Positions 1 through 64,000 of a stretch of DNA of 64,000 nt are shown one piece after another. Below the pieces are notes generated by a model, which was not told the DNA's origin, did no database searches, and saw only the letters and a list, made by a program, of their open reading frames with translations. Origin of the DNA: an uncultured cyanobacterium (lineage in GTDB: Bacteria; Cyanobacteriota; Cyanobacteriia; Cyanobacteriales; Cyanobacteriaceae); the NCBI GenBank assembly GCA_963710605.1, contig CAVQBA010000006.1:416001-480000 (forward strand), in the 5' to 3' direction. Positions within the stretch are counted from its first letter, which is position 1, and the number at the start of each line of letters is the position of its first letter. The position numbers and the translations under genes are program-made.

Positions 1-185
1 GCTAAAGTATTAGGTACAAAACCGTAGTCGTAAGGGTATTTTACTGAAGAAAACAAAACTCGATCGAGGATAAAAGCATTCATATCCTTATCAAATTCAT
101 ATTTATTTTTACAGCCACCAGGGATTTCAATCAAAACGTTGATAATACCAGTTTTAGGTTGTGCAGGAATACGAGATAAATCCAT
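1..185 (-). CDS. ppa: Inorganic pyrophosphatase, 5' part (runs off window start)
   Basis: Manual translation [61 protein letters not shown]; family I PPase N-terminus. Confidence 0.93.
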
Positions 186-336
186 TTCTAAATTTTTCCT
201 TATAGTTAATATAGACAAATACGTTATTATTTAACCACAACAAGGAGCAATTAAGATAATTAATCGATCGATAACTAAACTGATAATTAAAAAATTCGTT
301 AAATTACAGAACAAAGACAACAATCTTGATTAACAA

Positions 337-753
337 TTAAATTCTTTCAGTAAATTCTAATTGACCATTATTAGCCGTTAAAGATTGTTCAAAATAGTCT
401 GCAATATGATTATTCTCATCACCAACAATTACTTTGGCTTGATGTCCTGTTAACATTACTTTATGACGATCGCATTGTTCATAAGCATAGATAATCAAAA
501 TGTCTCCTACCTCGCACAATAATGCCGCACCGCCATTAGGGCAAATTTCACGACTACCTCTAATACCGGGTATTGCATAAGTTGACCATCTTTTACCATT
601 ATTTAAATTAATAATATCTACTTCTTCTAAAGGTAGAATACCTACTTTTTCAAGCAAATCAGGATCAATACTAATACTACCAACATAATCAACATTAGCT
701 GATGTAACTCTAATTCTATGCAACTTAGCGTGCATCAAGCGAATCATACTCAT
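337..753 (-). CDS. panD: Aspartate 1-decarboxylase proenzyme
   Basis: [14 protein letters not shown] self-cleavage (G/S) motif, TYAI, NGGAA. Confidence 0.93.
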
Positions 754-771
754 TCAATTAATAATAAGTCA

Positions 772-804
772 AAAGGGCAAAGGACAAGGGGCAAAGGGCA
801 AAGG
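772..804. repeat. Heptamer tandem repeat (AAAGGGC)n, STRR-like
   Basis: aaagggcaaaggacaaggggcaaagggcaaagg; same unit on the opposite strand at 20712-20746. Confidence 0.75.
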
Positions 805-971
805 TTATTTTATGAGGAAAGCTTATAGCTATCGTTAAAAACCAAATTACCAACACTTAGCAGGGTTTTAAAACGTCTATTTTTTGAGAATCAACAACAA
901 TCAACAACAATTAATGCTTAATTCGATCGTTTTTACCTTCTATTTTTTAGTAAATAGCTATTTGTCTTTAT

Positions 972-1148
972 CTAAAATATATTACTTCCGTTGTTTAAAA
1001 TCAAAGAAAAAATTAACGATACATCAGTAATCGGGGCAGGAATCATTTCTCCTCTTGAGTCTAACAATTGAACTACTAATAAATAAACTACTCCTAATAA
1101 AACCGAAATCACGCCCGTAACGATCGCTACAAATTTTTTTCTATCCAT
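972..1148 (-). CDS. Small conserved cyanobacterial membrane protein (58 aa, not in ORF track)
   Basis: MDRKKFVAIVTGVISVLLGVVYLLVVQLLDSRGEMIPAP...; one TM helix followed by LLDxRGEMIPAP. Confidence 0.75.
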   Translation of the reverse strand: MDRKKFVAIVTGVISVLLGVVYLLVVQLLDSRGEMIPAPITDVSLIFSLILNNGSNIF

Positions 1149-1414
1149 AAGTACAATCTACCTTCTCTGAAATATATTTTAATTCTCTGGAAATTATCTT
1201 ACTCAATTATATATTAATTACTATGCAAAACTAGCCAAAAAACAAATAATCAAAAATTGATACTGATTTTTAGTTTAAAATAAAGATTAGAAAATAATAT
1301 GTTTTTATATTTATTTCGTCGTACATATTTTAGCTTTCATTTTAAACCATTACCAAGTTTTCCGTACAAATAAATTAAAGTTACCACTATTTGATATATT
1401 TAAAAAGTTACTAA

Positions 1415-4400
1415 CTAAAATCTTCTTTGAAACTCAATCACCGCTCTACTATCCTGCTCAAAATTACTAGAGCCTCTAATAATAATATCCTCATTTAAAT
1501 GGTAGCGAAGACTATATCTAGGTGCTTGAGAATTCGTGATAATTTTAGTTACTGAAATAGAAAAATCATCAGTTAAATCAAGAGCTAATTCAGCCCCTAA
1601 ACCAAATGTTGATGTTCGCTCTTTAGAATCAATTATTTGAGTAGGAAAAAGCCTAAACTCGTCAAAACCAAGTGTTTCTTGTAATGCTCCTTGAATTCCT
1701 CCTAAAACAGCGGCACTAGCAAAGTTTAGTAAATTCAACTCACTATTTTCACTTGCAAAATTATTAATAAATCCTCCTCCTAAAAGAGCTACAATTTCTG
1801 TTTGGTTACGACTAGGATTACTACTTAATTCGATATTATTATTTAAGTTATCACTTCTACCTTGAATATCAGCTTTAATTTTAATTGTTTGAGCTGTATT
1901 AATTGCAAAATTACTTAAATCTTCAATTTCATTTGAGTTAGAATTATTCGGTAACTGATAACGACTTGCTTGAGTTACATAAGTTTCTAATTGTAAATCA
2001 AGATATGGATTAAATCCATTTTCAGGGGTAAACTTAGCTATATTATTTCTTCCTTCAACTAACTTTAATTGACTAGTAAATAGATTTATTTTTCCTGAAC
2101 GTAGGTTAATAATTCCTTCTGGAGATAGACTATTCAAACTCCCATTTAAGTTTAAACTTCCTTCAGCTTTTAGTCTTAATAATATTGGTTGGCTAATGTG
2201 TATATTATCGCCTAAAACTAAAGATAGATCATTAACTTCTATTCCGTTGAAGTTATTTTTTTTAGTCTTTTTAGTAGTCGAGTTATTTTCTTTTTTGGCT
2301 ATCTTAATATCTCCATCTGTCATCGTTATATTACCACTAACAGATGGCTCGATTGAGCTACCAGTTATTGTCAAATTACCATTAGCTTCTCCTCGATATA
2401 AATTGTCTAAATTTAAGGAAAGATTATCAAACAAAATGTCTAAGGATTGACCTTTAATATCCTTGTTAACGATCGGTAAACTACCCAAAAGAGAAATTTG
2501 CCCCCCATTAAAGTTACCACTCAAATTAGATATATTTAACTGAGCAAAATTAAACAAAACTTGACCATTAATATTAGTAATTGGCTCTTGATTAAGTATT
2601 TCACCATTTATAATACCATCTTCAAAACTAGCAATTCCTTCGGTTTGAATTTGCGAAACCTCATTTCTAGCTTGGTTATATTTACCCTTAATATCTAAAT
2701 CAATATTACCATTACCATCTATCCAATTAAGTCGATTATCAGTTGCAATACCCAATAGAGAAAAACCTTCTTTTTCTAAATCAAATTTTACCTTAAAATC
2801 ATTATTATCAGGCTCAATTGAATTAGGAAATAATTTAAAAGGAATACTAGCAATAACTGTAAAATAATCAATACTTTCATCGAAACTACTTTTAGCTAAA
2901 AAATCTATTCGAGAATTTCTAAAACCAAGACTCGCAGTCGCTTTTTCTACACTATTGCCGTTTATTGTTGAATCAACAATTTCAATATTTCCTCTCGCTG
3001 AAGGTTTTTCTTGACTACCACTAACAGCTATATTGGCATTAATATCTCCTTTAATATCAAAAGAATCAGGGATATTTAAAAAAGGTTTTAATTGACTAAC
3101 AGGAAAATTGGCTAAATTTATATCACCACTTATTTTCTCAGGTTGAAACGTCCCTGTTAAAGATAAAATACTTTCATTACTTTTAATCGTAACAGGTCGA
3201 AAAGTCAACAAACCATTTTTATAACTGCCCGACAACTGAAGTAAATCACCTTCGTATTTACCCCATTGCCATTTATCACCTAGAAAATCAAACTCAGCAT
3301 TCACTCCATTATCAACCGAAGCCGTTAAATTAATGTCACCTGTAAAATCACCATTTAATTCTTCAAGTTTTGGCAACGTTGCTTTGACTCTTTCTCTATT
3401 TTCTTGAGCAACTTGATTCTCTATTTGACGATAATAAGAAAGATTATCTAGTAAAGATTTATCACCACTATTAATCGAAATCAAAGGTTTTGTTGGCTTA
3501 GTTGATTTTAAACTATTATTTATTTGTGATAATGATGAATTAGCTGATTCGGATTTTTCTTTTATTTTTAGTTGGTTAGAAGCAGTTGATGAAGTATATT
3601 TTTCTACTGGTATTGTCTCTGATTGATTTGAAGTGTCAGGTATAAATTCTTGCTCTTTTTCTGTATCTAATTCATCACTGTAACTAACATTATTAATTGA
3701 TTGTGTTTGTGTCTCAAATTGACTAATATTGTTAGTATCTGTAACTGACTCTGTTTGTTTGTCTAATTGATTTGAAACACCTATATCTTTAATTGACTCT
3801 GTTTTTAACTTAGCTGAAGAAGAAGTTAATCCCAAATCATCAGTGCGAATAGGGAGTAAAAAATTATTAACATCAGTTTCAGTCTTATTTTTCCTATTTT
3901 CATCATTTTGCTCAAAATTACTTGCAGAAGAATATAAATCTTGACTTGTGGCATATTTTCGAGGCTTGAAACCATCGGGGATGTCTCCAAGTTCAAAAAA
4001 TTGTAAACTAGTTAGTAAATTTTGCAGATTTCCTTTAGCTACTTGTAAATTTGCTTGAAGTTGAGGATTCTCAGCAAATGGATTCAATTCTCCTGTAAAG
4101 TCATACTGGTTTGTCTGGTGTTTTAAACTACCTTTAGTGATAGTAAAAATACCATTATTAGATGTTAATTGTGTAGTAAGAATATCTCCTTGCAAATGAT
4201 TAACTTGAGGTTTAATGATAACAACATCAGCATCAGTCACATTATAATCAGTTAGATTTAGATTAATCTCTCCTGAAAGACTACCCCCTACTTTATCAAC
4301 TTGGGAAGGAAAATAACTCAGCCAAGGTTGTGTAACTTGATTTAAAGGTATATTCTCCAGATTAAAAGCTAAATTACCATCTATTTTTTTACCTTGTATT

Positions 4401-7018
4401 TTTGTCTTATCAGTTTGTAAATAGAGATTTTGCGGTTGATAGTTTTGATTTAGTCGTAAAGATAATTTATCGTTATTTTGAAGAGAATCTAAATTTAAGC
4501 TGACACCTTCTGTTGATGATGCGATTAAATCGCCTTGAAGGGGCGAAAAACGCAGATTAGCCAATTGCAAATTATCAACATCAACTTTACCTTTTAGTTG
4601 AGGAGAAGAAACATTACCTGCAAGTTTTCCTTGAAAGTTTATTTTACCTTGATAGTTTAATAATGCTAAAGATTTTGGTAAGGGTAATCGATCGATATTT
4701 ACTTGTTGAGCGTTAACATCTAAATTAATATCAGTGACGTTTTTTTTATTTAAATCATAGTTGATAATTCCTTTTGCTTGAATACCATCGTTTATAATTG
4801 CTTTTTTGATTTGTATGTTGTTACCATTCCATCTAAAAGCGACATCAAGTGGTTGATTGATAACACTGATTCCTTTTGTTAAATTTAAATTTCCATCAAC
4901 TGTGATAAACTGCGGTTGCAATTGATTGATATTACCAACTATAGTTAAGTCACCAATTGCATCTCCTCTTAATGTTGGATTGATATTGGTTAAGGTAAAA
5001 TTTTTGGTAAAAGTTTGGGCAATAAAGTTATCTTTTTGAAGTGTAAAATTATTTATTTGAATATCACCTTGAGGTAAATTAAGATTACCTTTTCCTTTTA
5101 TTTCAATATTTTCACGGTTATTAAAGTTTCCTGCTATTTGTAAGTTAGCACTTAAGTCAATATTGTTTTTAATTGGTGATGATGTTAAATTAACTGATGG
5201 TAATTGTGATATATCGAAATTATTAATTTTGGCTGATGTTTGCCAATTACTACCATTTATCTGAGTATTTTCTAACCTCACCTTATTTTCAGCTAAGTTA
5301 AAATTAAAATCGCCTAGTAAATTAATACTATCAGTACTAAAGTTGTTTGTTTTACCTGATACTTGAAATGTACCGTCTAATAGAGAATTTTGGCAACCAA
5401 TTTTATTACAATCAAGATTAGGTAATTCAGCTAATGGGAAAGATGATAAGTTAACTTTTCCTTGCCAAGTTTGATTATCTATTTTTAATTGGTTAATGAC
5501 AGCTTTACCACTACTTAATTCGACTGTAGCAACTCCTGTCAGTTTCGATCGATTTATCTGTTGCCAATTACCATTAATATTATATTCACCGTTGATATTA
5601 CCTACTATATCTGGTACATTTTGCTGATATAAATTAGCTAGTTTTTTGACATCAATATTTTTTCCTTGCCAATCGAGATTGAAGCTACTATTCTGACGAT
5701 TGAGACTAATATTTCCTCTACCATTAATTTTTCCACCGATCGTTGGTACAATTTCAATATTATCAAAAGACAATTGTCTATTTTCAATTGTTAGGTTAGT
5801 TAATAATTGATTAATCGGAATTTGATCAATTTGTAGATTACGATCGTTTATTATCTTCGCTTTAACTACAGGTTGTTTTATTTTTCCTGTAATATTAATC
5901 TTTCCTTGAATTTTTCCTTTTGTGACTAACTTACCCTTATTTATTTTTAAACTTGTGAGTACATTATCGATCGTGGTAGATTTATTGGTATCTGCAATTA
6001 AGTCTAATTCTCGATAATTACTAATTACCCCTTCAATTCGGGTTGAAATTAAGCCAAAATTTGTTTTTACCCCCGTTAGAGTAATATCACCATCGGCAAA
6101 AGTAAGATTACCACTACTCTTAGTTAAAGTTTGCACTAAATTAGGAATAACAACGTTAGCTTCATCAAGTGTTATCTTTCCTTCAAGACTATTCAAATCT
6201 AGTTTGCTATTGGCAAAATTAAATTTTAACTCCCCAGTAACTACTCCCGAGTTAATATTAATTGGTAATTTGACTATTTGATTAACCGTATCTATGGGTA
6301 AATCTTTATTATTTAACTTCAATAACCAGTTTTTTCCTTGTGGCTTATACAAACCATTGCCAACTATCTTGCCACCATTAACTAAATTTCCTTGCAGATT
6401 AAATGTATATAGTTGAGGATTTTCAAAATTAATCTTAGCTACAGGAATTTTAACTTCATTAGTTTTTGGTGATATATTACCTTGATACTGATTACTTTTA
6501 ATGGTTAAATTACTGTTTTTAACAATAATTTCATTAACTGTAAAACGCCATTTTTTTGCGTTATCTTTGTTTTTTCGTAGTTGTAATTTCAACCAACTAT
6601 TATTATTGTCTTGTTGTAAATAACCTTGTGCCTGATGAAGTATTATCTCTAATTCAACTTTATTATTTACTAACTCCCAAAGATTAATTTTAATTTCCAC
6701 TTCTTGGGCAACCAAAAAGTCATTTTCTTGGTTAGTAGCAGGTAGATAACTTTTACCTATCACTATCGAGGTTAAAGAAACTGCTTTTACTTCTCCTAAC
6801 TTTATTGGGCGAGACAGATATGCACTGACTGGTTTTTCAATCATTGGTATCATTTCTTGGGTTAAAAAATACCAACTATAGCTAATTCCTCCACCTAATG
6901 ATAATAACATTAAGTAAATTAGCGATCGCCAAAAATTTGACAACTTTGCTTTACTTGAATAATTATTTTTTTGGTGGCTATTATTAGATTGAGAAGAATA
7001 GTCAGGAGTATCAATCAT
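1415..7018 (-). CDS. tamB: TamB/DUF490 family translocation and assembly module protein
   Basis: 1867 aa, N-terminal TM anchor, long beta-rich body, C-terminal DUF490-type region (LSSNPSRNQTEIVALLGG ... EFQRRF). Confidence 0.85.
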   Translation of the reverse strand: MIDTPDYSSQSNNSHQKNNYSSKAKLSNFWRSLIYLMLLSLGGGISYSWYFLTQEMIPMIEKPVSAYLSRPIKLGEVKAVSLTSIVIGKSYLPATNQENDFLVAQEVEIKINLWELVNNKVELEIILHQAQGYLQQDNNNSWLKLQLRKNKDNAKKWRFTVNEIIVKNSNLTIKSNQYQGNISPKTNEVKIPVAKINFENPQLYTFNLQGNLVNGGKIVGNGLYKPQGKNWLLKLNNKDLPIDTVNQIVKLPININSGVVTGELKFNFANSKLDLNSLEGKITLDEANVVIPNLVQTLTKSSGNLTFADGDITLTGVKTNFGLISTRIEGVISNYRELDLIADTNKSTTIDNVLTSLKINKGKLVTKGKIQGKINITGKIKQPVVKAKIINDRNLQIDQIPINQLLTNLTIENRQLSFDNIEIVPTIGGKINGRGNISLNRQNSSFNLDWQGKNIDVKKLANLYQQNVPDIVGNINGEYNINGNWQQINRSKLTGVATVELSSGKAVINQLKIDNQTWQGKVNLSSFPLAELPNLDCNKIGCQNSLLDGTFQVSGKTNNFSTDSINLLGDFNFNLAENKVRLENTQINGSNWQTSAKINNFDISQLPSVNLTSSPIKNNIDLSANLQIAGNFNNRENIEIKGKGNLNLPQGDIQINNFTLQKDNFIAQTFTKNFTLTNINPTLRGDAIGDLTIVGNINQLQPQFITVDGNLNLTKGISVINQPLDVAFRWNGNNIQIKKAIINDGIQAKGIINYDLNKKNVTDINLDVNAQQVNIDRLPLPKSLALLNYQGKINFQGKLAGNVSSPQLKGKVDVDNLQLANLRFSPLQGDLIASSTEGVSLNLDSLQNNDKLSLRLNQNYQPQNLYLQTDKTKIQGKKIDGNLAFNLENIPLNQVTQPWLSYFPSQVDKVGGSLSGEINLNLTDYNVTDADVVIIKPQVNHLQGDILTTQLTSNNGIFTITKGSLKHQTNQYDFTGELNPFAENPQLQANLQVAKGNLQNLLTSLQFFELGDIPDGFKPRKYATSQDLYSSASNFEQNDENRKNKTETDVNNFLLPIRTDDLGLTSSSAKLKTESIKDIGVSNQLDKQTESVTDTNNISQFETQTQSINNVSYSDELDTEKEQEFIPDTSNQSETIPVEKYTSSTASNQLKIKEKSESANSSLSQINNSLKSTKPTKPLISINSGDKSLLDNLSYYRQIENQVAQENRERVKATLPKLEELNGDFTGDINLTASVDNGVNAEFDFLGDKWQWGKYEGDLLQLSGSYKNGLLTFRPVTIKSNESILSLTGTFQPEKISGDINLANFPVSQLKPFLNIPDSFDIKGDINANIAVSGSQEKPSARGNIEIVDSTINGNSVEKATASLGFRNSRIDFLAKSSFDESIDYFTVIASIPFKLFPNSIEPDNNDFKVKFDLEKEGFSLLGIATDNRLNWIDGNGNIDLDIKGKYNQARNEVSQIQTEGIASFEDGIINGEILNQEPITNINGQVLFNFAQLNISNLSGNFNGGQISLLGSLPIVNKDIKGQSLDILFDNLSLNLDNLYRGEANGNLTITGSSIEPSVSGNITMTDGDIKIAKKENNSTTKKTKKNNFNGIEVNDLSLVLGDNIHISQPILLRLKAEGSLNLNGSLNSLSPEGIINLRSGKINLFTSQLKLVEGRNNIAKFTPENGFNPYLDLQLETYVTQASRYQLPNNSNSNEIEDLSNFAINTAQTIKIKADIQGRSDNLNNNIELSSNPSRNQTEIVALLGGGFINNFASENSELNLLNFASAAVLGGIQGALQETLGFDEFRLFPTQIIDSKERTSTFGLGAELALDLTDDFSISVTKIITNSQAPRYSLRYHLNEDIIIRGSSNFEQDSRAVIEFQRRF

Positions 7019-7387
7019 GTGGCTTCTACTTTTATCTATCCATTGCCATTAAATATTACTTTACATTATGATATTTTTTTCTTTTTTTTGGTGAAACTTT
7101 TTATTAATTTAAAGTACTTTTTGACTATCTACTTTAACTATTGACAAAAAAAAAGGGAGAGACTTTCCCCTTTATCTTCAATAAACACTATAAATGAAAG
7201 TGAATTTCAAGTAATTAAAGTTTTCAGTTTTCTTGCCATAATTATTTTACTTTCTCTTTCAGTTATATTTTGTGACATAAATACTATCAGCAGTTTTTAA
7301 TCTATCAAGGATAAGAGAAATTTAAAAAAATCCTTAATCACCAATTAATAAAATGATATGCTTTAAGTCTTGATCAACTAAAACTAC

Positions 7388-7741
7388 CTAACCCAAAGCA
7401 GTCTCTAATTTATTTGAATTACTTATTTCTGTAATCATTGGTACTGATACTGGTTTTTTTTTCTCCTCACCTGTCTCGATTGTATTTTCGCTCACAGATA
7501 ATCGTGTGCAAGGAATTGTATCCGAAAGAATAGCACTTGCCATCATACCCGAATGAATCTCTAATAAAGCTTCCGGAAGAGTTTCAAACACTAATCTTTG
7601 CCCTGGAAATACGACTCTTTCAAAATACCAATTATCTATATTAGTAATTCTGGTGATTTGTATTTGACTTGTGGCATTTACATAACAACACAAAATTTTA
7701 TCATTCTTATCGTTAGGAACTGCATCTAATATTTGAGCCAT
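7388..7741 (-). CDS. DUF1830 domain protein
   Basis: ILCCYVNATSQIQITRITNIDNWYFERVVFPGQRLVFE signature. Confidence 0.85.
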   Translation of the reverse strand: MAQILDAVPNDKNDKILCCYVNATSQIQITRITNIDNWYFERVVFPGQRLVFETLPEALLEIHSGMMASAILSDTIPCTRLSVSENTIETGEEKKKPVSVPMITEISNSNKLETALG

Positions 7742-8254
7742 AATTATAAAAGCTTTTAAAAATAATTTTTTCTTACTCCATCTAAGCTAACATTCATTCA
7801 TACCAATTAGTTGTAAAGATCATTACCAATTAAATATTATTTTCTTTTCGATCTTTTTTTTTCTAATAATTCTAAGCAATTGTTAAAAAAATATTAAAAT
7901 ATCTTTATTTAGATAATAATTACTTTAAAGTTACAAAACTAAAAACTTTTGCTTAACTAATTATAGATTGTTTTTACCTAAAAAATAAAGCTTTCTATTC
8001 TTACTTTTAATTATCTGTCTTCTTTCTATCATTTTGAACATTAAGCTTAATCTTGATTTATTTTTTTCTACATAGAGATATTAAAAGCAAAAACTAAAAT
8101 TAAAAGTTAGTACAGTAAAGCAATAATAAATAATTAAAATAAATGTATCTTGATTATTTATTTGAGCATAAATAAGACAAAAACACATTAATTATTATTG
8201 AGAATTATGAATAAATGTTAATTTAACTTTTTATTACTAGCTCATTTTTTCCAT

Positions 8255-9100
8255 TTAAATTAATTCTCCTGTAAATACTTTAGTTGTTGAACCTGTCATA
8301 TAAACATGGTTGTCTTTCTCGCACCACTCAATATCTAAACAACCTCCTGGTAACTCAACAGTAGTTTGACGATCGCATTTACCATTAAGTACACCGGCTA
8401 CCACTGTTGCACAAGCACCCGTACCACAAGCTAAAGTAATTCCAGCACCTCTTTCCCAAACACGCATTTTTAAATAATTACTTTTGACAACCTCAATAAA
8501 TTCAGTATTTGTTTTTTGAGGAAAAACTTCATGAGTTTCAAAACTTCTGCCAACTAGATTAAGATCTATATCCTCAATACTGTCCACAAAAACTAGACAA
8601 TGAGGATTACCCATACTCACACAACTTACCTTATACTCTTTTCCCATTACAGATAAAGGTTGATTAATTACTTTACCATCAGTTTCAGTTAAAGTTGTCG
8701 GAATTTGAGTAGCTTGCAAAAAAGGCTCACCCATATCTACTCGGACATTATTTTTTTCTTTAATTGTCGGGCTAATAACTCCTGCTAACGTATTAATCCG
8801 ATAAGTTTTATCAATAACTAGTTTTTGCTCTAAATCAGTAATAAACATTCCTAAACAACGAATACCATTACCACACATTTCTGGCTCAGAGCCATCAGAG
8901 TTAAAAATTCTCATTGTGTAATCAGCATCATCTGAATTACTAGATAAAACAAAAATTACACCATCAGCACCAATCCCAAAATGACGATCGCAAATTTTTA
9001 TCGCTTGTTCAGGAGAAAACAAAGGCGTATCCTTGTGACGATTATCAACTAAAATAAAATCATTACCCAGTCCGTGGTATTTGGTAAACTTCAAAACCAT
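8255..9100 (-). CDS. dapF: Diaminopimelate epimerase
   Basis: KYHGLGNDF, EMCGNGIRC, SMGNPH, ERGAGITLACGTGACA. Confidence 0.97.
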   Translation of the reverse strand: MVLKFTKYHGLGNDFILVDNRHKDTPLFSPEQAIKICDRHFGIGADGVIFVLSSNSDDADYTMRIFNSDGSEPEMCGNGIRCLGMFITDLEQKLVIDKTYRINTLAGVISPTIKEKNNVRVDMGEPFLQATQIPTTLTETDGKVINQPLSVMGKEYKVSCVSMGNPHCLVFVDSIEDIDLNLVGRSFETHEVFPQKTNTEFIEVVKSNYLKMRVWERGAGITLACGTGACATVVAGVLNGKCDRQTTVELPGGCLDIEWCEKDNHVYMTGSTTKVFTGELI

Positions 9101-9139
9101 AGTTAATCTCTATCAAAATATAAACTAGTCACTATTATT

Positions 9140-9349
9140 ATGACTGAATTTAACACAGGATTTCCTAGTATCCGCCAAATTCAAACCTATATTAAAAATA
9201 AAACACCAGTTGAAGTTGCTTTGTTAAACTCCACTCAAAATATTAAAGGAATAATTCAATGGCAAGATCAAAATTGTCTTTGTTTAGTTAATAGTCAACA
9301 AGAAAAGATACTTATCTGGTTTCAAGCCATTTCTTACCTTAAGCAATAG
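9140..9349 (+). CDS. hfq: Cyanobacterial Hfq-like Sm protein
   Basis: FNTGFPSIRQIQ...G.IQWQD..CL...ILIW..AISY; next to dapF as is usual in cyanobacteria. Confidence 0.88.
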   Translation: MTEFNTGFPSIRQIQTYIKNKTPVEVALLNSTQNIKGIIQWQDQNCLCLVNSQQEKILIWFQAISYLKQ

Positions 9350-9390
9350 TAAAAGTAATCAAATCAAATTGTTTGCTCAAAAAGATACTA

Positions 9391-9762
9391 CTACTTAATA
9401 TTTTGTCTCTCGTAATTACTAACACGACAACCAAGATTAAAAATATTAGTTCCACATTCTAAAGGTACTAGTTGCTTATTTACCATCGCCGTACAGCTAA
9501 TATAACCATTACTATCAGTATCCTTAAAAACACAATTTACAGATTCACCATTCACATCATTAGTCCAAGTATTCATACTTTGTACAGCTACAAAATGTTC
9601 GCCATACAACCAAAATAACGTTAGTAAGATTAAGGAGAATACCAATACACCGAAAACTAGTAGAAGTTTCCAATTAAATAAGAGACTAGTTTTTTTTACT
9701 TGATTTTCGGCTTTAGTTGTTTTTACTTCGTCTTTTTGCTTGTTTTGCTGATCTAATTCCAT
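9391..9762 (-). CDS. Hypothetical single-TM protein with Cys-containing soluble domain
   Basis: 123-aa ORF, hydrophobic segment then C..DTDSNGYISCTA..PLECG..GCR. Confidence 0.7.
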   Translation of the reverse strand: MELDQQNKQKDEVKTTKAENQVKKTSLLFNWKLLLVFGVLVFSLILLTLFWLYGEHFVAVQSMNTWTNDVNGESVNCVFKDTDSNGYISCTAMVNKQLVPLECGTNIFNLGCRVSNYERQNIK

Positions 9763-9921
9763 GAGTCTTTTTTTTTACTAATGATTTCACTTCATCATGA
9801 TTGATGTTTTATCTAGGATAGCAATTATTTTTTCAATTAATAGATAAGGATTAAAATACTGTTATGTATAGGCTTGAGTGAAACCGATCGTCACTAAATA
9901 GAAACAAAAAGAAGAGAAAGG

Positions 9922-9950
9922 TTGACAGTAGAGAAAATAGTGGTTATATT
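9922..9950 (+). promoter_or_regulatory. rrn promoter (-35 TTGACA, 17 bp spacer, -10 TATATT)
   Basis: TTGACA 9922-9927, TATATT 9945-9950; boxA-like GAACCTCGACAA near 9995. Confidence 0.75.
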
Positions 9951-10148
9951 AGTAATTGTGCGTTTGAGACATCAACACCTCGAAGCCGCACATTGAACCT
10001 CGACAACTTGATATTTTTTCTAGCAATCATTAGAAATATTTTCATAACATAAAACCTTGTCAAAAAATAGTTAAATTAAAAAACAGGAATAAGTCAATCA
10101 TTATAAGTAGAAGCAACAATATGTTGCCTAAGCCGAAGTGATTAACTA

Positions 10149-11639
<1,491 letters not shown>

Positions 11640-11732
11640 TAAGGGAGACTCTAATTAATGGAGTCAGCAAGGAAAAGGAAATAAAAAAAAGTGAATTGCT
11701 AGAAAAAATAGAAAGATTGAGGGGGTTACAAT

Positions 11733-11806
<74 letters not shown>

Positions 11807-11810
11807 TGAT

Positions 11811-11886
11811 GGGGGTATAGCTCAGCTGGTAGAGCGCCTGCTTTGCAAGCAGGATGTCAGCGGTTCAAGTCCGCTTACTTCCACCA
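11811..11886 (+). tRNA. tRNA-Ala(TGC), CCA encoded
   Basis: GGGGGTATAGCTCAG...TTTGCAA...GGTTCAAGTCC...CCACCA. Confidence 0.97.
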
Positions 11887-12031
11887 AAGAAAAAAAAAGT
11901 TATTATTCAGCACCGTATCGAATAACGAGCGAATGCTGGACTGATAAAAGTTCAGAGAATGAACCTTGAAAACTGCATAGAAAAGAAAGATGAACGAAGA
12001 CTCAATTAAATTGGATTGAGTTCAAGTGAAA

Positions 12032-14819
<2,788 letters not shown>

Positions 14820-14923
14820 AAAAAAAAGCATTTGAATCAAGAAGAAAATGAAATTGAGTCGGAGAAAATCGGGAAATCTATGCAGTCTTGAGGGGGATTT
14901 GAATGAATCCTTTTCCAAGCAAT

Positions 14924-15041
14924 AGCTGGTGTGTGCAGCGTTGTGGAACCACTACGAACCATCTCGAACTCGTGTGTGAAACGCAACAGCGGCGACGATA
15001 CTGCGGGGGTAGCCCTTTGGGACAATAGTTCCATGCCAGCT
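14924..15041 (+). rRNA. rrf: 5S rRNA
   Basis: GCTGGTG...CGAACTCG...GTGAAACG...CATGCCAGC terminal stem. Confidence 0.95.
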
Positions 15042-15070
15042 TTATAATTGAAAAACAAACAAACAAAAGA

Positions 15071-15103
15071 AAGAACTCCATAGATTCGGGGTTCTTTTTT
15101 TTT
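15071..15103 (+). terminator. Rho-independent terminator of rrn operon
   Basis: AAGAACTCC-atagattc-GGGGTTCTT followed by T run. Confidence 0.8.
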
Positions 15104-15281
15104 GTAAAAAAATCTTTGTGATAAAAAGTAAAGTACTTGGTTTATTTTATTTAATATTCACTTGATTTGACATCTTATCCTTTTGAGTGATATACAGTGT
15201 GGATAATTAATGCTTTAACAAACAACAAAAGAAGCGATGTAATTATAATAGAACGATATAAGATAATAATTTATAGAGCGA

Positions 15282-16802
15282 ATGAGTATTGGTATTTGGG
15301 TATTAGGAGATCAACTTTGGACTGAACAAGCGGCTTTATCTAGTGTCGAAAATAATCATAAAGAACAAATTTCGGTACTTTTGATCGAGTCACGTAGCTA
15401 TACAAATCAGCGTCGATATCATGGGCAAAAATTGGTATTAGTTTGGTCGGCTATGCGTCATTTTGCTAGTGAATTACGTTCAAAGGGATATTCTGTTACT
15501 TATGAAAAAATAGCTGATAATTTTGAAGCACCTTTATTAAAATGGATCAAGCAAAATCAAATTACAGAAATAAGGGTGATGACACCAAGCGATCGATCTT
15601 TTACTCAATTAATTAAAAATATCGAACTTCCTTGTAAGATTAATTTCGTTGCTAATAATCATTTCTTGTGGAGTAATGAAGAGTTTAATCAGTGGAGTAG
15701 TAGTCGAAAAGGGCTAGTGATGGAAAATTTTTATCGAGAAGGGCGTAAACGATTTGATATTTTAATGGAGGGAAAAAAACCGATCGGTGGAAAATGGAAT
15801 TTGGATAAGCAAAATCGTCGTCCTCCTAAAGGAAATATAGATACACCAGAAGCTGTGTGGTTTGAGCCAGACGAAATTACTCAAGAAGTTATAAATGAGA
15901 TAAAATCCGAGGATTTAGTTGGTTACGGAGAAATAGAGCCTTTTGGTTGGGGTGTTACACGATCGAATGCTTTGGCAGTATTAGAGCATTTTTTAACTTC
16001 TTGTTTATCTAAGTTTGGTCCGTTTCAAGATGCGATGGTAACGCAAGAAGACACGATGTGGCATAGCTTAATTTCTCCTTATCTAAACTTGGGGTTATTA
16101 ACACCGATCGAAGTAATCAAAGCCGTTGAAGAAGCTTATTACGATCGAGATTTACCATTGAACAGCATAGAAGGGTTTATTCGTCAAGTATTAGGATGGC
16201 GAGAATATATGAATGGTGTTTATCATTTGATGGATGATGATTACGAGCAAAGTAATTGGTTTAACCATAACCAACCTTTACCAGATTTTTATTGGGATAG
16301 CTCTAAAACTCAGATGAATTGTCTATCACAAACTTTATCTCAAGTCGAACGTACAGGATACGCCCATCATATTCAACGATTGATGGTATTAAATAATTTT
16401 GCTTTAATTGCAGGGGTTTCTCCTCAAGAAATTAAAGATTGGTTTCACTCAGCTTTTATTGATGCTTATGACTGGGTTATGGTTTCTAATGTTATTGGTA
16501 TGGGGCAGTTTGCTGATGGAGGAATTTTGGCATCTAAACCTTATGCTTCTTCGGCTAACTATGTTAATAAGATGAGTGATTATTGCAGTGATTGTGTTTA
16601 TAATCATCGTCAACGTACGGGTGAAAAGGCTTGTCCGTTTAATTTCTTATATTGGGATTTTATTTCTCGTCATCAAGACAAGTTAAAATCTCAAGGCAGA
16701 ATGAATTTTGTTTTTGCTAATCTTAAGCGTATAGATAAAGAAGAATTAGATGAGATTAAAGCTCAAGCTAGTTTTTGGCAAGAAAAAGGTTTTTGTCCTT
16801 GA
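15282..16802 (+). CDS. FeS-cluster bacterial cryptochrome/photolyase (PhrB/CryB-like, (6-4) photolyase class)
   Basis: WVLGDQL, AMRHFA, GGKWNLD..NR, GYAHHIQRLM, four conserved Cys (MNCL, DYCSDC, ACPFN). Confidence 0.9.
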   Translation: MSIGIWVLGDQLWTEQAALSSVENNHKEQISVLLIESRSYTNQRRYHGQKLVLVWSAMRHFASELRSKGYSVTYEKIADNFEAPLLKWIKQNQITEIRVMTPSDRSFTQLIKNIELPCKINFVANNHFLWSNEEFNQWSSSRKGLVMENFYREGRKRFDILMEGKKPIGGKWNLDKQNRRPPKGNIDTPEAVWFEPDEITQEVINEIKSEDLVGYGEIEPFGWGVTRSNALAVLEHFLTSCLSKFGPFQDAMVTQEDTMWHSLISPYLNLGLLTPIEVIKAVEEAYYDRDLPLNSIEGFIRQVLGWREYMNGVYHLMDDDYEQSNWFNHNQPLPDFYWDSSKTQMNCLSQTLSQVERTGYAHHIQRLMVLNNFALIAGVSPQEIKDWFHSAFIDAYDWVMVSNVIGMGQFADGGILASKPYASSANYVNKMSDYCSDCVYNHRQRTGEKACPFNFLYWDFISRHQDKLKSQGRMNFVFANLKRIDKEELDEIKAQASFWQEKGFCP

Positions 16803-16840
16803 TGATTACTTTATGAATGAGTTAATCTGGCGATAAATGA

Positions 16841-16934
16841 CACCAAATTGAAAAAAAAAGATTTAGCCCCCTAAATCCCCCAATCTTGGGGGACTAAAAA
16901 AATAAAAAATGTTACAAATTTTATTTGAATTGGT
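16841..16934. repeat. MITE-like element: ACCAAATT...AATTGGTA ends around a CCCCCTAAATCCCCC..GGGGG hairpin
   Basis: Terminal inverted repeat plus G/C hairpin; related copy at 27369-27476. Confidence 0.65.
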
Positions 16935-17087
16935 AGAGATATAAAGGTCGAATCTGTGAATTAAAATGATGATAATTCGTAGCTATGCAAAAGAAAACTG
17001 CGGTAAAACGCGATCGTATTTTTTAGGTTGATAATTGTTTTCCGTCATAATAATTGTTAATTCTCAATTATCTCTTATCTTATCTTT

Positions 17088-18365
17088 TCATTCTGCTCCT
17101 GCTTCATAGTAATATTCATTACTGAACAATGCTCCTTTTAATTTATCGGGATTGATTATCTTTTTGGGAAATAAAGGAAATGGATTGTCATGATTACGAG
17201 TAGGTTTATTTATACTACTAAATTTAGCTCCTTGGGTGTTTGCTCTTTGCAGACTATTATTATCAAAAGTAGAACGAGTAAAATTAGCTCCTCTGACATC
17301 CAAACCAGCAAAATCTACTCCTTTTAAATCACACCATCGAAAATCAGCACCTTTTAAACTTACTTTTTTAAAAGTAACTCCTGATAAATTACACATCATA
17401 AAGTTACTATTATCAAGATTTGAATCTTTAAAAAGAATATTCTTCATGGTATCAAATTTAGTATTGGTTAAAGTACAGTTGTTAAACGTAACTCTATCCA
17501 AATAAACAAAGTAAGCATTTTTTAGATTACAATTTTCAAAAACTACTTCTTCTAAAATGGAATCTTGAAAATTTGCATATTGAACACTTTGTATCTGCGA
17601 CAAACACTTTTTGTCATATATTCCCGACTCATTCTCAAAATTAATATTTTCAAACTTAATTTTCTTTAAGGATGCACTTTCAAAGCTCACTCCTCGTAAA
17701 TTAACTTTTTTAAAATCAACTTCTATTAGCTGTGAATATTTAAAATTTGCACCTTCAAGATTCGCCTCGATAAATTTTGTCTGTTTAAACTCTGATTGAT
17801 GCAAATAAGAATAAGATAAATTTGCTTGGGAAAAATTAGTATTATTAAAATTACAACATTTAAAGTAAAAATAATTTAAGTCAGAGTTCATAAAATTAAT
17901 GTTACTCAAATCAATTCCGATGCCTTCCAAATATGAAATCGATCGAGTATCATATGAAGAACAGTTATCAGAATAATCAAATTTTAGCCCTTGTAAATAA
18001 AGTTTTATTTCAGGTATTTCTTTTCGCCAATTATTCCAATCATTTGAATTATAAAAAATAAGCTCGGCAAAATAATCTACTAATACTTCTTTGTAAACTT
18101 GATTATTAGTAGCAGAAATCAAAGCCGCCGCCATCCATTGAATTTTTCCTTTACTTACAGAAAAAATATCAGATAAAAACTCTTCCCCTGCTTCACCGTA
18201 TTGTAACGCTTCTCGAAGAATGATTATCTTTTTATCATCTAACTTAGTATTAGCAAAACGACTTTTAATACCATCTATCCCACCCAAGACTAAAGCCTTT
18301 AAAGGAGGATTATTACCTCCTAAAACTCGATCGTATTCTTTTGGTTGATGATTATTTTCCTCCAT
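17088..18365 (-). CDS. Pentapeptide-repeat protein with cyanobacterial N-terminal YDxVLGG/ALQYGEAG helical module
   Basis: Tandem A(N/D)(L/F)xx repeats; N-terminus QPKEYDRVLGG...VLGGIDGIK...EALQYGEAG. Confidence 0.85.
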   Translation of the reverse strand: MEENNHQPKEYDRVLGGNNPPLKALVLGGIDGIKSRFANTKLDDKKIIILREALQYGEAGEEFLSDIFSVSKGKIQWMAAALISATNNQVYKEVLVDYFAELIFYNSNDWNNWRKEIPEIKLYLQGLKFDYSDNCSSYDTRSISYLEGIGIDLSNINFMNSDLNYFYFKCCNFNNTNFSQANLSYSYLHQSEFKQTKFIEANLEGANFKYSQLIEVDFKKVNLRGVSFESASLKKIKFENINFENESGIYDKKCLSQIQSVQYANFQDSILEEVVFENCNLKNAYFVYLDRVTFNNCTLTNTKFDTMKNILFKDSNLDNSNFMMCNLSGVTFKKVSLKGADFRWCDLKGVDFAGLDVRGANFTRSTFDNNSLQRANTQGAKFSSINKPTRNHDNPFPLFPKKIINPDKLKGALFSNEYYYEAGAE

Positions 18366-19228
18366 TCTCCTTGGCTTTATCTATAGACTGAATTGATTCA
18401 AGTTTTTTATTAATCTTAGCTTCTAGATCGATCGTTAGCCAATCCGCCCAAGATGAGTTAATTTTTTTAAAAAAGTTAAAAACTGTCAATTCCAAATTCA
18501 ACCCTCCAGCACTTTCTAGAGGAATAGGATCTGGGAAAAGGATAATAAACTTTCCAATCAGGTGATTTAACATGGGTAGAAATTCCTCGCCACACTTTGG
18601 CTTGTTTAAGAGTTTTTTCTGCTTTATTGGTTGTATAAATAACTAATACACCCTCTCGTTTGGGTAACTGAAATTGTCTTAGCATTTTAACTAAAGACTG
18701 TTTTGTTTCTGGTGATATTTGAGCTAGTTTATTAAATTTTTCATCTAGTTCGGTTAATGGCTGACTATCAACTTCTTTATGCTCAATTTTACAGGATGAA
18801 ATTAAACCTAATAATTTTTGATAATCTGTTTTAAACCCGTGAACACCTCCCAAGGAAACAGCTTCGGCAATTTCTTTGGTTAATTTTGGTACTTCTTGGT
18901 TATCTAAAGCACGACTGGCTAAAAGACGAAAAGCCTCTTCATTATCAGCAGAGTCTTCTTCAATCCAACCGATCGATATCCTAATTTGTCTTTTAAAATT
19001 GTCTCCTCTGCCTTCTGGTTCAATCGCTGTAATTAGTAGTAATAATTTATCTTCTTTACGAGATAAAACAACAGAAGTTTTCTCACTATAAATTAAATTA
19101 GTTGATTCATCTTGAAATAAATTAGGAAAATCATCACGTTTTTTTTCTGATGTTTCGGTCACTTCAACCCAAGTATATTCATCAGTTGATTTAATTCCAC
19201 GACTGCGGACAAAAATATTCATGCTCAA
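18352..19228 (-). CDS. Uncharacterised GTPase-associated protein (probably one gene; apparent frameshift near 18535)
   Basis: 250-aa ORF continues in shifted frame PDPIPLESAGG...KENGGK to 18352, overlapping the next start; GGAG RBS upstream. Confidence 0.6.
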
Positions 19229-19264
19229 CTTCTCCTTTATCTTTAATTAAATACTTTTACCTCT

Positions 19265-19371
19265 TATAGCGGTAAATGAGTGAGTTAAGACGTGATTGTT
19301 CGAGTTCCCCTTCCTTACAAAGGAGGGGTTAAGGGTGGTTGATTGTCCTAACCAAGTCGTTTACTGCTATA
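19265..19371. mobile_element. MITE-like element with TATAGC...GCTATA ends and central G/C hairpin
   Basis: TATAGCGGTAAA...TTTACTGCTATA inverted ends; CCCCTTCCTT..AAGGAGGGG core. Confidence 0.65.
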
Positions 19372-19380
19372 GCTTTTCAT

Positions 19381-20434
19381 TCAATCGAGTTTTAATAATT
19401 CATGACCTTGAATGATATTAAATGGTGGCTTAGTCAATCTTCCTTGTGAAAAACTTTTTAAAGCCTTATAAATGTCATTATTTGCACCTAAAAAATTGTT
19501 CGCCGTGAAAAAATGCTCGACTTAATACACCTGTTTGTTGTTTTTGGATGTATTGATGAATTAAAAAGCGTAAGATATAGCGTAATGGTTGGTCAGCCCA
19601 TTGAGATTCCATAACCGCATCAATATGAGTTTTATTCAAAAGCCATCCTTTCCACTCACCAGTATCAATATCAATATCTGCACCACCACAAAGGATACAA
19701 CCAACTGTTTGTATCGGAGTAATAACCGCCGCCACTTGATTAGATTTAGGACTTAAAACTCGATCGATTAATTCTGCATATCCTTTTTTAACTTCTTTAA
19801 TCAATCGTTCTTGATTTTCTGGTTTCTTGACGTGAGTTTCACATTTTACAGGAATAAATATGACTAATCTTTGTTCGTCTTTAGGTAGATTCTCATAAGC
19901 AGTAGCAATCATTTTAGTAACCGATTGAGGGTCATTTAACTGTTGATGAAAACGTCCATCTTCTTCCATTAAAGCTAAAGTATCGATTGGAATAATAACT
20001 ACACCACTATCTTTTACTTGTTTAAAATATGTTTGGTAGTTTGTACTTGATGAGTCTTCTTGTAGCCATCCCCCTGAAATATCTAAAAAATCTAATCCTA
20101 GAGTATTATCTTTAGTGGTGAATTTATCTCTCCTAATTAGAAATCGAATATTTTTGGGCGATTCAGTGGCTTCGGGTCCTCGATTGACTGCATCAAACTC
20201 TTTGACCAATTCTTCTAATCCTTGTTGATGTTCTTCGATCGTGCTATTACTTTCTCGATTGATTTCAATCTTAAAATCAGTTCTAGTGATTTGGTCTGTA
20301 AAATATTTAAGTATTACAGCTAAAGTACAAGTTTTTCCCACACCACTAGGTCCGAGAGAAGCTACAGAAATTTTGAATTTAGGTTCACGAATTTCATCTT
20401 TCAAGTTAACTGCGGAATTATTGGAAATTACCAT
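19381..20434 (-). CDS. TRAFAC-class GTPase (apparent frameshift near 19500; C-terminus likely ...FNIIQGHELLKLD)
   Basis: G1 GPSGVGKT, G3-like DFLDISGG, G4-like PVKCE; shifted frame stays open to TGA at 19381. Confidence 0.75.
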
Positions 20435-20483
20435 AACAATTTCTCCTTAATTTGATCGGTTTAATTTTAAAACTTACTTAATC

Positions 20484-20626
20484 GATAGCGTTTCCCATAA
20501 TCATGAGGTACATTTATTATTTTCAAGTCCCCCACTCTCCCCTTAAAAGGGGAGATGCCGAAGGCAGAGGGGTCGGGGGATGAGTGGGGGCTTTCTTTGT
20601 ATTTCATAATGGCGATAATTGCTATA
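20484..20626. mobile_element. MITE-like element (ATAGC...GCTATA ends, compound G/C hairpin)
   Basis: CATGAGGTACA and its imperfect inverted counterpart, shared with the copy at 34643-34750. Confidence 0.65.
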
Positions 20627-20711
20627 TTGAGAGACTGACAGATAGTCAGTTCGATCGGTAACAGTGTTAGAGAAATGTAAAAGCTCAAACTATTAATACA
20701 TAAGCATTATA

Positions 20712-20746
20712 CCTTTGCCCTTTGCCCTTTGCCCTTTGCCCTTTGC
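20712..20746. repeat. Heptamer tandem repeat (CCTTTGC)x5, STRR-like
   Basis: cctttgccctttgccctttgccctttgccctttgc. Confidence 0.85.
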
Positions 20747-20752
20747 AATTGC

Positions 20753-23700
20753 TTAAATTCTCTCTAAGGTACTAAGAGAAGAAGCTTTTTGAATAAAATC
20801 GAACCATTGCTGTTTTTCTTCGCTAATTCCCTTACCAAAATGATCGGGGAACACTTGTGAACTCCATTCTCGAAGTAATACTCTCCAATTAGACTTTATT
20901 TTCTTAGAATATATAATGGCATCTACAAAACGATTCGCCCGAGCATAGACAATAATACTAGGCATTCCTTCTAACTTTTCTAGAGCTTGTCGGCATTTAG
21001 AAATGGTATTACGATGTACCACTTTTAAAATCTTATGAATTAACTCAATATTTTCTTGATTTGATTTACCCACAGGGTCAAAAATTTTAGCAACTTCATT
21101 AGGATCTAATTCTTTTTCTAATGCTTGGAGAATCAGATGCTCTAAGTGAAATTCATAAGTCATTTCAAAGGAAACTAATTTTTCAAACGCTTCTTTTAAA
21201 ACAGGAAGATGCTCAGGAATTTCTTTGACCATAAATTCTAGAAATTCTGTACCCCTAGCGGTGGTTATATTTCCTAAGTCAGTCTTAGTTAAAGCATCGG
21301 CGATTTGGTTTTTCATTTGTTCTACATATACTTCCAATCCACTATCAAAAGAGTTAAATTTCTTACTGATATGATTTCTTAATTCATTGACGCATTTTTG
21401 TAAAACAGAAACCCACCCTTGTCCTATATCTCCGTAACGCATCTCATCAATTCTTTCAATTGAATGTACTCCTGTATCTTCTAAACACTCTTTGATAATT
21501 TTTCGGGTGGCTGTTTGGAATAATTCTGTATCCTTACGATTTTCTTCTATAGTTAAAGTCTCAGGACGTATTTCTTTAATTAACTGGTCTAAATTGCGGT
21601 TAATTTTTATCGTTAGTTTTTCTTCTAGCTCATCAAATAGGATGTTTTCATTTTGGTATTGAGGAGCAACTCTAAATGCCTGACGAGCTTTTTGGAGAAA
21701 GTCTTTAATTTCCCTTTCTAATTGTTCAATAGACTTGTTTGCGATCGCGGCATATTGTCCATCTAAATCTTCTATATTACTTTCTAGGTAATCTAATACT
21801 TGATTAAGAACATCTGATGCTTCTTTTTTGTCGGCACAATTAGCAATTAGACATCGAGAAACTTCGATTTCTTTTTTTGCTTCTAGACGACGTTTTATTT
21901 CTTCACAATAGCTACGATTTGCGGCTAATCCGGGTTGAGAAACTTTGATTTCATTTAAGACCATCATTGACCAATTTTTGATCGGTAATTCAGGTAAAGC
22001 GGCATCAGCGGTATCAAATAGTTTATATTCTTCTTCTTGTAAAATTCTTGTTCCTTGAGGCAGACTAATAAATAGAGCAAAGTCCACATCTTCCCCTAGA
22101 CTTTTACGAAGCGTTTCTTTATCTCCTAATACTGTATCACCAAGACCGGGTAAATCAATTAAGGCAATTTGTCCGATATCTTGATAAGGAAATTGACAAA
22201 AAATTTTAACTTCTTTAACCGCTAAATAATTGAAGTAGGTTTTTTGATTATTGTCATCGGTTTGAGCGACATATTTACGAATCTGGACTTGAGAAATCCG
22301 TTTAGGAGAAGCTTCTCTCAATAAATCACTATAATCTTGATAATGGTTGTAGCACTTTTCTAAATGTTCATACAGTGCCTTAGCTTCTGAAGTATTAATT
22401 GGTAACTTAGGAAGAGGATTATCAACAAAATCATTTAATGTTTTTGGTTTTGTACCCAAATGTAAAAAATCATAATACAAATGAATATTTTCTTGTAAAA
22501 AAGATTCTTCATTATGGAAGTAAACTTCTCCTACTGCTTGATGATTCGTTGAATGAGCAACTGTAACTTTTACTCCAGTACAGTTATTCATTGCTCCTGA
22601 AGGAACTTCGGGGTCGCTTAATCCTGTTAAAGTTTGAATTAGAAGACTTTTTCCTTGTCCTGCACGACCAACTAAAGCAATCGTTAAATTTTCTCGTGAA
22701 AATCTTTTGTTTAGTTTGGCTAATATTTGTTGAACTTGTTTAATTTTTTGAGTTTTAATCTCCGAAAATAGAGGGAATAAAGTACTTAAATTTTCTGTAA
22801 CAAATGTGTCATTAATCTTAGCGATTGTGTCACGACAAGTTGTCTCCATACTGTCTAATTGAGATAGTAAAGAGTTAAGTTTGTCAATCAGTTTTTGCAC
22901 TTTTTGACTGCGAGGATGACGTTTATTAAGAATATTAGCAATACTATTCGCTCGATCCATATTTGATAATTGTTGATTAAAAGTAGGAGTATTTGTGACC
23001 ATATTCTTCTCCTGTTGGTTATATTTCTCATACCCTAACGTATTGTTTCTATTGTTTACTAGGATTAAATCCATCTGTTTAGGGTATTTATTCATCATTA
23101 ATTCATTTATATTTTCTGCTTGACTTTTATCCCCTTTTATGTTTAATAAATAAGCGATCGTATTCATAATTTTGATAGTCAAATCACGATCGAAATCAGC
23201 CTTCTGTTTTTCCTCTTGATGACAAATACTTAATAAGGCTTCAATTTCACATTTATCTCGATAATTAAAAACATTAGTAAATACATTTTCCCAATATTTA
23301 ACTATCAGAATTAATAACTTTTTCGTGTCATAAGTTGTTAAAGGAGATTCATCATCAGGAGGACGAATAATTGTTCTAACTTGAGGATTATTTTGCCAAT
23401 CTTCATCTAAATACTTATCCATTCTTGCTTCAAAAAAAGGTTCAAAACTTTCTTGAAGAATTTTTAAAGATTTTTTGATAAGACTCTGATTATCTAAGTC
23501 TTCAAGACTTGATTCATTTTCTTCTGAGGTGATATTAACTGTGGCTAATTTGTAGCGTATTTCATCAAGCCATGTATAGTTAAAAACTTTTTCATAAATC
23601 GGATTAGCAATTTTTAAATAATATTTATCATTTTCAATAACTTTAATTACCAAACCTGACATCAAAAGATCGTCATGGATATTATAACCACTTTTCCATT

Positions 23701-24706
23701 TTACTGATTGTCGATCGAATATCTTTTGTTCGTAATAATTTAAGACTTGAAGTTTATCTTCTATTTGGCTTTCATCACGAGTTAAAAATAATTTTTGTAC
23801 TTCTTGAAAATGTTCTTTCTCTTCTTTTCCTTGATTAATCCATCTTTTGATAATATCTTTTTCTACTAATCGATCGATATTTTCAATCGTTATTTTTAAA
23901 CCATTATTAATGAGTTTTTGTGAATAATATTCTTTGACTAATAAATCACAAATTAATTGAGTTAAAAAAGGTTGTCCGTTTGTCCAATAAAAAACTCTTT
24001 CAAAAATTTGAGCAGGATTCTCTGTAACTTGCTTTAATCCTTCGATAAGAGGTTGACATTTTTCTAAATGAAAATAATCTAATTCTGTTTTTGTAGCGAT
24101 ATTTAAGGCAACGTGCTGAGTAAATTCATTTAACTTGGCAACACCGATAAGAACAAAACTAATTTTCTCTAAAATTTCGTCTTTGATATTAATTTTATCT
24201 TCATAAATATTTCTTAGACATTGAACAAATTCATCTTGAAAATTATATTTAATTAAAGCTTGAACTTCATCAACAAAAATAACTAACTTTTTAGCTTCTA
24301 AACTAGGTAATATTTTCTGTAATAAAAATTGGATAAAACGATCGGGAGGTAAATAATTTTCACTATTTTCTTTCCAAAAAGTATTAAGTTCTGATTTTAA
24401 TTCCTGAGCATTTACTATTCCTTCACATATTTTAACGGTAAAGGTTCGCCAAAACTTTTCTGTATAAACAGTAGCTTGAAGATTAATCGCAACACCAATT
24501 ATTTTTTCGCTTTTTAATTTAAAAATAGTCCGATTTTTTAAACTACTTTTTCCTCTTTGTCTAGGTGCTAAAAGAAAATGAATATTGTTTTTTGGGTTGA
24601 TCTGTTGACAAAAATTAAGTAACTCTATATCTCCATCTCTTTCAACGTAATTCTTACTATCAGGACTTAAACTTCCGCCTACATTATAAGTTGAGTTAAT
24701 CATCAT
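20753..24706 (-). CDS. Multidomain NTPase: AAA_35-type ATPase + Swt1-like HEPN + dynamin-like GTPase
   Basis: YNVGGSL...YVER.GD, Walker A APRQRGKSS, Walker B VIFVDEVQ, WTNGQPFLTQ; middle DTKKLLILIVKYWENVF; C-terminal GRAGQGKS, DLPGLGD and long helical stalk. Confidence 0.75.
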   Translation of the reverse strand: MMINSTYNVGGSLSPDSKNYVERDGDIELLNFCQQINPKNNIHFLLAPRQRGKSSLKNRTIFKLKSEKIIGVAINLQATVYTEKFWRTFTVKICEGIVNAQELKSELNTFWKENSENYLPPDRFIQFLLQKILPSLEAKKLVIFVDEVQALIKYNFQDEFVQCLRNIYEDKINIKDEILEKISFVLIGVAKLNEFTQHVALNIATKTELDYFHLEKCQPLIEGLKQVTENPAQIFERVFYWTNGQPFLTQLICDLLVKEYYSQKLINNGLKITIENIDRLVEKDIIKRWINQGKEEKEHFQEVQKLFLTRDESQIEDKLQVLNYYEQKIFDRQSVKWKSGYNIHDDLLMSGLVIKVIENDKYYLKIANPIYEKVFNYTWLDEIRYKLATVNITSEENESSLEDLDNQSLIKKSLKILQESFEPFFEARMDKYLDEDWQNNPQVRTIIRPPDDESPLTTYDTKKLLILIVKYWENVFTNVFNYRDKCEIEALLSICHQEEKQKADFDRDLTIKIMNTIAYLLNIKGDKSQAENINELMMNKYPKQMDLILVNNRNNTLGYEKYNQQEKNMVTNTPTFNQQLSNMDRANSIANILNKRHPRSQKVQKLIDKLNSLLSQLDSMETTCRDTIAKINDTFVTENLSTLFPLFSEIKTQKIKQVQQILAKLNKRFSRENLTIALVGRAGQGKSLLIQTLTGLSDPEVPSGAMNNCTGVKVTVAHSTNHQAVGEVYFHNEESFLQENIHLYYDFLHLGTKPKTLNDFVDNPLPKLPINTSEAKALYEHLEKCYNHYQDYSDLLREASPKRISQVQIRKYVAQTDDNNQKTYFNYLAVKEVKIFCQFPYQDIGQIALIDLPGLGDTVLGDKETLRKSLGEDVDFALFISLPQGTRILQEEEYKLFDTADAALPELPIKNWSMMVLNEIKVSQPGLAANRSYCEEIKRRLEAKKEIEVSRCLIANCADKKEASDVLNQVLDYLESNIEDLDGQYAAIANKSIEQLEREIKDFLQKARQAFRVAPQYQNENILFDELEEKLTIKINRNLDQLIKEIRPETLTIEENRKDTELFQTATRKIIKECLEDTGVHSIERIDEMRYGDIGQGWVSVLQKCVNELRNHISKKFNSFDSGLEVYVEQMKNQIADALTKTDLGNITTARGTEFLEFMVKEIPEHLPVLKEAFEKLVSFEMTYEFHLEHLILQALEKELDPNEVAKIFDPVGKSNQENIELIHKILKVVHRNTISKCRQALEKLEGMPSIIVYARANRFVDAIIYSKKIKSNWRVLLREWSSQVFPDHFGKGISEEKQQWFDFIQKASSLSTLERI

Positions 24707-26126
24707 TTTTATCATCCCACACAATATCTTGAAAATATTTTTGATAAAGCTCACAGCGAACTTGAGGTTTATTGGAAGCGTCTAATTTAATTAGCCCCAT
24801 TTTTAATAAATGAATTTCTAATAATCGATTAACTTGACTATTTTCGATCGTTTCTTCATTGATTATTCTTAAAAATAATTGACGAACTTTTTTATTTTTA
24901 GGTTTATTGAGTATTTTTTCATAATCATTAAGATGATAATAAAAAGGACTTTGTACTGAAGTGGCTTGTTGTTCTAGCAGTTTAATACTGATATCATCAT
25001 GAGCAATCTTATATAAAGCCTGATTAACTAAATAGGGATGTCCTCCGATAAAATTCTTTAATTGTCTGGCTGTATCAACTCCTCCATCCCATTCAATACC
25101 ATAATTCGCCGCTAAACCTAATATTTGATTTTCATGAAATTCGTATAAGTCAATTTTGTGACAATCTACATTGGCAAAAGGAGAGTTTCGATTACCCCAA
25201 TCACTATAATCTTCTACAGAATAGGCAAATATTACGCTAAAACGATTCCATTTATCTGACTTAAGATAATCATCAAACCAAATACGAAGTATATCCAGAA
25301 AAATTTGTGATTCTGTGGCAAAAATTTCCTGAAAATTATCGATGATTAAAATAATAGGTTGCTTTTGTTGAGATTTAAAAATTTCGTCTTGTAAATAACT
25401 TGTCAATTTATATTCAAAATCAAAATCATCTAAATCTGATATATCAAATTTATCTACATGAGATAGTTCCTTAAATTCTTGATATATTGACTTTAAAAAA
25501 ATATTGGTAAATTTATCTAAATCATTAAAACTTTCACAAAATTTAGCACTTTTAAAATCGAGAAATCCTACCTGACATTTTTGTTTTAATAAATAATCTT
25601 TTATTCTTTTTAATAAGGAAGTTTTACCAGTTTGTCTTGCACCTTGTATTTTAATAAATATTCCCTGCTCTAAATTATTGTAATTGTTATAATTAAGATC
25701 ATTTTTTGCTAAAAGTACCTCACAATCTCTATCGGCATTAGTTCGCATATATCGAGGATCTGATAAAGGAATCCAGCCTTTTAAAGCTGGTAAATTAGAC
25801 ATAGTAGGTAAAGTAGATTCGTCATAAATAATTCTATATTCATTTGCTTTTCTACCTCCTCCTCTACGCCTAACACTGATTATTTTGTTGTTTTCTAATC
25901 CTTTAAGAAATTGTTGAATTTTTCCATCTGATACGGGGATTTCTTTTTCTTGTAAAAATTCTCTAAAGTCACTAACTGATATTTTTATATAATCTTTGGA
26001 CTTTAATTTTTGTTTGACTTTCTCTGCTTCAATTGTTTGACGTATGGCATAATATAATTCTTGATCTTCTTTATTTAAGGAGGCAATGTATTTTTCGGAC
26101 GATCAATCGTCAAAATTGTCAATCAT
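24696..26126 (-). CDS. wHTH-like N-terminus + AAA_35-type ATPase (in-frame TGA at 26103-26105 probably an error)
   Basis: GARQTGKTS, LIIDNFQE, SPFANV, GGHPYLV; frame is open upstream of 25802 to ATG 26126 apart from one TGA; N-terminal ...QQFLKGLENNKIISVRRRGGGRKANEYRI resembles a winged helix. Confidence 0.75.
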
Positions 26127-26191
26127 AATACGTTTTTGTTTAAATTTGTAATTATAGCCTTGATGAAAATTACAGGTGCGTTAATTGTCTG

Positions 26192-26221
26192 GTAAAGACG
26201 TAGCGTACGCTACGTCCCTAC
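26192..26221. repeat. GTAG-type REP palindrome
   Basis: gtaaagacgtagcgtacgctacgtccctac; near-identical to 58761-58789. Confidence 0.7.
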
Positions 26222-26569
26222 AATATAATGATTGGTTTTTATTTAAAAAAATTACTATAGCTGATAACTGAAGTGCTGATAAGTAACTCAAAATAAAAAA
26301 AGTTTGTGGTTACCCCTTTAGGGGTTTAAAACAAACACTTTGCTCGATAATGGCTAAAGCCATCACTACAAACCCTATTTATCGATATTTACCCGAACTT
26401 AATATCAGCGATAATTTCTCTCACCAAAATAAAATTTCTGAAGATGTTTAATGAGCAAACTATGAGTAAAAACCCAAGAATTCTTGGGCTTAACACAGCT
26501 TTTATCAGAGTGAGATTTTTTGAATATTTGGGATTTAAAACTTACTTAGTCACTTCAAATAATTCAAGA

Positions 26570-27007
26570 TTAAGCAATATTATCATAAGCTTTAACCAAA
26601 GGTGATAACTTATCTATATACAAAGGTACGGATGATAAGTGTGTATATACTCGATTTGATTTGGTAAATTTTCCTGTAAAAACAAGTTTGTAACTAGAAA
26701 ATATAGTCACTAAAGTCCACATTTCCATATCTCCACTACTTTTATCTTTATTCATAAAAGAAACGAATTCAAGATTTGTTTCTTCGTCAAAATTTAACTT
26801 TTCTTTAGTAGTTTCATCAAATGTGTCAAATAGTTGAGGAACAATTGTCGGATCATATTCTCCACCAAAACCTGGTACTCTTGAACGGGCTTGTAAATTA
26901 GTACCTACTAAAAAGGCTATTCCATCAATACCATTATCTCTTTTTGCACAATCATCAAGAATAGGTTGCATCGCTATGATTACGTCATCACTACTTTGAT
27001 AATCCAT
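26570..27007 (-). CDS. Hypothetical protein, possibly Roadblock/LC7 (MglB-like) fold
   Basis: GGAG RBS before ATG 27007; helix-NGIDGIAFLVG-strand-helix-three strands-helix pattern. Confidence 0.55.
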   Translation of the reverse strand: MDYQSSDDVIIAMQPILDDCAKRDNGIDGIAFLVGTNLQARSRVPGFGGEYDPTIVPQLFDTFDETTKEKLNFDEETNLEFVSFMNKDKSSGDMEMWTLVTIFSSYKLVFTGKFTKSNRVYTHLSSVPLYIDKLSPLVKAYDNIA

Positions 27008-27368
27008 AAAAAACTTTCTCCATGAAATAGTTAACTTAGATAATTCAGAGTTTGAAATAAAATACAACATACTTATGACAAATTCATTTTGTCTTATTAC
27101 TAAATCGTTTCAAGAGAAATAGTTAAGGATTGTTATTTATTCAAACTATCAAATTTATCGATATTGTCAGTATAGCTTATGTTTTTATTCAAAAATTCAT
27201 AAATTTTACTTTTTTTTCATTTTTAATTGATCAAGTTTTGATATTAATTTTAGGTTTAAAATTAAGTGTTATTTAGTAAGAAAAATTTTAATCTTTGATT
27301 GAGTCTTTCTAAAATTATGAGGTACGGTAACAACAATGAGTAAAGCAATTCTGAATATTTTTTTGTGT

Positions 27369-27476
27369 TATACCAAATTGAAAAAATAAAAAGACAGAAC
27401 AATCCCCCTAAATCCCCCTTCGTAAGGGGGACTTACCAATAAGAACTGTTGTAGATTTTATTTTAATTAGGATTAC
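27369..27476. repeat. MITE-like element with CCCCCTAAATCCCCCTT..AAGGGGGACTT hairpin
   Basis: TATACCAAATTG start; hairpin shared with 16841, 32652 and 34684. Confidence 0.65.
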
Positions 27477-27593
27477 TTTTTTCACGACAACAGACGATCG
27501 TTTTGATTTAATTAAAATATTAGTATTGGGTGCAAACCTTGCACCCCTACAAAAAATATCCAAATTGTTTTGCACTGTTTACTCTTGGCACTA

Positions 27594-28736
27594 TCAATGA
27601 CCACCAACTTCTAAACCACACATATCACTAGTGGCTTCAACAATTTGTTGACCATTTTTATGTTTTAATTCTAAATGTAATTGACCTTTAAGAGTATCCC
27701 GACAATTAAAGACTAATCCGTTTTCTGTGGGTACACGAACTATTGTTCCTTTTAAGTTAGTTGTGCCGATTAGTTTCACTTGATATTCCTCGTTTTCGGC
27801 TTCTATTTCCCACCTACCCCAAGGTTGGATTATAGGATTTATTTTACTGTTATTAGTTGAGCTGAATTCGTATAGTTTACCTTGATAATGAATACCAACG
27901 ATCGAAACATTTTCATCCCACCAAAGTATTTTTCTTTTTCCTCCTGCGGCAGTAACAGCTAATTCTATATCTTCATTAAAACTATTACAATTAAGCCAAA
28001 ACCATGATTCGGGAAAAGAATAACCCCAGTTTTTCTCACTATAAGCAGGTGTATTTTCAAATTCGTAAATTTTGCCATTCCAATCAATATAACCTGTAGC
28101 TAAACCATAAGCCATTAATACCTGCCAACCAGGGTCGAATATTGGTAAAAAAGAAAGTAAACCTGCTGTTGCTTTGGGCGATTTGGATGTATCTCCCCAA
28201 CTATAAATTGGTTGAGTATGGTAGTGCCAACGACAATATTGATTATTATGAGGATTAGTAATAAAACCTTGATTCAATGTAGTTGTAATCCCCCCTTTAT
28301 CCCCCCTTTGTAAGGGGGGTAAGGAAGCTCTATTTATGGTAATGTTTTTTGAATTTGATATAACTTGATAACCTTGTTCGATATTTTGCTCGAAGTCTTG
28401 AGGATGAAGAAGATGTGGTTTTTCGGTTAAAGATGTTTTACCCCAATGAGTGAAAGCTAGTTTATTTGGTGATGCCCAAAATTTACTAGTTTCTGGTAAT
28501 GTACGCCATAGATATTGTTCGTCTATACCGATAATTTGGACTAAACCGCCACTATTAGCTTTACTTCCTACAGGATCGTCGATCGAGTACATAAAAGCAA
28601 AATTTTCTTGTATATCGGGCAAACTAATCCGAAAATACCACCCTTCAAAAAATCGACGATCGCTACCATCCCAATGATAACCACTATGAGGCGTTTCTTG
28701 AACATTAATTGTTTTTGGCTTTAGCGATTTATCCAT
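27594..28736 (-). CDS. Tocopherol cyclase (Slr1737/VTE1 family) with in-frame 25-aa repeat-derived insert
   Basis: TPHSGYHWDGSDRRFFEGWYFR, AYSEKNWG.SFP..WFW.NCN, CGLEVGG; next to homogentisate phytyltransferase. Confidence 0.93.
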   Translation of the reverse strand: MDKSLKPKTINVQETPHSGYHWDGSDRRFFEGWYFRISLPDIQENFAFMYSIDDPVGSKANSGGLVQIIGIDEQYLWRTLPETSKFWASPNKLAFTHWGKTSLTEKPHLLHPQDFEQNIEQGYQVISNSKNITINRASLPPLQRGDKGGITTTLNQGFITNPHNNQYCRWHYHTQPIYSWGDTSKSPKATAGLLSFLPIFDPGWQVLMAYGLATGYIDWNGKIYEFENTPAYSEKNWGYSFPESWFWLNCNSFNEDIELAVTAAGGKRKILWWDENVSIVGIHYQGKLYEFSSTNNSKINPIIQPWGRWEIEAENEEYQVKLIGTTNLKGTIVRVPTENGLVFNCRDTLKGQLHLELKHKNGQQIVEATSDMCGLEVGGH

Positions 28737-28866
28737 ACTTTTGACGATTAACGATTAAATATTTTTATTGATGGTATTTGACTAATTCATTTTTTACTTT
28801 AGTAATTATTTGATGCCCTTAACCTGCCTTACATATAAATTGAAACGATCGATTTCGAGCTTCTAT

Positions 28867-29091
28867 TCATACCACAGTGTCTTGTTTATTTGGTTTAGGA
28901 ATATTCATACCTTCTACTTTGGCTGTAGATAACCATGCTTCTATTGCACCTTTTCCCATAAAAATAGCTTCTTCTGGTGTCTCCCCATCGGATATACAAC
29001 CAGGTAAATCAGGAAACTCAATCAGATAACCGCCTCCATCTTCTTTACTTAAAGGTTTGATAACGTAACGATAAGGTAAATTATTATTCAT
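28867..29091 (-). CDS. hicB: HicB family antitoxin (short form)
   Basis: EDGGGYLIEFPDLPGCISDGETPEEAI. Confidence 0.88.
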   Translation of the reverse strand: MNNNLPYRYVIKPLSKEDGGGYLIEFPDLPGCISDGETPEEAIFMGKGAIEAWLSTAKVEGMNIPKPNKQDTVV

Positions 29092-29323
29092 TTCTTACTT
29101 CGTCAATTAATTTTATTAATTTTTTGATGTAAATAGGTTTTATCGGTTTACGAGCTGGAATGGTTAAAATAGTTGTAAAATAAGGATGCTTAAAAGTTAC
29201 ATGAGAACCACTCGCTAATCTTTTTTCAAATCCATAATGATTAGCAATACGATCGACATCATCTATTTTCCAATTTTGAGGATTATTCCTCATTTTAACA
29301 AGTAATTTTTCTATTTTACCCAT
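29084..29323 (-). CDS. hicA: HicA family mRNA interferase toxin
   Basis: GSHVTFKHP...LTIPARKPIKPIYIK; overlaps hicB. Confidence 0.88.
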   Translation of the reverse strand: MGKIEKLLVKMRNNPQNWKIDDVDRIANHYGFEKRLASGSHVTFKHPYFTTILTIPARKPIKPIYIKKLIKLIDEVRNE

Positions 29324-29383
29324 TTACTAAGTTGGTTTATACTTTAATTTTGTTTACAATTACAATCGATACCATATATCAAT

Positions 29384-30283
29384 TTAAACAAAAAATAAGC
29401 TGGGAAAAAGTAAATATTCTAAGAAAAAGAGCTTCCAAATAAATTGATAAAAAGAAGTTATTTCGCTTTTTTCATCTAAATTAATATTACTAGAACGCCA
29501 CCATAATAAAGCTAATAAACTTAAATGACCAATAATCAAAAGACTATAATTAGCAGAGAAACGCATAAAATAACCGCCAATAATTACTCCTAAATAAGAA
29601 AAAGTAATTACAAATCTAGCAATATTAAAAATACTTTTACTACCTAATAAAATACTAAATGTTTTGATGTTATATTGTTTATCGCCTTCAATATCGGGAA
29701 CATCTTTAAAAATAGCGATCGCTACTGTAAAAATAACAATAAAAAAGGTCAAAATGTAAACAGGAAAATTGAGAAAAAATTGACCAGTTAATTGTTGAGT
29801 AAAATACAAAAATAAACCAACATTAACGATTATCCCCCTAACCGTAAAAATACATAAACTAGCAAAGAAAGGATACCTTTTAAGACGAATTGGTGGTAAA
29901 GAATAAATAGTACCGATAATCAGACTAGTAACGACTGTAGCTAACAACCAAAACCCTAACAATCCAGCAAGTATAACTGATAAAATACCGCAAAGAATAA
30001 CGATCGATTTTCCTTGTTGTAAAGATAAATTACCACTAGCTAAAGGTAGATCGGGTTTATTAATTTTGTCTATTTCGACATCAAGTAACTGATTTAAACC
30101 GACAATATAAACATTACCTAATAAGCAACTTATCCAAGCACCAAGTAATGTAGTTAAATCGTTATAGCTAAACGAATGTTCGCTAAAAGCGATCGCTAAA
30201 AAATAAAGACAAAAAACGCTTAAACTCGTACCGATAATTGTATGAGGGCGAGAAAATTTCCAAAGATTACGAAAAAAAGACAT
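29384..30283 (-). CDS. Homogentisate phytyltransferase (UbiA family, Slr1736-like)
   Basis: FSRPHTIIGT, YIVGLNQL.DVEIDKINKP.LPLASG, FKDVPDIEGD, FYQFIWKLFFLEY. Confidence 0.93.
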   Translation of the reverse strand: MSFFRNLWKFSRPHTIIGTSLSVFCLYFLAIAFSEHSFSYNDLTTLLGAWISCLLGNVYIVGLNQLLDVEIDKINKPDLPLASGNLSLQQGKSIVILCGILSVILAGLLGFWLLATVVTSLIIGTIYSLPPIRLKRYPFFASLCIFTVRGIIVNVGLFLYFTQQLTGQFFLNFPVYILTFFIVIFTVAIAIFKDVPDIEGDKQYNIKTFSILLGSKSIFNIARFVITFSYLGVIIGGYFMRFSANYSLLIIGHLSLLALLWWRSSNINLDEKSEITSFYQFIWKLFFLEYLLFPSLFFV

Positions 30284-30325
30284 AGACGCAATAATTAATA
30301 ATTAATAATTGATAATTGATAGTGA

Positions 30326-31267
30326 TTAATTGTCTTCGGTTAAGAGTAAGAAAACATCTTCAATTGAAGCTTTACGTTTTTTCATTTCATAAATTCCTAA
30401 TCCTTCACCGACTATCATTGCGGCAATTTGATTACCTACTTCATTATGACTGTTTGTGTTGATATTCACATAAAAACGATTGTTAGAGTTTGCTATGGGT
30501 TGAATAGTGACATTATCTTCTACCCCCTCAATATTAGCTAACTTTAAGGCTAAATTACTGGTATCTCCTTCTATTTCTAGTTGGTATCCCTGACCATTTT
30601 TTGATTTTTGTAAGAGTTGTTCGGGTTTTCCTGTGGCGACGACACTACCTCGATTAATGACGACAAGACGATCGCAAATCATATTTACTTCAGATAAAAT
30701 ATGAGTTGATAAAATAATAGTTCTTTCCCCTGCCAGACTTTTAATCAAATTACGAACTTCAATAATCTGTCGTGGATCTAAACCGACGGTTGGTTCGTCT
30801 AATATAATAACTGGTGGCTCGTGTACGATAGCTTGAGCAATACCGACTCTTTGCCGATAACCTTTCGATAATTTGTAAATAATCGTGTTGGCTTTATCTT
30901 CTATTTGACAGTATTTTAAGGCTTTTTGGATTTTTAAATTACGATCGACTCTAGGTATTCCTTTAATTTTACAGACAAAAGAAAGATATTCACTAACTGT
31001 CATTTCAGGATAAAGAGGAGGAATTTCAGGTAAGTAGCCGATTCTTTCTCTTACTGCCATCGGTTGCTGGTGTACTTCAAAACCATCGATTGTGGCTGTA
31101 CCTTCATTGGCAGGGATATAACCACTTAAAATACGCATGGTGGTGGTTTTACCCGCTCCATTAGGACCTAAAAAACCTAATATACTTCCTTTGCTCACAG
31201 TAAAAGAAACATCTTTAATTGCTTGAGTTTTACCGTAAATTTTACTTAGATTTTTTACCTCAATCAT
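30326..31267 (-). CDS. ABC transporter ATP-binding protein (ABC-2/GldA-like)
   Basis: GPNGAGKTT, LSKGYRQR, ILDEPT. Confidence 0.92.
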   Translation of the reverse strand: MIEVKNLSKIYGKTQAIKDVSFTVSKGSILGFLGPNGAGKTTTMRILSGYIPANEGTATIDGFEVHQQPMAVRERIGYLPEIPPLYPEMTVSEYLSFVCKIKGIPRVDRNLKIQKALKYCQIEDKANTIIYKLSKGYRQRVGIAQAIVHEPPVIILDEPTVGLDPRQIIEVRNLIKSLAGERTIILSTHILSEVNMICDRLVVINRGSVVATGKPEQLLQKSKNGQGYQLEIEGDTSNLALKLANIEGVEDNVTIQPIANSNNRFYVNINTNSHNEVGNQIAAMIVGEGLGIYEMKKRKASIEDVFLLLTEDN

Positions 31268-31473
31268 CTTTGAGTACCTTGTTACGAATTTATGAAATAA
31301 TTAAATGGTCAATCAAATAGGTTATGCGATCGTATTATTAATTTATAATTGTCATAATTTTTTAATTCTATTTTTGATTTTACCCTTATAAAGTTAATCA
31401 TAAAATAATTAAATTATTAAACAATTGATCGTTTTTAAATATAAGTAACTTTCTTTATTAAAATCTTTTTATT

Positions 31474-32199
31474 ATGGATGTATTTTTACAAGGAATAAAA
31501 AAATTATGGCGAAACAAAATTCATCAACCGATTAGTTCTTTAATTGCAACAATCGGTGTATTTGGTCTAATTAGTTGTATTATAGTTGTTTATGTATTTG
31601 CTCAAATTTCTGATGAGGTTTTAGAACAAGATCCTTTTGGTTTCGATCGAACTATTTTACTTTGGATTCACAACAACTTGAGTAATTCTGTTCTCGATCG
31701 AGTCATGTTATTCATTACTTATCTTGGTAATCCTAATGTAGTAGTCGTTTTAGTTACTATCATTATGTTGATTTTGTTGTGGCGAAAATATTATCAAGAA
31801 GCAAAGATGTTTGCGATAGATTGTGCGGGGGGCGTAATTCTTAGTTACGAGCTTAAGACATTTTTTAGTAAGAATCGTCCTCAATTATGGGATTCGCCAC
31901 TGAATGAAGTTTCTTATAGTTATCCTAGTGGTCATGCTTTGGGTTCTGCTGTACTATATGTATTTTTAAGTTATGTATTAGCAAATCGTTATCCTAAGTT
32001 TGCACCACTAATTTATACTGGTGCGACTATACTCATTTTATCGATCGGTTTTAGTCGTCTATATTTAGGCGTACATTGGCCAACTGATATTGTTGGTGGA
32101 TATTGTATTGGTTTTTTCTGGGCTATTTTGTGTATCACGATGTTAAAACTACTTAATAGTAAACAACAAAAAGAAAATCTGAGCAAAGATGAAAGCTGA
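31474..32199 (+). CDS. PAP2 family membrane phosphatase
   Basis: K....RP, YPSGHA, SRLYLGVHWPTD. Confidence 0.92.
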   Translation: MDVFLQGIKKLWRNKIHQPISSLIATIGVFGLISCIIVVYVFAQISDEVLEQDPFGFDRTILLWIHNNLSNSVLDRVMLFITYLGNPNVVVVLVTIIMLILLWRKYYQEAKMFAIDCAGGVILSYELKTFFSKNRPQLWDSPLNEVSYSYPSGHALGSAVLYVFLSYVLANRYPKFAPLIYTGATILILSIGFSRLYLGVHWPTDIVGGYCIGFFWAILCITMLKLLNSKQQKENLSKDES

Positions 32200-32291
32200 A
32201 GAATTAGCAATCAACAATTAAACTACTTTACCTATTCTCTGTTAGTTCATTTTCATTATTAATTATTAATTATTAATTATTAATTATTGAA

Positions 32292-32588
32292 TTACCAATC
32301 GGAAATTGTGTCTGGTTCGGTTTCTCTAACAAATTGCTTTGGCTTCGATCGATCTACGTTTTTAATTCTGGCTTTGTTCTTACTAGTAAATAATAAAGGT
32401 ACGATCGCTCCAACGATAAAACCTAAACCAAGAATCATCGATAACAATACACCGATCGGAATTTCAACCGATTTAAAAAAGAAAAATTTTAAGCTAACTA
32501 AAGTAATATTTTGAATTGAAAAAGTAGCTACTAAAACAATCCAAATTGTAAATATACAGGCAATAAAAAGATTTTTAGTTGTATTCAT
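32292..32588 (-). CDS. LapA/DUF1049-like small membrane protein
   Basis: FSIQNITLVSLKFFFFKSVEIPIG between two TM segments. Confidence 0.7.
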   Translation of the reverse strand: MNTTKNLFIACIFTIWIVLVATFSIQNITLVSLKFFFFKSVEIPIGVLLSMILGLGFIVGAIVPLLFTSKNKARIKNVDRSKPKQFVRETEPDTISDW

Positions 32589-32651
32589 ATTTGCAAGATT
32601 TAATTAATATTATTATAGTTTTTGTATTTTGAGATAAGCTTAAAATTGGTA

Positions 32652-32940
32652 AGTCCCCCTTTCAAAGGGGGATTTAGGGGGATTAGTTTATACTTTGTGT
32701 CGAGCTTATACCTTTAGTTTTTATTTCGATAATGGAGAAAATAGCAAGTAATAAGTAGGTTAGGACGTTTCAACCACCCCTAACCCCTCCTTCAAAGGAG
32801 GGGAAATCTATTTAATACCAATTCAATTTATTAAAGCGACACATGAATAGATGAAGTCCCCCTTTCAAAGGGGAAGGGCTGTCACCTGAATTTATTTCAG
32901 GCGTTTATAAGCCCTGTGGATTTAGGGGGATTTAGGGGAA
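32652..32940. repeat. Cluster of three G/C-hairpin repeat elements, one with a nested insert
   Basis: AAGTCCCCCTTTCAAAGGGGGATTTAGGGGG at ~32651 and ~32854; CCACCCCTAACCCCTCCTTCAAAGGAGGGG at ~32774. Confidence 0.7.
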
Positions 32941-32952
32941 TAGAGATTTAGG

Positions 32953-34551
32953 TTATTTTAGGTAACTAACTTTGATGTTATCAAGAGAGTCTTGGTTATC
33001 GTCCATTGAAATACCTCGATCGTTTACCGATAAATGACGTAAAATTTTGTAAATAGCTTCGATTTGTTCTGACTCACCTATTTTACTGGCTATCTCTGCA
33101 ACAGTAAGAAGTTGACTACTTTGTTTAACCAAATCTAAAGTTTTACCCTGTAAATCGAGAATAGAAGCGGCGGCTTTTTTCCCTGCTTCCACACCTGGTT
33201 GATGATAAGCATTAATATTAACTAAATAAGCATAAATACTAACAGCTCTTTCGTAAAGGGCAATTAAAGCACCGACAGAATAAGGAGTAACCTCATCGAC
33301 AGTAACTGTAACCGAATCTCTACCATTGTCAAAAAGTGCTTGACGAGTACCTTGTAACAAACCAGAAAGATAATCACCTGCGGTATTTTTACCATCCAAG
33401 AAGATAGATTTACCATCTCTATCTTTTAACACTTCAATAAAAGTAACGAAGAAATTGGCAACACCTTCTCTTAATTGTTGTACGTAGGCGTGTTGATCGG
33501 TCGAACCTTTGTTACCATAAACAGCGATACCTTGATAAACTTTATTACCATCTAAATCTTCTTCTTTACCCAAAGATTCCATCACCAGTTGTTGTAAATA
33601 GCGACTGAAAAGGAATAGACTATCTTTGTAAGGTAAAACTACCATATCCTTTTCGCCTTTACCATTACCTGCATAATACCAAGCCAGAGCTAGTAAAGCG
33701 GCGGGATTATTTTTAATTTCTCGGTTTCGGGTAGCAATATCCATTTCTTTTGCACCTGCCAACATCGCCTCAATATCAACACCTTCTAAAGCCGCAGGTA
33801 ACAAACCTACTGCTGATAATTCTGATGTACGTCCTCCTACCCAATCAAACATGGAGAAACAATCGAGCCAATTTTCTGCTTTAACGACTTGATAAAGTTT
33901 GCTACTGTCATCCAGCATAGTGATAGCTACAGCATAACGAGCAAAATCTAAACCTTGTTGCTCGTAAGCGTGTTTGGCTTCTATCATTCCGTTACGAGTT
34001 TCTGGCGTGCCACCTGATTTACTAATAACGGTGACTAAAGTTGTCTTGAGTTTGCCTTTAAGTTCGCTAAAAACTCGAATCGATACCATTAGGATTCTGT
34101 GTTATCAATAAAGTGTATTTTTAATTTAGGATTAGAATCAGTTAAGGCTTGAGAGACAAATTGAGGTGCCTAAAGCTGAGCCACCGATACCAATTGAGAG
34201 TAAATCGGTAAATTTTTCTCCTGTGGGGGTGGTGATTGTGCCATTATGAATTTTCTGGGTAAATTCTTTAATTTGAGCGAGGCTTTCTTTAATTTCTTTT
34301 TTTATTTCTTGATTGGGGGCAATATCTGTGTTTCTTAACCAATAATGTCCAACCATTCTTTTTTCGTCGGGATTAGCGATCGCACCTTGTTCTAATTTCT
34401 CTACAGAATCAAAGGCATCGGCAAATTTAGGTTTAATATCATTATAAAAATCTTCATCAAATCGCATCCGACTAATATCAACATAGATATTTAATTTCTC
34501 GTTGTAATAAAGCCAATCTTGATAACGTTGCCAAAGTTGTAGTTTATCCAT
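32953..34551 (-). CDS. pgi: Glucose-6-phosphate isomerase (split by three apparent +1 errors at 34076-34170)
   Basis: [47 protein letters not shown]. Confidence 0.93.
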
Positions 34552-34642
34552 GAATTTTATCGTCAAACAATAATCAATTTATTTATACTTCGTTATTTAT
34601 TATGATTGACTTTTAGTCTGAAAGAACGTTTAAATCTTAATT

Positions 34643-34750
34643 TATAGCGTTTATTACATTCATGAGGTACAGTTTCTATTTGTAAGTCCCCCTTACGAAG
34701 GGGGATTTAGGGGGATTAGTCTGTATCTTATGAAACTGAGAATTGCTATA
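34643..34750. mobile_element. MITE-like element, TATAGC...GCTATA ends with G/C hairpin
   Basis: Same wrapper as 20484-20626. Confidence 0.65.
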
Positions 34751-34833
34751 TTCAATTATATATTGATGATAATTATTGAGACTCAACCATTGCATAATTT
34801 GAATACGATTCATCGCATTTTCAATTTGGAGAA

Positions 34834-35514
34834 TTATTTTGCATTAATAACCTCATTTAATTTAGACACTAATTGATAAACTGTAGTTGAAGGGTTGATG
34901 TTATGTCTTTGAATCAACTCTGATAATTCCAAATCTTCTGATTTACTATTGTGTTGTGAATAACTTAACCATAATTTTCTGGCATTTTTGATCGCTTGAC
35001 TTTCTTTATCCTTTAATTGTTTATAAATTTGCTCGGCATTTTTTTCATACTTTGTACCTAATCGCTGAGTTAGTTTCTGATTAATTTTGCTTCTGTGAGT
35101 GTCACTAGTATAATACTCGTAATGAAGTAGTAACCATAATTCAAAAGCATCATTAGAAATAGCTAAATTACATTGATCATTAAACGCTAATTCTATAGCA
35201 GTGTTAAAATTTTGCTGATTATAATTTTCTGATTTTGCATCTCGATCGAAAACACACCACACTTCATCATCTCCATAATCACCATCTTTTGCTTTGAATT
35301 TAATAGCTTCTCTTACAACAGTTATACCTACTGCTTTAGCATTTTCTATTTTAAGAGAAATTGTTGCCGTTTTTGTTTCTCTTCCTAAGACTTGAAACTC
35401 TCTAAAATATTTTTCTTCTGTATGCCCTTCACAAACAATCAAAAACCTTTTTCTAATTTTTCTGGTATTAGATTTTCTTCTAGAATAAGGAGGTTGAGAT
35501 TTCTTTCTAGCCAT
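34834..35514 (-). CDS. rloB: RloB family protein
   Basis: FLIVCEG.TE..YF, VWCVFDRD, AISN.AFELWLLLHY, NPSTTVYQLV. Confidence 0.88.
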   Translation of the reverse strand: MARKKSQPPYSRRKSNTRKIRKRFLIVCEGHTEEKYFREFQVLGRETKTATISLKIENAKAVGITVVREAIKFKAKDGDYGDDEVWCVFDRDAKSENYNQQNFNTAIELAFNDQCNLAISNDAFELWLLLHYEYYTSDTHRSKINQKLTQRLGTKYEKNAEQIYKQLKDKESQAIKNARKLWLSYSQHNSKSEDLELSELIQRHNINPSTTVYQLVSKLNEVINAK

Positions 35515-35520
35515 ATTCAA

Positions 35521-36828
35521 TTATTCAGATAAAATATTATCAATATTACCAATGAAAGGAATTGCACCATATTTACCTTTAATATAATCAGATTCAAAAG
35601 GAGTATCTTCAGGAACATCATATTCGACTAAAGAATATAAATCTGTTGCACCTTCTTTGTCTTTCTCTGTAAACCAAATTTGATCTCTTCTTAATAATTG
35701 ACCACCAAATAACTTTCGATTTAACAAGTTCGTATCATGAGTTGTAAAAATTAACTGTGCATTTTCTTTGTTATGTTCTTTAGAGTTAAACAATTCTATC
35801 AATTTATGAGTTATGGAAGGATGTAATCTTGTATCTAATTCATCAATAATTAATATCTCTTCAGAAGTTAAAACTCTTAAAAAAAGAGGAATAAAATAAA
35901 ACATTTTTTTTGTTCCTTCTGATTCATTTTGTTCCAAATCAAAATTTACTTGACCAACAACTTTACCTTCTTTGTTATATTTTTGATGCGATGTAACAAC
36001 ATTAATAGATTCAACTTCTTGAGATGATTTTAATAAAAAAGATTTTAATTCTGGTGGTAAAGCTGAGTTATCTAAATCAACTTTTTCTTTACTAATACTC
36101 AAATTATCGATTGAAAAGTCTAATTCTTTGATAACTGTCAAAGTATCTTTCTTTATTCCTTCTGATTCTAATAGTTGTAAAGCATTATTTTTATTAAAAT
36201 TATCATAAATTCCTAGTCCTGAAATCACTAATAACTTATCAAACCATGTCACTATTATTGTTGATATTTTGCCATTAAATTGTGAACAAACAGATATAAA
36301 AAGAGAGTTTGGCTTGGTTTGTTCGATTGAATTAAATCCTTCTTTGAAAAATTTTTTGCTTATAAACGTAAAATTTTGATTTTCTCGTTCAAATAATCTA
36401 TATTCTTTTTGATGAAGAGTCTGACAAAGCCATTCTTTAATGACAGCTTTTGATGAAACCTCGAACCCATATCGATAAATTCTGTCATCAAAATAAAAGA
36501 TAATTTGAAAAAAACTTGGTTGATTTTCTGTTTCCGTATTTAGTCTGAAAGATTCAACAGGTATTAAATCTGTGATTTGCATTTTTGTCGAAGAATTAAT
36601 CACAAAATATCTCATAAAACCTATAGCTTTGGTTAAATTACTTTTACCACTAGCATTAGCACCATAGATAGCAGTTGATTTTAATAAGCTCAATTCTTCA
36701 TTAACACTAAAAACATTATTTTTATCAACATCTTCATCTTCGCTATGTATTTCATCAGAAGCAACCATGCTGAATGTAACTTTATCTTTAAAGGATAAAA
36801 AATTGGCAACTTGAAACTCTATCAGCAT
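35521..36828 (-). CDS. AAA_21 ABC-type ATPase (RloA-like partner of RloB)
   Basis: NFLSFKD, GANASGKSN, ESEGTKK, IIDELD..LHP, QLIFTTHD, Y.KGKYGAIP. Confidence 0.88.
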   Translation of the reverse strand: MLIEFQVANFLSFKDKVTFSMVASDEIHSEDEDVDKNNVFSVNEELSLLKSTAIYGANASGKSNLTKAIGFMRYFVINSSTKMQITDLIPVESFRLNTETENQPSFFQIIFYFDDRIYRYGFEVSSKAVIKEWLCQTLHQKEYRLFERENQNFTFISKKFFKEGFNSIEQTKPNSLFISVCSQFNGKISTIIVTWFDKLLVISGLGIYDNFNKNNALQLLESEGIKKDTLTVIKELDFSIDNLSISKEKVDLDNSALPPELKSFLLKSSQEVESINVVTSHQKYNKEGKVVGQVNFDLEQNESEGTKKMFYFIPLFLRVLTSEEILIIDELDTRLHPSITHKLIELFNSKEHNKENAQLIFTTHDTNLLNRKLFGGQLLRRDQIWFTEKDKEGATDLYSLVEYDVPEDTPFESDYIKGKYGAIPFIGNIDNILSE

Positions 36829-37074
36829 GAATTATAACTTGTTTTGATTTTCTAAAAAATTGCTTGATACAACTAGATTACTACAGGTAAGTAGTAATTT
36901 GAGTACGAAATATACAACTACCTTCACAATAGCCGTCGATCGTTTGCCTAAACAACCTAAAAATTATAAAATCATAAAATCTCATGACTTATGCTTTCTT
37001 TACTAAAGTTGAGTAGCCAAATTAAGCATAAGCTAATTACATTAACAAGATAAAAAAAATATATAGAAACAATA

Positions 37075-37800
37075 GTGAGAAAAATTATTATCGCTGGTAA
37101 CTGGAAAATGTATAAGACTCAAGCTGAGTCTATGGAATTTTTAAAGAATTTTTTCCCTTTTTTAGAAGAAACAAGAGATAGTACTGAAGTAGTATTGTGT
37201 GTTCCTTTTACAACTTTAAATTTGATGTCCAAAAATCTACATGGTAGTCTGATAAAGTTAGGTGCTCAGAATATTCACTGGGAAACAGAAGGTGCATTTA
37301 CTGGCGAAATATCAGGCGAAATGCTTGATGAAGTAGGAATTGATTATGTTATTGTCGGTCATAGCGAGCGTCGTCAATACTTTGGTGAAACTAACGAAAC
37401 AGTGAACAAACGTTTGTTAGCGGCTCAAAAATATGGCATTACTCCTATTTTATGTGTAGGTGAAAGTAAAGCTCAAAGAGATGCAGGAGAAACCGAATCT
37501 GTAATTATCGAGCAGTTAAAAGAAGGTTTGGTTGATGTCGATCAAAATAATTTAGTTATCGCTTACGAGCCTATTTGGGCGATCGGTACGGGCGATACTT
37601 GCGAAGCGAAAGAGGCTAATCGAGTTATTGGTGTGATTCGCTCTCAACTCAAAAACCAAGATGTAACTATTCAATATGGTGGCTCTGTTAAACCGCAAAA
37701 TGTTGATGAAATTATGGCTCAATCAGAGATTGATGGTGCTTTAGTTGGTGGTGCTAGTTTAACTCCCGATAGTTTTGCTCGTTTGGTTAATTACGAGTAA
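37075..37800 (+). CDS. tpiA: Triosephosphate isomerase
   Basis: [35 protein letters not shown]. Confidence 0.98.
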
Positions 37801-37809
37801 ATAGATCTA

Positions 37810-37867
37810 AATCCCCCACCCCTCTGCCTATCGGCATCTCCCCTTTCAAGGGGAGATTAAGGGACTT
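37810..37867. repeat. G/C-hairpin repeat related to the 20526-20580 core
   Basis: atcccccacccctctgcctatcggcatctcccctttcaaggggagattaagggactt. Confidence 0.65.
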
Positions 37868-37968
37868 GTAACAATAACTTTTGCCAATTTTATTTTAATT
37901 GTTATAACCATTAATTCCTAAAATAAGGGTTCTTTGCCCTTACTACAAACAAGAGTAAAATTCTTCTA

Positions 37969-38817
37969 ATGTCTAATTTTTTGCAGATTAGAAATCAAGT
38001 CTTAGAATGGGGTAAACGTACCTATATTATGGGTATTCTCAATGTTACTCCCGATAGTTTTAGTGACGGTGGAGATTACCATGTTTTAGATAAAGCGATC
38101 GCACAAGCAGAAAATATGATTGCTGAGGGTGCTGATATTATTGATATTGGCGGACAATCAACTCGCCCAGGTGCAGAGCAAATTACTGTTACTGAAGAGT
38201 TAAATAGAGTTATCCCTATAGTCGAAGCCTTACGAAAACGATCGGATGTTATCATTTCTGTTGATACAACTAGAGCAGAAGTAGCACAAAAAGCGATCGA
38301 GGCAGGAGCAGATCTTATTAATGATATATCGGGGGCAACTTTCGATTCTAATATGTTATCCGTTATCGCTAATCTAGAAGTACCGATTATTTTAATGCAC
38401 ATCAAGGGTACTCCTGTCAATATGCAAAGCATGACTAATTATCAAGACTTAATTAAGGAAGTTAAAGATTTTTTATTAGAACGAATTGAAATTGCTTTAA
38501 AATTAGGTATTAAAAAAGAACACTTAATAATCGATCCCGGAATTGGCTTTGCTAAAAACTACGAGCAGAATATAACTATACTGCGTAATATAGCCAGTTT
38601 CAAACAATTAGGTTATCCCGTTTTAATCGGTACATCTCGTAAAAGTTTTATCGGTCAAATTTTACAACAACCACAACCAAAAGATCGTGTTTGGGGTACA
38701 GCAGGTAGTTGTAGTTATGCGATCGTTCAAGGTGCTGACATACTCAGAGTTCATGATGTTGCTATCATGACTGATGTGGCTAAAGTCACCGATACTATCC
38801 ACCGCCTTAACAGTTAA
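37969..38817 (+). CDS. folP: Dihydropteroate synthase
   Basis: MGILNVTPDSFSDGG, DIGGQSTRPG, IDPGIGFAK, GTSRKSF, RVHDV. Confidence 0.97.
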   Translation: MSNFLQIRNQVLEWGKRTYIMGILNVTPDSFSDGGDYHVLDKAIAQAENMIAEGADIIDIGGQSTRPGAEQITVTEELNRVIPIVEALRKRSDVIISVDTTRAEVAQKAIEAGADLINDISGATFDSNMLSVIANLEVPIILMHIKGTPVNMQSMTNYQDLIKEVKDFLLERIEIALKLGIKKEHLIIDPGIGFAKNYEQNITILRNIASFKQLGYPVLIGTSRKSFIGQILQQPQPKDRVWGTAGSCSYAIVQGADILRVHDVAIMTDVAKVTDTIHRLNS

Positions 38818-38909
38818 CAATTAACTAAATTCTTCTTACTCATTACTCCTTACTCCTTACTCCTTACTCAAAAAAACTCTTAACTCTTAACTTTTAACTT
38901 CAAAAAATC

Positions 38910-40058
38910 GTGGCTTCATTAGATGAATATTTAGGCGAATCTTTAAATACAATTAAACGTGCTAATTGGTATCGGCAAGAACAATTAATTAGCTCAATGC
39001 CTTCTGCTGTAGTCGAAATAGAAGGGCGAAAACTGGTTAATTTTGCTAGTAATGACTATCTGGGTTTAGCTAGTGACAAACGTTTAATTACGGCGGTAAA
39101 GAATGCGGTTGAGCAGTATGGTACGGGTAGTACTGGTTCTCGTTTATTAAGCGGTCATCGATCGTTACATCATACTTTAGAAAAATCGATCGCACTCTGG
39201 AAAAAAAGTCAAGACGCTTTAGTTTTTAGTTCAGGATATACCGCAAATTTAGGCACAATAACCGCTCTGGTTAATAAAAAAGATTTGATTCTAGCTGATG
39301 AATATAATCACTCTAGTCTTAAAAATGGAGCAAAACTCAGTCAAGCTAATGTAATTAACTACCAACATTGTCATAGCCAAGATTTAGTCAAAAAACTAAC
39401 TACTCATCGAGATAATTATCGTCATTGCTTAATTGTTACCGATAGTGTTTTTAGTATGGATGGTGATTTATGTCCTTTACCCGAACTAATTGCGATCGCT
39501 CACAAGTTTGATTGTTGGTTATTAATTGACGATGCCCACGCCACAGGAGTAATCGGTAAAACGGGTGCAGGAAGTTTAGAACATTTTGGCATTCAAACTG
39601 ATAATGTTATTCAAATTGGTACTTTAAGTAAAGCTATTGGTAGTTTGGGCGGTTATGTTTCAGGAAGCTCAATTTTGATTGATTTTTTACGCAATCGTTG
39701 CCCTACTTGGATTTATACCACCGCCCTTTCTCCTGCGGATACCGCCGCGGCGATCGCTGGAATTGAGGTAATTAGAAGCGAACCCGATCGTCGAAAACAA
39801 TTATGGCACAATATTAATACTTTAAAACAACGGCTAAAACAATTAAATTTGGACTTTTTCCCTTCCGATTCAGCTATTATTTGTTTGAAGTCAAAAACAG
39901 CAACTTCTGCTCTAGAATTATCCTCTAAGTTGCGTAGCGAAGGTTTTTGGATACCTGCTATCCGTCCTCCTACTGTTCCTACTAGTCGTCTGCGTTTTTC
40001 GGTGATGACAACTCATCAAACAGAGCAAATCGATCGACTACACAAAATCCTTACATAA
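38910..40058 (+). CDS. bioF: 8-amino-7-oxononanoate synthase
   Basis: [47 protein letters not shown]. Confidence 0.95.
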
Positions 40059-40219
40059 TCAATAATTAATTATCTTACTAGTTTGAGTGTTTGACTTTCA
40101 ACTCTCAACTCTTAACTCTTAACTTATTAGTTGGTTAACTTTTACAAAAAAAGCAGTTAGGATCTTGATAATCCATTAAAATTAAGCACATAGTTACTCA
40201 GAAAAATCTTGTTATTATT

Positions 40220-41182
40220 ATGCGAATTTTAACTCTCATACCAGGTGGGATTAGCGACCAAATTTTGTTTTTTCCTACCTTACAAACTTTGAGCGAACAA
40301 TATCCGGATGCATCGATCGATGTAATGGTTGAACCACGTTCAAAAAGTACTTATAGAGTTTGTAAAAATGTTCAAGAAGTTTTAGTTTTTGATTTTCAAG
40401 ATCGTAACGGTTTAGCTGACTATCTTAACTTGTTGGGTATGATTAGAGATAGAGAGTATGAAGTTGTGATTACGATGGAGAAAAACTGGGTAATTAGTTT
40501 CTTACTCTGGTTGAATGGTATTCCTGAACGTATAGGTTATGAATATAGTAACTCTTTATTCTTAAACAAAATCGTACCTCTAAAGGAAAAACAATACAAC
40601 GCTTTTATGTATCACGATTTACTTAAGGGTTTAGATATTAATACCCCTTGTCCAGAATTAAGTATTAATGTACCAAAAGAGGATATTGATTGGGCTCAAT
40701 CACAGCAAAGATTATTAGACATTACATCGGGTTATATATTAATTCATGGTGGGGCATCTCCTCTTACTGTTGTTCAAGGGATTAATAAAATATATCCTGT
40801 ACCACAATGGCAAAGAATCATTGAAGATATTCAGATGAAACAACCAGAGCAAATATCGATCGTCTTATTATGTGGTCCAGATGATGTTCGGTGGACTGCT
40901 GAAGTGTTAAATGTTTGCCCTAATGTTAAGGTAGTTAATACTCCTGATATTGGTAAATTAGCGGCGATGATTGCGGGGGCTAATCTCATGTTATGTACCG
41001 ATAGTGCACCGATGCAGTTAGCTGTAGCTGTTGGGACTTATACGATCGCATTATTTGGTCCGACTAAATCTGAAAAACTTTTACCTCCTCAAAGCGATCG
41101 TTTTATCGGGCTTCAATCACTTAGCGATCAAATTGGCGATATTCCGACTGACAAAATTCTTGAACAAATCTGGAAACAATGA
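40220..41182 (+). CDS. Glycosyltransferase family 9 (heptosyltransferase-like)
   Basis: PGGISDQILFFPTL, LCTDSAPMQLAVAVGT..IALFGPT. Confidence 0.88.
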   Translation: MRILTLIPGGISDQILFFPTLQTLSEQYPDASIDVMVEPRSKSTYRVCKNVQEVLVFDFQDRNGLADYLNLLGMIRDREYEVVITMEKNWVISFLLWLNGIPERIGYEYSNSLFLNKIVPLKEKQYNAFMYHDLLKGLDINTPCPELSINVPKEDIDWAQSQQRLLDITSGYILIHGGASPLTVVQGINKIYPVPQWQRIIEDIQMKQPEQISIVLLCGPDDVRWTAEVLNVCPNVKVVNTPDIGKLAAMIAGANLMLCTDSAPMQLAVAVGTYTIALFGPTKSEKLLPPQSDRFIGLQSLSDQIGDIPTDKILEQIWKQ

Positions 41183-41424
41183 TTTAGGAGTAACAAGTAA
41201 GCAGTAAGGAGTAAGGAGTTAAGAGTTACAGCGAAAAATAGTTATTTAATTGGGATATTTGCCAAGTAATTATGAACCGTTTTAATTTTCGCTCCAAAGT
41301 TAACTTTAGTTAACGCACATGATTAGCCTTGAACTTAAGTTCAAGGCCAGAGTAAAACAGTTATAGCAACGCCAGAATTAGTAAAGAGGTAATAATTAAT
41401 TATTAATTATTAATTATAATATGC

Positions 41425-43320
41425 CTACTTTTTATCTTTGTTAGAAATAGGATAAGAAGGGGGTACGCCTTTAATACTAATAATTGAATCAATCACTTCT
41501 TTAACTATTGGTGCGGCTACTGTCGAACCGTAAGTATTTCCGCCCTTTGGTTCGTCTATGACAGAAACAATTACATAACGGGGTTTGTCGGTAGGAAAAA
41601 TAGAGACAAAACTGGTTATTTTTGCTGTCGCTTGATATCTACCTTTACCATCATGTTTTTGTGCTGTACCTGTTTTACCACCTATATGATAACCATCAGT
41701 TATTGCGGCTTTACCTGAACCGTTAACTACTACAGATTGCATCATTTTGACCACACTTAATGCTGATTCTTCTTTAAAAACTCTTTTACTTTCAAATTCA
41801 GGAATTTTCTCTAACTCTCCTTGAGCATTAACTAAACCTTTGACGATATGAGGAGTAACTAAAATACCACCATTAGCTAAAGCCGCATGAAGTTGAACTA
41901 GTTTTAGTGGTGTCATCGAAAACCCTTGCCCGAATGCAGATACCGCAGGTTCGATCTCTCTGGCTGTAAAAATAGATTTTGATTTAAGATATCCTGTAGC
42001 TTCAAAAGGCATATCTACTCCCATTAATTGATCTAAACCTAATTCTTTGAGTCTTTGGTAATATTTTTGTCAATCGATTTTACGCATTGTGTGAACCATG
42101 CCTGTGTTACTAGAAACTTCTAAAACTTTGGTAATACTTACCCAACCTAACCCTCGCTTAGAAGCATTAGAAATTGGCCAACCATCAACCACAAGAGAAG
42201 CCGCATCTAAAATTTGGCTATTGGGATTGATTACACCTTCATCTAAGGCAATTGCTACATTAATTGGTTTAAAAGTTGATCCTGGCTCATAACTATCTGT
42301 TACTGCCCAATTATTAAATAAAGATAAATCGTAGCGAAAATATTCATTAGGGTTATAAGTTGGTTCACAGGCTAAGGCTATTATCTCACCGTTATTCACA
42401 TCCATTACGATCGTCACACCTCTTTTGGCGTTAAACTTTTGTAATTGGCTTTTTAAACTATCTCTAACGGCTCTTTGTAAACGTAAATCTAAAGTAAGTT
42501 GTAATTGTAAATCATCTAATTTAACGATACCTTCTGGTAAAGAAGAGGGAATAAATTCACCTTGTCCGTTTTGACGCACCCTTACCATTGCCTTTACTTC
42601 AGGTTGATCTAAATTTCTTTCTATCCATTCTCTTTGACTATATTCAACACCTGCTTGACCAATATGTTCGGTATTTACATACCCTAAGATATCAGCAAAA
42701 AGCTCTTCTTGAGGATAAAAACGAGTATAACGACGTTCAAAATCAACTCCATCTAATTTTAAGCGTCTAATTCTTTGAGCATGTTCTTCACTAATATTTT
42801 TACCTAACAAAACTCCTGTGTTTTTACTATTAATTAGGTTAAGAATTTGTTGTTTATCTCGGTCAACTAAAATTTGAGCTAATTTTTCAGCAATCAAATC
42901 ATTCCAATTTTGACCCGTTGCAGATACTTCTTCTTTTAAATCTTCATCTTTTTGGATGATAACTGGATGTAGATAGATATTATAAACTAGTTTGTCTAAA
43001 CCAATCACATTACCATTCGCATCAACAATCGAACGACGAGGAATATAAGGGCGAAAATTCGATGTTTGTTGTTGATTTGCCCGTTTTGGCAGATTAATCG
43101 TATTACCTTCGGCGGTAGTTACTTCTTGTTGTATTTGTAATTTATATAATCGCCATCCCAATCCACTGACACCTGTAATTAAAACTAACCACACAATGAC
43201 AAGTCTTAGCCAAGAATCAAAATCAATGTTTAAATTCATTGATTTTAACAAGCTACTATTTTTGATTGTTACTAAAATATTGTTTTGACGGGAATTAGAT
43301 TTATAAACTTTCATCGGCAA
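41425..43320 (-). CDS. ftsI: Class B penicillin-binding protein FtsI (in-frame TGA at 42070-42072 probably an error)
   Basis: RRSIVD.NG, R.YPQ, YEPGSTFK (SxxK), SSN (SxN), KTGTAQK; the two track ORFs are in the same frame. Confidence 0.88.
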
Positions 43321-43322
43321 AA

Positions 43323-43868
43323 TTAATATGCTACAGGGGAAACAGAATTAAGAATAACTTTAGGTTGTACTGTTGTTGTTGTATTTAACTTAATCGGTTT
43401 AGTTGGTGTGTCGGGTAAGAAGATTGGTTGCTCATTAGGGTTAGGTTTGACAAAACCCGATTGATCATTGTCTGCTGAATTAGCTAGTCTGTTTTTAAGC
43501 ATTTCTTCTGTATAAGTGAATTGTCTTTCTTGTTTTTGAAGTTGTTGTAATTCACTGTGTTTTTGACTCCATAATTTAGGAGCATAAACTGTCATGCCAT
43601 ACATTACTAAGGTAGCCGCTACGGTAGCATAACACACTATTGCTGAACTATGATTAAGATAGATCAAACTCTTTAACCACAAAGGTGTATTGACAGTTGG
43701 TGTTGGTGTTGAATCAATTTTAACTGCTTTTTTTTCTGGGGTTGTTTTACTGGTTATTGATTGTACTTTAGATGAGTTGTTAACAACATTGACAGGTTTG
43801 GAGTATTTTTTGCGTCTGACAACGTTTCTACCTCTTAATTTTGCTGGTGGAAGATCTCGGAGTAACAT
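43323..43868 (-). CDS. FtsL-like TM + coiled-coil protein upstream of ftsI
   Basis: TM segment, then WSQKHSELQQLQKQERQF coiled coil; position immediately 5' of ftsI. Confidence 0.55.
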   Translation of the reverse strand: MLLRDLPPAKLRGRNVVRRKKYSKPVNVVNNSSKVQSITSKTTPEKKAVKIDSTPTPTVNTPLWLKSLIYLNHSSAIVCYATVAATLVMYGMTVYAPKLWSQKHSELQQLQKQERQFTYTEEMLKNRLANSADNDQSGFVKPNPNEQPIFLPDTPTKPIKLNTTTTVQPKVILNSVSPVAY

Positions 43869-44204
43869 AATCAAAGTTCCTTCAATATGGTTCTGTGTGA
43901 ATAATAATAGTAAATATAACAAAAATGATCTTTTTTTTGATCTTTCTCTAGTTTGAATATTAAATTAGTTTTTTAGTACTAATTATTAATTGTGTTATAC
44001 TGGCTCAACCAACAATAATGAAAACAAGATTAGCTGATTGTTAATTTAATTTATTTAAATAAAAGCTTTATCTAGTAATGGTTACAAGATTTTTTATCCA
44101 AAATCTTTTCGATTGGATTATATTTTTGACTCTTAAATTGCATAACGATCGTCAATTGTATATATTTGTAAAGAAATAGTTAGCACTTTTTAGTTAATGA
44201 TAAC

Positions 44205-45002
44205 TTATCCTTTATGACGAGCGTTAATTAACCCTCTTCTACCTTGATGATTAATTGAAGTATTCATAAATTGATAAAGGTGATTGATATGTTCGTTATC
44301 GGTAGTCATTGGCGAGATTTTTTCTAATGCTTGAACGATCGTATTTCCTGAACGGTATAACAGAGAATAAGTTTTTTTCATTAAAGATATTTCCTCACTA
44401 GAAAAACTATTTCGTCTCAAAGCCACCAAATTGAGCGAACGTACATGAGAAGGATTCCCTTCAACTAACATATAAGGAGGAACATCTCGATCGATTCGAC
44501 TCATCCCACCAAGCATTGCCATGCGACCAATTTTGACAAACTGATGAACACCTAGCATCCCACCGATAACAGCCTTGGATTCCACCTCTACATGACCTGC
44601 AAGGGCGACAGAATTAGCAATAACGATCCGATCGCCTAAAATGCAATTGTGAGCCACATGAACATAAGCCATCAATAAATTATCATTCCCAATTACAGTT
44701 TCTTCTCCTTCTCCTGTCGCCCGATTAATAGTGACATATTCACGAAAAGTATTGCGATCGCCAATTTTGACAGAACTTTTTCCCCCCTTATATTTTAAAT
44801 CTTGAGGAGCAAGACCGATCGCCGCCCCCGGAAAAATATGATTATCACAACCTATTTCTGTTGAGCCAGAAATGACGACATGAGCACCAATAGTAGTATT
44901 CGCACCAATTTTTACATCAGCACCAATAACAGCATAGGGTGCAACTTCTACAGTCGGGTGAAGTTGGGCTTTAGAATCGATAATGGCAGTAGGATGTATC
45001 AC
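44205..45002 (-). CDS. lpxA: UDP-N-acetylglucosamine acyltransferase
   Basis: IHPTAII, PQDLKYKG, REYVTINRAT, MAYVHVAHNC, hexapeptide repeats. Confidence 0.96.
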   Translation of the reverse strand: MIHPTAIIDSKAQLHPTVEVAPYAVIGADVKIGANTTIGAHVVISGSTEIGCDNHIFPGAAIGLAPQDLKYKGGKSSVKIGDRNTFREYVTINRATGEGEETVIGNDNLLMAYVHVAHNCILGDRIVIANSVALAGHVEVESKAVIGGMLGVHQFVKIGRMAMLGGMSRIDRDVPPYMLVEGNPSHVRSLNLVALRRNSFSSEEISLMKKTYSLLYRSGNTIVQALEKISPMTTDNEHINHLYQFMNTSINHQGRRGLINARHKG

Positions 45003-45161
45003 GAATAATTAATAATTAATAATTGATAGTTGATAATTATAGTCCTCAATCATTTGTCAAAAAACAGGCGATCGATAAAAGAGATTCGCACAAAAAAACA
45101 AACTTATGTTGTCTTTAATATTTTTGGCAACTTAAATTATATCCGAGACTGAAATAAAAAA

Positions 45162-45617
45162 TTAATCAAGTAAAGAAAATAACATCTCGGCTTGTACTGC
45201 TACTTGACCATCTACAGTACCTTTACCTTGCATTTTAGCAATTCGCTGACGTTTAAATGAAAGTAGTTCAACTGTCATTATTAATTGATCTCCGGGGACA
45301 ACTTGACGACGAAAACGTGCTTTATCAATTCCAGCAAAAGCAAAAAATTTACCTTTCATTCCTGGTAACAAAGTTAAAATAACTCCTCCTACTTGTGCCA
45401 TTGCTTCTACTTGTAACACACCCGGCATTAATGGTTTAGTTGGTATATGTCCGGGGAAAAAAGGTTCATTAATTGTTACATTTTTGATTCCTACCGCTTT
45501 TTCTTCAGGTACATAGTCAATAATTCGATCGACTAAAGCAAAAGGATAACGATGGGGTAATAACTCTTGAATTTCGGTGACGGAGAAAGTTGTTTTTATC
45601 GGTTGTGTTTCGACCAT
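45162..45617 (-). CDS. fabZ: 3-hydroxyacyl-ACP dehydratase
   Basis: [38 protein letters not shown]. Confidence 0.97.
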
Positions 45618-45897
45618 TGCACAATATAAGTAATGACTTGGATGTTTGATAGCTGTTAAATGGCTATACTTTAAGCCTTCAATAGAATATCACGCTAATG
45701 GACAATGAACAATTATCAATTAGTAATCGCATAACATACTATAGTCTTACTAGATAATTATGTATTTGGAACAAGAAAAAACAATCACTTTTATCAAATA
45801 AGAAATATTAATTATTAATTATCGCCACCTTTTTTGCATATACTAAAAAATAAAGACCGATAAATTGGTAAACGTTCTCAAAATACTTTTAACCTAA

Positions 45898-46312
45898 ATG
45901 AGCAACAAAAGTATAACAGTTCCATTCGATTCGATCTATTCCAGGCTATGCCGAATTATCCGAATGGCCGAAACAACCTGGATTTCCCGAAACTATTTTG
46001 TATCTATCTACATATCGAGATGGTGGTACTGTCGGGGTGGGTATCAAAGGTAAAAAAGGTAATCATAGTATAGACTTTTTCTTCGATCGATTTTTAGGAC
46101 GACTTTGTTATGGTAAGGATGAAACTAAATTTGATGCAGCCTATATAAAGCGAGGTTCAAAATTTGAGAAGGAAGTTTACTCATATTTACAGACGGCTCG
46201 AAAGAGACTCAATCCCGATAAATGTCATCCAGCGATTTTAAATATTGAACTTTTCGATAAGTGCTTTCAAAAAGCCAAAGTGTATTCTGGTTACACAAAT
46301 ACAAATACTTAA
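45898..46312 (+). CDS. Hypothetical protein (true start probably ATG 45898; apparent +1 at CGAT(T)CGATC ~45930)
   Basis: Removing one T joins MSNKSITVPFDRSIPGYAELSEWPKQPGFPETIL to the 104-aa track ORF. Confidence 0.55.
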
Positions 46313-46466
46313 GATAGCAACAAACAAGTCAGTTAGGACACCTTGAGCGATTTCCCCTCCTTATTAAGGAGGAGGGACTGTCATCTGAATTTAATTCAGA
46401 TGAATGTCAACGCCCCGTAGGGTTAGGGGTGGTTAAACGTCAAGAGCGAACTCATTATCCGCTATA
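46313..46466. mobile_element. ATAGC...GCTATA MITE-like element with nested ~46-bp insert
   Basis: Hairpin CCCCTCCTT..AAGGAGG interrupted by AGGGACTGTCATCTGAATTTAATTCAGATG...GCCCCGT. Confidence 0.6.
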
Positions 46467-46553
46467 AAAAGCTGTTTACTGACAGATACTTTACACAGCT
46501 TCAATTATAAGCACGATACGATTTAGACTTAAGTATTAAGAGCAAGCCTTTTT

Positions 46554-47014
46554 ATGAACGAACCGTTATTTAAAAATGTCCAGAATGAAGATGAGGAGAG
46601 ATTAAGAGCATATTCTCAAGCAGAGTCAACAATTACAGATTTTATTACATTAGTAAGGTCTAATATTAGTGCCGTTTATATGGCTAAGCTAAAATTTAGA
46701 GAATCTAGATTTATCTGAAAAATTAGGAGAGGATAGATTTTTATATTTATGGCTTTGCGATGTTTACTTTCATGAAGACGAAGATATGTTATCTGGTGAG
46801 TTTTTTGAAATACCAAAAGAGTTGAGGAAATGGCATCAAGTAGGGCAAAGATTAGCATTCGAATCGAGAAGATGTTTTTGATTGGATGGTAATTGAAAAT
46901 GGTCATGCTAAAGGTGGATTTACAATTCGTCTCACGAGAAATAAATTAGCCACAGAAACAGAAAAATTAGAATATGACGAATACGTGGGAATTTCATCAT
47001 ACGAGCCAATCTAA
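46554..47014 (+). CDS. DUF2314/YegJ-like protein, missed by the ORF track (two apparent +1 errors, GATC read as GAATC)
   Basis: Reconstructed MNEPLF...AKLKFRD...YLWL.DV...EDVFDWMVIENGHAKGGFTIR...; 461 nt = 153 codons + 2. Confidence 0.7.
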
Positions 47015-47037
47015 GTTATGGCAAAGGGCAAAAGTCA

Positions 47038-47188
47038 ACCACCCCTAACCCCTCCTTCTAAAGGAGGGGGATTAGATACAGAGTTAAATGGAATGGCTTC
47101 AACAGACGATCGATGGCATAATTAAAACTAGTCTCCCCTAACAGGAGAGATGCCGTTCACGGGGTTAGGGGTGGTTAGAAACGCTATC
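47038..47188. repeat. Pair of G/C-hairpin repeats in inverted arrangement
   Basis: ACCACCCCTAACCCCTCCTT..AAGGAGGGGG and ...GGGGTTAGGGGTGGTT. Confidence 0.6.
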
Positions 47189-47282
47189 AATTAGTCGGTA
47201 TTTTTGGTTCGTGATATTTTATTAATTGCTGGAGTGTGCCTCGCCCTACTAAGTAGTTTTAGTAATTTTAGTCTGGTACGAT

Positions 47283-47750
47283 ATGGATAGAGAAAAACTT
47301 TTGAAAAAACGAAATAAATTAAAAGCTAAAATCTATACTTCTGTCCGTATTGGCTTAATTAGGGAACTCATTAATTATCTCGACAGCAAGAAAGTTGAGT
47401 ACAACCTACATTTAGAATGCGATCGTGTTTTCAAAAAATATCCCACTAATTTTTCAGGTTTAAACTGGGGAATTATTCCTAATTCCCAACTGATTCATTA
47501 CCACACTATAGAGCAAAGAAATCAAATTATATCTAACGCCCTAACTGAGTATTTGAATAAGTCAGATCGGGTTTTTGTAGTTTGGAGCAATGGATTAACA
47601 CCTATATTAGAGTTATCTGTAAAGCAACTTATGGATAATATTGAACCTATTGTTAATGAAGATTTCGATATGTGGATTTTGCAGTTAGAAAAAGGGTTTT
47701 GTCTGGAGCATTATCACGAAGGATATGTAGCTTGGACAATTAACTCATAA
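47283..47750 (+). CDS. Hypothetical protein resembling a CdiI-type immunity family
   Basis: YP...LNW...VFVVWSN...P.LE...DMWIL....CLEHYHEG pattern. Confidence 0.5.
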   Translation: MDREKLLKKRNKLKAKIYTSVRIGLIRELINYLDSKKVEYNLHLECDRVFKKYPTNFSGLNWGIIPNSQLIHYHTIEQRNQIISNALTEYLNKSDRVFVVWSNGLTPILELSVKQLMDNIEPIVNEDFDMWILQLEKGFCLEHYHEGYVAWTINS

Positions 47751-47820
47751 TTTGAAATACTTAGGTAATAATGACAAATTAGAAATTAGCTCTAACTTAC
47801 TCAATTCAAAATTTTTGTTT

Positions 47821-47910
47821 GGTGGGCATTGCCCACCCTACTGACTATATTTGGCTCAAATACAATCGTTTGATCATGATATTTTGATTGGTGGGCAATG
47901 CCCACCCTAC
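47821..47910. repeat. Two GTAG-type REP palindromes GGTGGGCA(T/A)TGCCCACCCTAC
   Basis: Copies at 47821-47841 and 47890-47910. Confidence 0.75.
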
Positions 47911-47937
47911 TTTTCAATTATTAATTATTAATTATTC

Positions 47938-50131
47938 TTAAAACCAATCATCGTCATCCCAATCGTTTTCGTAGGGAATATTACGTTTACTATCCACTCG
48001 GTAACGTCTGTCTCGCTCGTCTCGAGGAGGATAATCATCATAACGGCGAGGAGATGGTTGATTAGCAGGAGGATTATTAGGTGGATTACTTGTAGGGCGA
48101 GAGATACTACTACCGCTATAAGGATAATCATTGCCACTTCTACGAGGAGGATAATTATTCACATCGTCATAATCTCTTCTACCGCCACCATAATAGTCTG
48201 GTTCTGGGTTACGATAAACATTACGTCCATCACGAGGATTATAATCATAATCGTCATCATCATCACCAATCAAGGTTTTTTTAATAGACTCAAATAACCC
48301 TTCATCTTCGTCTTGATATTGTAGTCTCACCTCTCGATTTAATTCGTATAAAACATCCTCTAAATCCGCTTGAGCCCTATCTAAACGTCAATCGTCATTT
48401 TTTTCTAAACTATCTAAAATCTCTGTACACAAATTTTCGACATCACGACGATAAGGAGTGGTAAACTGACTACCAAAATCAAGAGTCACCTCTCTTAACT
48501 TCCGTTGGGCTTGATTCTGTCATTGCCTTAGCCCGATTGCGTTTTTCGACTCTATCTCTTCTTTCTCTATCCTGTCTAGCAAATTCATCAGCTTCTGCTA
48601 CCATCCGTTCGATTTCTGATGTCGAAAGAGTTGATGCACCTTGAACAATAATACTTTGCTCTCTACCTGTAGTTTTGTCTCGTGCAATTATTTGTAGAAT
48701 ACCATTAGCATCAATATCAAAAGAGACTTGTACTTGCGGTACACCTCTTGGTGCTGGGGGAATACCCGTGAGCTTAAATCTACCTAAAGACTTGTTATCC
48801 TCCGCCATTTCTCTTTCGCCTTGCACTACATGAATTTCGACTGAAGTTTGATTGTTTTCTGATGTCGAAAAAATATCCGATCGTCTCACAGGTATAGTTG
48901 TATTACGAGGAACAATCTTTTTGGTTACCCCACCGATGGTTTCCACACCGATCGATAACGGACTCACATCAAGGAGTAAAATATCTTTAACCTCCCCCCC
49001 TAATATCCCTGCTTGTACTGCCGCACCGACTGCCACAACCTCATCTGGATTAACATTTTGATTAGGTTCTATCTCAATAAAACTACGAACTAATTCTTGT
49101 ACCATCGGGATGCGAGTTGAACCACCAACTAAAACCACCTCATCAATTTGCACAGGGCTTAAACCTGCATCTTTTAACGCTCTTTGAATCGGACGACGTA
49201 AACGAGAAACCAAGTCACCACAAAGTTCTTCAAATTTTGCCCTTGACAAAGCGGTCTCGATATGTTTAGGACCATCTTCGTTAGCGGCAATAAAAGGTAA
49301 ATTAATCTCAGAATTGCTAACACCAGACAATTCAACCTTGGCTTTTTCGGCGGCTTCTGTTAATCTTTGTAAGGATTGTCGATCGCTTCTTAAATCAATT
49401 TTTTCTGTTTCTAAAAATTCTTCAGCGAGATAATCGACTATTTTCTTATCAAAATCATTACCACCTAACTGAGTATCACCGCTAGTTGCCCTTACTTCTA
49501 AGACACCATCGCCAACTTCTAGGATTGAGACATCAAAAGTACCGCCTCCTAAATCAAATACCATCACTTTTTCCGCCCGTCTTTTTTCCAAACCGTAAGC
49601 TAAAGAAGCGGCAGTCGGCTCATTTACAATCCTTAAAACTTCTAAACCAGCAATTTTTCCGGCATCTTTTGTCGCTTGTCTTTGGGCATCATTAAAATAA
49701 GCAGGCACAGTAATCACCGCCCCTGTAACTTCTTCACCTAAATATCTTTCTGCTTCTTCGGCGAGTTTACGTATAATCATTGCCGAAACTTCTTCGGGGG
49801 CAAATTCTTTTTTGATGCGAGGGCAACGAATTTTAATGTTATCCATATCATCCCGACGGATAGTATATGGTACACGTTTACTTTGATCATTTAATTCGCT
49901 GTATCTACGCCCCATGTATCTTTTTAATCCATAGTAGGTATTTTTAGGGTTTAAAACAGCTTGTCGTCTCGCCATTTGCCCTACTACTAATTCGCCGTCT
50001 TTATTAAAACCGACGACAGAGGGAGTGGTGCGACTACCTTCAGAATTCGGAATGACTAATGGTTTTCCTCCTTCCATTACTGCTACTACTGAGTTAGTTG
50101 TACCTAAATCTATACCTACTACTCTTCCCAT
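47938..50131 (-). CDS. dnaK: DnaK3-type Hsp70 with long low-complexity tail ending WDDDDWF (apparent errors at ~48514 and 48388)
   Basis: [32 protein letters not shown]; corrected frame joins the 550-aa and 130-aa ORFs. Confidence 0.92.
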
Positions 50132-50477
50132 TGCTAATTTTTTCTCCAGTTTTACGATCGCTATTTATTAATGGACAATTGATAATTGATTAATCAATAT
50201 TAAAAAACTTCTCAAAAAAAAAGAGGATAAAATTTTTCATCTTTCTTTGTTTTCCCATTCTCTACTTCTAAGTAGAGGTGATTGTTAATTGTCCATTGTA
50301 CATTGTTAATTGTTGAAAATTTACTATTAATTATGATAGTGTCTATTGTATCGAATCACGTTTCATAGTTGATAGTTAATAGCTTAAACTTTAAAGCTCT
50401 ACGCCAATCACTTTGATTTTACTTTTTACTTATTATTTCTTCTCTATTATTTTCATACCTAATACCTAAACTCTATA

Positions 50478-50504
50478 AGAGCAATAAATTAGATTTATTG
50501 CTCT
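50478..50504 (-). terminator. Perfect 12-bp stem-loop just 3' of the porin gene
   Basis: AGAGCAATAAAT-tag-ATTTATTGCTCT. Confidence 0.55.
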
Positions 50505-50514
50505 GCCAAAATAC

Positions 50515-52273
50515 CTAGAAAGTGAAGGTTAACCTTAATGTACCAATTACCACATCAGGATTTCGAGAAGATTGATTAGGTGCAGTTAACCAGATAACAC
50601 CAGGAGTTAAAGAAATATTATTTGTCATTTTGTGAATGTAAAATGCCTCAATATGCCAAGGAATAGAATTTCCGGCAATTAAATCTGTATAATCATCTCC
50701 TAAATCTGACCCAAACCAATTACCTCCAGTACGATAAACTTCGGGAACTTCTGCTTTGCTTGCGTAGGGTGATGCTCCCACTACAATACCTCCTAAATTA
50801 CCTTCTTTAAACAAGTCTGGAAATGCAAAAGCAATTCCATAGGTTAAGATATCGGCTTTACTACCTTGATATTCCACTAGATTAAATGCGTCTGTACCAC
50901 CTGAAGTATTAACCTGATTATAGGCAAACCAACCATTTACAGCAAACTTAGGACTTAATTCCCATAAAGCTTGGAGACCATAGGAATTAACATTTACTTG
51001 TTGAGTCGGAACTACAGGGAAATTTGCTAAAGTCGTTCCCTGATCGTTGAAAAAAATCGGTAAACTGTTAAAAGGAGTTTCTACAGAATGGTAGCTATGG
51101 CTATAGGTTAAACCAAAGGAAAAATTATCGCTCGGTTGAACGGTTAATTGTGCTAAGGCTGAGTATCTACCATTAAATAACCCTCCTGCAAAGGGATTAC
51201 TTGCGTCTGGACTGCTAGGATTATTAGCATAAGTAGCTAAGTAACCCGCACTGAGGCTAATACTGTCGCTAAAATTATAGGTGACACCGATACCCGAATC
51301 CTATATAGTTATAAATTGCACTACGTTGTCCAAAAACCGAAAGAGAGCCTGTACCTCCATTATCGTCATCCCAACTACTAAAGGTGGTGGGTACATAGTC
51401 GTGGTGTTCTCCTCCTGTACCCATGATTACAACTTCAGCTTTATCCCCGATCGGAAATTGATAGCTTAATTCAGTTATCCCGACTGAATTATCACCAGGT
51501 AAATCGGCAATATCGTTAAAAGTTTGTTGAGCTTCAGAAGAAAAAGCTAAACCTCCTTGATACCCCCGTAAAGGGTTAGGTTCCATATTGAAATCCCCCG
51601 GACGATTAGGATGGGGAAAATTACCACTAGTCAGACGAATTTTGAGTCGATCTTGACCTGTAAAACTGGTGATTAAATCCAAACGAACTCGGTTAGCAAA
51701 AACAGTTTGTTGACTAGGATTGTCTATATCTATATTTCCCGTAGGACTAAAAATAGCAGGAAAAGTTGAGGTTGAATCATCTCCTGCTAAAACATCTGTT
51801 ATGGCAAAAATAACTTCCCCTTGTAATTTGGTGGTGGTGGAAAATTGATTATCTTCTAAGAACGCTACTCTGCCTTCTAGGTTATCAACTCTTGCACCTA
51901 AAGCGGCTAATTCTGCTTCAAATTCAGTAACTAAACGCTGTAGTGTGGCTACATCTTCTCTTAATACTGACTCGCTACCTGCGATTAAACGCTCCATTTG
52001 TTGCATACAAGCATTTAAACCTGCGGCAAATTCGTAACGGCTTAAAGCACGATTGCCACGGAAGGTACAATCTGGGTAACCGACAATACAACCGTAACGT
52101 TCCACTAAACTTGTTAAAGCTTCGTAAGCCCAATCTGTAGGGGATACATCTCTTAACTGGGATACTGAGTTAACTTGGTTGAGTTTATTCTCTTCTAACT
52201 CAATAGCGATCGCTCCTTCTATATTCCAAAGCAACGATAATCCTAAGATTACCTTAATACTAGGCTTCCACAT
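50515..52273 (-). CDS. Cyanobacterial SLH + OprB-type ('iron uptake') porin; one apparent +1 error at ~51297
   Basis: VNSVSQLRDVSPTDWAYEAL, RYEFAAGLNAC, QFSTTTKLQGEVIF, C-terminal LRLTFTF; AGGAG RBS before ATG 52273. Confidence 0.9.
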
Positions 52274-52395
52274 AAATCTCCTCACTAAATAATTATGATA
52301 ATGATTCTCATTATTTTTAATAGTAATATAATAATGGTAATCATTATCATTTTTTTAAGAGAACCAATGATTGAATTTTCTCAATGGTATAGAGG
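52206..52395. repeat. Direct repeat copy 1 (~190 bp; porin 5' end, Fur-box intergenic, lanM 5' end)
   Basis: Aligns to 53209-53398 at constant offset 1003 with 6 mismatches; begins at GCGATCGC. Confidence 0.93.
52297..52348. promoter_or_regulatory. Two Fur-box-like sites
   Basis: GATAATGATTCTCATTATT (16/19) and AATAATGGTAATCATTATC (17/19) vs GATAATGATAATCATTATC. Confidence 0.75.
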
Positions 52396-52480
52396 TCTTA
52401 ACTTACAGGAACGACAAATCTTACTTGAACAAAACGAGTTTGATGAAGCTGAGAAGGTAATCTTTTTTGATAAAGGGTGA
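52367..52480 (+). pseudogene. Truncated 5' remnant of a lanM homologue
   Basis: MIEFSQWYRGLNLQERQILLEQ vs intact LanM MIEFSQWYRGLNLRERITLLEK; ends at GTGATCGC. Confidence 0.75.
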
Positions 52481-52483
52481 TCG

Positions 52484-52906
52484 CTATCTCGTCCAATCTT
52501 CTACACGAGCAATACCAATACTGACAAAATCATTAACATTAACCGTAATTATGGTCAATTTATTAGCATTGGCAATAGCGGCAATACGACAGTCTTGTGT
52601 ACCAATTCTTTTTATTTTGGCAGGAAGTAACTGATAAATGCTTTCAGCTTCTGGGGTATAAGACAAAATTTGAAAGTGATGTAGTGCAACAAATAAGTCT
52701 TCAAAATATTGGTAAGCATAGGTTACAGATGATTTTCTTTTGACTTTTTGCACAGAGGCTAAAGCACCTTGTAATATCTCTTCAACGGTAATAATGCTAA
52801 TGAAAATTTGTTCAGGTGGTTGACTCAAAATTTTAGCTGTTAGTTGAGGATAGTAACGTCTCTCATCCAAGAAATTACTAACAACACTAGTATCCAGAAG
52901 GTACAT
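52484..52906 (-). CDS. vapC: PIN-domain VapC family toxin
   Basis: YLLDTSVVS, ISIITVEE, IGTQDCRIAAIA, ITVNVNDF. Confidence 0.9.
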   Translation of the reverse strand: MYLLDTSVVSNFLDERRYYPQLTAKILSQPPEQIFISIITVEEILQGALASVQKVKRKSSVTYAYQYFEDLFVALHHFQILSYTPEAESIYQLLPAKIKRIGTQDCRIAAIANANKLTIITVNVNDFVSIGIARVEDWTR

Positions 52907-53097
52907 TAATCTTGTTTGTCCGATTTAAGATCTAAAAGCTTTTTTGTTTCTTCTCTATCTATTTTGCGACAATGTTTAATTTCTGACTGCGTAAAATGCC
53001 AAAATTCTCCTCCAAACTTACCAGCGATATTAATTAAAGGGTTATCAATTACTTGTTTTTTTTCAGACTGTTTGTGAGAAATTTTATTTTCCATCAT
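52906..53097 (-). CDS. Putative antitoxin of the PIN toxin
   Basis: 63-aa ORF, stop overlaps the vapC start (TAATG). Confidence 0.65.
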   Translation of the reverse strand: MMENKISHKQSEKKQVIDNPLINIAGKFGGEFWHFTQSEIKHCRKIDREETKKLLDLKSDKQD

Positions 53098-53208
53098 TTT
53101 GCCCGTAACTGTTGCTTGTAATGTTCATTATAGTTTAAACAGTTGGTCAGTACGATCGAATTTTAGAAGAGTTTGGAGTACGATCGCCTTTTTGTCGAGG
53201 TGAGAGGT

Positions 53209-53398
53209 GCGATCGCTCCTTCTACATTCCAAAGCAACGATAATCCTAAGATTACCTTAATGCTAGGCTTCCACATAAATCTCCTCACTAAATAATTATG
53301 ATTATTATTCTCATTATTTTTAATAGTAATATAATAATGGTAATCATTATCATTTTTTTTGGAGAACCAATGATTGAATTTTCTCAATGGTATAGAGG
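53209..53398. repeat. Direct repeat copy 2 (porin 5' remnant, Fur boxes, start of intact lanM)
   Basis: See copy 1; begins at GCGATCGC 53209. Confidence 0.93.
53333..53351. promoter_or_regulatory. Fur-box-like site upstream of lanM
   Basis: AATAATGGTAATCATTATC, 17/19 to consensus, 18 bp before the ATG at 53370. Confidence 0.72.
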
Positions 53399-56300
53399 AC
53401 TTAATTTACGTGAAAGAATAACTTTACTAGAAAAAATCAAGACCACAGATTTCGACTTAGCCGATCGTCATCTCCAGCGTTGGCGATCGCAAAAACCTTT
53501 GACAGATGAGAATTATTATGCACAGAAATTGTCCCAAGAGGGATTAACAGAGAATGAATTTATGAGGATATTGGGGGAATCAGATGATTCTTTAGCCCAA
53601 CGTTGTGCTAGTCCAGATTGGTTAGATAAGTTAATTCAAGATTTTGAGGTTGAAGAGATTGCTAAGGTGAAGATTGCCCCTGTAGAAACTTTAAGCGACA
53701 ATCGATTAAATTTAGGGTTTTTGCATTTAGTGAAACCATTATTAAATCAAGCCCTAGTAAGTTTAGAGGTAGGAATCGAAAAATTAGGAAAAAATACTCC
53801 CTTCGCCCCAGAGAAAATTAAGGGAATTTTATCGGCTAAAATTCCAGAGCAATTATTGGGAATAGTTAGTCAAACAATGGTTTTAGAGTTAAATGTTGCC
53901 AGATTAGAAGGAAAATTATTGGGAGAAACTACGAGGGAACGTTTAATCGATTTTCTGCACAAATTAGAGCAAAAACAATCTTCTTTAGAGATACTTCAAG
54001 AATATCCAGTCTTAGCACGACAAATAGTGATTTATCTAGAACAGTGGGTAGAAGTAAGTTTAGAATTTTTAGAGCGTCTTTGTCAGGATTGGGAACTAAT
54101 TTGCGATCGCTTTAGTGGTGATTCTCCCCTTGGTATGTTAGTGAAAATACGATCGGGTGCAGGAGATTCCCATAAAAAAGGGCGATCGGTTTTTATTTTA
54201 GAATTTAGTTCTGGATTAAAACTAGTTTACAAACCCAAATCTTTAGGGATAGACGAGCATTTACAAGAGTTACTAATCTGGTTAAACCAACAAGGATTAG
54301 AGTTGCCATTTGCGATCTTAAAGATACTTAATCGAGGTGAGTATGGCTGGGTAGAATTTGTCGAAGCCAAAAGTTGTACCTGTATCGAGGAAGTTGAGCG
54401 ATTTTATCAACGAATGGGCAGTTATTTGGCTTTGATGACAGCTTTAGAAGCAACGGATTTTCACCTGGAGAATATTATCGCCCGTGGGGAAACTCCTGTT
54501 TTGATTGATTTAGAAACCCTATTTCGTCCCGAACGTCTCGATCGTAATTCCCCAGAATCTCGTTTAATAGCGAATCAAAAAATAGGTCAATCGGTGATGG
54601 CAGTAGGATTATTACCACAGAGAATAGCGGTCAAAGATGGTTCAGGGGGTTTTGATTCTAGCGGATTAGGTGCAGTGGGAGGTCAAGTTCTACCCACTCG
54701 TACTGCTGAATTAACAGGGATGGGAACGGATCGAATGCAAGTAGAACGAAAGTTTGCGACTTTATTAGAGAGTCAAAATCTTCCTTATTTAGGAGAAAAA
54801 CCTGTGGAAGTCTGGACTTATCGAGAGAATATTGAAGCAGGATTTATTGAAACTTATCGCTTATTACTAAACCATCGAGATTTATTCCTAAAACTTTGGC
54901 TACCTAAATTTGCTAATGACGAAATTAGGGTAGTTTTGCGAGATACAAGGTTATATGGATTATTATTACAAGAGAGTTTTCACCCCGATGTTTTAAGAAA
55001 TGCCCTCAATCGCGATCGCCTTTTCGATCGTCTTTGGATTGATGTTCCTAATCACCCTAGTTTAGCAAATGTGATTCGATTGGAACAAAAAGCTCTTTGG
55101 CAAGGAGATGTACCTTTCTTTTCTACTCAGGTAAATAGTCGAGATATTTGTGGAGAAGGGGAAAAACTCAGTAATTTTTTTGATAAATCAGGCTTAGAAC
55201 GAGTAAAAAATCGATTTAAACGTTTAAGTGAAAAGGATTTAGAAGAACAACTCTGGTTTATCAGAACATCGTTAACCAGTTTAGCCATGTCGGTGTCAAC
55301 TAAACCTAAAAAAATAACAGATAAGGTGCAAGAATCAGAAAAAATTGAGAATTGGGAACTACTTCAAGCTCGATTATTAGCAACATCTGAGAAGATTGCC
55401 TCTCGTTTGGAATCGTTAGCAATTCGAGCCGAAAATCAAGCAAGTTGGATTGGTTTAACTTCAGCAGGAGAAAAACATTGGACAGTCAAACCCTTAGCTT
55501 GGGATTTATTTGGCGGACTTCCCGGAATTGCTCTATTTTTTGCCTATTTAGGAGAAGTCACCCAAAAACAAAAGTACACCAAATTAGCGAAAGATACCTT
55601 AGAAACTATCTTAATTCAGACCGATTTCGATCGAGATTTAATCACTTCTGTGGGGGGTTTTGATGGCTGGGGAGGAATTATTTATACTCTTACCCATTTA
55701 GGAAATTTGTGGCAACAACCAGAATTAGGCGATTTGCTTGCAGCAGCGCTTCGCTCCCGTGCTTTAGCATTGGTCAAAAAATTATCTCCTCTAATTGCTA
55801 AAGATGAACAATTAGATATTGTAGCTGGTTGTAGTGGCTGTATTTTAGCTCTAATTAATCTCTACGATTGGGTTCAAGATGAAAATATTAAAACTGTGGC
55901 AATTCAATGTGGCGATCGCTTAATTGAAAAAGCCATTACCATGAAAAAAGGAATCGGATGGGGGACAATTGCCAATCAAAAACCTCTGAGTGGTTTTTCT
56001 CACGGAGTTGCGGGTATTTCTCTAGCTTTATTAAAATTAGCCACTTTTACAGGAGATGAACGTTATCAAAAAATAGCTCTAGAAGCATGGGAATACGAAC
56101 GTAGTCTTTTTTCTGTTACCGAAAAAAATTGGCACAATAGCGAACAAGACCAAGAAAACTTGGCAGTTGCTTGGAGTTATGGAGCAACAGGAATTGGTTT
56201 AGCCCGTTTAGGTAGTATTTCTCAGGTAAAAACAACGCAAGTTAATTTAGAAATTAATATAGCGATGGAAACTACCATAGCGTCGGGTTTTGGTAATAAT

Positions 56301-56582
56301 CATTCCCTCTGTAATGGAGATTTAGGTAGTTTAGAACTACTCCTACAAGCAATCAGCACCAAATCTCAACCCGAACTTACCCATACTTATTACCAAAAAA
56401 TTAACCAAGTACTTAATAGCATCGAACAACAAGGTTGTTATTGTGGAGTTCCCTTGGGGGTGGAAACGTTAGGATTAATGACGGGTTTAGCTGGTATTGG
56501 TTACCAACTAATTCGTTTAGCATTCGCCGATCGTATTCCTTCTTTATTATTACTTGAATCTCCCCTCAATCGCAAAATATGA
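53370..56582 (+). CDS. lanM: Class II lanthipeptide synthetase LanM (DUF4135 dehydratase + LanC-like domain)
   Basis: GDSH, KLVYKPKS, GWVEFV, TDFHLENII, IDLETLF, R..LRDT..Y; GFSHG, GLMTGLAGIGY; GGAG RBS at 53361. Confidence 0.93.
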   Translation: MIEFSQWYRGLNLRERITLLEKIKTTDFDLADRHLQRWRSQKPLTDENYYAQKLSQEGLTENEFMRILGESDDSLAQRCASPDWLDKLIQDFEVEEIAKVKIAPVETLSDNRLNLGFLHLVKPLLNQALVSLEVGIEKLGKNTPFAPEKIKGILSAKIPEQLLGIVSQTMVLELNVARLEGKLLGETTRERLIDFLHKLEQKQSSLEILQEYPVLARQIVIYLEQWVEVSLEFLERLCQDWELICDRFSGDSPLGMLVKIRSGAGDSHKKGRSVFILEFSSGLKLVYKPKSLGIDEHLQELLIWLNQQGLELPFAILKILNRGEYGWVEFVEAKSCTCIEEVERFYQRMGSYLALMTALEATDFHLENIIARGETPVLIDLETLFRPERLDRNSPESRLIANQKIGQSVMAVGLLPQRIAVKDGSGGFDSSGLGAVGGQVLPTRTAELTGMGTDRMQVERKFATLLESQNLPYLGEKPVEVWTYRENIEAGFIETYRLLLNHRDLFLKLWLPKFANDEIRVVLRDTRLYGLLLQESFHPDVLRNALNRDRLFDRLWIDVPNHPSLANVIRLEQKALWQGDVPFFSTQVNSRDICGEGEKLSNFFDKSGLERVKNRFKRLSEKDLEEQLWFIRTSLTSLAMSVSTKPKKITDKVQESEKIENWELLQARLLATSEKIASRLESLAIRAENQASWIGLTSAGEKHWTVKPLAWDLFGGLPGIALFFAYLGEVTQKQKYTKLAKDTLETILIQTDFDRDLITSVGGFDGWGGIIYTLTHLGNLWQQPELGDLLAAALRSRALALVKKLSPLIAKDEQLDIVAGCSGCILALINLYDWVQDENIKTVAIQCGDRLIEKAITMKKGIGWGTIANQKPLSGFSHGVAGISLALLKLATFTGDERYQKIALEAWEYERSLFSVTEKNWHNSEQDQENLAVAWSYGATGIGLARLGSISQVKTTQVNLEINIAMETTIASGFGNNHSLCNGDLGSLELLLQAISTKSQPELTHTYYQKINQVLNSIEQQGCYCGVPLGVETLGLMTGLAGIGYQLIRLAFADRIPSLLLLESPLNRKI
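55729..55754. repeat. 18-bp in-frame insertion within a HIP1 site (SDR-like)
   Basis: GCGA-TTTGCTTGCAGCAGCGCT-TCGC. Confidence 0.7.
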
Positions 56583-58725
56583 AATATCAGGTTATCCTTC
56601 AACATAATGAAGAAGATTGCGGTGCCGCTTGTTTAGCCACTTGTGCCAAATATTACGGTCAAATTTTTTCCCTCCATCGAGTTCGTGAGGTAGCAGGTAC
56701 AGGAGCTTTAGGCACTACTTTATTAAATCTTAAACAGGGGGCAAAAACTCTTTTATTTGATGCTAAGGGGGTGAAAGTTCCCCTCGAATTAATCGATCGA
56801 CAAATAATTCCTTTACCCGGTATTATTCACTGGCAAGGTATTCATTGGGTCGTTTTATACGGCAAAAAAGGTCGCAAATATGTGGTGGCAGATCCAGCCG
56901 TAGGCTTGCGTTATCTATCCAAACCAGAATTATTAAAAGGTTGGACTAATGGAGCGATGTTATTACTTGAACCTCGCCCTGAATTTTCTCACCAACTTGA
57001 CGATCGTCATAAAATTAATAATTATCAACGTTTTTTAGCTTATTTCTCGCATAAAAAGCGTCTTTTAGGGCAAGTTTTTTTGCTGAACTTGATGATTGGG
57101 ATTTTAGCTTTAACTTCCCCCTTTTTCTTACAAATTCTCACCGATGAAGTATTAGTTACCCAAGATATAACACTGCTTAATGGGGTAATTATTGCTGTTT
57201 TTATCTCTAATTTATTTAGAAGTAGTCTTAGGTTTATCCAATCCTATTTAGTAACCCATTTTTCCCAAGGTTTAGAACTTAGTTTGGTTTTAGAATTTTG
57301 CCGTTCAATTTTATTTCTGCCTTTAGCCTATTATGAATCCCATCGTAGCGGGGAAGTAGCCAGTCGTTTGCGAGATATCCAAGCAGTTAATCAACTTGTA
57401 TCTCAAGCTTTAATCCTATTACCTAGTCAATTATTTATTGCTTTAATTTCTTTAATTTTAATTTTTATATACAATCATAATCTCCTTTTTATTACCTTAA
57501 TTATTGCCATAATTATGTGTGCTTCTACTTTAATTTTTTGGAATCGAATTAAGAAGAAAACACAAAAGCTTTTAGCCTTGACAGCAGAAAATCAAGGAAT
57601 TTTAGTGGAAACTTTTAAGGGTGCAATTGTGATGAAAACTAAAAATGCTACTTCTCAATTTTTAGATGAATTTCAAGCTAGATTTGGTCGGCAAGCGAAA
57701 ATTAATTTTCAACGATCGCAAATTGCTATCTTTAATTCCACTTTTTCTGGTTTTATTTTATGGACTGGAGAAGCGATTCTACTTTGGTTTGGCAGTCAAC
57801 TGGTTTTTCAAGGCAATTTAACCATCGGTCAATTAGTTGCCTGTAATATCATGAGTAAAAACGGCTTGAGTTTTATTATTTTAATTATCGATTTTGTGAA
57901 CCAGTTAGTTTTTGTCCAATCAGCCTTAGAACGTTTGGGTGATGTCATTGATGCTACCCCCGAAGTTCAACCCAATCAAATTAAACCTAGGGTTAAATTA
58001 TTAGCCAATAGCGATATCTTAGTTGCCATGATTTAACTTTTAATCATCCTGGTAGAGTGGAACTACTCCATAATTTTAATCTTACTCTCCCTGGAGGGAA
58101 AGCGATCGCTTTGATTGGTGAATCGGGTTGTGGTAAATCAACATTAGCTAAATTGATCGCACGGTTATATTTTCCTCAAACTGGACAAATCCGCATCGGT
58201 GATTATAACCTCAATGATTTAGCCCTCGATTCTATTCGAGAACAAATTGTTTTAATTCCCCAAGAAACTCACTTTTGGAGTCGATCGATTATTGACAATC
58301 TCAGCTTAGGTAACGAGGCGATCGATTTTGCCACAATTGTTCGAGCTTGTAAAATTGCTCAAGCAGATGAATTTATTAGTAAACTTCCTAATCAATATCA
58401 AACTATATTAGGAGAATTTGGTGCCAACCTTTCTGGTGGACAAAGACAACGACTTGCCCTCGCCCTTGGTATTGTTACTAATCCGCCAATTTTGATCCTT
58501 GATGAATCTACTGCTAATCTCGATCCAGTTTGTGAAGCTGAAGTTATCGATCGTCTTCTTGATTATCGTCAAGGTAAAACTACAATTTTGATTAGTCATC
58601 GCCCTCAAGTCATTACCCGTGCTGATTGGATCGTCTTTTTGGAAGTGGGCAAAGTAAAACGACAAGGAACACCACAGCAACTATTTTCTCAATCGGGTTC
58701 TCATCTTAATTTTTTGACTCCTTAA
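56579..58725 (+). CDS. lanT: C39-peptidase-containing ABC exporter (LanT/PCAT); frameshift at ~58020
   Basis: QHNEEDCGAAC, IHW..IHWVV, ADP; TM domain; GESGCGKS, LSGGQRQR, ILDES. Confidence 0.9.
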
Positions 58726-58760
58726 AAAAACTGCAAAAATAATTCCTTATTTCAAGACTC

Positions 58761-58789
58761 GTAGGGACGTAGCATTGCTACGTCCCTAC
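58761..58789. repeat. Perfect GTAG-type REP palindrome
   Basis: GTAGGGACGTAGC-att-GCTACGTCCCTAC, flanked by a repeated AAAAAACTGCAAAAAT. Confidence 0.8.
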
Positions 58790-58801
58790 TTAAAAAACTG
58801 C

Positions 58802-58837
58802 AAAAATGATAATCATTCTCAAAAAATACTGTATAAT
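58802..58837 (+). promoter_or_regulatory. Fur-box-like site plus -10 box for lanA
   Basis: AAAAATGATAATCATTCTC (16/19) followed by TATAAT at 58832. Confidence 0.65.
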
Positions 58838-58885
58838 ATTTGCAGGACTGAAAAGTCTCCATAACTAAAAAATAACGAGGTAAAA

Positions 58886-59125
58886 ATGTCTAATATTGAT
58901 ATTATTCGTGCTTGGAAAGATGAAGATTACCGTAACAGTTTAAGTCAAGAACAATTGAATCTCTTGCCAGAAAATCCTGCGGGGATGATTGAATTAAACG
59001 ATGAAGATATGTCTTCACTTTCAGGAGGTTGTACTACCTGTACTGGTGGAACTGGATTTACCCATACCTGTAATTACTCTTGCAAAAGAGGAACTCTTGA
59101 TAGTGACGAAATGACTATTATGTAA
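58886..59125 (+). CDS. lanA: Lanthipeptide precursor, mersacidin/lichenicidin-type leader, GG cleavage site
   Basis: DIIRAWKDEDYRNSLS.EQ...LPENPAGMIEL...SGG, core CTTCTGGTGFTHTCNYSCKRGTLDSDEMTIM; GAGG RBS. Confidence 0.93.
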   Translation: MSNIDIIRAWKDEDYRNSLSQEQLNLLPENPAGMIELNDEDMSSLSGGCTTCTGGTGFTHTCNYSCKRGTLDSDEMTIM

Positions 59126-59257
59126 AAAAAATTCACCATCAGGAAAGCAAGAAGATTTGTCCAGCTAATTACTTTCCCTAGATGAATTTCAGGAGACCTA
59201 GAATTTATTTCTGGGTCTTGCCCCTAGATATAATTATAGAGAAGTCTAGATTTATTA

Positions 59258-60670
59258 ATGATTAATTTCGATGAAAAAGCTCTTTTACCAACTATTTCTG
59301 AGGAAGAATTTTTACCCTCCATTAGTCTTTGGTTGAGTTTAGGAGGGCTGGTTTTAGCTACTACGATCGTTTCAGCTTTTATTTTAGCGGCTGTGACTAG
59401 ATATAAGGTTACAGTTAAAGCGATCGCTACAGTTCGTCCCGAAGGAGAAATACAAATTGTAGAATCCACTCAAGAAGGCACTGTTAAAACCATTGAGGTT
59501 AAAGAAAATCAATTTGTGCAAACGGGGGAAACAATAGCCCTTCTAGATAAGTCCCAATTGCAACTTAAAAAATTACAGTTACAGGGTTCTTTGGAGAAGT
59601 TAAATCAACAACAAAGCCAGATTAATCAACAAATTGTGGCTTTAGATCGTCAATTGATGGCAGAAACAGAGAAATATAATCGTATTGTCCTTTCTCTTGA
59701 AGCTCAATTAGCTGGTCAAAAACGTGAATATGACGATCGTCAATCTACCACGGAAAAGGATTTAGAAGAAGCCCAAGCTGATATCAGACGAACAGAAGCA
59801 GAATTAAAAATATCCTACGCCCGTTTAGCTGCTGCCAAAGCCGATTTAAAAGCCGAGCAAGAAAGATTGAAACGATATGCCCCCTTGACTGAAGAAGGAG
59901 CAATTTCCCAAGAGCAATTGATGGAAATCAAGCTCGGTGTGGAACAAAAAGAACAAAATGTTCTGATCCAAATTCAAGAAATTGAAACAGGCAAACAAAC
60001 ACTTCAAATTGCCCAAGGAAAAGGGGAAAAAGCTAAAATTGCTTTAAATCCTAGTAACTCTGAACTAAAAATAACACAACAGGCTATTGCTAGAGAAAAG
60101 GCTGCCCTTATGGCAATACAAGCTGATTTCAAAAGGGAAAAGAATTTATCGATCGGACAAAATATTGAACTACAAAAACAAAGCGATCGTGAAAAATTGG
60201 AATTAAAACAAGTTAAAAAGCAGATTGAGCAAGGGATTATTACCGCTCCGGTTAGTGGTACAGTTCTTAAACTTTTATTACGTAACCCAAGTCAAAGGGT
60301 ACAAGCGGGTACAGAAATTGCTCAAATTTCACCCCAGAATGCTCCTTTAGCTATTAATGCTCAAATTTCGGCGGCTGATATTCATAATCTCGAAATAGGT
60401 CAAACAGCACAAATTAGAATTTCAGCTTGTCCTTATCCTGATTATGGTACTCTTTCAGGGGTGGTTAAAGAAATATCTACAGATACTTTTATCAGTAATA
60501 ACCAATCCTTTTATAAAGCTATTATTGCACCACAAAATAATGTTTTTGGTAATACCGACTCGCCTTGCATTTTACAAGCTGGAATGGAGGGGGATGTTGC
60601 TATTGTGACCAAAGAAGAGACTTTTTTAGTATTTATTTTGAGGAAAGCACGATTGGTTACAGATTTTTAA
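59258..60670 (+). CDS. hlyD: HlyD family secretion adaptor
   Basis: TM anchor, VRPEGE.QIVE, long coiled coil, ITAPVSG, ACPYPDYGTL.G. Confidence 0.92.
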   Translation: MINFDEKALLPTISEEEFLPSISLWLSLGGLVLATTIVSAFILAAVTRYKVTVKAIATVRPEGEIQIVESTQEGTVKTIEVKENQFVQTGETIALLDKSQLQLKKLQLQGSLEKLNQQQSQINQQIVALDRQLMAETEKYNRIVLSLEAQLAGQKREYDDRQSTTEKDLEEAQADIRRTEAELKISYARLAAAKADLKAEQERLKRYAPLTEEGAISQEQLMEIKLGVEQKEQNVLIQIQEIETGKQTLQIAQGKGEKAKIALNPSNSELKITQQAIAREKAALMAIQADFKREKNLSIGQNIELQKQSDREKLELKQVKKQIEQGIITAPVSGTVLKLLLRNPSQRVQAGTEIAQISPQNAPLAINAQISAADIHNLEIGQTAQIRISACPYPDYGTLSGVVKEISTDTFISNNQSFYKAIIAPQNNVFGNTDSPCILQAGMEGDVAIVTKEETFLVFILRKARLVTDF

Positions 60671-60783
60671 TTGTATTTAAAAGAAGATTTAAAGGTGAAG
60701 AATTCATTTCCATTCTCTATTCGCTATTTTCATTTATTGATATTTCTTTTCTATATCTTGTAAGAAGCTATCAATACTATTAT

Positions 60784-62607
60784 CTATTTTCGGTTGGTTT
60801 GTTGTGGTTGTCTGTGGAGAGTTTTTACTTGTTGTGGAGGGTTGTTGTTAGTTGAAGAATCAGCACTGACAATAGCACGATTCTTTTGTTTTTTTGATCT
60901 ACTTACCAAACTCCATATATCGATAAGTATCTCTAAATATTCTTGGTGTTTTTGCTCAACTGTTGGTAGATTCCATTCGTTTTCATTAATTATTTTAATC
61001 GTGATGGGGAAAATTGTCGGATTAGTGTCTTTGAAATATTTTGTTTTTTTCTTTTCAAAATCGTAATTTTGTGCCGAAGAATTCTTTTTTCTGGAAAGTA
61101 ATGCTAAATTACCAACTCGATGTACCCATTTTGCTCTTGTTTTATCATCCCAATTTTTGCACCAATCACTATTAGGCTTAGGATTTTGTGGTAACACGTG
61201 TTCGATCGTTACCATTTTACTATCAAAACTAGGACTTAATCCACCTTCAGCTAAAGCCGAATCTAATCTCTTTAAGACATAAAGACGACTACGAGTTTGC
61301 TCATACAAATTACTATCAAGAATTTTAATTATTTTCTTTTTTTCTGGTGTTGATAACAGTTGTTTGGTTTTAGCTATCGCTTCTTCTATTCCTTGATCAA
61401 TCGCATTTAAAATTTGAGCATAACGTTTTCCTCTTTCATTAATATCTGCTCGTAAAATCATCAATCCTGCGGCGAGTCTTTCTAGTTGCTGAAAAAAAGT
61501 TTTAATTTGTTGAGAGTGATTGTAAGATTTTGCTAAAAAATAAATAGCAGGAGGTAACCAATCAGAATTATCTATCTGATTTAACCAGCCAAAAAGTCGA
61601 TTTATTTCTTGTTTATTTTGATTATTATTACAATGAAATCTTTGATCTCTAATAATTTCAAACATCTTAGAACAAGGTTTTAAAACTCGATCGATAAACC
61701 GAATTGGATCATTTTGAGGTTTAATTTTGTGGCGAAATTCTGTTAGTAAATTTTCTTTAGGTCTTTCCCTTAATTTGATACGATGAATATGAGAAAATAA
61801 AGTTTCAAAATCTTTTCTACCTATATCACTTTCTTCTCCTTCCCAAATATCGGTATATTTTTTCTTATCTGCTTCAACTTGAATATTACCGATAATTTCT
61901 GACTTGAGAATATCATTTAATTGTAAATTTAAACCACGAGTATTAATAGTTGAAAAAATACGATAAGCTGTATCAAAATCAGAAGTTGAAACAACAACTA
62001 AATAACATTTATTAAAGATGTTTTTAAATAGATGTAAAATCCATGATTCTAAAGCCGTATTCTCAGGACAACGATCGATTAATTCTTCTTTAAAAAAACG
62101 AGCATTATTTTGGAGTAAAATTTGACTATCTGTAGTTAATCCTGTGTCTATTTCTTCTTTTTCTAGAAGTTGATTAATGCCACCGCCACTACGTATTTTT
62201 TCGCCGAAAAATCGATCGTCTTGAGGGCGTAATTTTAAACCAGATAAGTTTTTTTCATTGAAATCTTCATCTTCAAGACAAGCACTTATTTTTTGATAAA
62301 TTTTATTTTCCCTTGGTACTAAGTAACGAAACACAGATAGTAAAAGTGTTAAAGTGGTTAAACGTTGTTGACCATCAATTACTTCTGCGTAGGGTTTGCC
62401 ATCCTCTTTAATTAAAATAATACTGCCAAAAAAGTAGTCTGGACTATCTTCATCAGTATAAGGAAAAGCATCTAAAAGATCATCAATTAATTCGGAGGCT
62501 TGATCTTTTGTCCAAGCATAAGGGCGTTGATAAGAGGGTATTTCAAATTGATAATTAGTTAAGTTGAAAATTTGATTAAGTTGTTTTTGAGATGCTTGAA
62601 TCGCCAT
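60784..62607 (-). CDS. DUF262 + DUF1524 (GmrSD-like) modification-dependent nuclease
   Basis: IPSYQRPYAW, VIDGQQRLTT, F..INTRG, TIEHVLPQ, VGNLALL...NS...N. Confidence 0.9.
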   Translation of the reverse strand: MAIQASQKQLNQIFNLTNYQFEIPSYQRPYAWTKDQASELIDDLLDAFPYTDEDSPDYFFGSIILIKEDGKPYAEVIDGQQRLTTLTLLLSVFRYLVPRENKIYQKISACLEDEDFNEKNLSGLKLRPQDDRFFGEKIRSGGGINQLLEKEEIDTGLTTDSQILLQNNARFFKEELIDRCPENTALESWILHLFKNIFNKCYLVVVSTSDFDTAYRIFSTINTRGLNLQLNDILKSEIIGNIQVEADKKKYTDIWEGEESDIGRKDFETLFSHIHRIKLRERPKENLLTEFRHKIKPQNDPIRFIDRVLKPCSKMFEIIRDQRFHCNNNQNKQEINRLFGWLNQIDNSDWLPPAIYFLAKSYNHSQQIKTFFQQLERLAAGLMILRADINERGKRYAQILNAIDQGIEEAIAKTKQLLSTPEKKKIIKILDSNLYEQTRSRLYVLKRLDSALAEGGLSPSFDSKMVTIEHVLPQNPKPNSDWCKNWDDKTRAKWVHRVGNLALLSRKKNSSAQNYDFEKKKTKYFKDTNPTIFPITIKIINENEWNLPTVEQKHQEYLEILIDIWSLVSRSKKQKNRAIVSADSSTNNNPPQQVKTLHRQPQQTNRK

Positions 62608-62905
62608 GAAATATTCACATCAGTTTAATTTGATAATTTTATTTTACTCTGTCTAGTTATTTTTGTTGAGTTCTTTATAGCACATTTATTTAGAGCTAAT
62701 TAAATAACAAAATCGCCGATTATATTTCATAGTATTATAGTTAATTAATACAAATAAAAATCTATTATCTATTTTTTTATTAAGTTAGATTATGAATGTT
62801 TACTAAAGGTAAAAAATCGCCTTGAGAGCCATCTATCTTAACTAACTTTAAATATCTACTCCACTAACTATGAATAATTAAGTGAAAATTGCTCATTGTT
62901 AATTG

Positions 62906-63067
62906 TTATCTACTATTAAATTTCGCTTTGGCTTCAGTATAAATTTCTGCTGTGATTAAATCAACGCCTTTTTCAGTAGCAAATTTTTCAATCTTTTTTC
63001 TCGCACCAGGGCGGACAAAAAAAGGAATTTCTTTCAGTTTTTCTTGAGCTTCAGTTGTCCATTCCAT
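62906..63067 (-). CDS. Small PCP_red domain protein (53 aa, not in ORF track)
   Basis: MEWTTEAQEKLKEIPFFVRPGARKKIEKFA. Confidence 0.85.
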   Translation of the reverse strand: MEWTTEAQEKLKEIPFFVRPGARKKIEKFATEKGVDLITAEIYTEAKAKFNSR

Positions 63068-63198
63068 ATTGTGTTAATTAGTCTATATATAATTGTTTGA
63101 ATTAATCAGAAAATCAGAATTATTTTAATTGATGTCGATCGAGATGAGAAGAACTAAAATTATTTAATTTGATTTTAACAGTTATTTATTGATGATAA

Positions 63199-63438
63199 CT
63201 ATTTATCATTTGGTTTTGACTCTGGTTTAGCTGACTTATTGTAAGCTTTAGCTGATGCTTTTGTCCAATAGACTACAGCGATCGTAAATGGGATTGTAGC
63301 CGCCCCCATACCTGTTATCAAAGAGTGATTTTGGGCAAAAGGAGAGATTAGGAAAAAAGCAAGAATACCCAAACAATAAATTAAACCTAAAAAGGGTAAG
63401 CCGATAACTAAAATAGCGAAACGTGTATCTTTGTCCAT
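63199..63438 (-). CDS. Small two-TM cyanobacterial protein
   Basis: MDKDTRFAILVIGLPFLGL...WTKASAKAY. Confidence 0.7.
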   Translation of the reverse strand: MDKDTRFAILVIGLPFLGLIYCLGILAFFLISPFAQNHSLITGMGAATIPFTIAVVYWTKASAKAYNKSAKPESKPNDK

Positions 63439-63740
63439 TAGATCTAAAATTATTAATTTAAAATTGAGAATTAAATAGGACTATTAATTATTAAATATTG
63501 ACGATTAGATTATAACTAATATTATAATCATGAAATGTATCCTTTAGATTTAAAGGGATTAGACTATATCTTTATCTCACAAGCCTGATAGATTGCATTT
63601 GACTAAGCAAGGTTGAGAATGCGAGGTATTAATTTGTCTAACGTTAAACTAAAGCTAAATAGCAAGAATCTCAAAATAATATTAAATAGTTGATCAATTC
63701 TATTATGATTTAAACAGTTGAAACAACAAGTAAGTTGCTG

Positions 63741-64000
63741 ATGAGTAATTGGAAAAAAGGAACACAATTAAATGATGGTCAATACGTCATTGAATCTATT
63801 TTACTAAGAGATGGCTATGGGTTATTTTATCGTGCAAAAGATACTTTAAACGATCGATTAGTAACTATCAACACTACAAAAATAGCAGAATATCAAACAA
63901 CAAATCTCCAACAACTTCAAGATAGATTAATACAACAAGCTCAGCAAATAGCTGATAATTGTCAAAATTCTTATATTATTCAACTCAAACCAGAAGTTTT
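63741..64000 (+). CDS. Ser/Thr kinase-like N-lobe, partial (runs off window), degenerate motifs
   Basis: MSNWKKGTQLNDGQYVIESILLRDGYGLFYRAKDTLNDRLVTINT. Confidence 0.55.
   Translation, partial: MSNWKKGTQLNDGQYVIESILLRDGYGLFYRAKDTLNDRLVTINTTKIAEYQTTNLQQLQDRLIQQAQQIADNCQNSYIIQLKPEV

What the first reader, a model, noticed from the sequence alone, without database searches (positions are those of the whole stretch)
50515..60670. Putative iron (Fur)-regulated lanthipeptide cluster coupled to an iron-uptake porin: candidate RiPP metallophore or iron-competition system
Seen: lanM-lanT-lanA-hlyD is divergent from an SLH/OprB porin. 19-bp sites matching the Fur consensus at 16-17/19 lie before the porin (52297, 52330), lanM (53333) and separately lanA (58802). 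The duplicated segment shows that porin and lanM originally shared a <100-bp divergent promoter. Established: Fur represses iron-acquisition genes, and PCAT+HlyD export GG-leader peptides. Inference: an exported Cys/His-rich RiPP made under metal limitation, either for metal capture or as a weapon. I know of no described system of this form.
Basis: partly seen in the sequence, partly recalled or inferred. Interest (0 to 1): 0.85.

Follow-up and report, generated by a model that had tools for sequence, protein, structure and literature searches.

The report
Zinc-starvation lanthipeptide and porin module
A cyanobacterial gene cluster for a small modified peptide and a companion outer-membrane pore carries the DNA switches of the zinc-starvation regulator, not the iron one, which hints at a peptide-based way of coping with zinc shortage.

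Summary
A class II lanthipeptide cluster (lanM, lanT, lanA, hlyD) lies divergent from an SLH/OprB porin.

The metal is wrong. In this genome the same motif marks znuA/znuCB, a COG0523 gene and a hemB paralogue, which are the classic cyanobacterial Zur (zinc) regulon. It does not mark furA or the only TonB-dependent receptor. A matrix trained only on those zinc sites ranks the four cluster sites as the best other hits in 3.9 Mb.

The layout of porin, boxes and lan genes recurs across many cyanobacteria. It is often embedded among znuABC, zur, COG0523 and hemB2. Among 102 LanA relatives, boxes accompany Cys/His cores (31 of 36) and almost never other cores (1 of 61). The linked porins form one clade.

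The LanM of this lineage has lost two of the three zinc ligands of its cyclase domain.

Best reading: a Zur-controlled zinc-starvation module (about 0.85). Its peptide may serve zinc acquisition (about 0.4), or it may be an antimicrobial. I found no published description. The frameshifts in the porin and lanT are probably assembly errors.

The parts
50515..52273 (-). SLH/OprB porin of the lan-linked clade. It is read in two frames, with a +1 base near 51297. The likely start is the ATG at 52273, behind a GGAG site.
   Evidence: Pfam SLH + OprB and NCBIfam NF033921: N part 315 bits, C part 75 bits. Frames. Clade of 9 lan-linked porins with SH-aLRT 100.
52296..52315 (.). Box A, a Zur-type operator in the porin/lanM divergent promoter (TGATAATGATTCTCA core).
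   Evidence: PWM score 20.7 bits, among the top 8 hits in the genome.
52330..52349 (.). Box B, a Zur-type operator (TGGTAATCATTATCA core).
52206..52438 (.). Copy 1 of the 233-nt duplication: porin 5' end, promoter and a decaying lanM 5' remnant.
52484..53097 (-). Inserted vapBC-like pair: PIN/VapC 52484-52906, and a small upstream ORF 52906-53097 with no family hit.
   Evidence: Pfam PIN E 1e-11 and NCBIfam VapC models below cut-off.
53209..53441 (.). Copy 2 of the duplication: porin 5' remnant, weakened box A' (53300-53318), intact box B' (53333-53351) and the lanM start.
53370..56582 (+). lanM, a class II lanthipeptide synthetase. Its cyclase domain has WSYG and LCNG in place of WC.G and LCHG, so two of three zinc ligands are replaced.
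   Evidence: The CylM ligands Cys875, Cys911 and His912 come from PMC4550811.
56579..58725 (+). lanT, with a C39 peptidase domain, ABC membrane domain and ATPase. It is read in two frames (+2, an extra AT near 58014-58015).
58761..58790 (+). Perfect 13-bp-stem hairpin between lanT and the lanA promoter, flanked by a direct repeat.
   Evidence: Fold -27 kcal/mol, z -6.2. No T-run, so not scored as a terminator.
58802..58821 (.). Box C, a Zur-type operator 9 nt upstream of the -10-like TGTATAAT (58830-58837) of lanA.
   Evidence: PWM 24.5 bits, rank 2 in the genome. It is the only invariant block upstream of lanA in 10 genomes.
58886..59125 (+). lanA precursor. Leader 58886-59029 ends in GG. The core is CTTCTGGTGFTHTCNYSCKRGTLDSDEMTIM.
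   Evidence: TIGR03898 72 bits. Relatives.
59258..60670 (+). hlyD-type membrane fusion protein of the exporter.
   Evidence: Pfam HlyD_3. TIGR01843 170 bits, below its cut-off.

Best explanation
The cluster belongs to the zinc-starvation (Zur) regulon, not the iron regulon. With enough zinc, Zur sits on box A/B between the porin and lanM and on box C at the lanA promoter, and it shuts all three transcription units. When zinc runs short they are released.

LanM then dehydrates Thr/Ser of LanA. Its cyclase domain has lost two of the three zinc ligands, so it works without the usual catalytic zinc, or it leaves some Cys free. LanT cuts the leader after GG and, with HlyD and a TolC-like protein encoded elsewhere, exports the core.

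The core always carries an N-terminal C-x-x-C and a His. I infer that it serves zinc acquisition by binding Zn(II) outside the cell or in the periplasm. I also infer that the dedicated, co-regulated porin gives zinc, or the loaded peptide, a way in towards ZnuABC.

Shown in silico: the operator identity, the conservation, the linkage to zinc genes and the ligand loss. Inferred: Zur binding, zinc response, ring pattern, metal binding and the porin's cargo.

My odds are about 0.85 that it is Zur-controlled and about 0.4 that its role is zinc acquisition. The confidence given is for the whole statement.
For: 1. Operator identity. Genome-wide there are 28 sites with up to 3 mismatches to the 19-mer. 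Of the 6 with up to 2 mismatches, 3 lie in the cluster, 2 lie before znuA and COG0523, and 1 lies inside an ORF. A matrix trained only on the 4 zinc-gene sites puts the 4 cluster sites at ranks 2, 6, 7 and 8. Only these 8 positions in 3.93 Mb score 18 bits or more.

2. Match to known Zur sites. The motif equals the Anabaena Zur sites TGATAATCATTATCA and relatives (S3 Table of PMC10957091). znuABC, COG0523, hemB2, folE2 and thrS2 are Zur targets in Anabaena and in PCC 7002.

3. Other genomes. In G123, G169 and G190 the exact core AATGATNATCATT occurs 8, 7 and 5 times, against 0, 0 and 1 for the reversed control. Outside the lan cluster it flanks znuABC, COG0523, folE, a thrS-like gene, hemB and a Fur-family gene.

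4. Synteny. The porin is divergent from lanM-lanT-lanA-hlyD in 8 of 8 loci that reach that far, with boxes at both promoters. 10 loci of other architecture have no porin and only one weak hit.

5. Box versus core type. Of 102 LanA relatives in 79 loci, a box of 15 bits or more lies within 250 nt upstream in 20 of 24 'CxxC..H' cores and 11 of 12 His-rich cores. It does so in 1 of 61 other cores and 2 of 5 unclassifiable ones.

6. Zinc neighbourhood. The cluster is flanked by znuA/znuC, a Fur-family gene, hemB, znuABC or COG0523 in G136, G169 and G190.

7. Dedicated porin. The lan-linked porins form one clade.

8. LanM ligand loss. WS.G and C(N/S)G replace the canonical motifs in 18 distinct loci plus the window. 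None of 58 LanMs of other clusters shows this. The group is one clade with SH-aLRT 99.

9. Export. A TolC-like gene is present in the genome.
Against: There are no expression or binding data.

The Nostocales 'CxxC..H' clusters and the His-rich class keep a canonical zinc site in LanM. Ligand loss is therefore not required for the system.

Many cores have a single His. If all Cys become thioethers, few good zinc ligands remain.

From general knowledge, OprB-type porins pass small solutes. A peptide of 1-3 kDa would be large for them.

The His-rich class has boxes but no porin within 7 kb.

FurA may cross-bind such sites. In Anabaena znuA is reported as co-regulated by FurA (passage of PMC4005646).

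In this assembly the porin, lanT and the zur-like gene each carry a frameshift. If these are real, the module is decaying here.

The matrix rests on 4 training sites, and those were themselves found with the Fur consensus.
Confidence: 0.4

Rival explanations
1. Zur-controlled antimicrobial. The peptide is an ordinary lanthipeptide weapon or allelochemical released under zinc starvation to suppress or lyse competitors. The porin is just an extra zinc-permeable pore that shares the switch.
For: The leader belongs to the mersacidin/lichenicidin lantibiotic family, and the cluster has an export machine. From general knowledge, metal-limitation control of bacteriocins is well known for iron (colicins, microcins, pyocins). 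The evidence for Zur control fits this reading equally well.
Against: No immunity genes (lanI, lanFEG) lie between the porin and hlyD. I did not see the lipid II-binding motif of mersacidin-type peptides in the core (the motif is recalled, not tested). Cores range from 11 to 32 residues yet keep only C-x-x-C plus His. The boxes track His/Cys cores and not lanthipeptides in general. A LanM with a broken zinc site would, judging by the LctM ligand mutants, cyclise poorly (statement seen in PMC11356792).
Confidence: 0.3
2. Zur-controlled peptide with another role, such as a starvation signal, a surface or morphogenetic peptide, or a periplasmic zinc buffer. The link to zinc would be regulatory only. 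The zinc-free LanM would be simple zinc sparing, like hemB2 or folE2.
For: Zur regulons typically hold zinc-independent substitutes for zinc enzymes. The ligand-less LanM clade is old and its cyclase domain is still well conserved.
Against: It does not explain why a dedicated porin clade travels with the cluster. It does not explain why only His/Cys cores are under the boxes.
Confidence: 0.15
3. One reading: iron (FurA) control of a RiPP siderophore-like or iron-competition system coupled to an iron-uptake porin.
For: The boxes match the E. coli Fur consensus at 16-17 of 19. The porin family is named 'iron uptake porin'. FurA is reported to bind some Zur targets in Anabaena.
Against: No box scoring 9 bits or more lies upstream of furA, the two other Fur paralogues, or the promoter of the only TonB-dependent receptor. 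No stand-alone flavodoxin or FeoB was found. The top sites are all at zinc genes. There is no match to the Anabaena FurA consensus. The neighbours in other genomes are zinc genes.
Confidence: 0.05
4. The boxes are chance AT-rich matches, and the cluster in this genome is a decaying pseudogene array.
For: The genome is 33% G+C. The porin and lanT are frameshifted.
Against: 0.09 matches are expected against 7 found. The boxes are conserved in genomes of 42-50% G+C at a fixed distance from lanA. Housekeeping genes are split too: PGI and a PBP transpeptidase in the window, and ALAD and an aminotransferase elsewhere. Completeness is 84.9% for a 7-contig assembly, which points to assembly indels.
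Confidence: 0.02

Closest known systems
Cyanobacterial class II lanthipeptide clusters (ProcM/prochlorosin type and other LanM clusters with GG leaders, PCAT and HlyD)
   Same: LanM with DUF4135 and LanC-like domains, a GG-leader precursor, a C39-ABC exporter and HlyD. 111 of 401 genomes of the same order have a LanM match at E <= 1e-50.
   Different: Here the cluster has Zur-type operators at two promoters and a dedicated divergent porin. The cores keep C-x-x-C plus His. The LanM lacks two zinc ligands. In the comparison clusters, 47 LanMs have Cys-Cys-His and 3 have Cys-Cys-Cys (the latter recalled as ProcM-like), with no boxes and no porin.
Cyanobacterial Zur regulon (Anabaena PCC 7120, Synechococcus PCC 7002), including the exoprotein ZepA
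   Same: The same 7-1-7 operator. The same companions: znuABC, COG0523, hemB2, folE2, thrS2 and the FAD oxidoreductase. It also includes an extracellular component for zinc uptake (ZepA; abstract and passages of PMC10957091).
   Different: No RiPP and no OprB-type porin is mentioned in the passages I read. 'porin', 'lanthi' and 'OprB' occur 0 times in the main text of PMC10957091.
Zur-controlled zincophores (staphylopine/pseudopaline Cnt systems, coelibactin). Recalled; coelibactin was seen only in a search listing.
   Same: Made under zinc limitation, with a dedicated exporter and a dedicated outer-membrane entry.
   Different: Those are opine or non-ribosomal small molecules taken up by TonB-dependent receptors or ABC importers. 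This one would be ribosomal, with a passive porin.
RiPP metallophores such as methanobactin (copper). Recalled, not tested.
   Same: A ribosomal peptide as an extracellular metal binder.
   Different: Different chemistry (oxazolone/thioamide), a different metal and different enzymes. I know of no lanthipeptide member.
Lanthipeptide synthetases without the zinc site: class III LanKC cyclase domains, the LanM-like protein of Pseudanabaena galeata CCNP1313 and clostridial CA_C0082
   Same: The cyclase domain lacks canonical zinc ligands (passages of PMC10301443 and PMC11356792; title and abstract of PMC10604976 in the listing).
   Different: The Pseudanabaena substrate has no Cys, and CA_C0082 has no substrate gene. 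Here the substrates keep 2-4 conserved Cys, one ligand Cys remains, and the genes sit under zinc-starvation control.

Membership tests
Class II (LanM) lanthipeptide gene cluster | Bifunctional LanM with an N-terminal dehydratase and a C-terminal LanC-like domain | tested here: met
   DUF4135 E 2e-126, LANC_like E 7e-68, TIGR03897 964 bits against a cut-off of 304.
Class II (LanM) lanthipeptide gene cluster | Cys-Cys-His zinc site in the cyclase domain (CylM Cys875, Cys911, His912) | tested here: not met
   WSYG replaces WC.G and LCNG replaces LCHG. Only the middle Cys remains. The ligands are taken from PMC4550811.
Class II (LanM) lanthipeptide gene cluster | Precursor with a GG-type leader and a Cys plus Ser/Thr core | tested here: met
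   TIGR03898 72 bits against a cut-off of 23.5. The core has 4 Cys and 10 Ser/Thr.
Class II (LanM) lanthipeptide gene cluster | Thioether rings in the product | not testable with these tools
   Needs mass spectrometry and thiol alkylation of the LanM-treated peptide.
Cyanobacterial Zur regulon | Operator matching the 7-1-7 Zur-binding site | tested here: met
   4 sites with up to 1 mismatch to TGATAATNATTATCA, against 0.07 expected.
Cyanobacterial Zur regulon | Same motif at canonical zinc genes of the same genome, and a zur gene present | tested here: met
   znuA/znuCB, COG0523 and hemB-II. A Zur-like gene lies at C7:257108-257480 beside znuA and is frameshifted.
Cyanobacterial Zur regulon | Operator overlaps the promoter | tested here: inconclusive
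   Promoter-like hexamers overlap boxes A and B but are not more frequent than in shuffles, 6 against 6.0. A conserved -10-like element lies 9-10 nt after box C in 10 genomes. No transcription start site is mapped.
Cyanobacterial Zur regulon | Zur binding and zinc-dependent expression | not testable with these tools
   No RNA run was listed.
Fur (iron) regulon | Same motif at iron-acquisition genes of the genome, and a match to the cyanobacterial FurA consensus | tested here: not met
   None lies before furA or the promoter of the single TonB-dependent receptor. There are 0 matches with up to 3 mismatches to AAATAAATTCTCAATAAAT in the window.
Metallophore (zincophore) system | Metal-limitation control plus a dedicated exporter | tested here: met
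   Zur boxes. LanT and HlyD. This is met in silico only.
Metallophore (zincophore) system | Energised outer-membrane receptor or binding protein for the loaded chelator | tested here: not met
   The linked outer-membrane protein is an OprB-type porin, not a TonB-dependent receptor.
Metallophore (zincophore) system | Product binds the metal tightly | not testable with these tools
   Only the conserved C-x-x-C and His are seen.
SomB/OprB 'iron uptake porin' NF033921 | SLH domain plus OprB barrel | tested here: met
   N part 315 bits against a cut-off of 100, C part 75 bits, split by a frameshift.

The most novel reading that the evidence does not exclude
This is the first ribosomal, lanthipeptide-derived zincophore system. 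Zur releases a small exported peptide whose conserved N-terminal C-x-x-C and His capture Zn(II). The peptide is made by a LanM lineage that has given up its own catalytic zinc, so Cys thiols may stay free. It is paired with a dedicated porin clade for re-entry. The system is widespread in cyanobacteria in at least four core types.
Probability: 0.3. Interest if true: 0.9.

Novelty: new variant of a known kind. Interest (0 to 1): 0.8.

Why it matters
Lanthipeptides of cyanobacteria are very numerous, and their natural roles are largely unknown. This work picks out a conserved subset, defined by its core sequence, that sits under the zinc-starvation switch. That subset has its own porin and, in one lineage, a synthetase without the canonical zinc site.

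This gives a directly testable physiological role for a RiPP family. It adds an outer-membrane porin and a secreted peptide to the cyanobacterial zinc response. It also offers a natural class II synthetase in which to ask how cyclisation works, or is avoided, without zinc.

There is a practical lesson too. [quoted passage not shown]

Tried and rejected
Reads. The look-up of sequencing runs listed one run of unknown kind holding 7% of the sampled words, and no RNA holder. Laying it gave scattered short contigs and no cover of either frameshift. It says nothing on the frameshifts or on expression.

Papers not held. Napolitano 2012 (PMC3347182) and Paul 2007 (PMC2517114) were unavailable. I saw their content only as cited by others. 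PMC12058595 gave no cyanobacterial Zur motif.

Rfam at gathering level finds only an rRNA operon at 10148-15041 and nothing in the cluster.

The promoter scan is no better than shuffles, and no intrinsic terminator was found.

G104. Three of its four exact motif cores lie in repeated FGE-sulfatase gene ends next to a reverse transcriptase and bAvd, not at zinc genes. That genome therefore gave no independent zinc link beyond a Cation_efflux gene beside the porin.

Porin signature. There are 31 clade-specific positions, among them one invariant His. I draw no functional conclusion from this.

Not attempted. I sent no complex prediction, because no stable protein pair is claimed. I made no fold of the porin or LanM.

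Full report
WHAT IS THERE

ORF listing and family scans give the following from left to right.
- An SLH/OprB porin on the minus strand (52273..50515; NCBIfam NF033921).
- A vapBC-like pair (52484-53097, minus strand).
- lanM (53370-56582; TIGR03897, 964 bits).
- lanT, a C39-peptidase ABC exporter (56579-58725).
- lanA (58886-59125; TIGR03898 leader). Its core after GG is CTTCTGGTGFTHTCNYSCKRGTLDSDEMTIM.
- hlyD (59258-60670).

A GmrSD gene follows on the other strand. No lanI or lanFEG-like gene lies inside the cluster.

THE OBSERVATION

The 19-mer Fur consensus with up to 3 mismatches hits only four places in the 64-kb window: 52297, 52330, 53333 and 58802. That is 7 strand matches against 0.09 expected, and 0 of 100 shuffles reach it. 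The 15-base 7-1-7 form with up to 1 mismatch hits the same four places, against 0.07 expected.

The 233-nt duplication is real: 52206-52438 and 53209-53441, 92% identical.
- Both copies begin at a GCGATCGC site.
- They share a nearly identical stretch of about 190 nt.
- Two of the six differences in that stretch weaken box A in the lanM-side copy.
- The lanM fragment of copy 1 decays quickly after that.

The duplication brackets the vapBC-like insertion.

WHICH METAL

I laid the genome (3.93 Mb, 33% G+C, 7 contigs) and scanned it.
- 28 sites have up to 3 mismatches to the 19-mer, and 4 of them are in the cluster.
- 6 sites have up to 2 mismatches. Three are in the cluster. One lies directly upstream of znuA, divergent from znuC/znuB. 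One lies upstream of a COG0523 GTPase. One lies inside an ORF.
- Two more sites lie between a hemB (ALAD) paralogue and an FAD-NAD(P) oxidoreductase.

These are the experimentally known Zur targets of cyanobacteria.
- Anabaena: znuABC, COG0523 genes, hemB2, thrS2 and folE2 (table passage of PMC6103462).
- Synechococcus PCC 7002: znuABC plus hemB-II, folE-II, a GTPase and an FAD oxidoreductase (passages of PMC4628125).

A weight matrix trained only on the four zinc-gene sites ranks the cluster's four sites 2nd, 6th, 7th and 8th in the whole genome (24.5 and three times 20.7 bits). The next hit scores 17.35 and lies inside an ORF. Only these 8 positions reach 18 bits.

The sites also equal Zur-binding sites listed for Anabaena: TGATAATCATTATCA at alr3242, and two at all3515, whose fragment was shifted by Zur in EMSA (S3 Table and passages of PMC10957091). 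The Anabaena FurA consensus is AAATAAATTCTCAATAAAT (passage of PMC4005646). It has no match with up to 3 mismatches in the window.

The genome has four Fur-family matches. One is a Zur-like gene next to the znuA operon.

The iron side gives nothing.
- The best Fur match (C4:496170), the two other paralogues and the upstream region of the only TonB-dependent receptor carry no box. A single 10.7-bit hit lies inside an ORF.
- No stand-alone flavodoxin or FeoB was found.

Cyanobacterial Zur sites simply resemble the classical Fur box.

RELATIVES

A search of 401 genomes of the same order found LanM matches in 111. I fetched about 20 kb around the 20 best.
- Ten have the order lanM-lanT-lanA-hlyD. 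One of these is cut off by a contig end before lanA.
- In 8 of the 8 that extend upstream of lanM, the porin is divergent from lanM. In the other two the contig ends at lanM.
- All 9 that include lanA have a box 16.7-24.7 bits strong upstream of it.
- All 9 that include the lanM upstream region have at least one box of 14.9-25.1 bits there.
- These genomes have 42-50% G+C.
- The 10 loci of other architecture have no porin. Together they have one hit of 14.9 bits.

An alignment of the lanA upstream regions of 10 genomes is otherwise poorly conserved (61% mean identity). It keeps only the box, a -10-like TAnnnT 9-10 nt after it, the ribosome-binding site and the ATG.

In three fairly complete genomes the exact core AATGATNATCATT occurs 8, 7 and 5 times, against 0, 0 and 1 for the reversed control. 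Outside the lan cluster it flanks:
- znuABC;
- COG0523;
- GTP cyclohydrolase I;
- a class II tRNA synthetase (thrS-like);
- hemB;
- a Fur-family gene;
- a recurring 'unknown, Metallophos_2, unknown' operon.

In a fourth genome (G104) the three other cores lie in repeated gene ends next to a retroelement and say nothing about zinc.

The lan-porin cluster itself is flanked by zinc genes in three genomes.
- G136: znuA/znuC on one side and a CobW_C-like gene with Metallophos_2 on the other.
- G169: a Fur-family gene, hemB and znuABC.
- G190: COG0523 and hemB, with an FAD oxidoreductase inside the cluster.

WHICH PEPTIDES

The LanA leader family is large. 256 proteins match at E <= 1e-5, all annotated only as 'mersacidin/lichenicidin family'.

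From an alignment of 28 members I fetched 79 loci from named genomes. Nearly all are cyanobacteria, with 2 Chloroflexi. I found 102 leader-bearing ORFs in them and grouped them by core sequence alone. I then counted boxes of 15 bits or more within 250 nt upstream.
- Cores starting C-x(1-2)-C with a His in the first 16 residues: 20 of 24.
- Cores with two or more His (for example PTHTKTCKHCC): 11 of 12.
- All other cores: 1 of 61.
- Unclassifiable: 2 of 5.

Most boxes start 70-90 nt before the ATG. Boxes of 18 bits or more number 51 in the 35 loci of the first two groups (443 kb). They number 2 in the other 44 loci (576 kb).

Relatives are not independent, so these counts overstate the statistics. 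Even so, at least four distinct core types carry the boxes.

The porin was found in 17 of the 24 loci of the first group. In the other 7 the fetched DNA ends within 400 nt of the lanM start. It was found in 0 of 11 loci of the His-rich group. Those have the order hlyD-like, lanA, lanM, lanT, with boxes before lanA and before lanM. It was found in 1 of 44 other loci.

A tree was built from 9 lan-linked porins, 29 paralogues from six genomes (only those for which loci were returned) and one further box-adjacent porin. It puts the 9 lan-linked porins in one clade with SH-aLRT 100. Its inner branching follows the peptide core types.

THE SYNTHETASE

In the window's LanM the motif WC.G reads WSYG, and LCHG reads LCNG.
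- phmmer alignments place these on WCHG and LCHG of LicM2 and on the LCHG of CylM.
- A canonical LanM from a neighbouring clade aligns its WC and CH to CylM 874-875 and 911-912, and to the matching motifs of NisC.
- CylM binds its zinc through Cys875, Cys911 and His912 (passage of PMC4550811).

Two of the three ligands are therefore replaced.

Across all loci held, the Ser/Asn (once Ser/Ser) form occurs in 22 LanM genes. That is 18 distinct loci after removing the four fetched twice, plus the window. All of them are porin-linked clusters with boxes. In the remaining clusters there are 47 Cys/His and 3 Cys/Cys forms. There are 8 Cys/His forms in the His-rich class, and 11 Cys/His forms in loci of the first group. 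Those 11 are the nine Nostocales-type clusters plus one second LanM that was counted twice because its contig was fetched twice.

The ligand-less enzymes form one clade with SH-aLRT 99 and have deep internal branches. The loss is therefore old, and the domain has been kept since.

From the literature I saw three things.
- Zinc-ligand mutants of LctM keep dehydration but cyclise poorly. I saw this only as the title in reference lists and as a statement in PMC11356792.
- Class III enzymes cyclise without zinc (PMC10301443 passage; PMC10604976 title and abstract in the listing).
- A Pseudanabaena LanM-like protein lacks all three ligands, and its substrate has no Cys.

Here the substrates keep their Cys. 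Either this lineage cyclises without the usual zinc, which would be zinc sparing like hemB2 and folE2, or it leaves thiols free. Free thiols would suit metal binding.

HOW IT LIKELY WORKS

Under zinc sufficiency Zur occupies boxes A and B and box C.
- Boxes A and B overlap promoter-like hexamers for both directions. The scan is no better than chance, so this is only compatible.
- Box C sits just upstream of the lanA -10-like element.

A strong hairpin after lanT (z -6.2) and the separate box argue that lanA-hlyD is its own unit.

On zinc shortage all units fire. LanM modifies LanA. LanT removes the leader at GG; the C39 domain is a full-length match. LanT then exports the core with HlyD and a TolC-like protein encoded at C7:391999-393093.

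Five observations make a role in zinc acquisition the reading I favour, at about 0.4:
- the conserved C-x-x-C plus His;
- the restriction of boxes to such cores;
- the zinc-gene neighbourhood;
- the private porin clade;
- the zinc-free synthetase.

An antimicrobial released under zinc stress is the main rival, at about 0.3. Weaknesses are listed under evidence against.

THE FRAMESHIFTS

Against the closest relative (G123; LanM 81% identical) the porin has one extra T near 51297 and lanT an extra AT near 58014.

The same window has a split phosphoglucose isomerase and a split PBP transpeptidase. Elsewhere ALAD, an aminotransferase, two other porins and the zur-like gene are broken. Completeness is 84.9% for a 7-contig assembly.

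I therefore take the breaks as probable assembly indels, but I could not check this with reads.

NOVELTY

Six full-text searches found nothing linking Zur or zinc limitation to a lanthipeptide, and no ribosomal zincophore. The term sets were:
- Zur + lanthipeptide + zinc;
- Zur + Anabaena + zinc + regulon;
- zincophore + ribosomally synthesized;
- lanthipeptide + cyanobacteria + zinc limitation;
- Zur + lantibiotic + cyanobacteri;
- lanthipeptide + metallophore.

For most hits I saw only listings. Supplements of papers that I did not open, and subscription journals, may hold more.

The parts are known kinds. The combination is new to me: Zur operators, a dedicated porin, Cys/His cores and a LanM without its zinc site.

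Noticed in passing
window 52484-53097, with 52206-52438 / 53209-53441: A vapBC-like toxin-antitoxin pair sits exactly inside the porin/lanM divergent promoter. It is bracketed by a 233-nt direct duplication of the target whose left edges are GCGATCGC (HIP1-like) sites. A PIN gene also lies between lanM and lanT in G136 (L060:7483-7911).
   Followed up: partly
window 58722-58808: A perfect 13-bp-stem hairpin (58761-58790) is flanked by a direct repeat of about 18 nt (TTAAAAAA(A)CTGCAAAAAT). This looks like a small inserted element between lanT and the lanA operator.
   Followed up: partly
window 32953-34566 and 41425-43320; L001:14217-15228: Housekeeping genes are split into two ORFs each: phosphoglucose isomerase, a PBP transpeptidase and ALAD. 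The assembly seems to carry frequent small indels.
   Followed up: partly
L001:2502-4231; L103:4156-6565; L105:3966-6538; L060:13797-16010; L094:4048-5624: A recurring operon, 'unknown protein, Metallophos_2 phosphoesterase, unknown protein', stands behind a Zur-type box in several cyanobacteria. It is a candidate new member of the zinc regulon.
   Followed up: no
L076:13642-16242 (G190): A TfuA-YcaO pair lies directly after the lan-linked porin and before a Zur-type box and hemB. It may be a second RiPP-type enzyme pair in the zinc island.
   Followed up: no
L070:3884-4795 (G169); L076:4804-6021, L166, L168, L169: There are extra enzymes inside some clusters. One is a 2OG-Fe(II) oxygenase. 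The other is, behind its own box, an FAD-NAD(P) oxidoreductase of the family that is Zur-regulated in PCC 7002.
   Followed up: no
L107:4071 and 10839; L108:4045 (G104): The Zur-like 19-mer recurs inside the 3' ends of FGE-sulfatase-domain genes next to bAvd and a reverse transcriptase. These are probably diversity-generating retroelement repeats that mimic the motif by chance.
   Followed up: no
L094:1981-3888 (G169): A second OprB porin of a different clade ends just before an exact motif core, next to the Metallophos_2 operon. Zur-linked porins may be more general.
   Followed up: no
window 10148-15041; 28867-29323; 34834-36828; 47283-47750; 60784-62607: The window also holds an rRNA operon (16S, two tRNAs, 23S, 5S), a HicAB pair, an RloB/AAA_21 pair, a CdiI-like immunity protein and a GmrSD restriction enzyme.
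   Followed up: no
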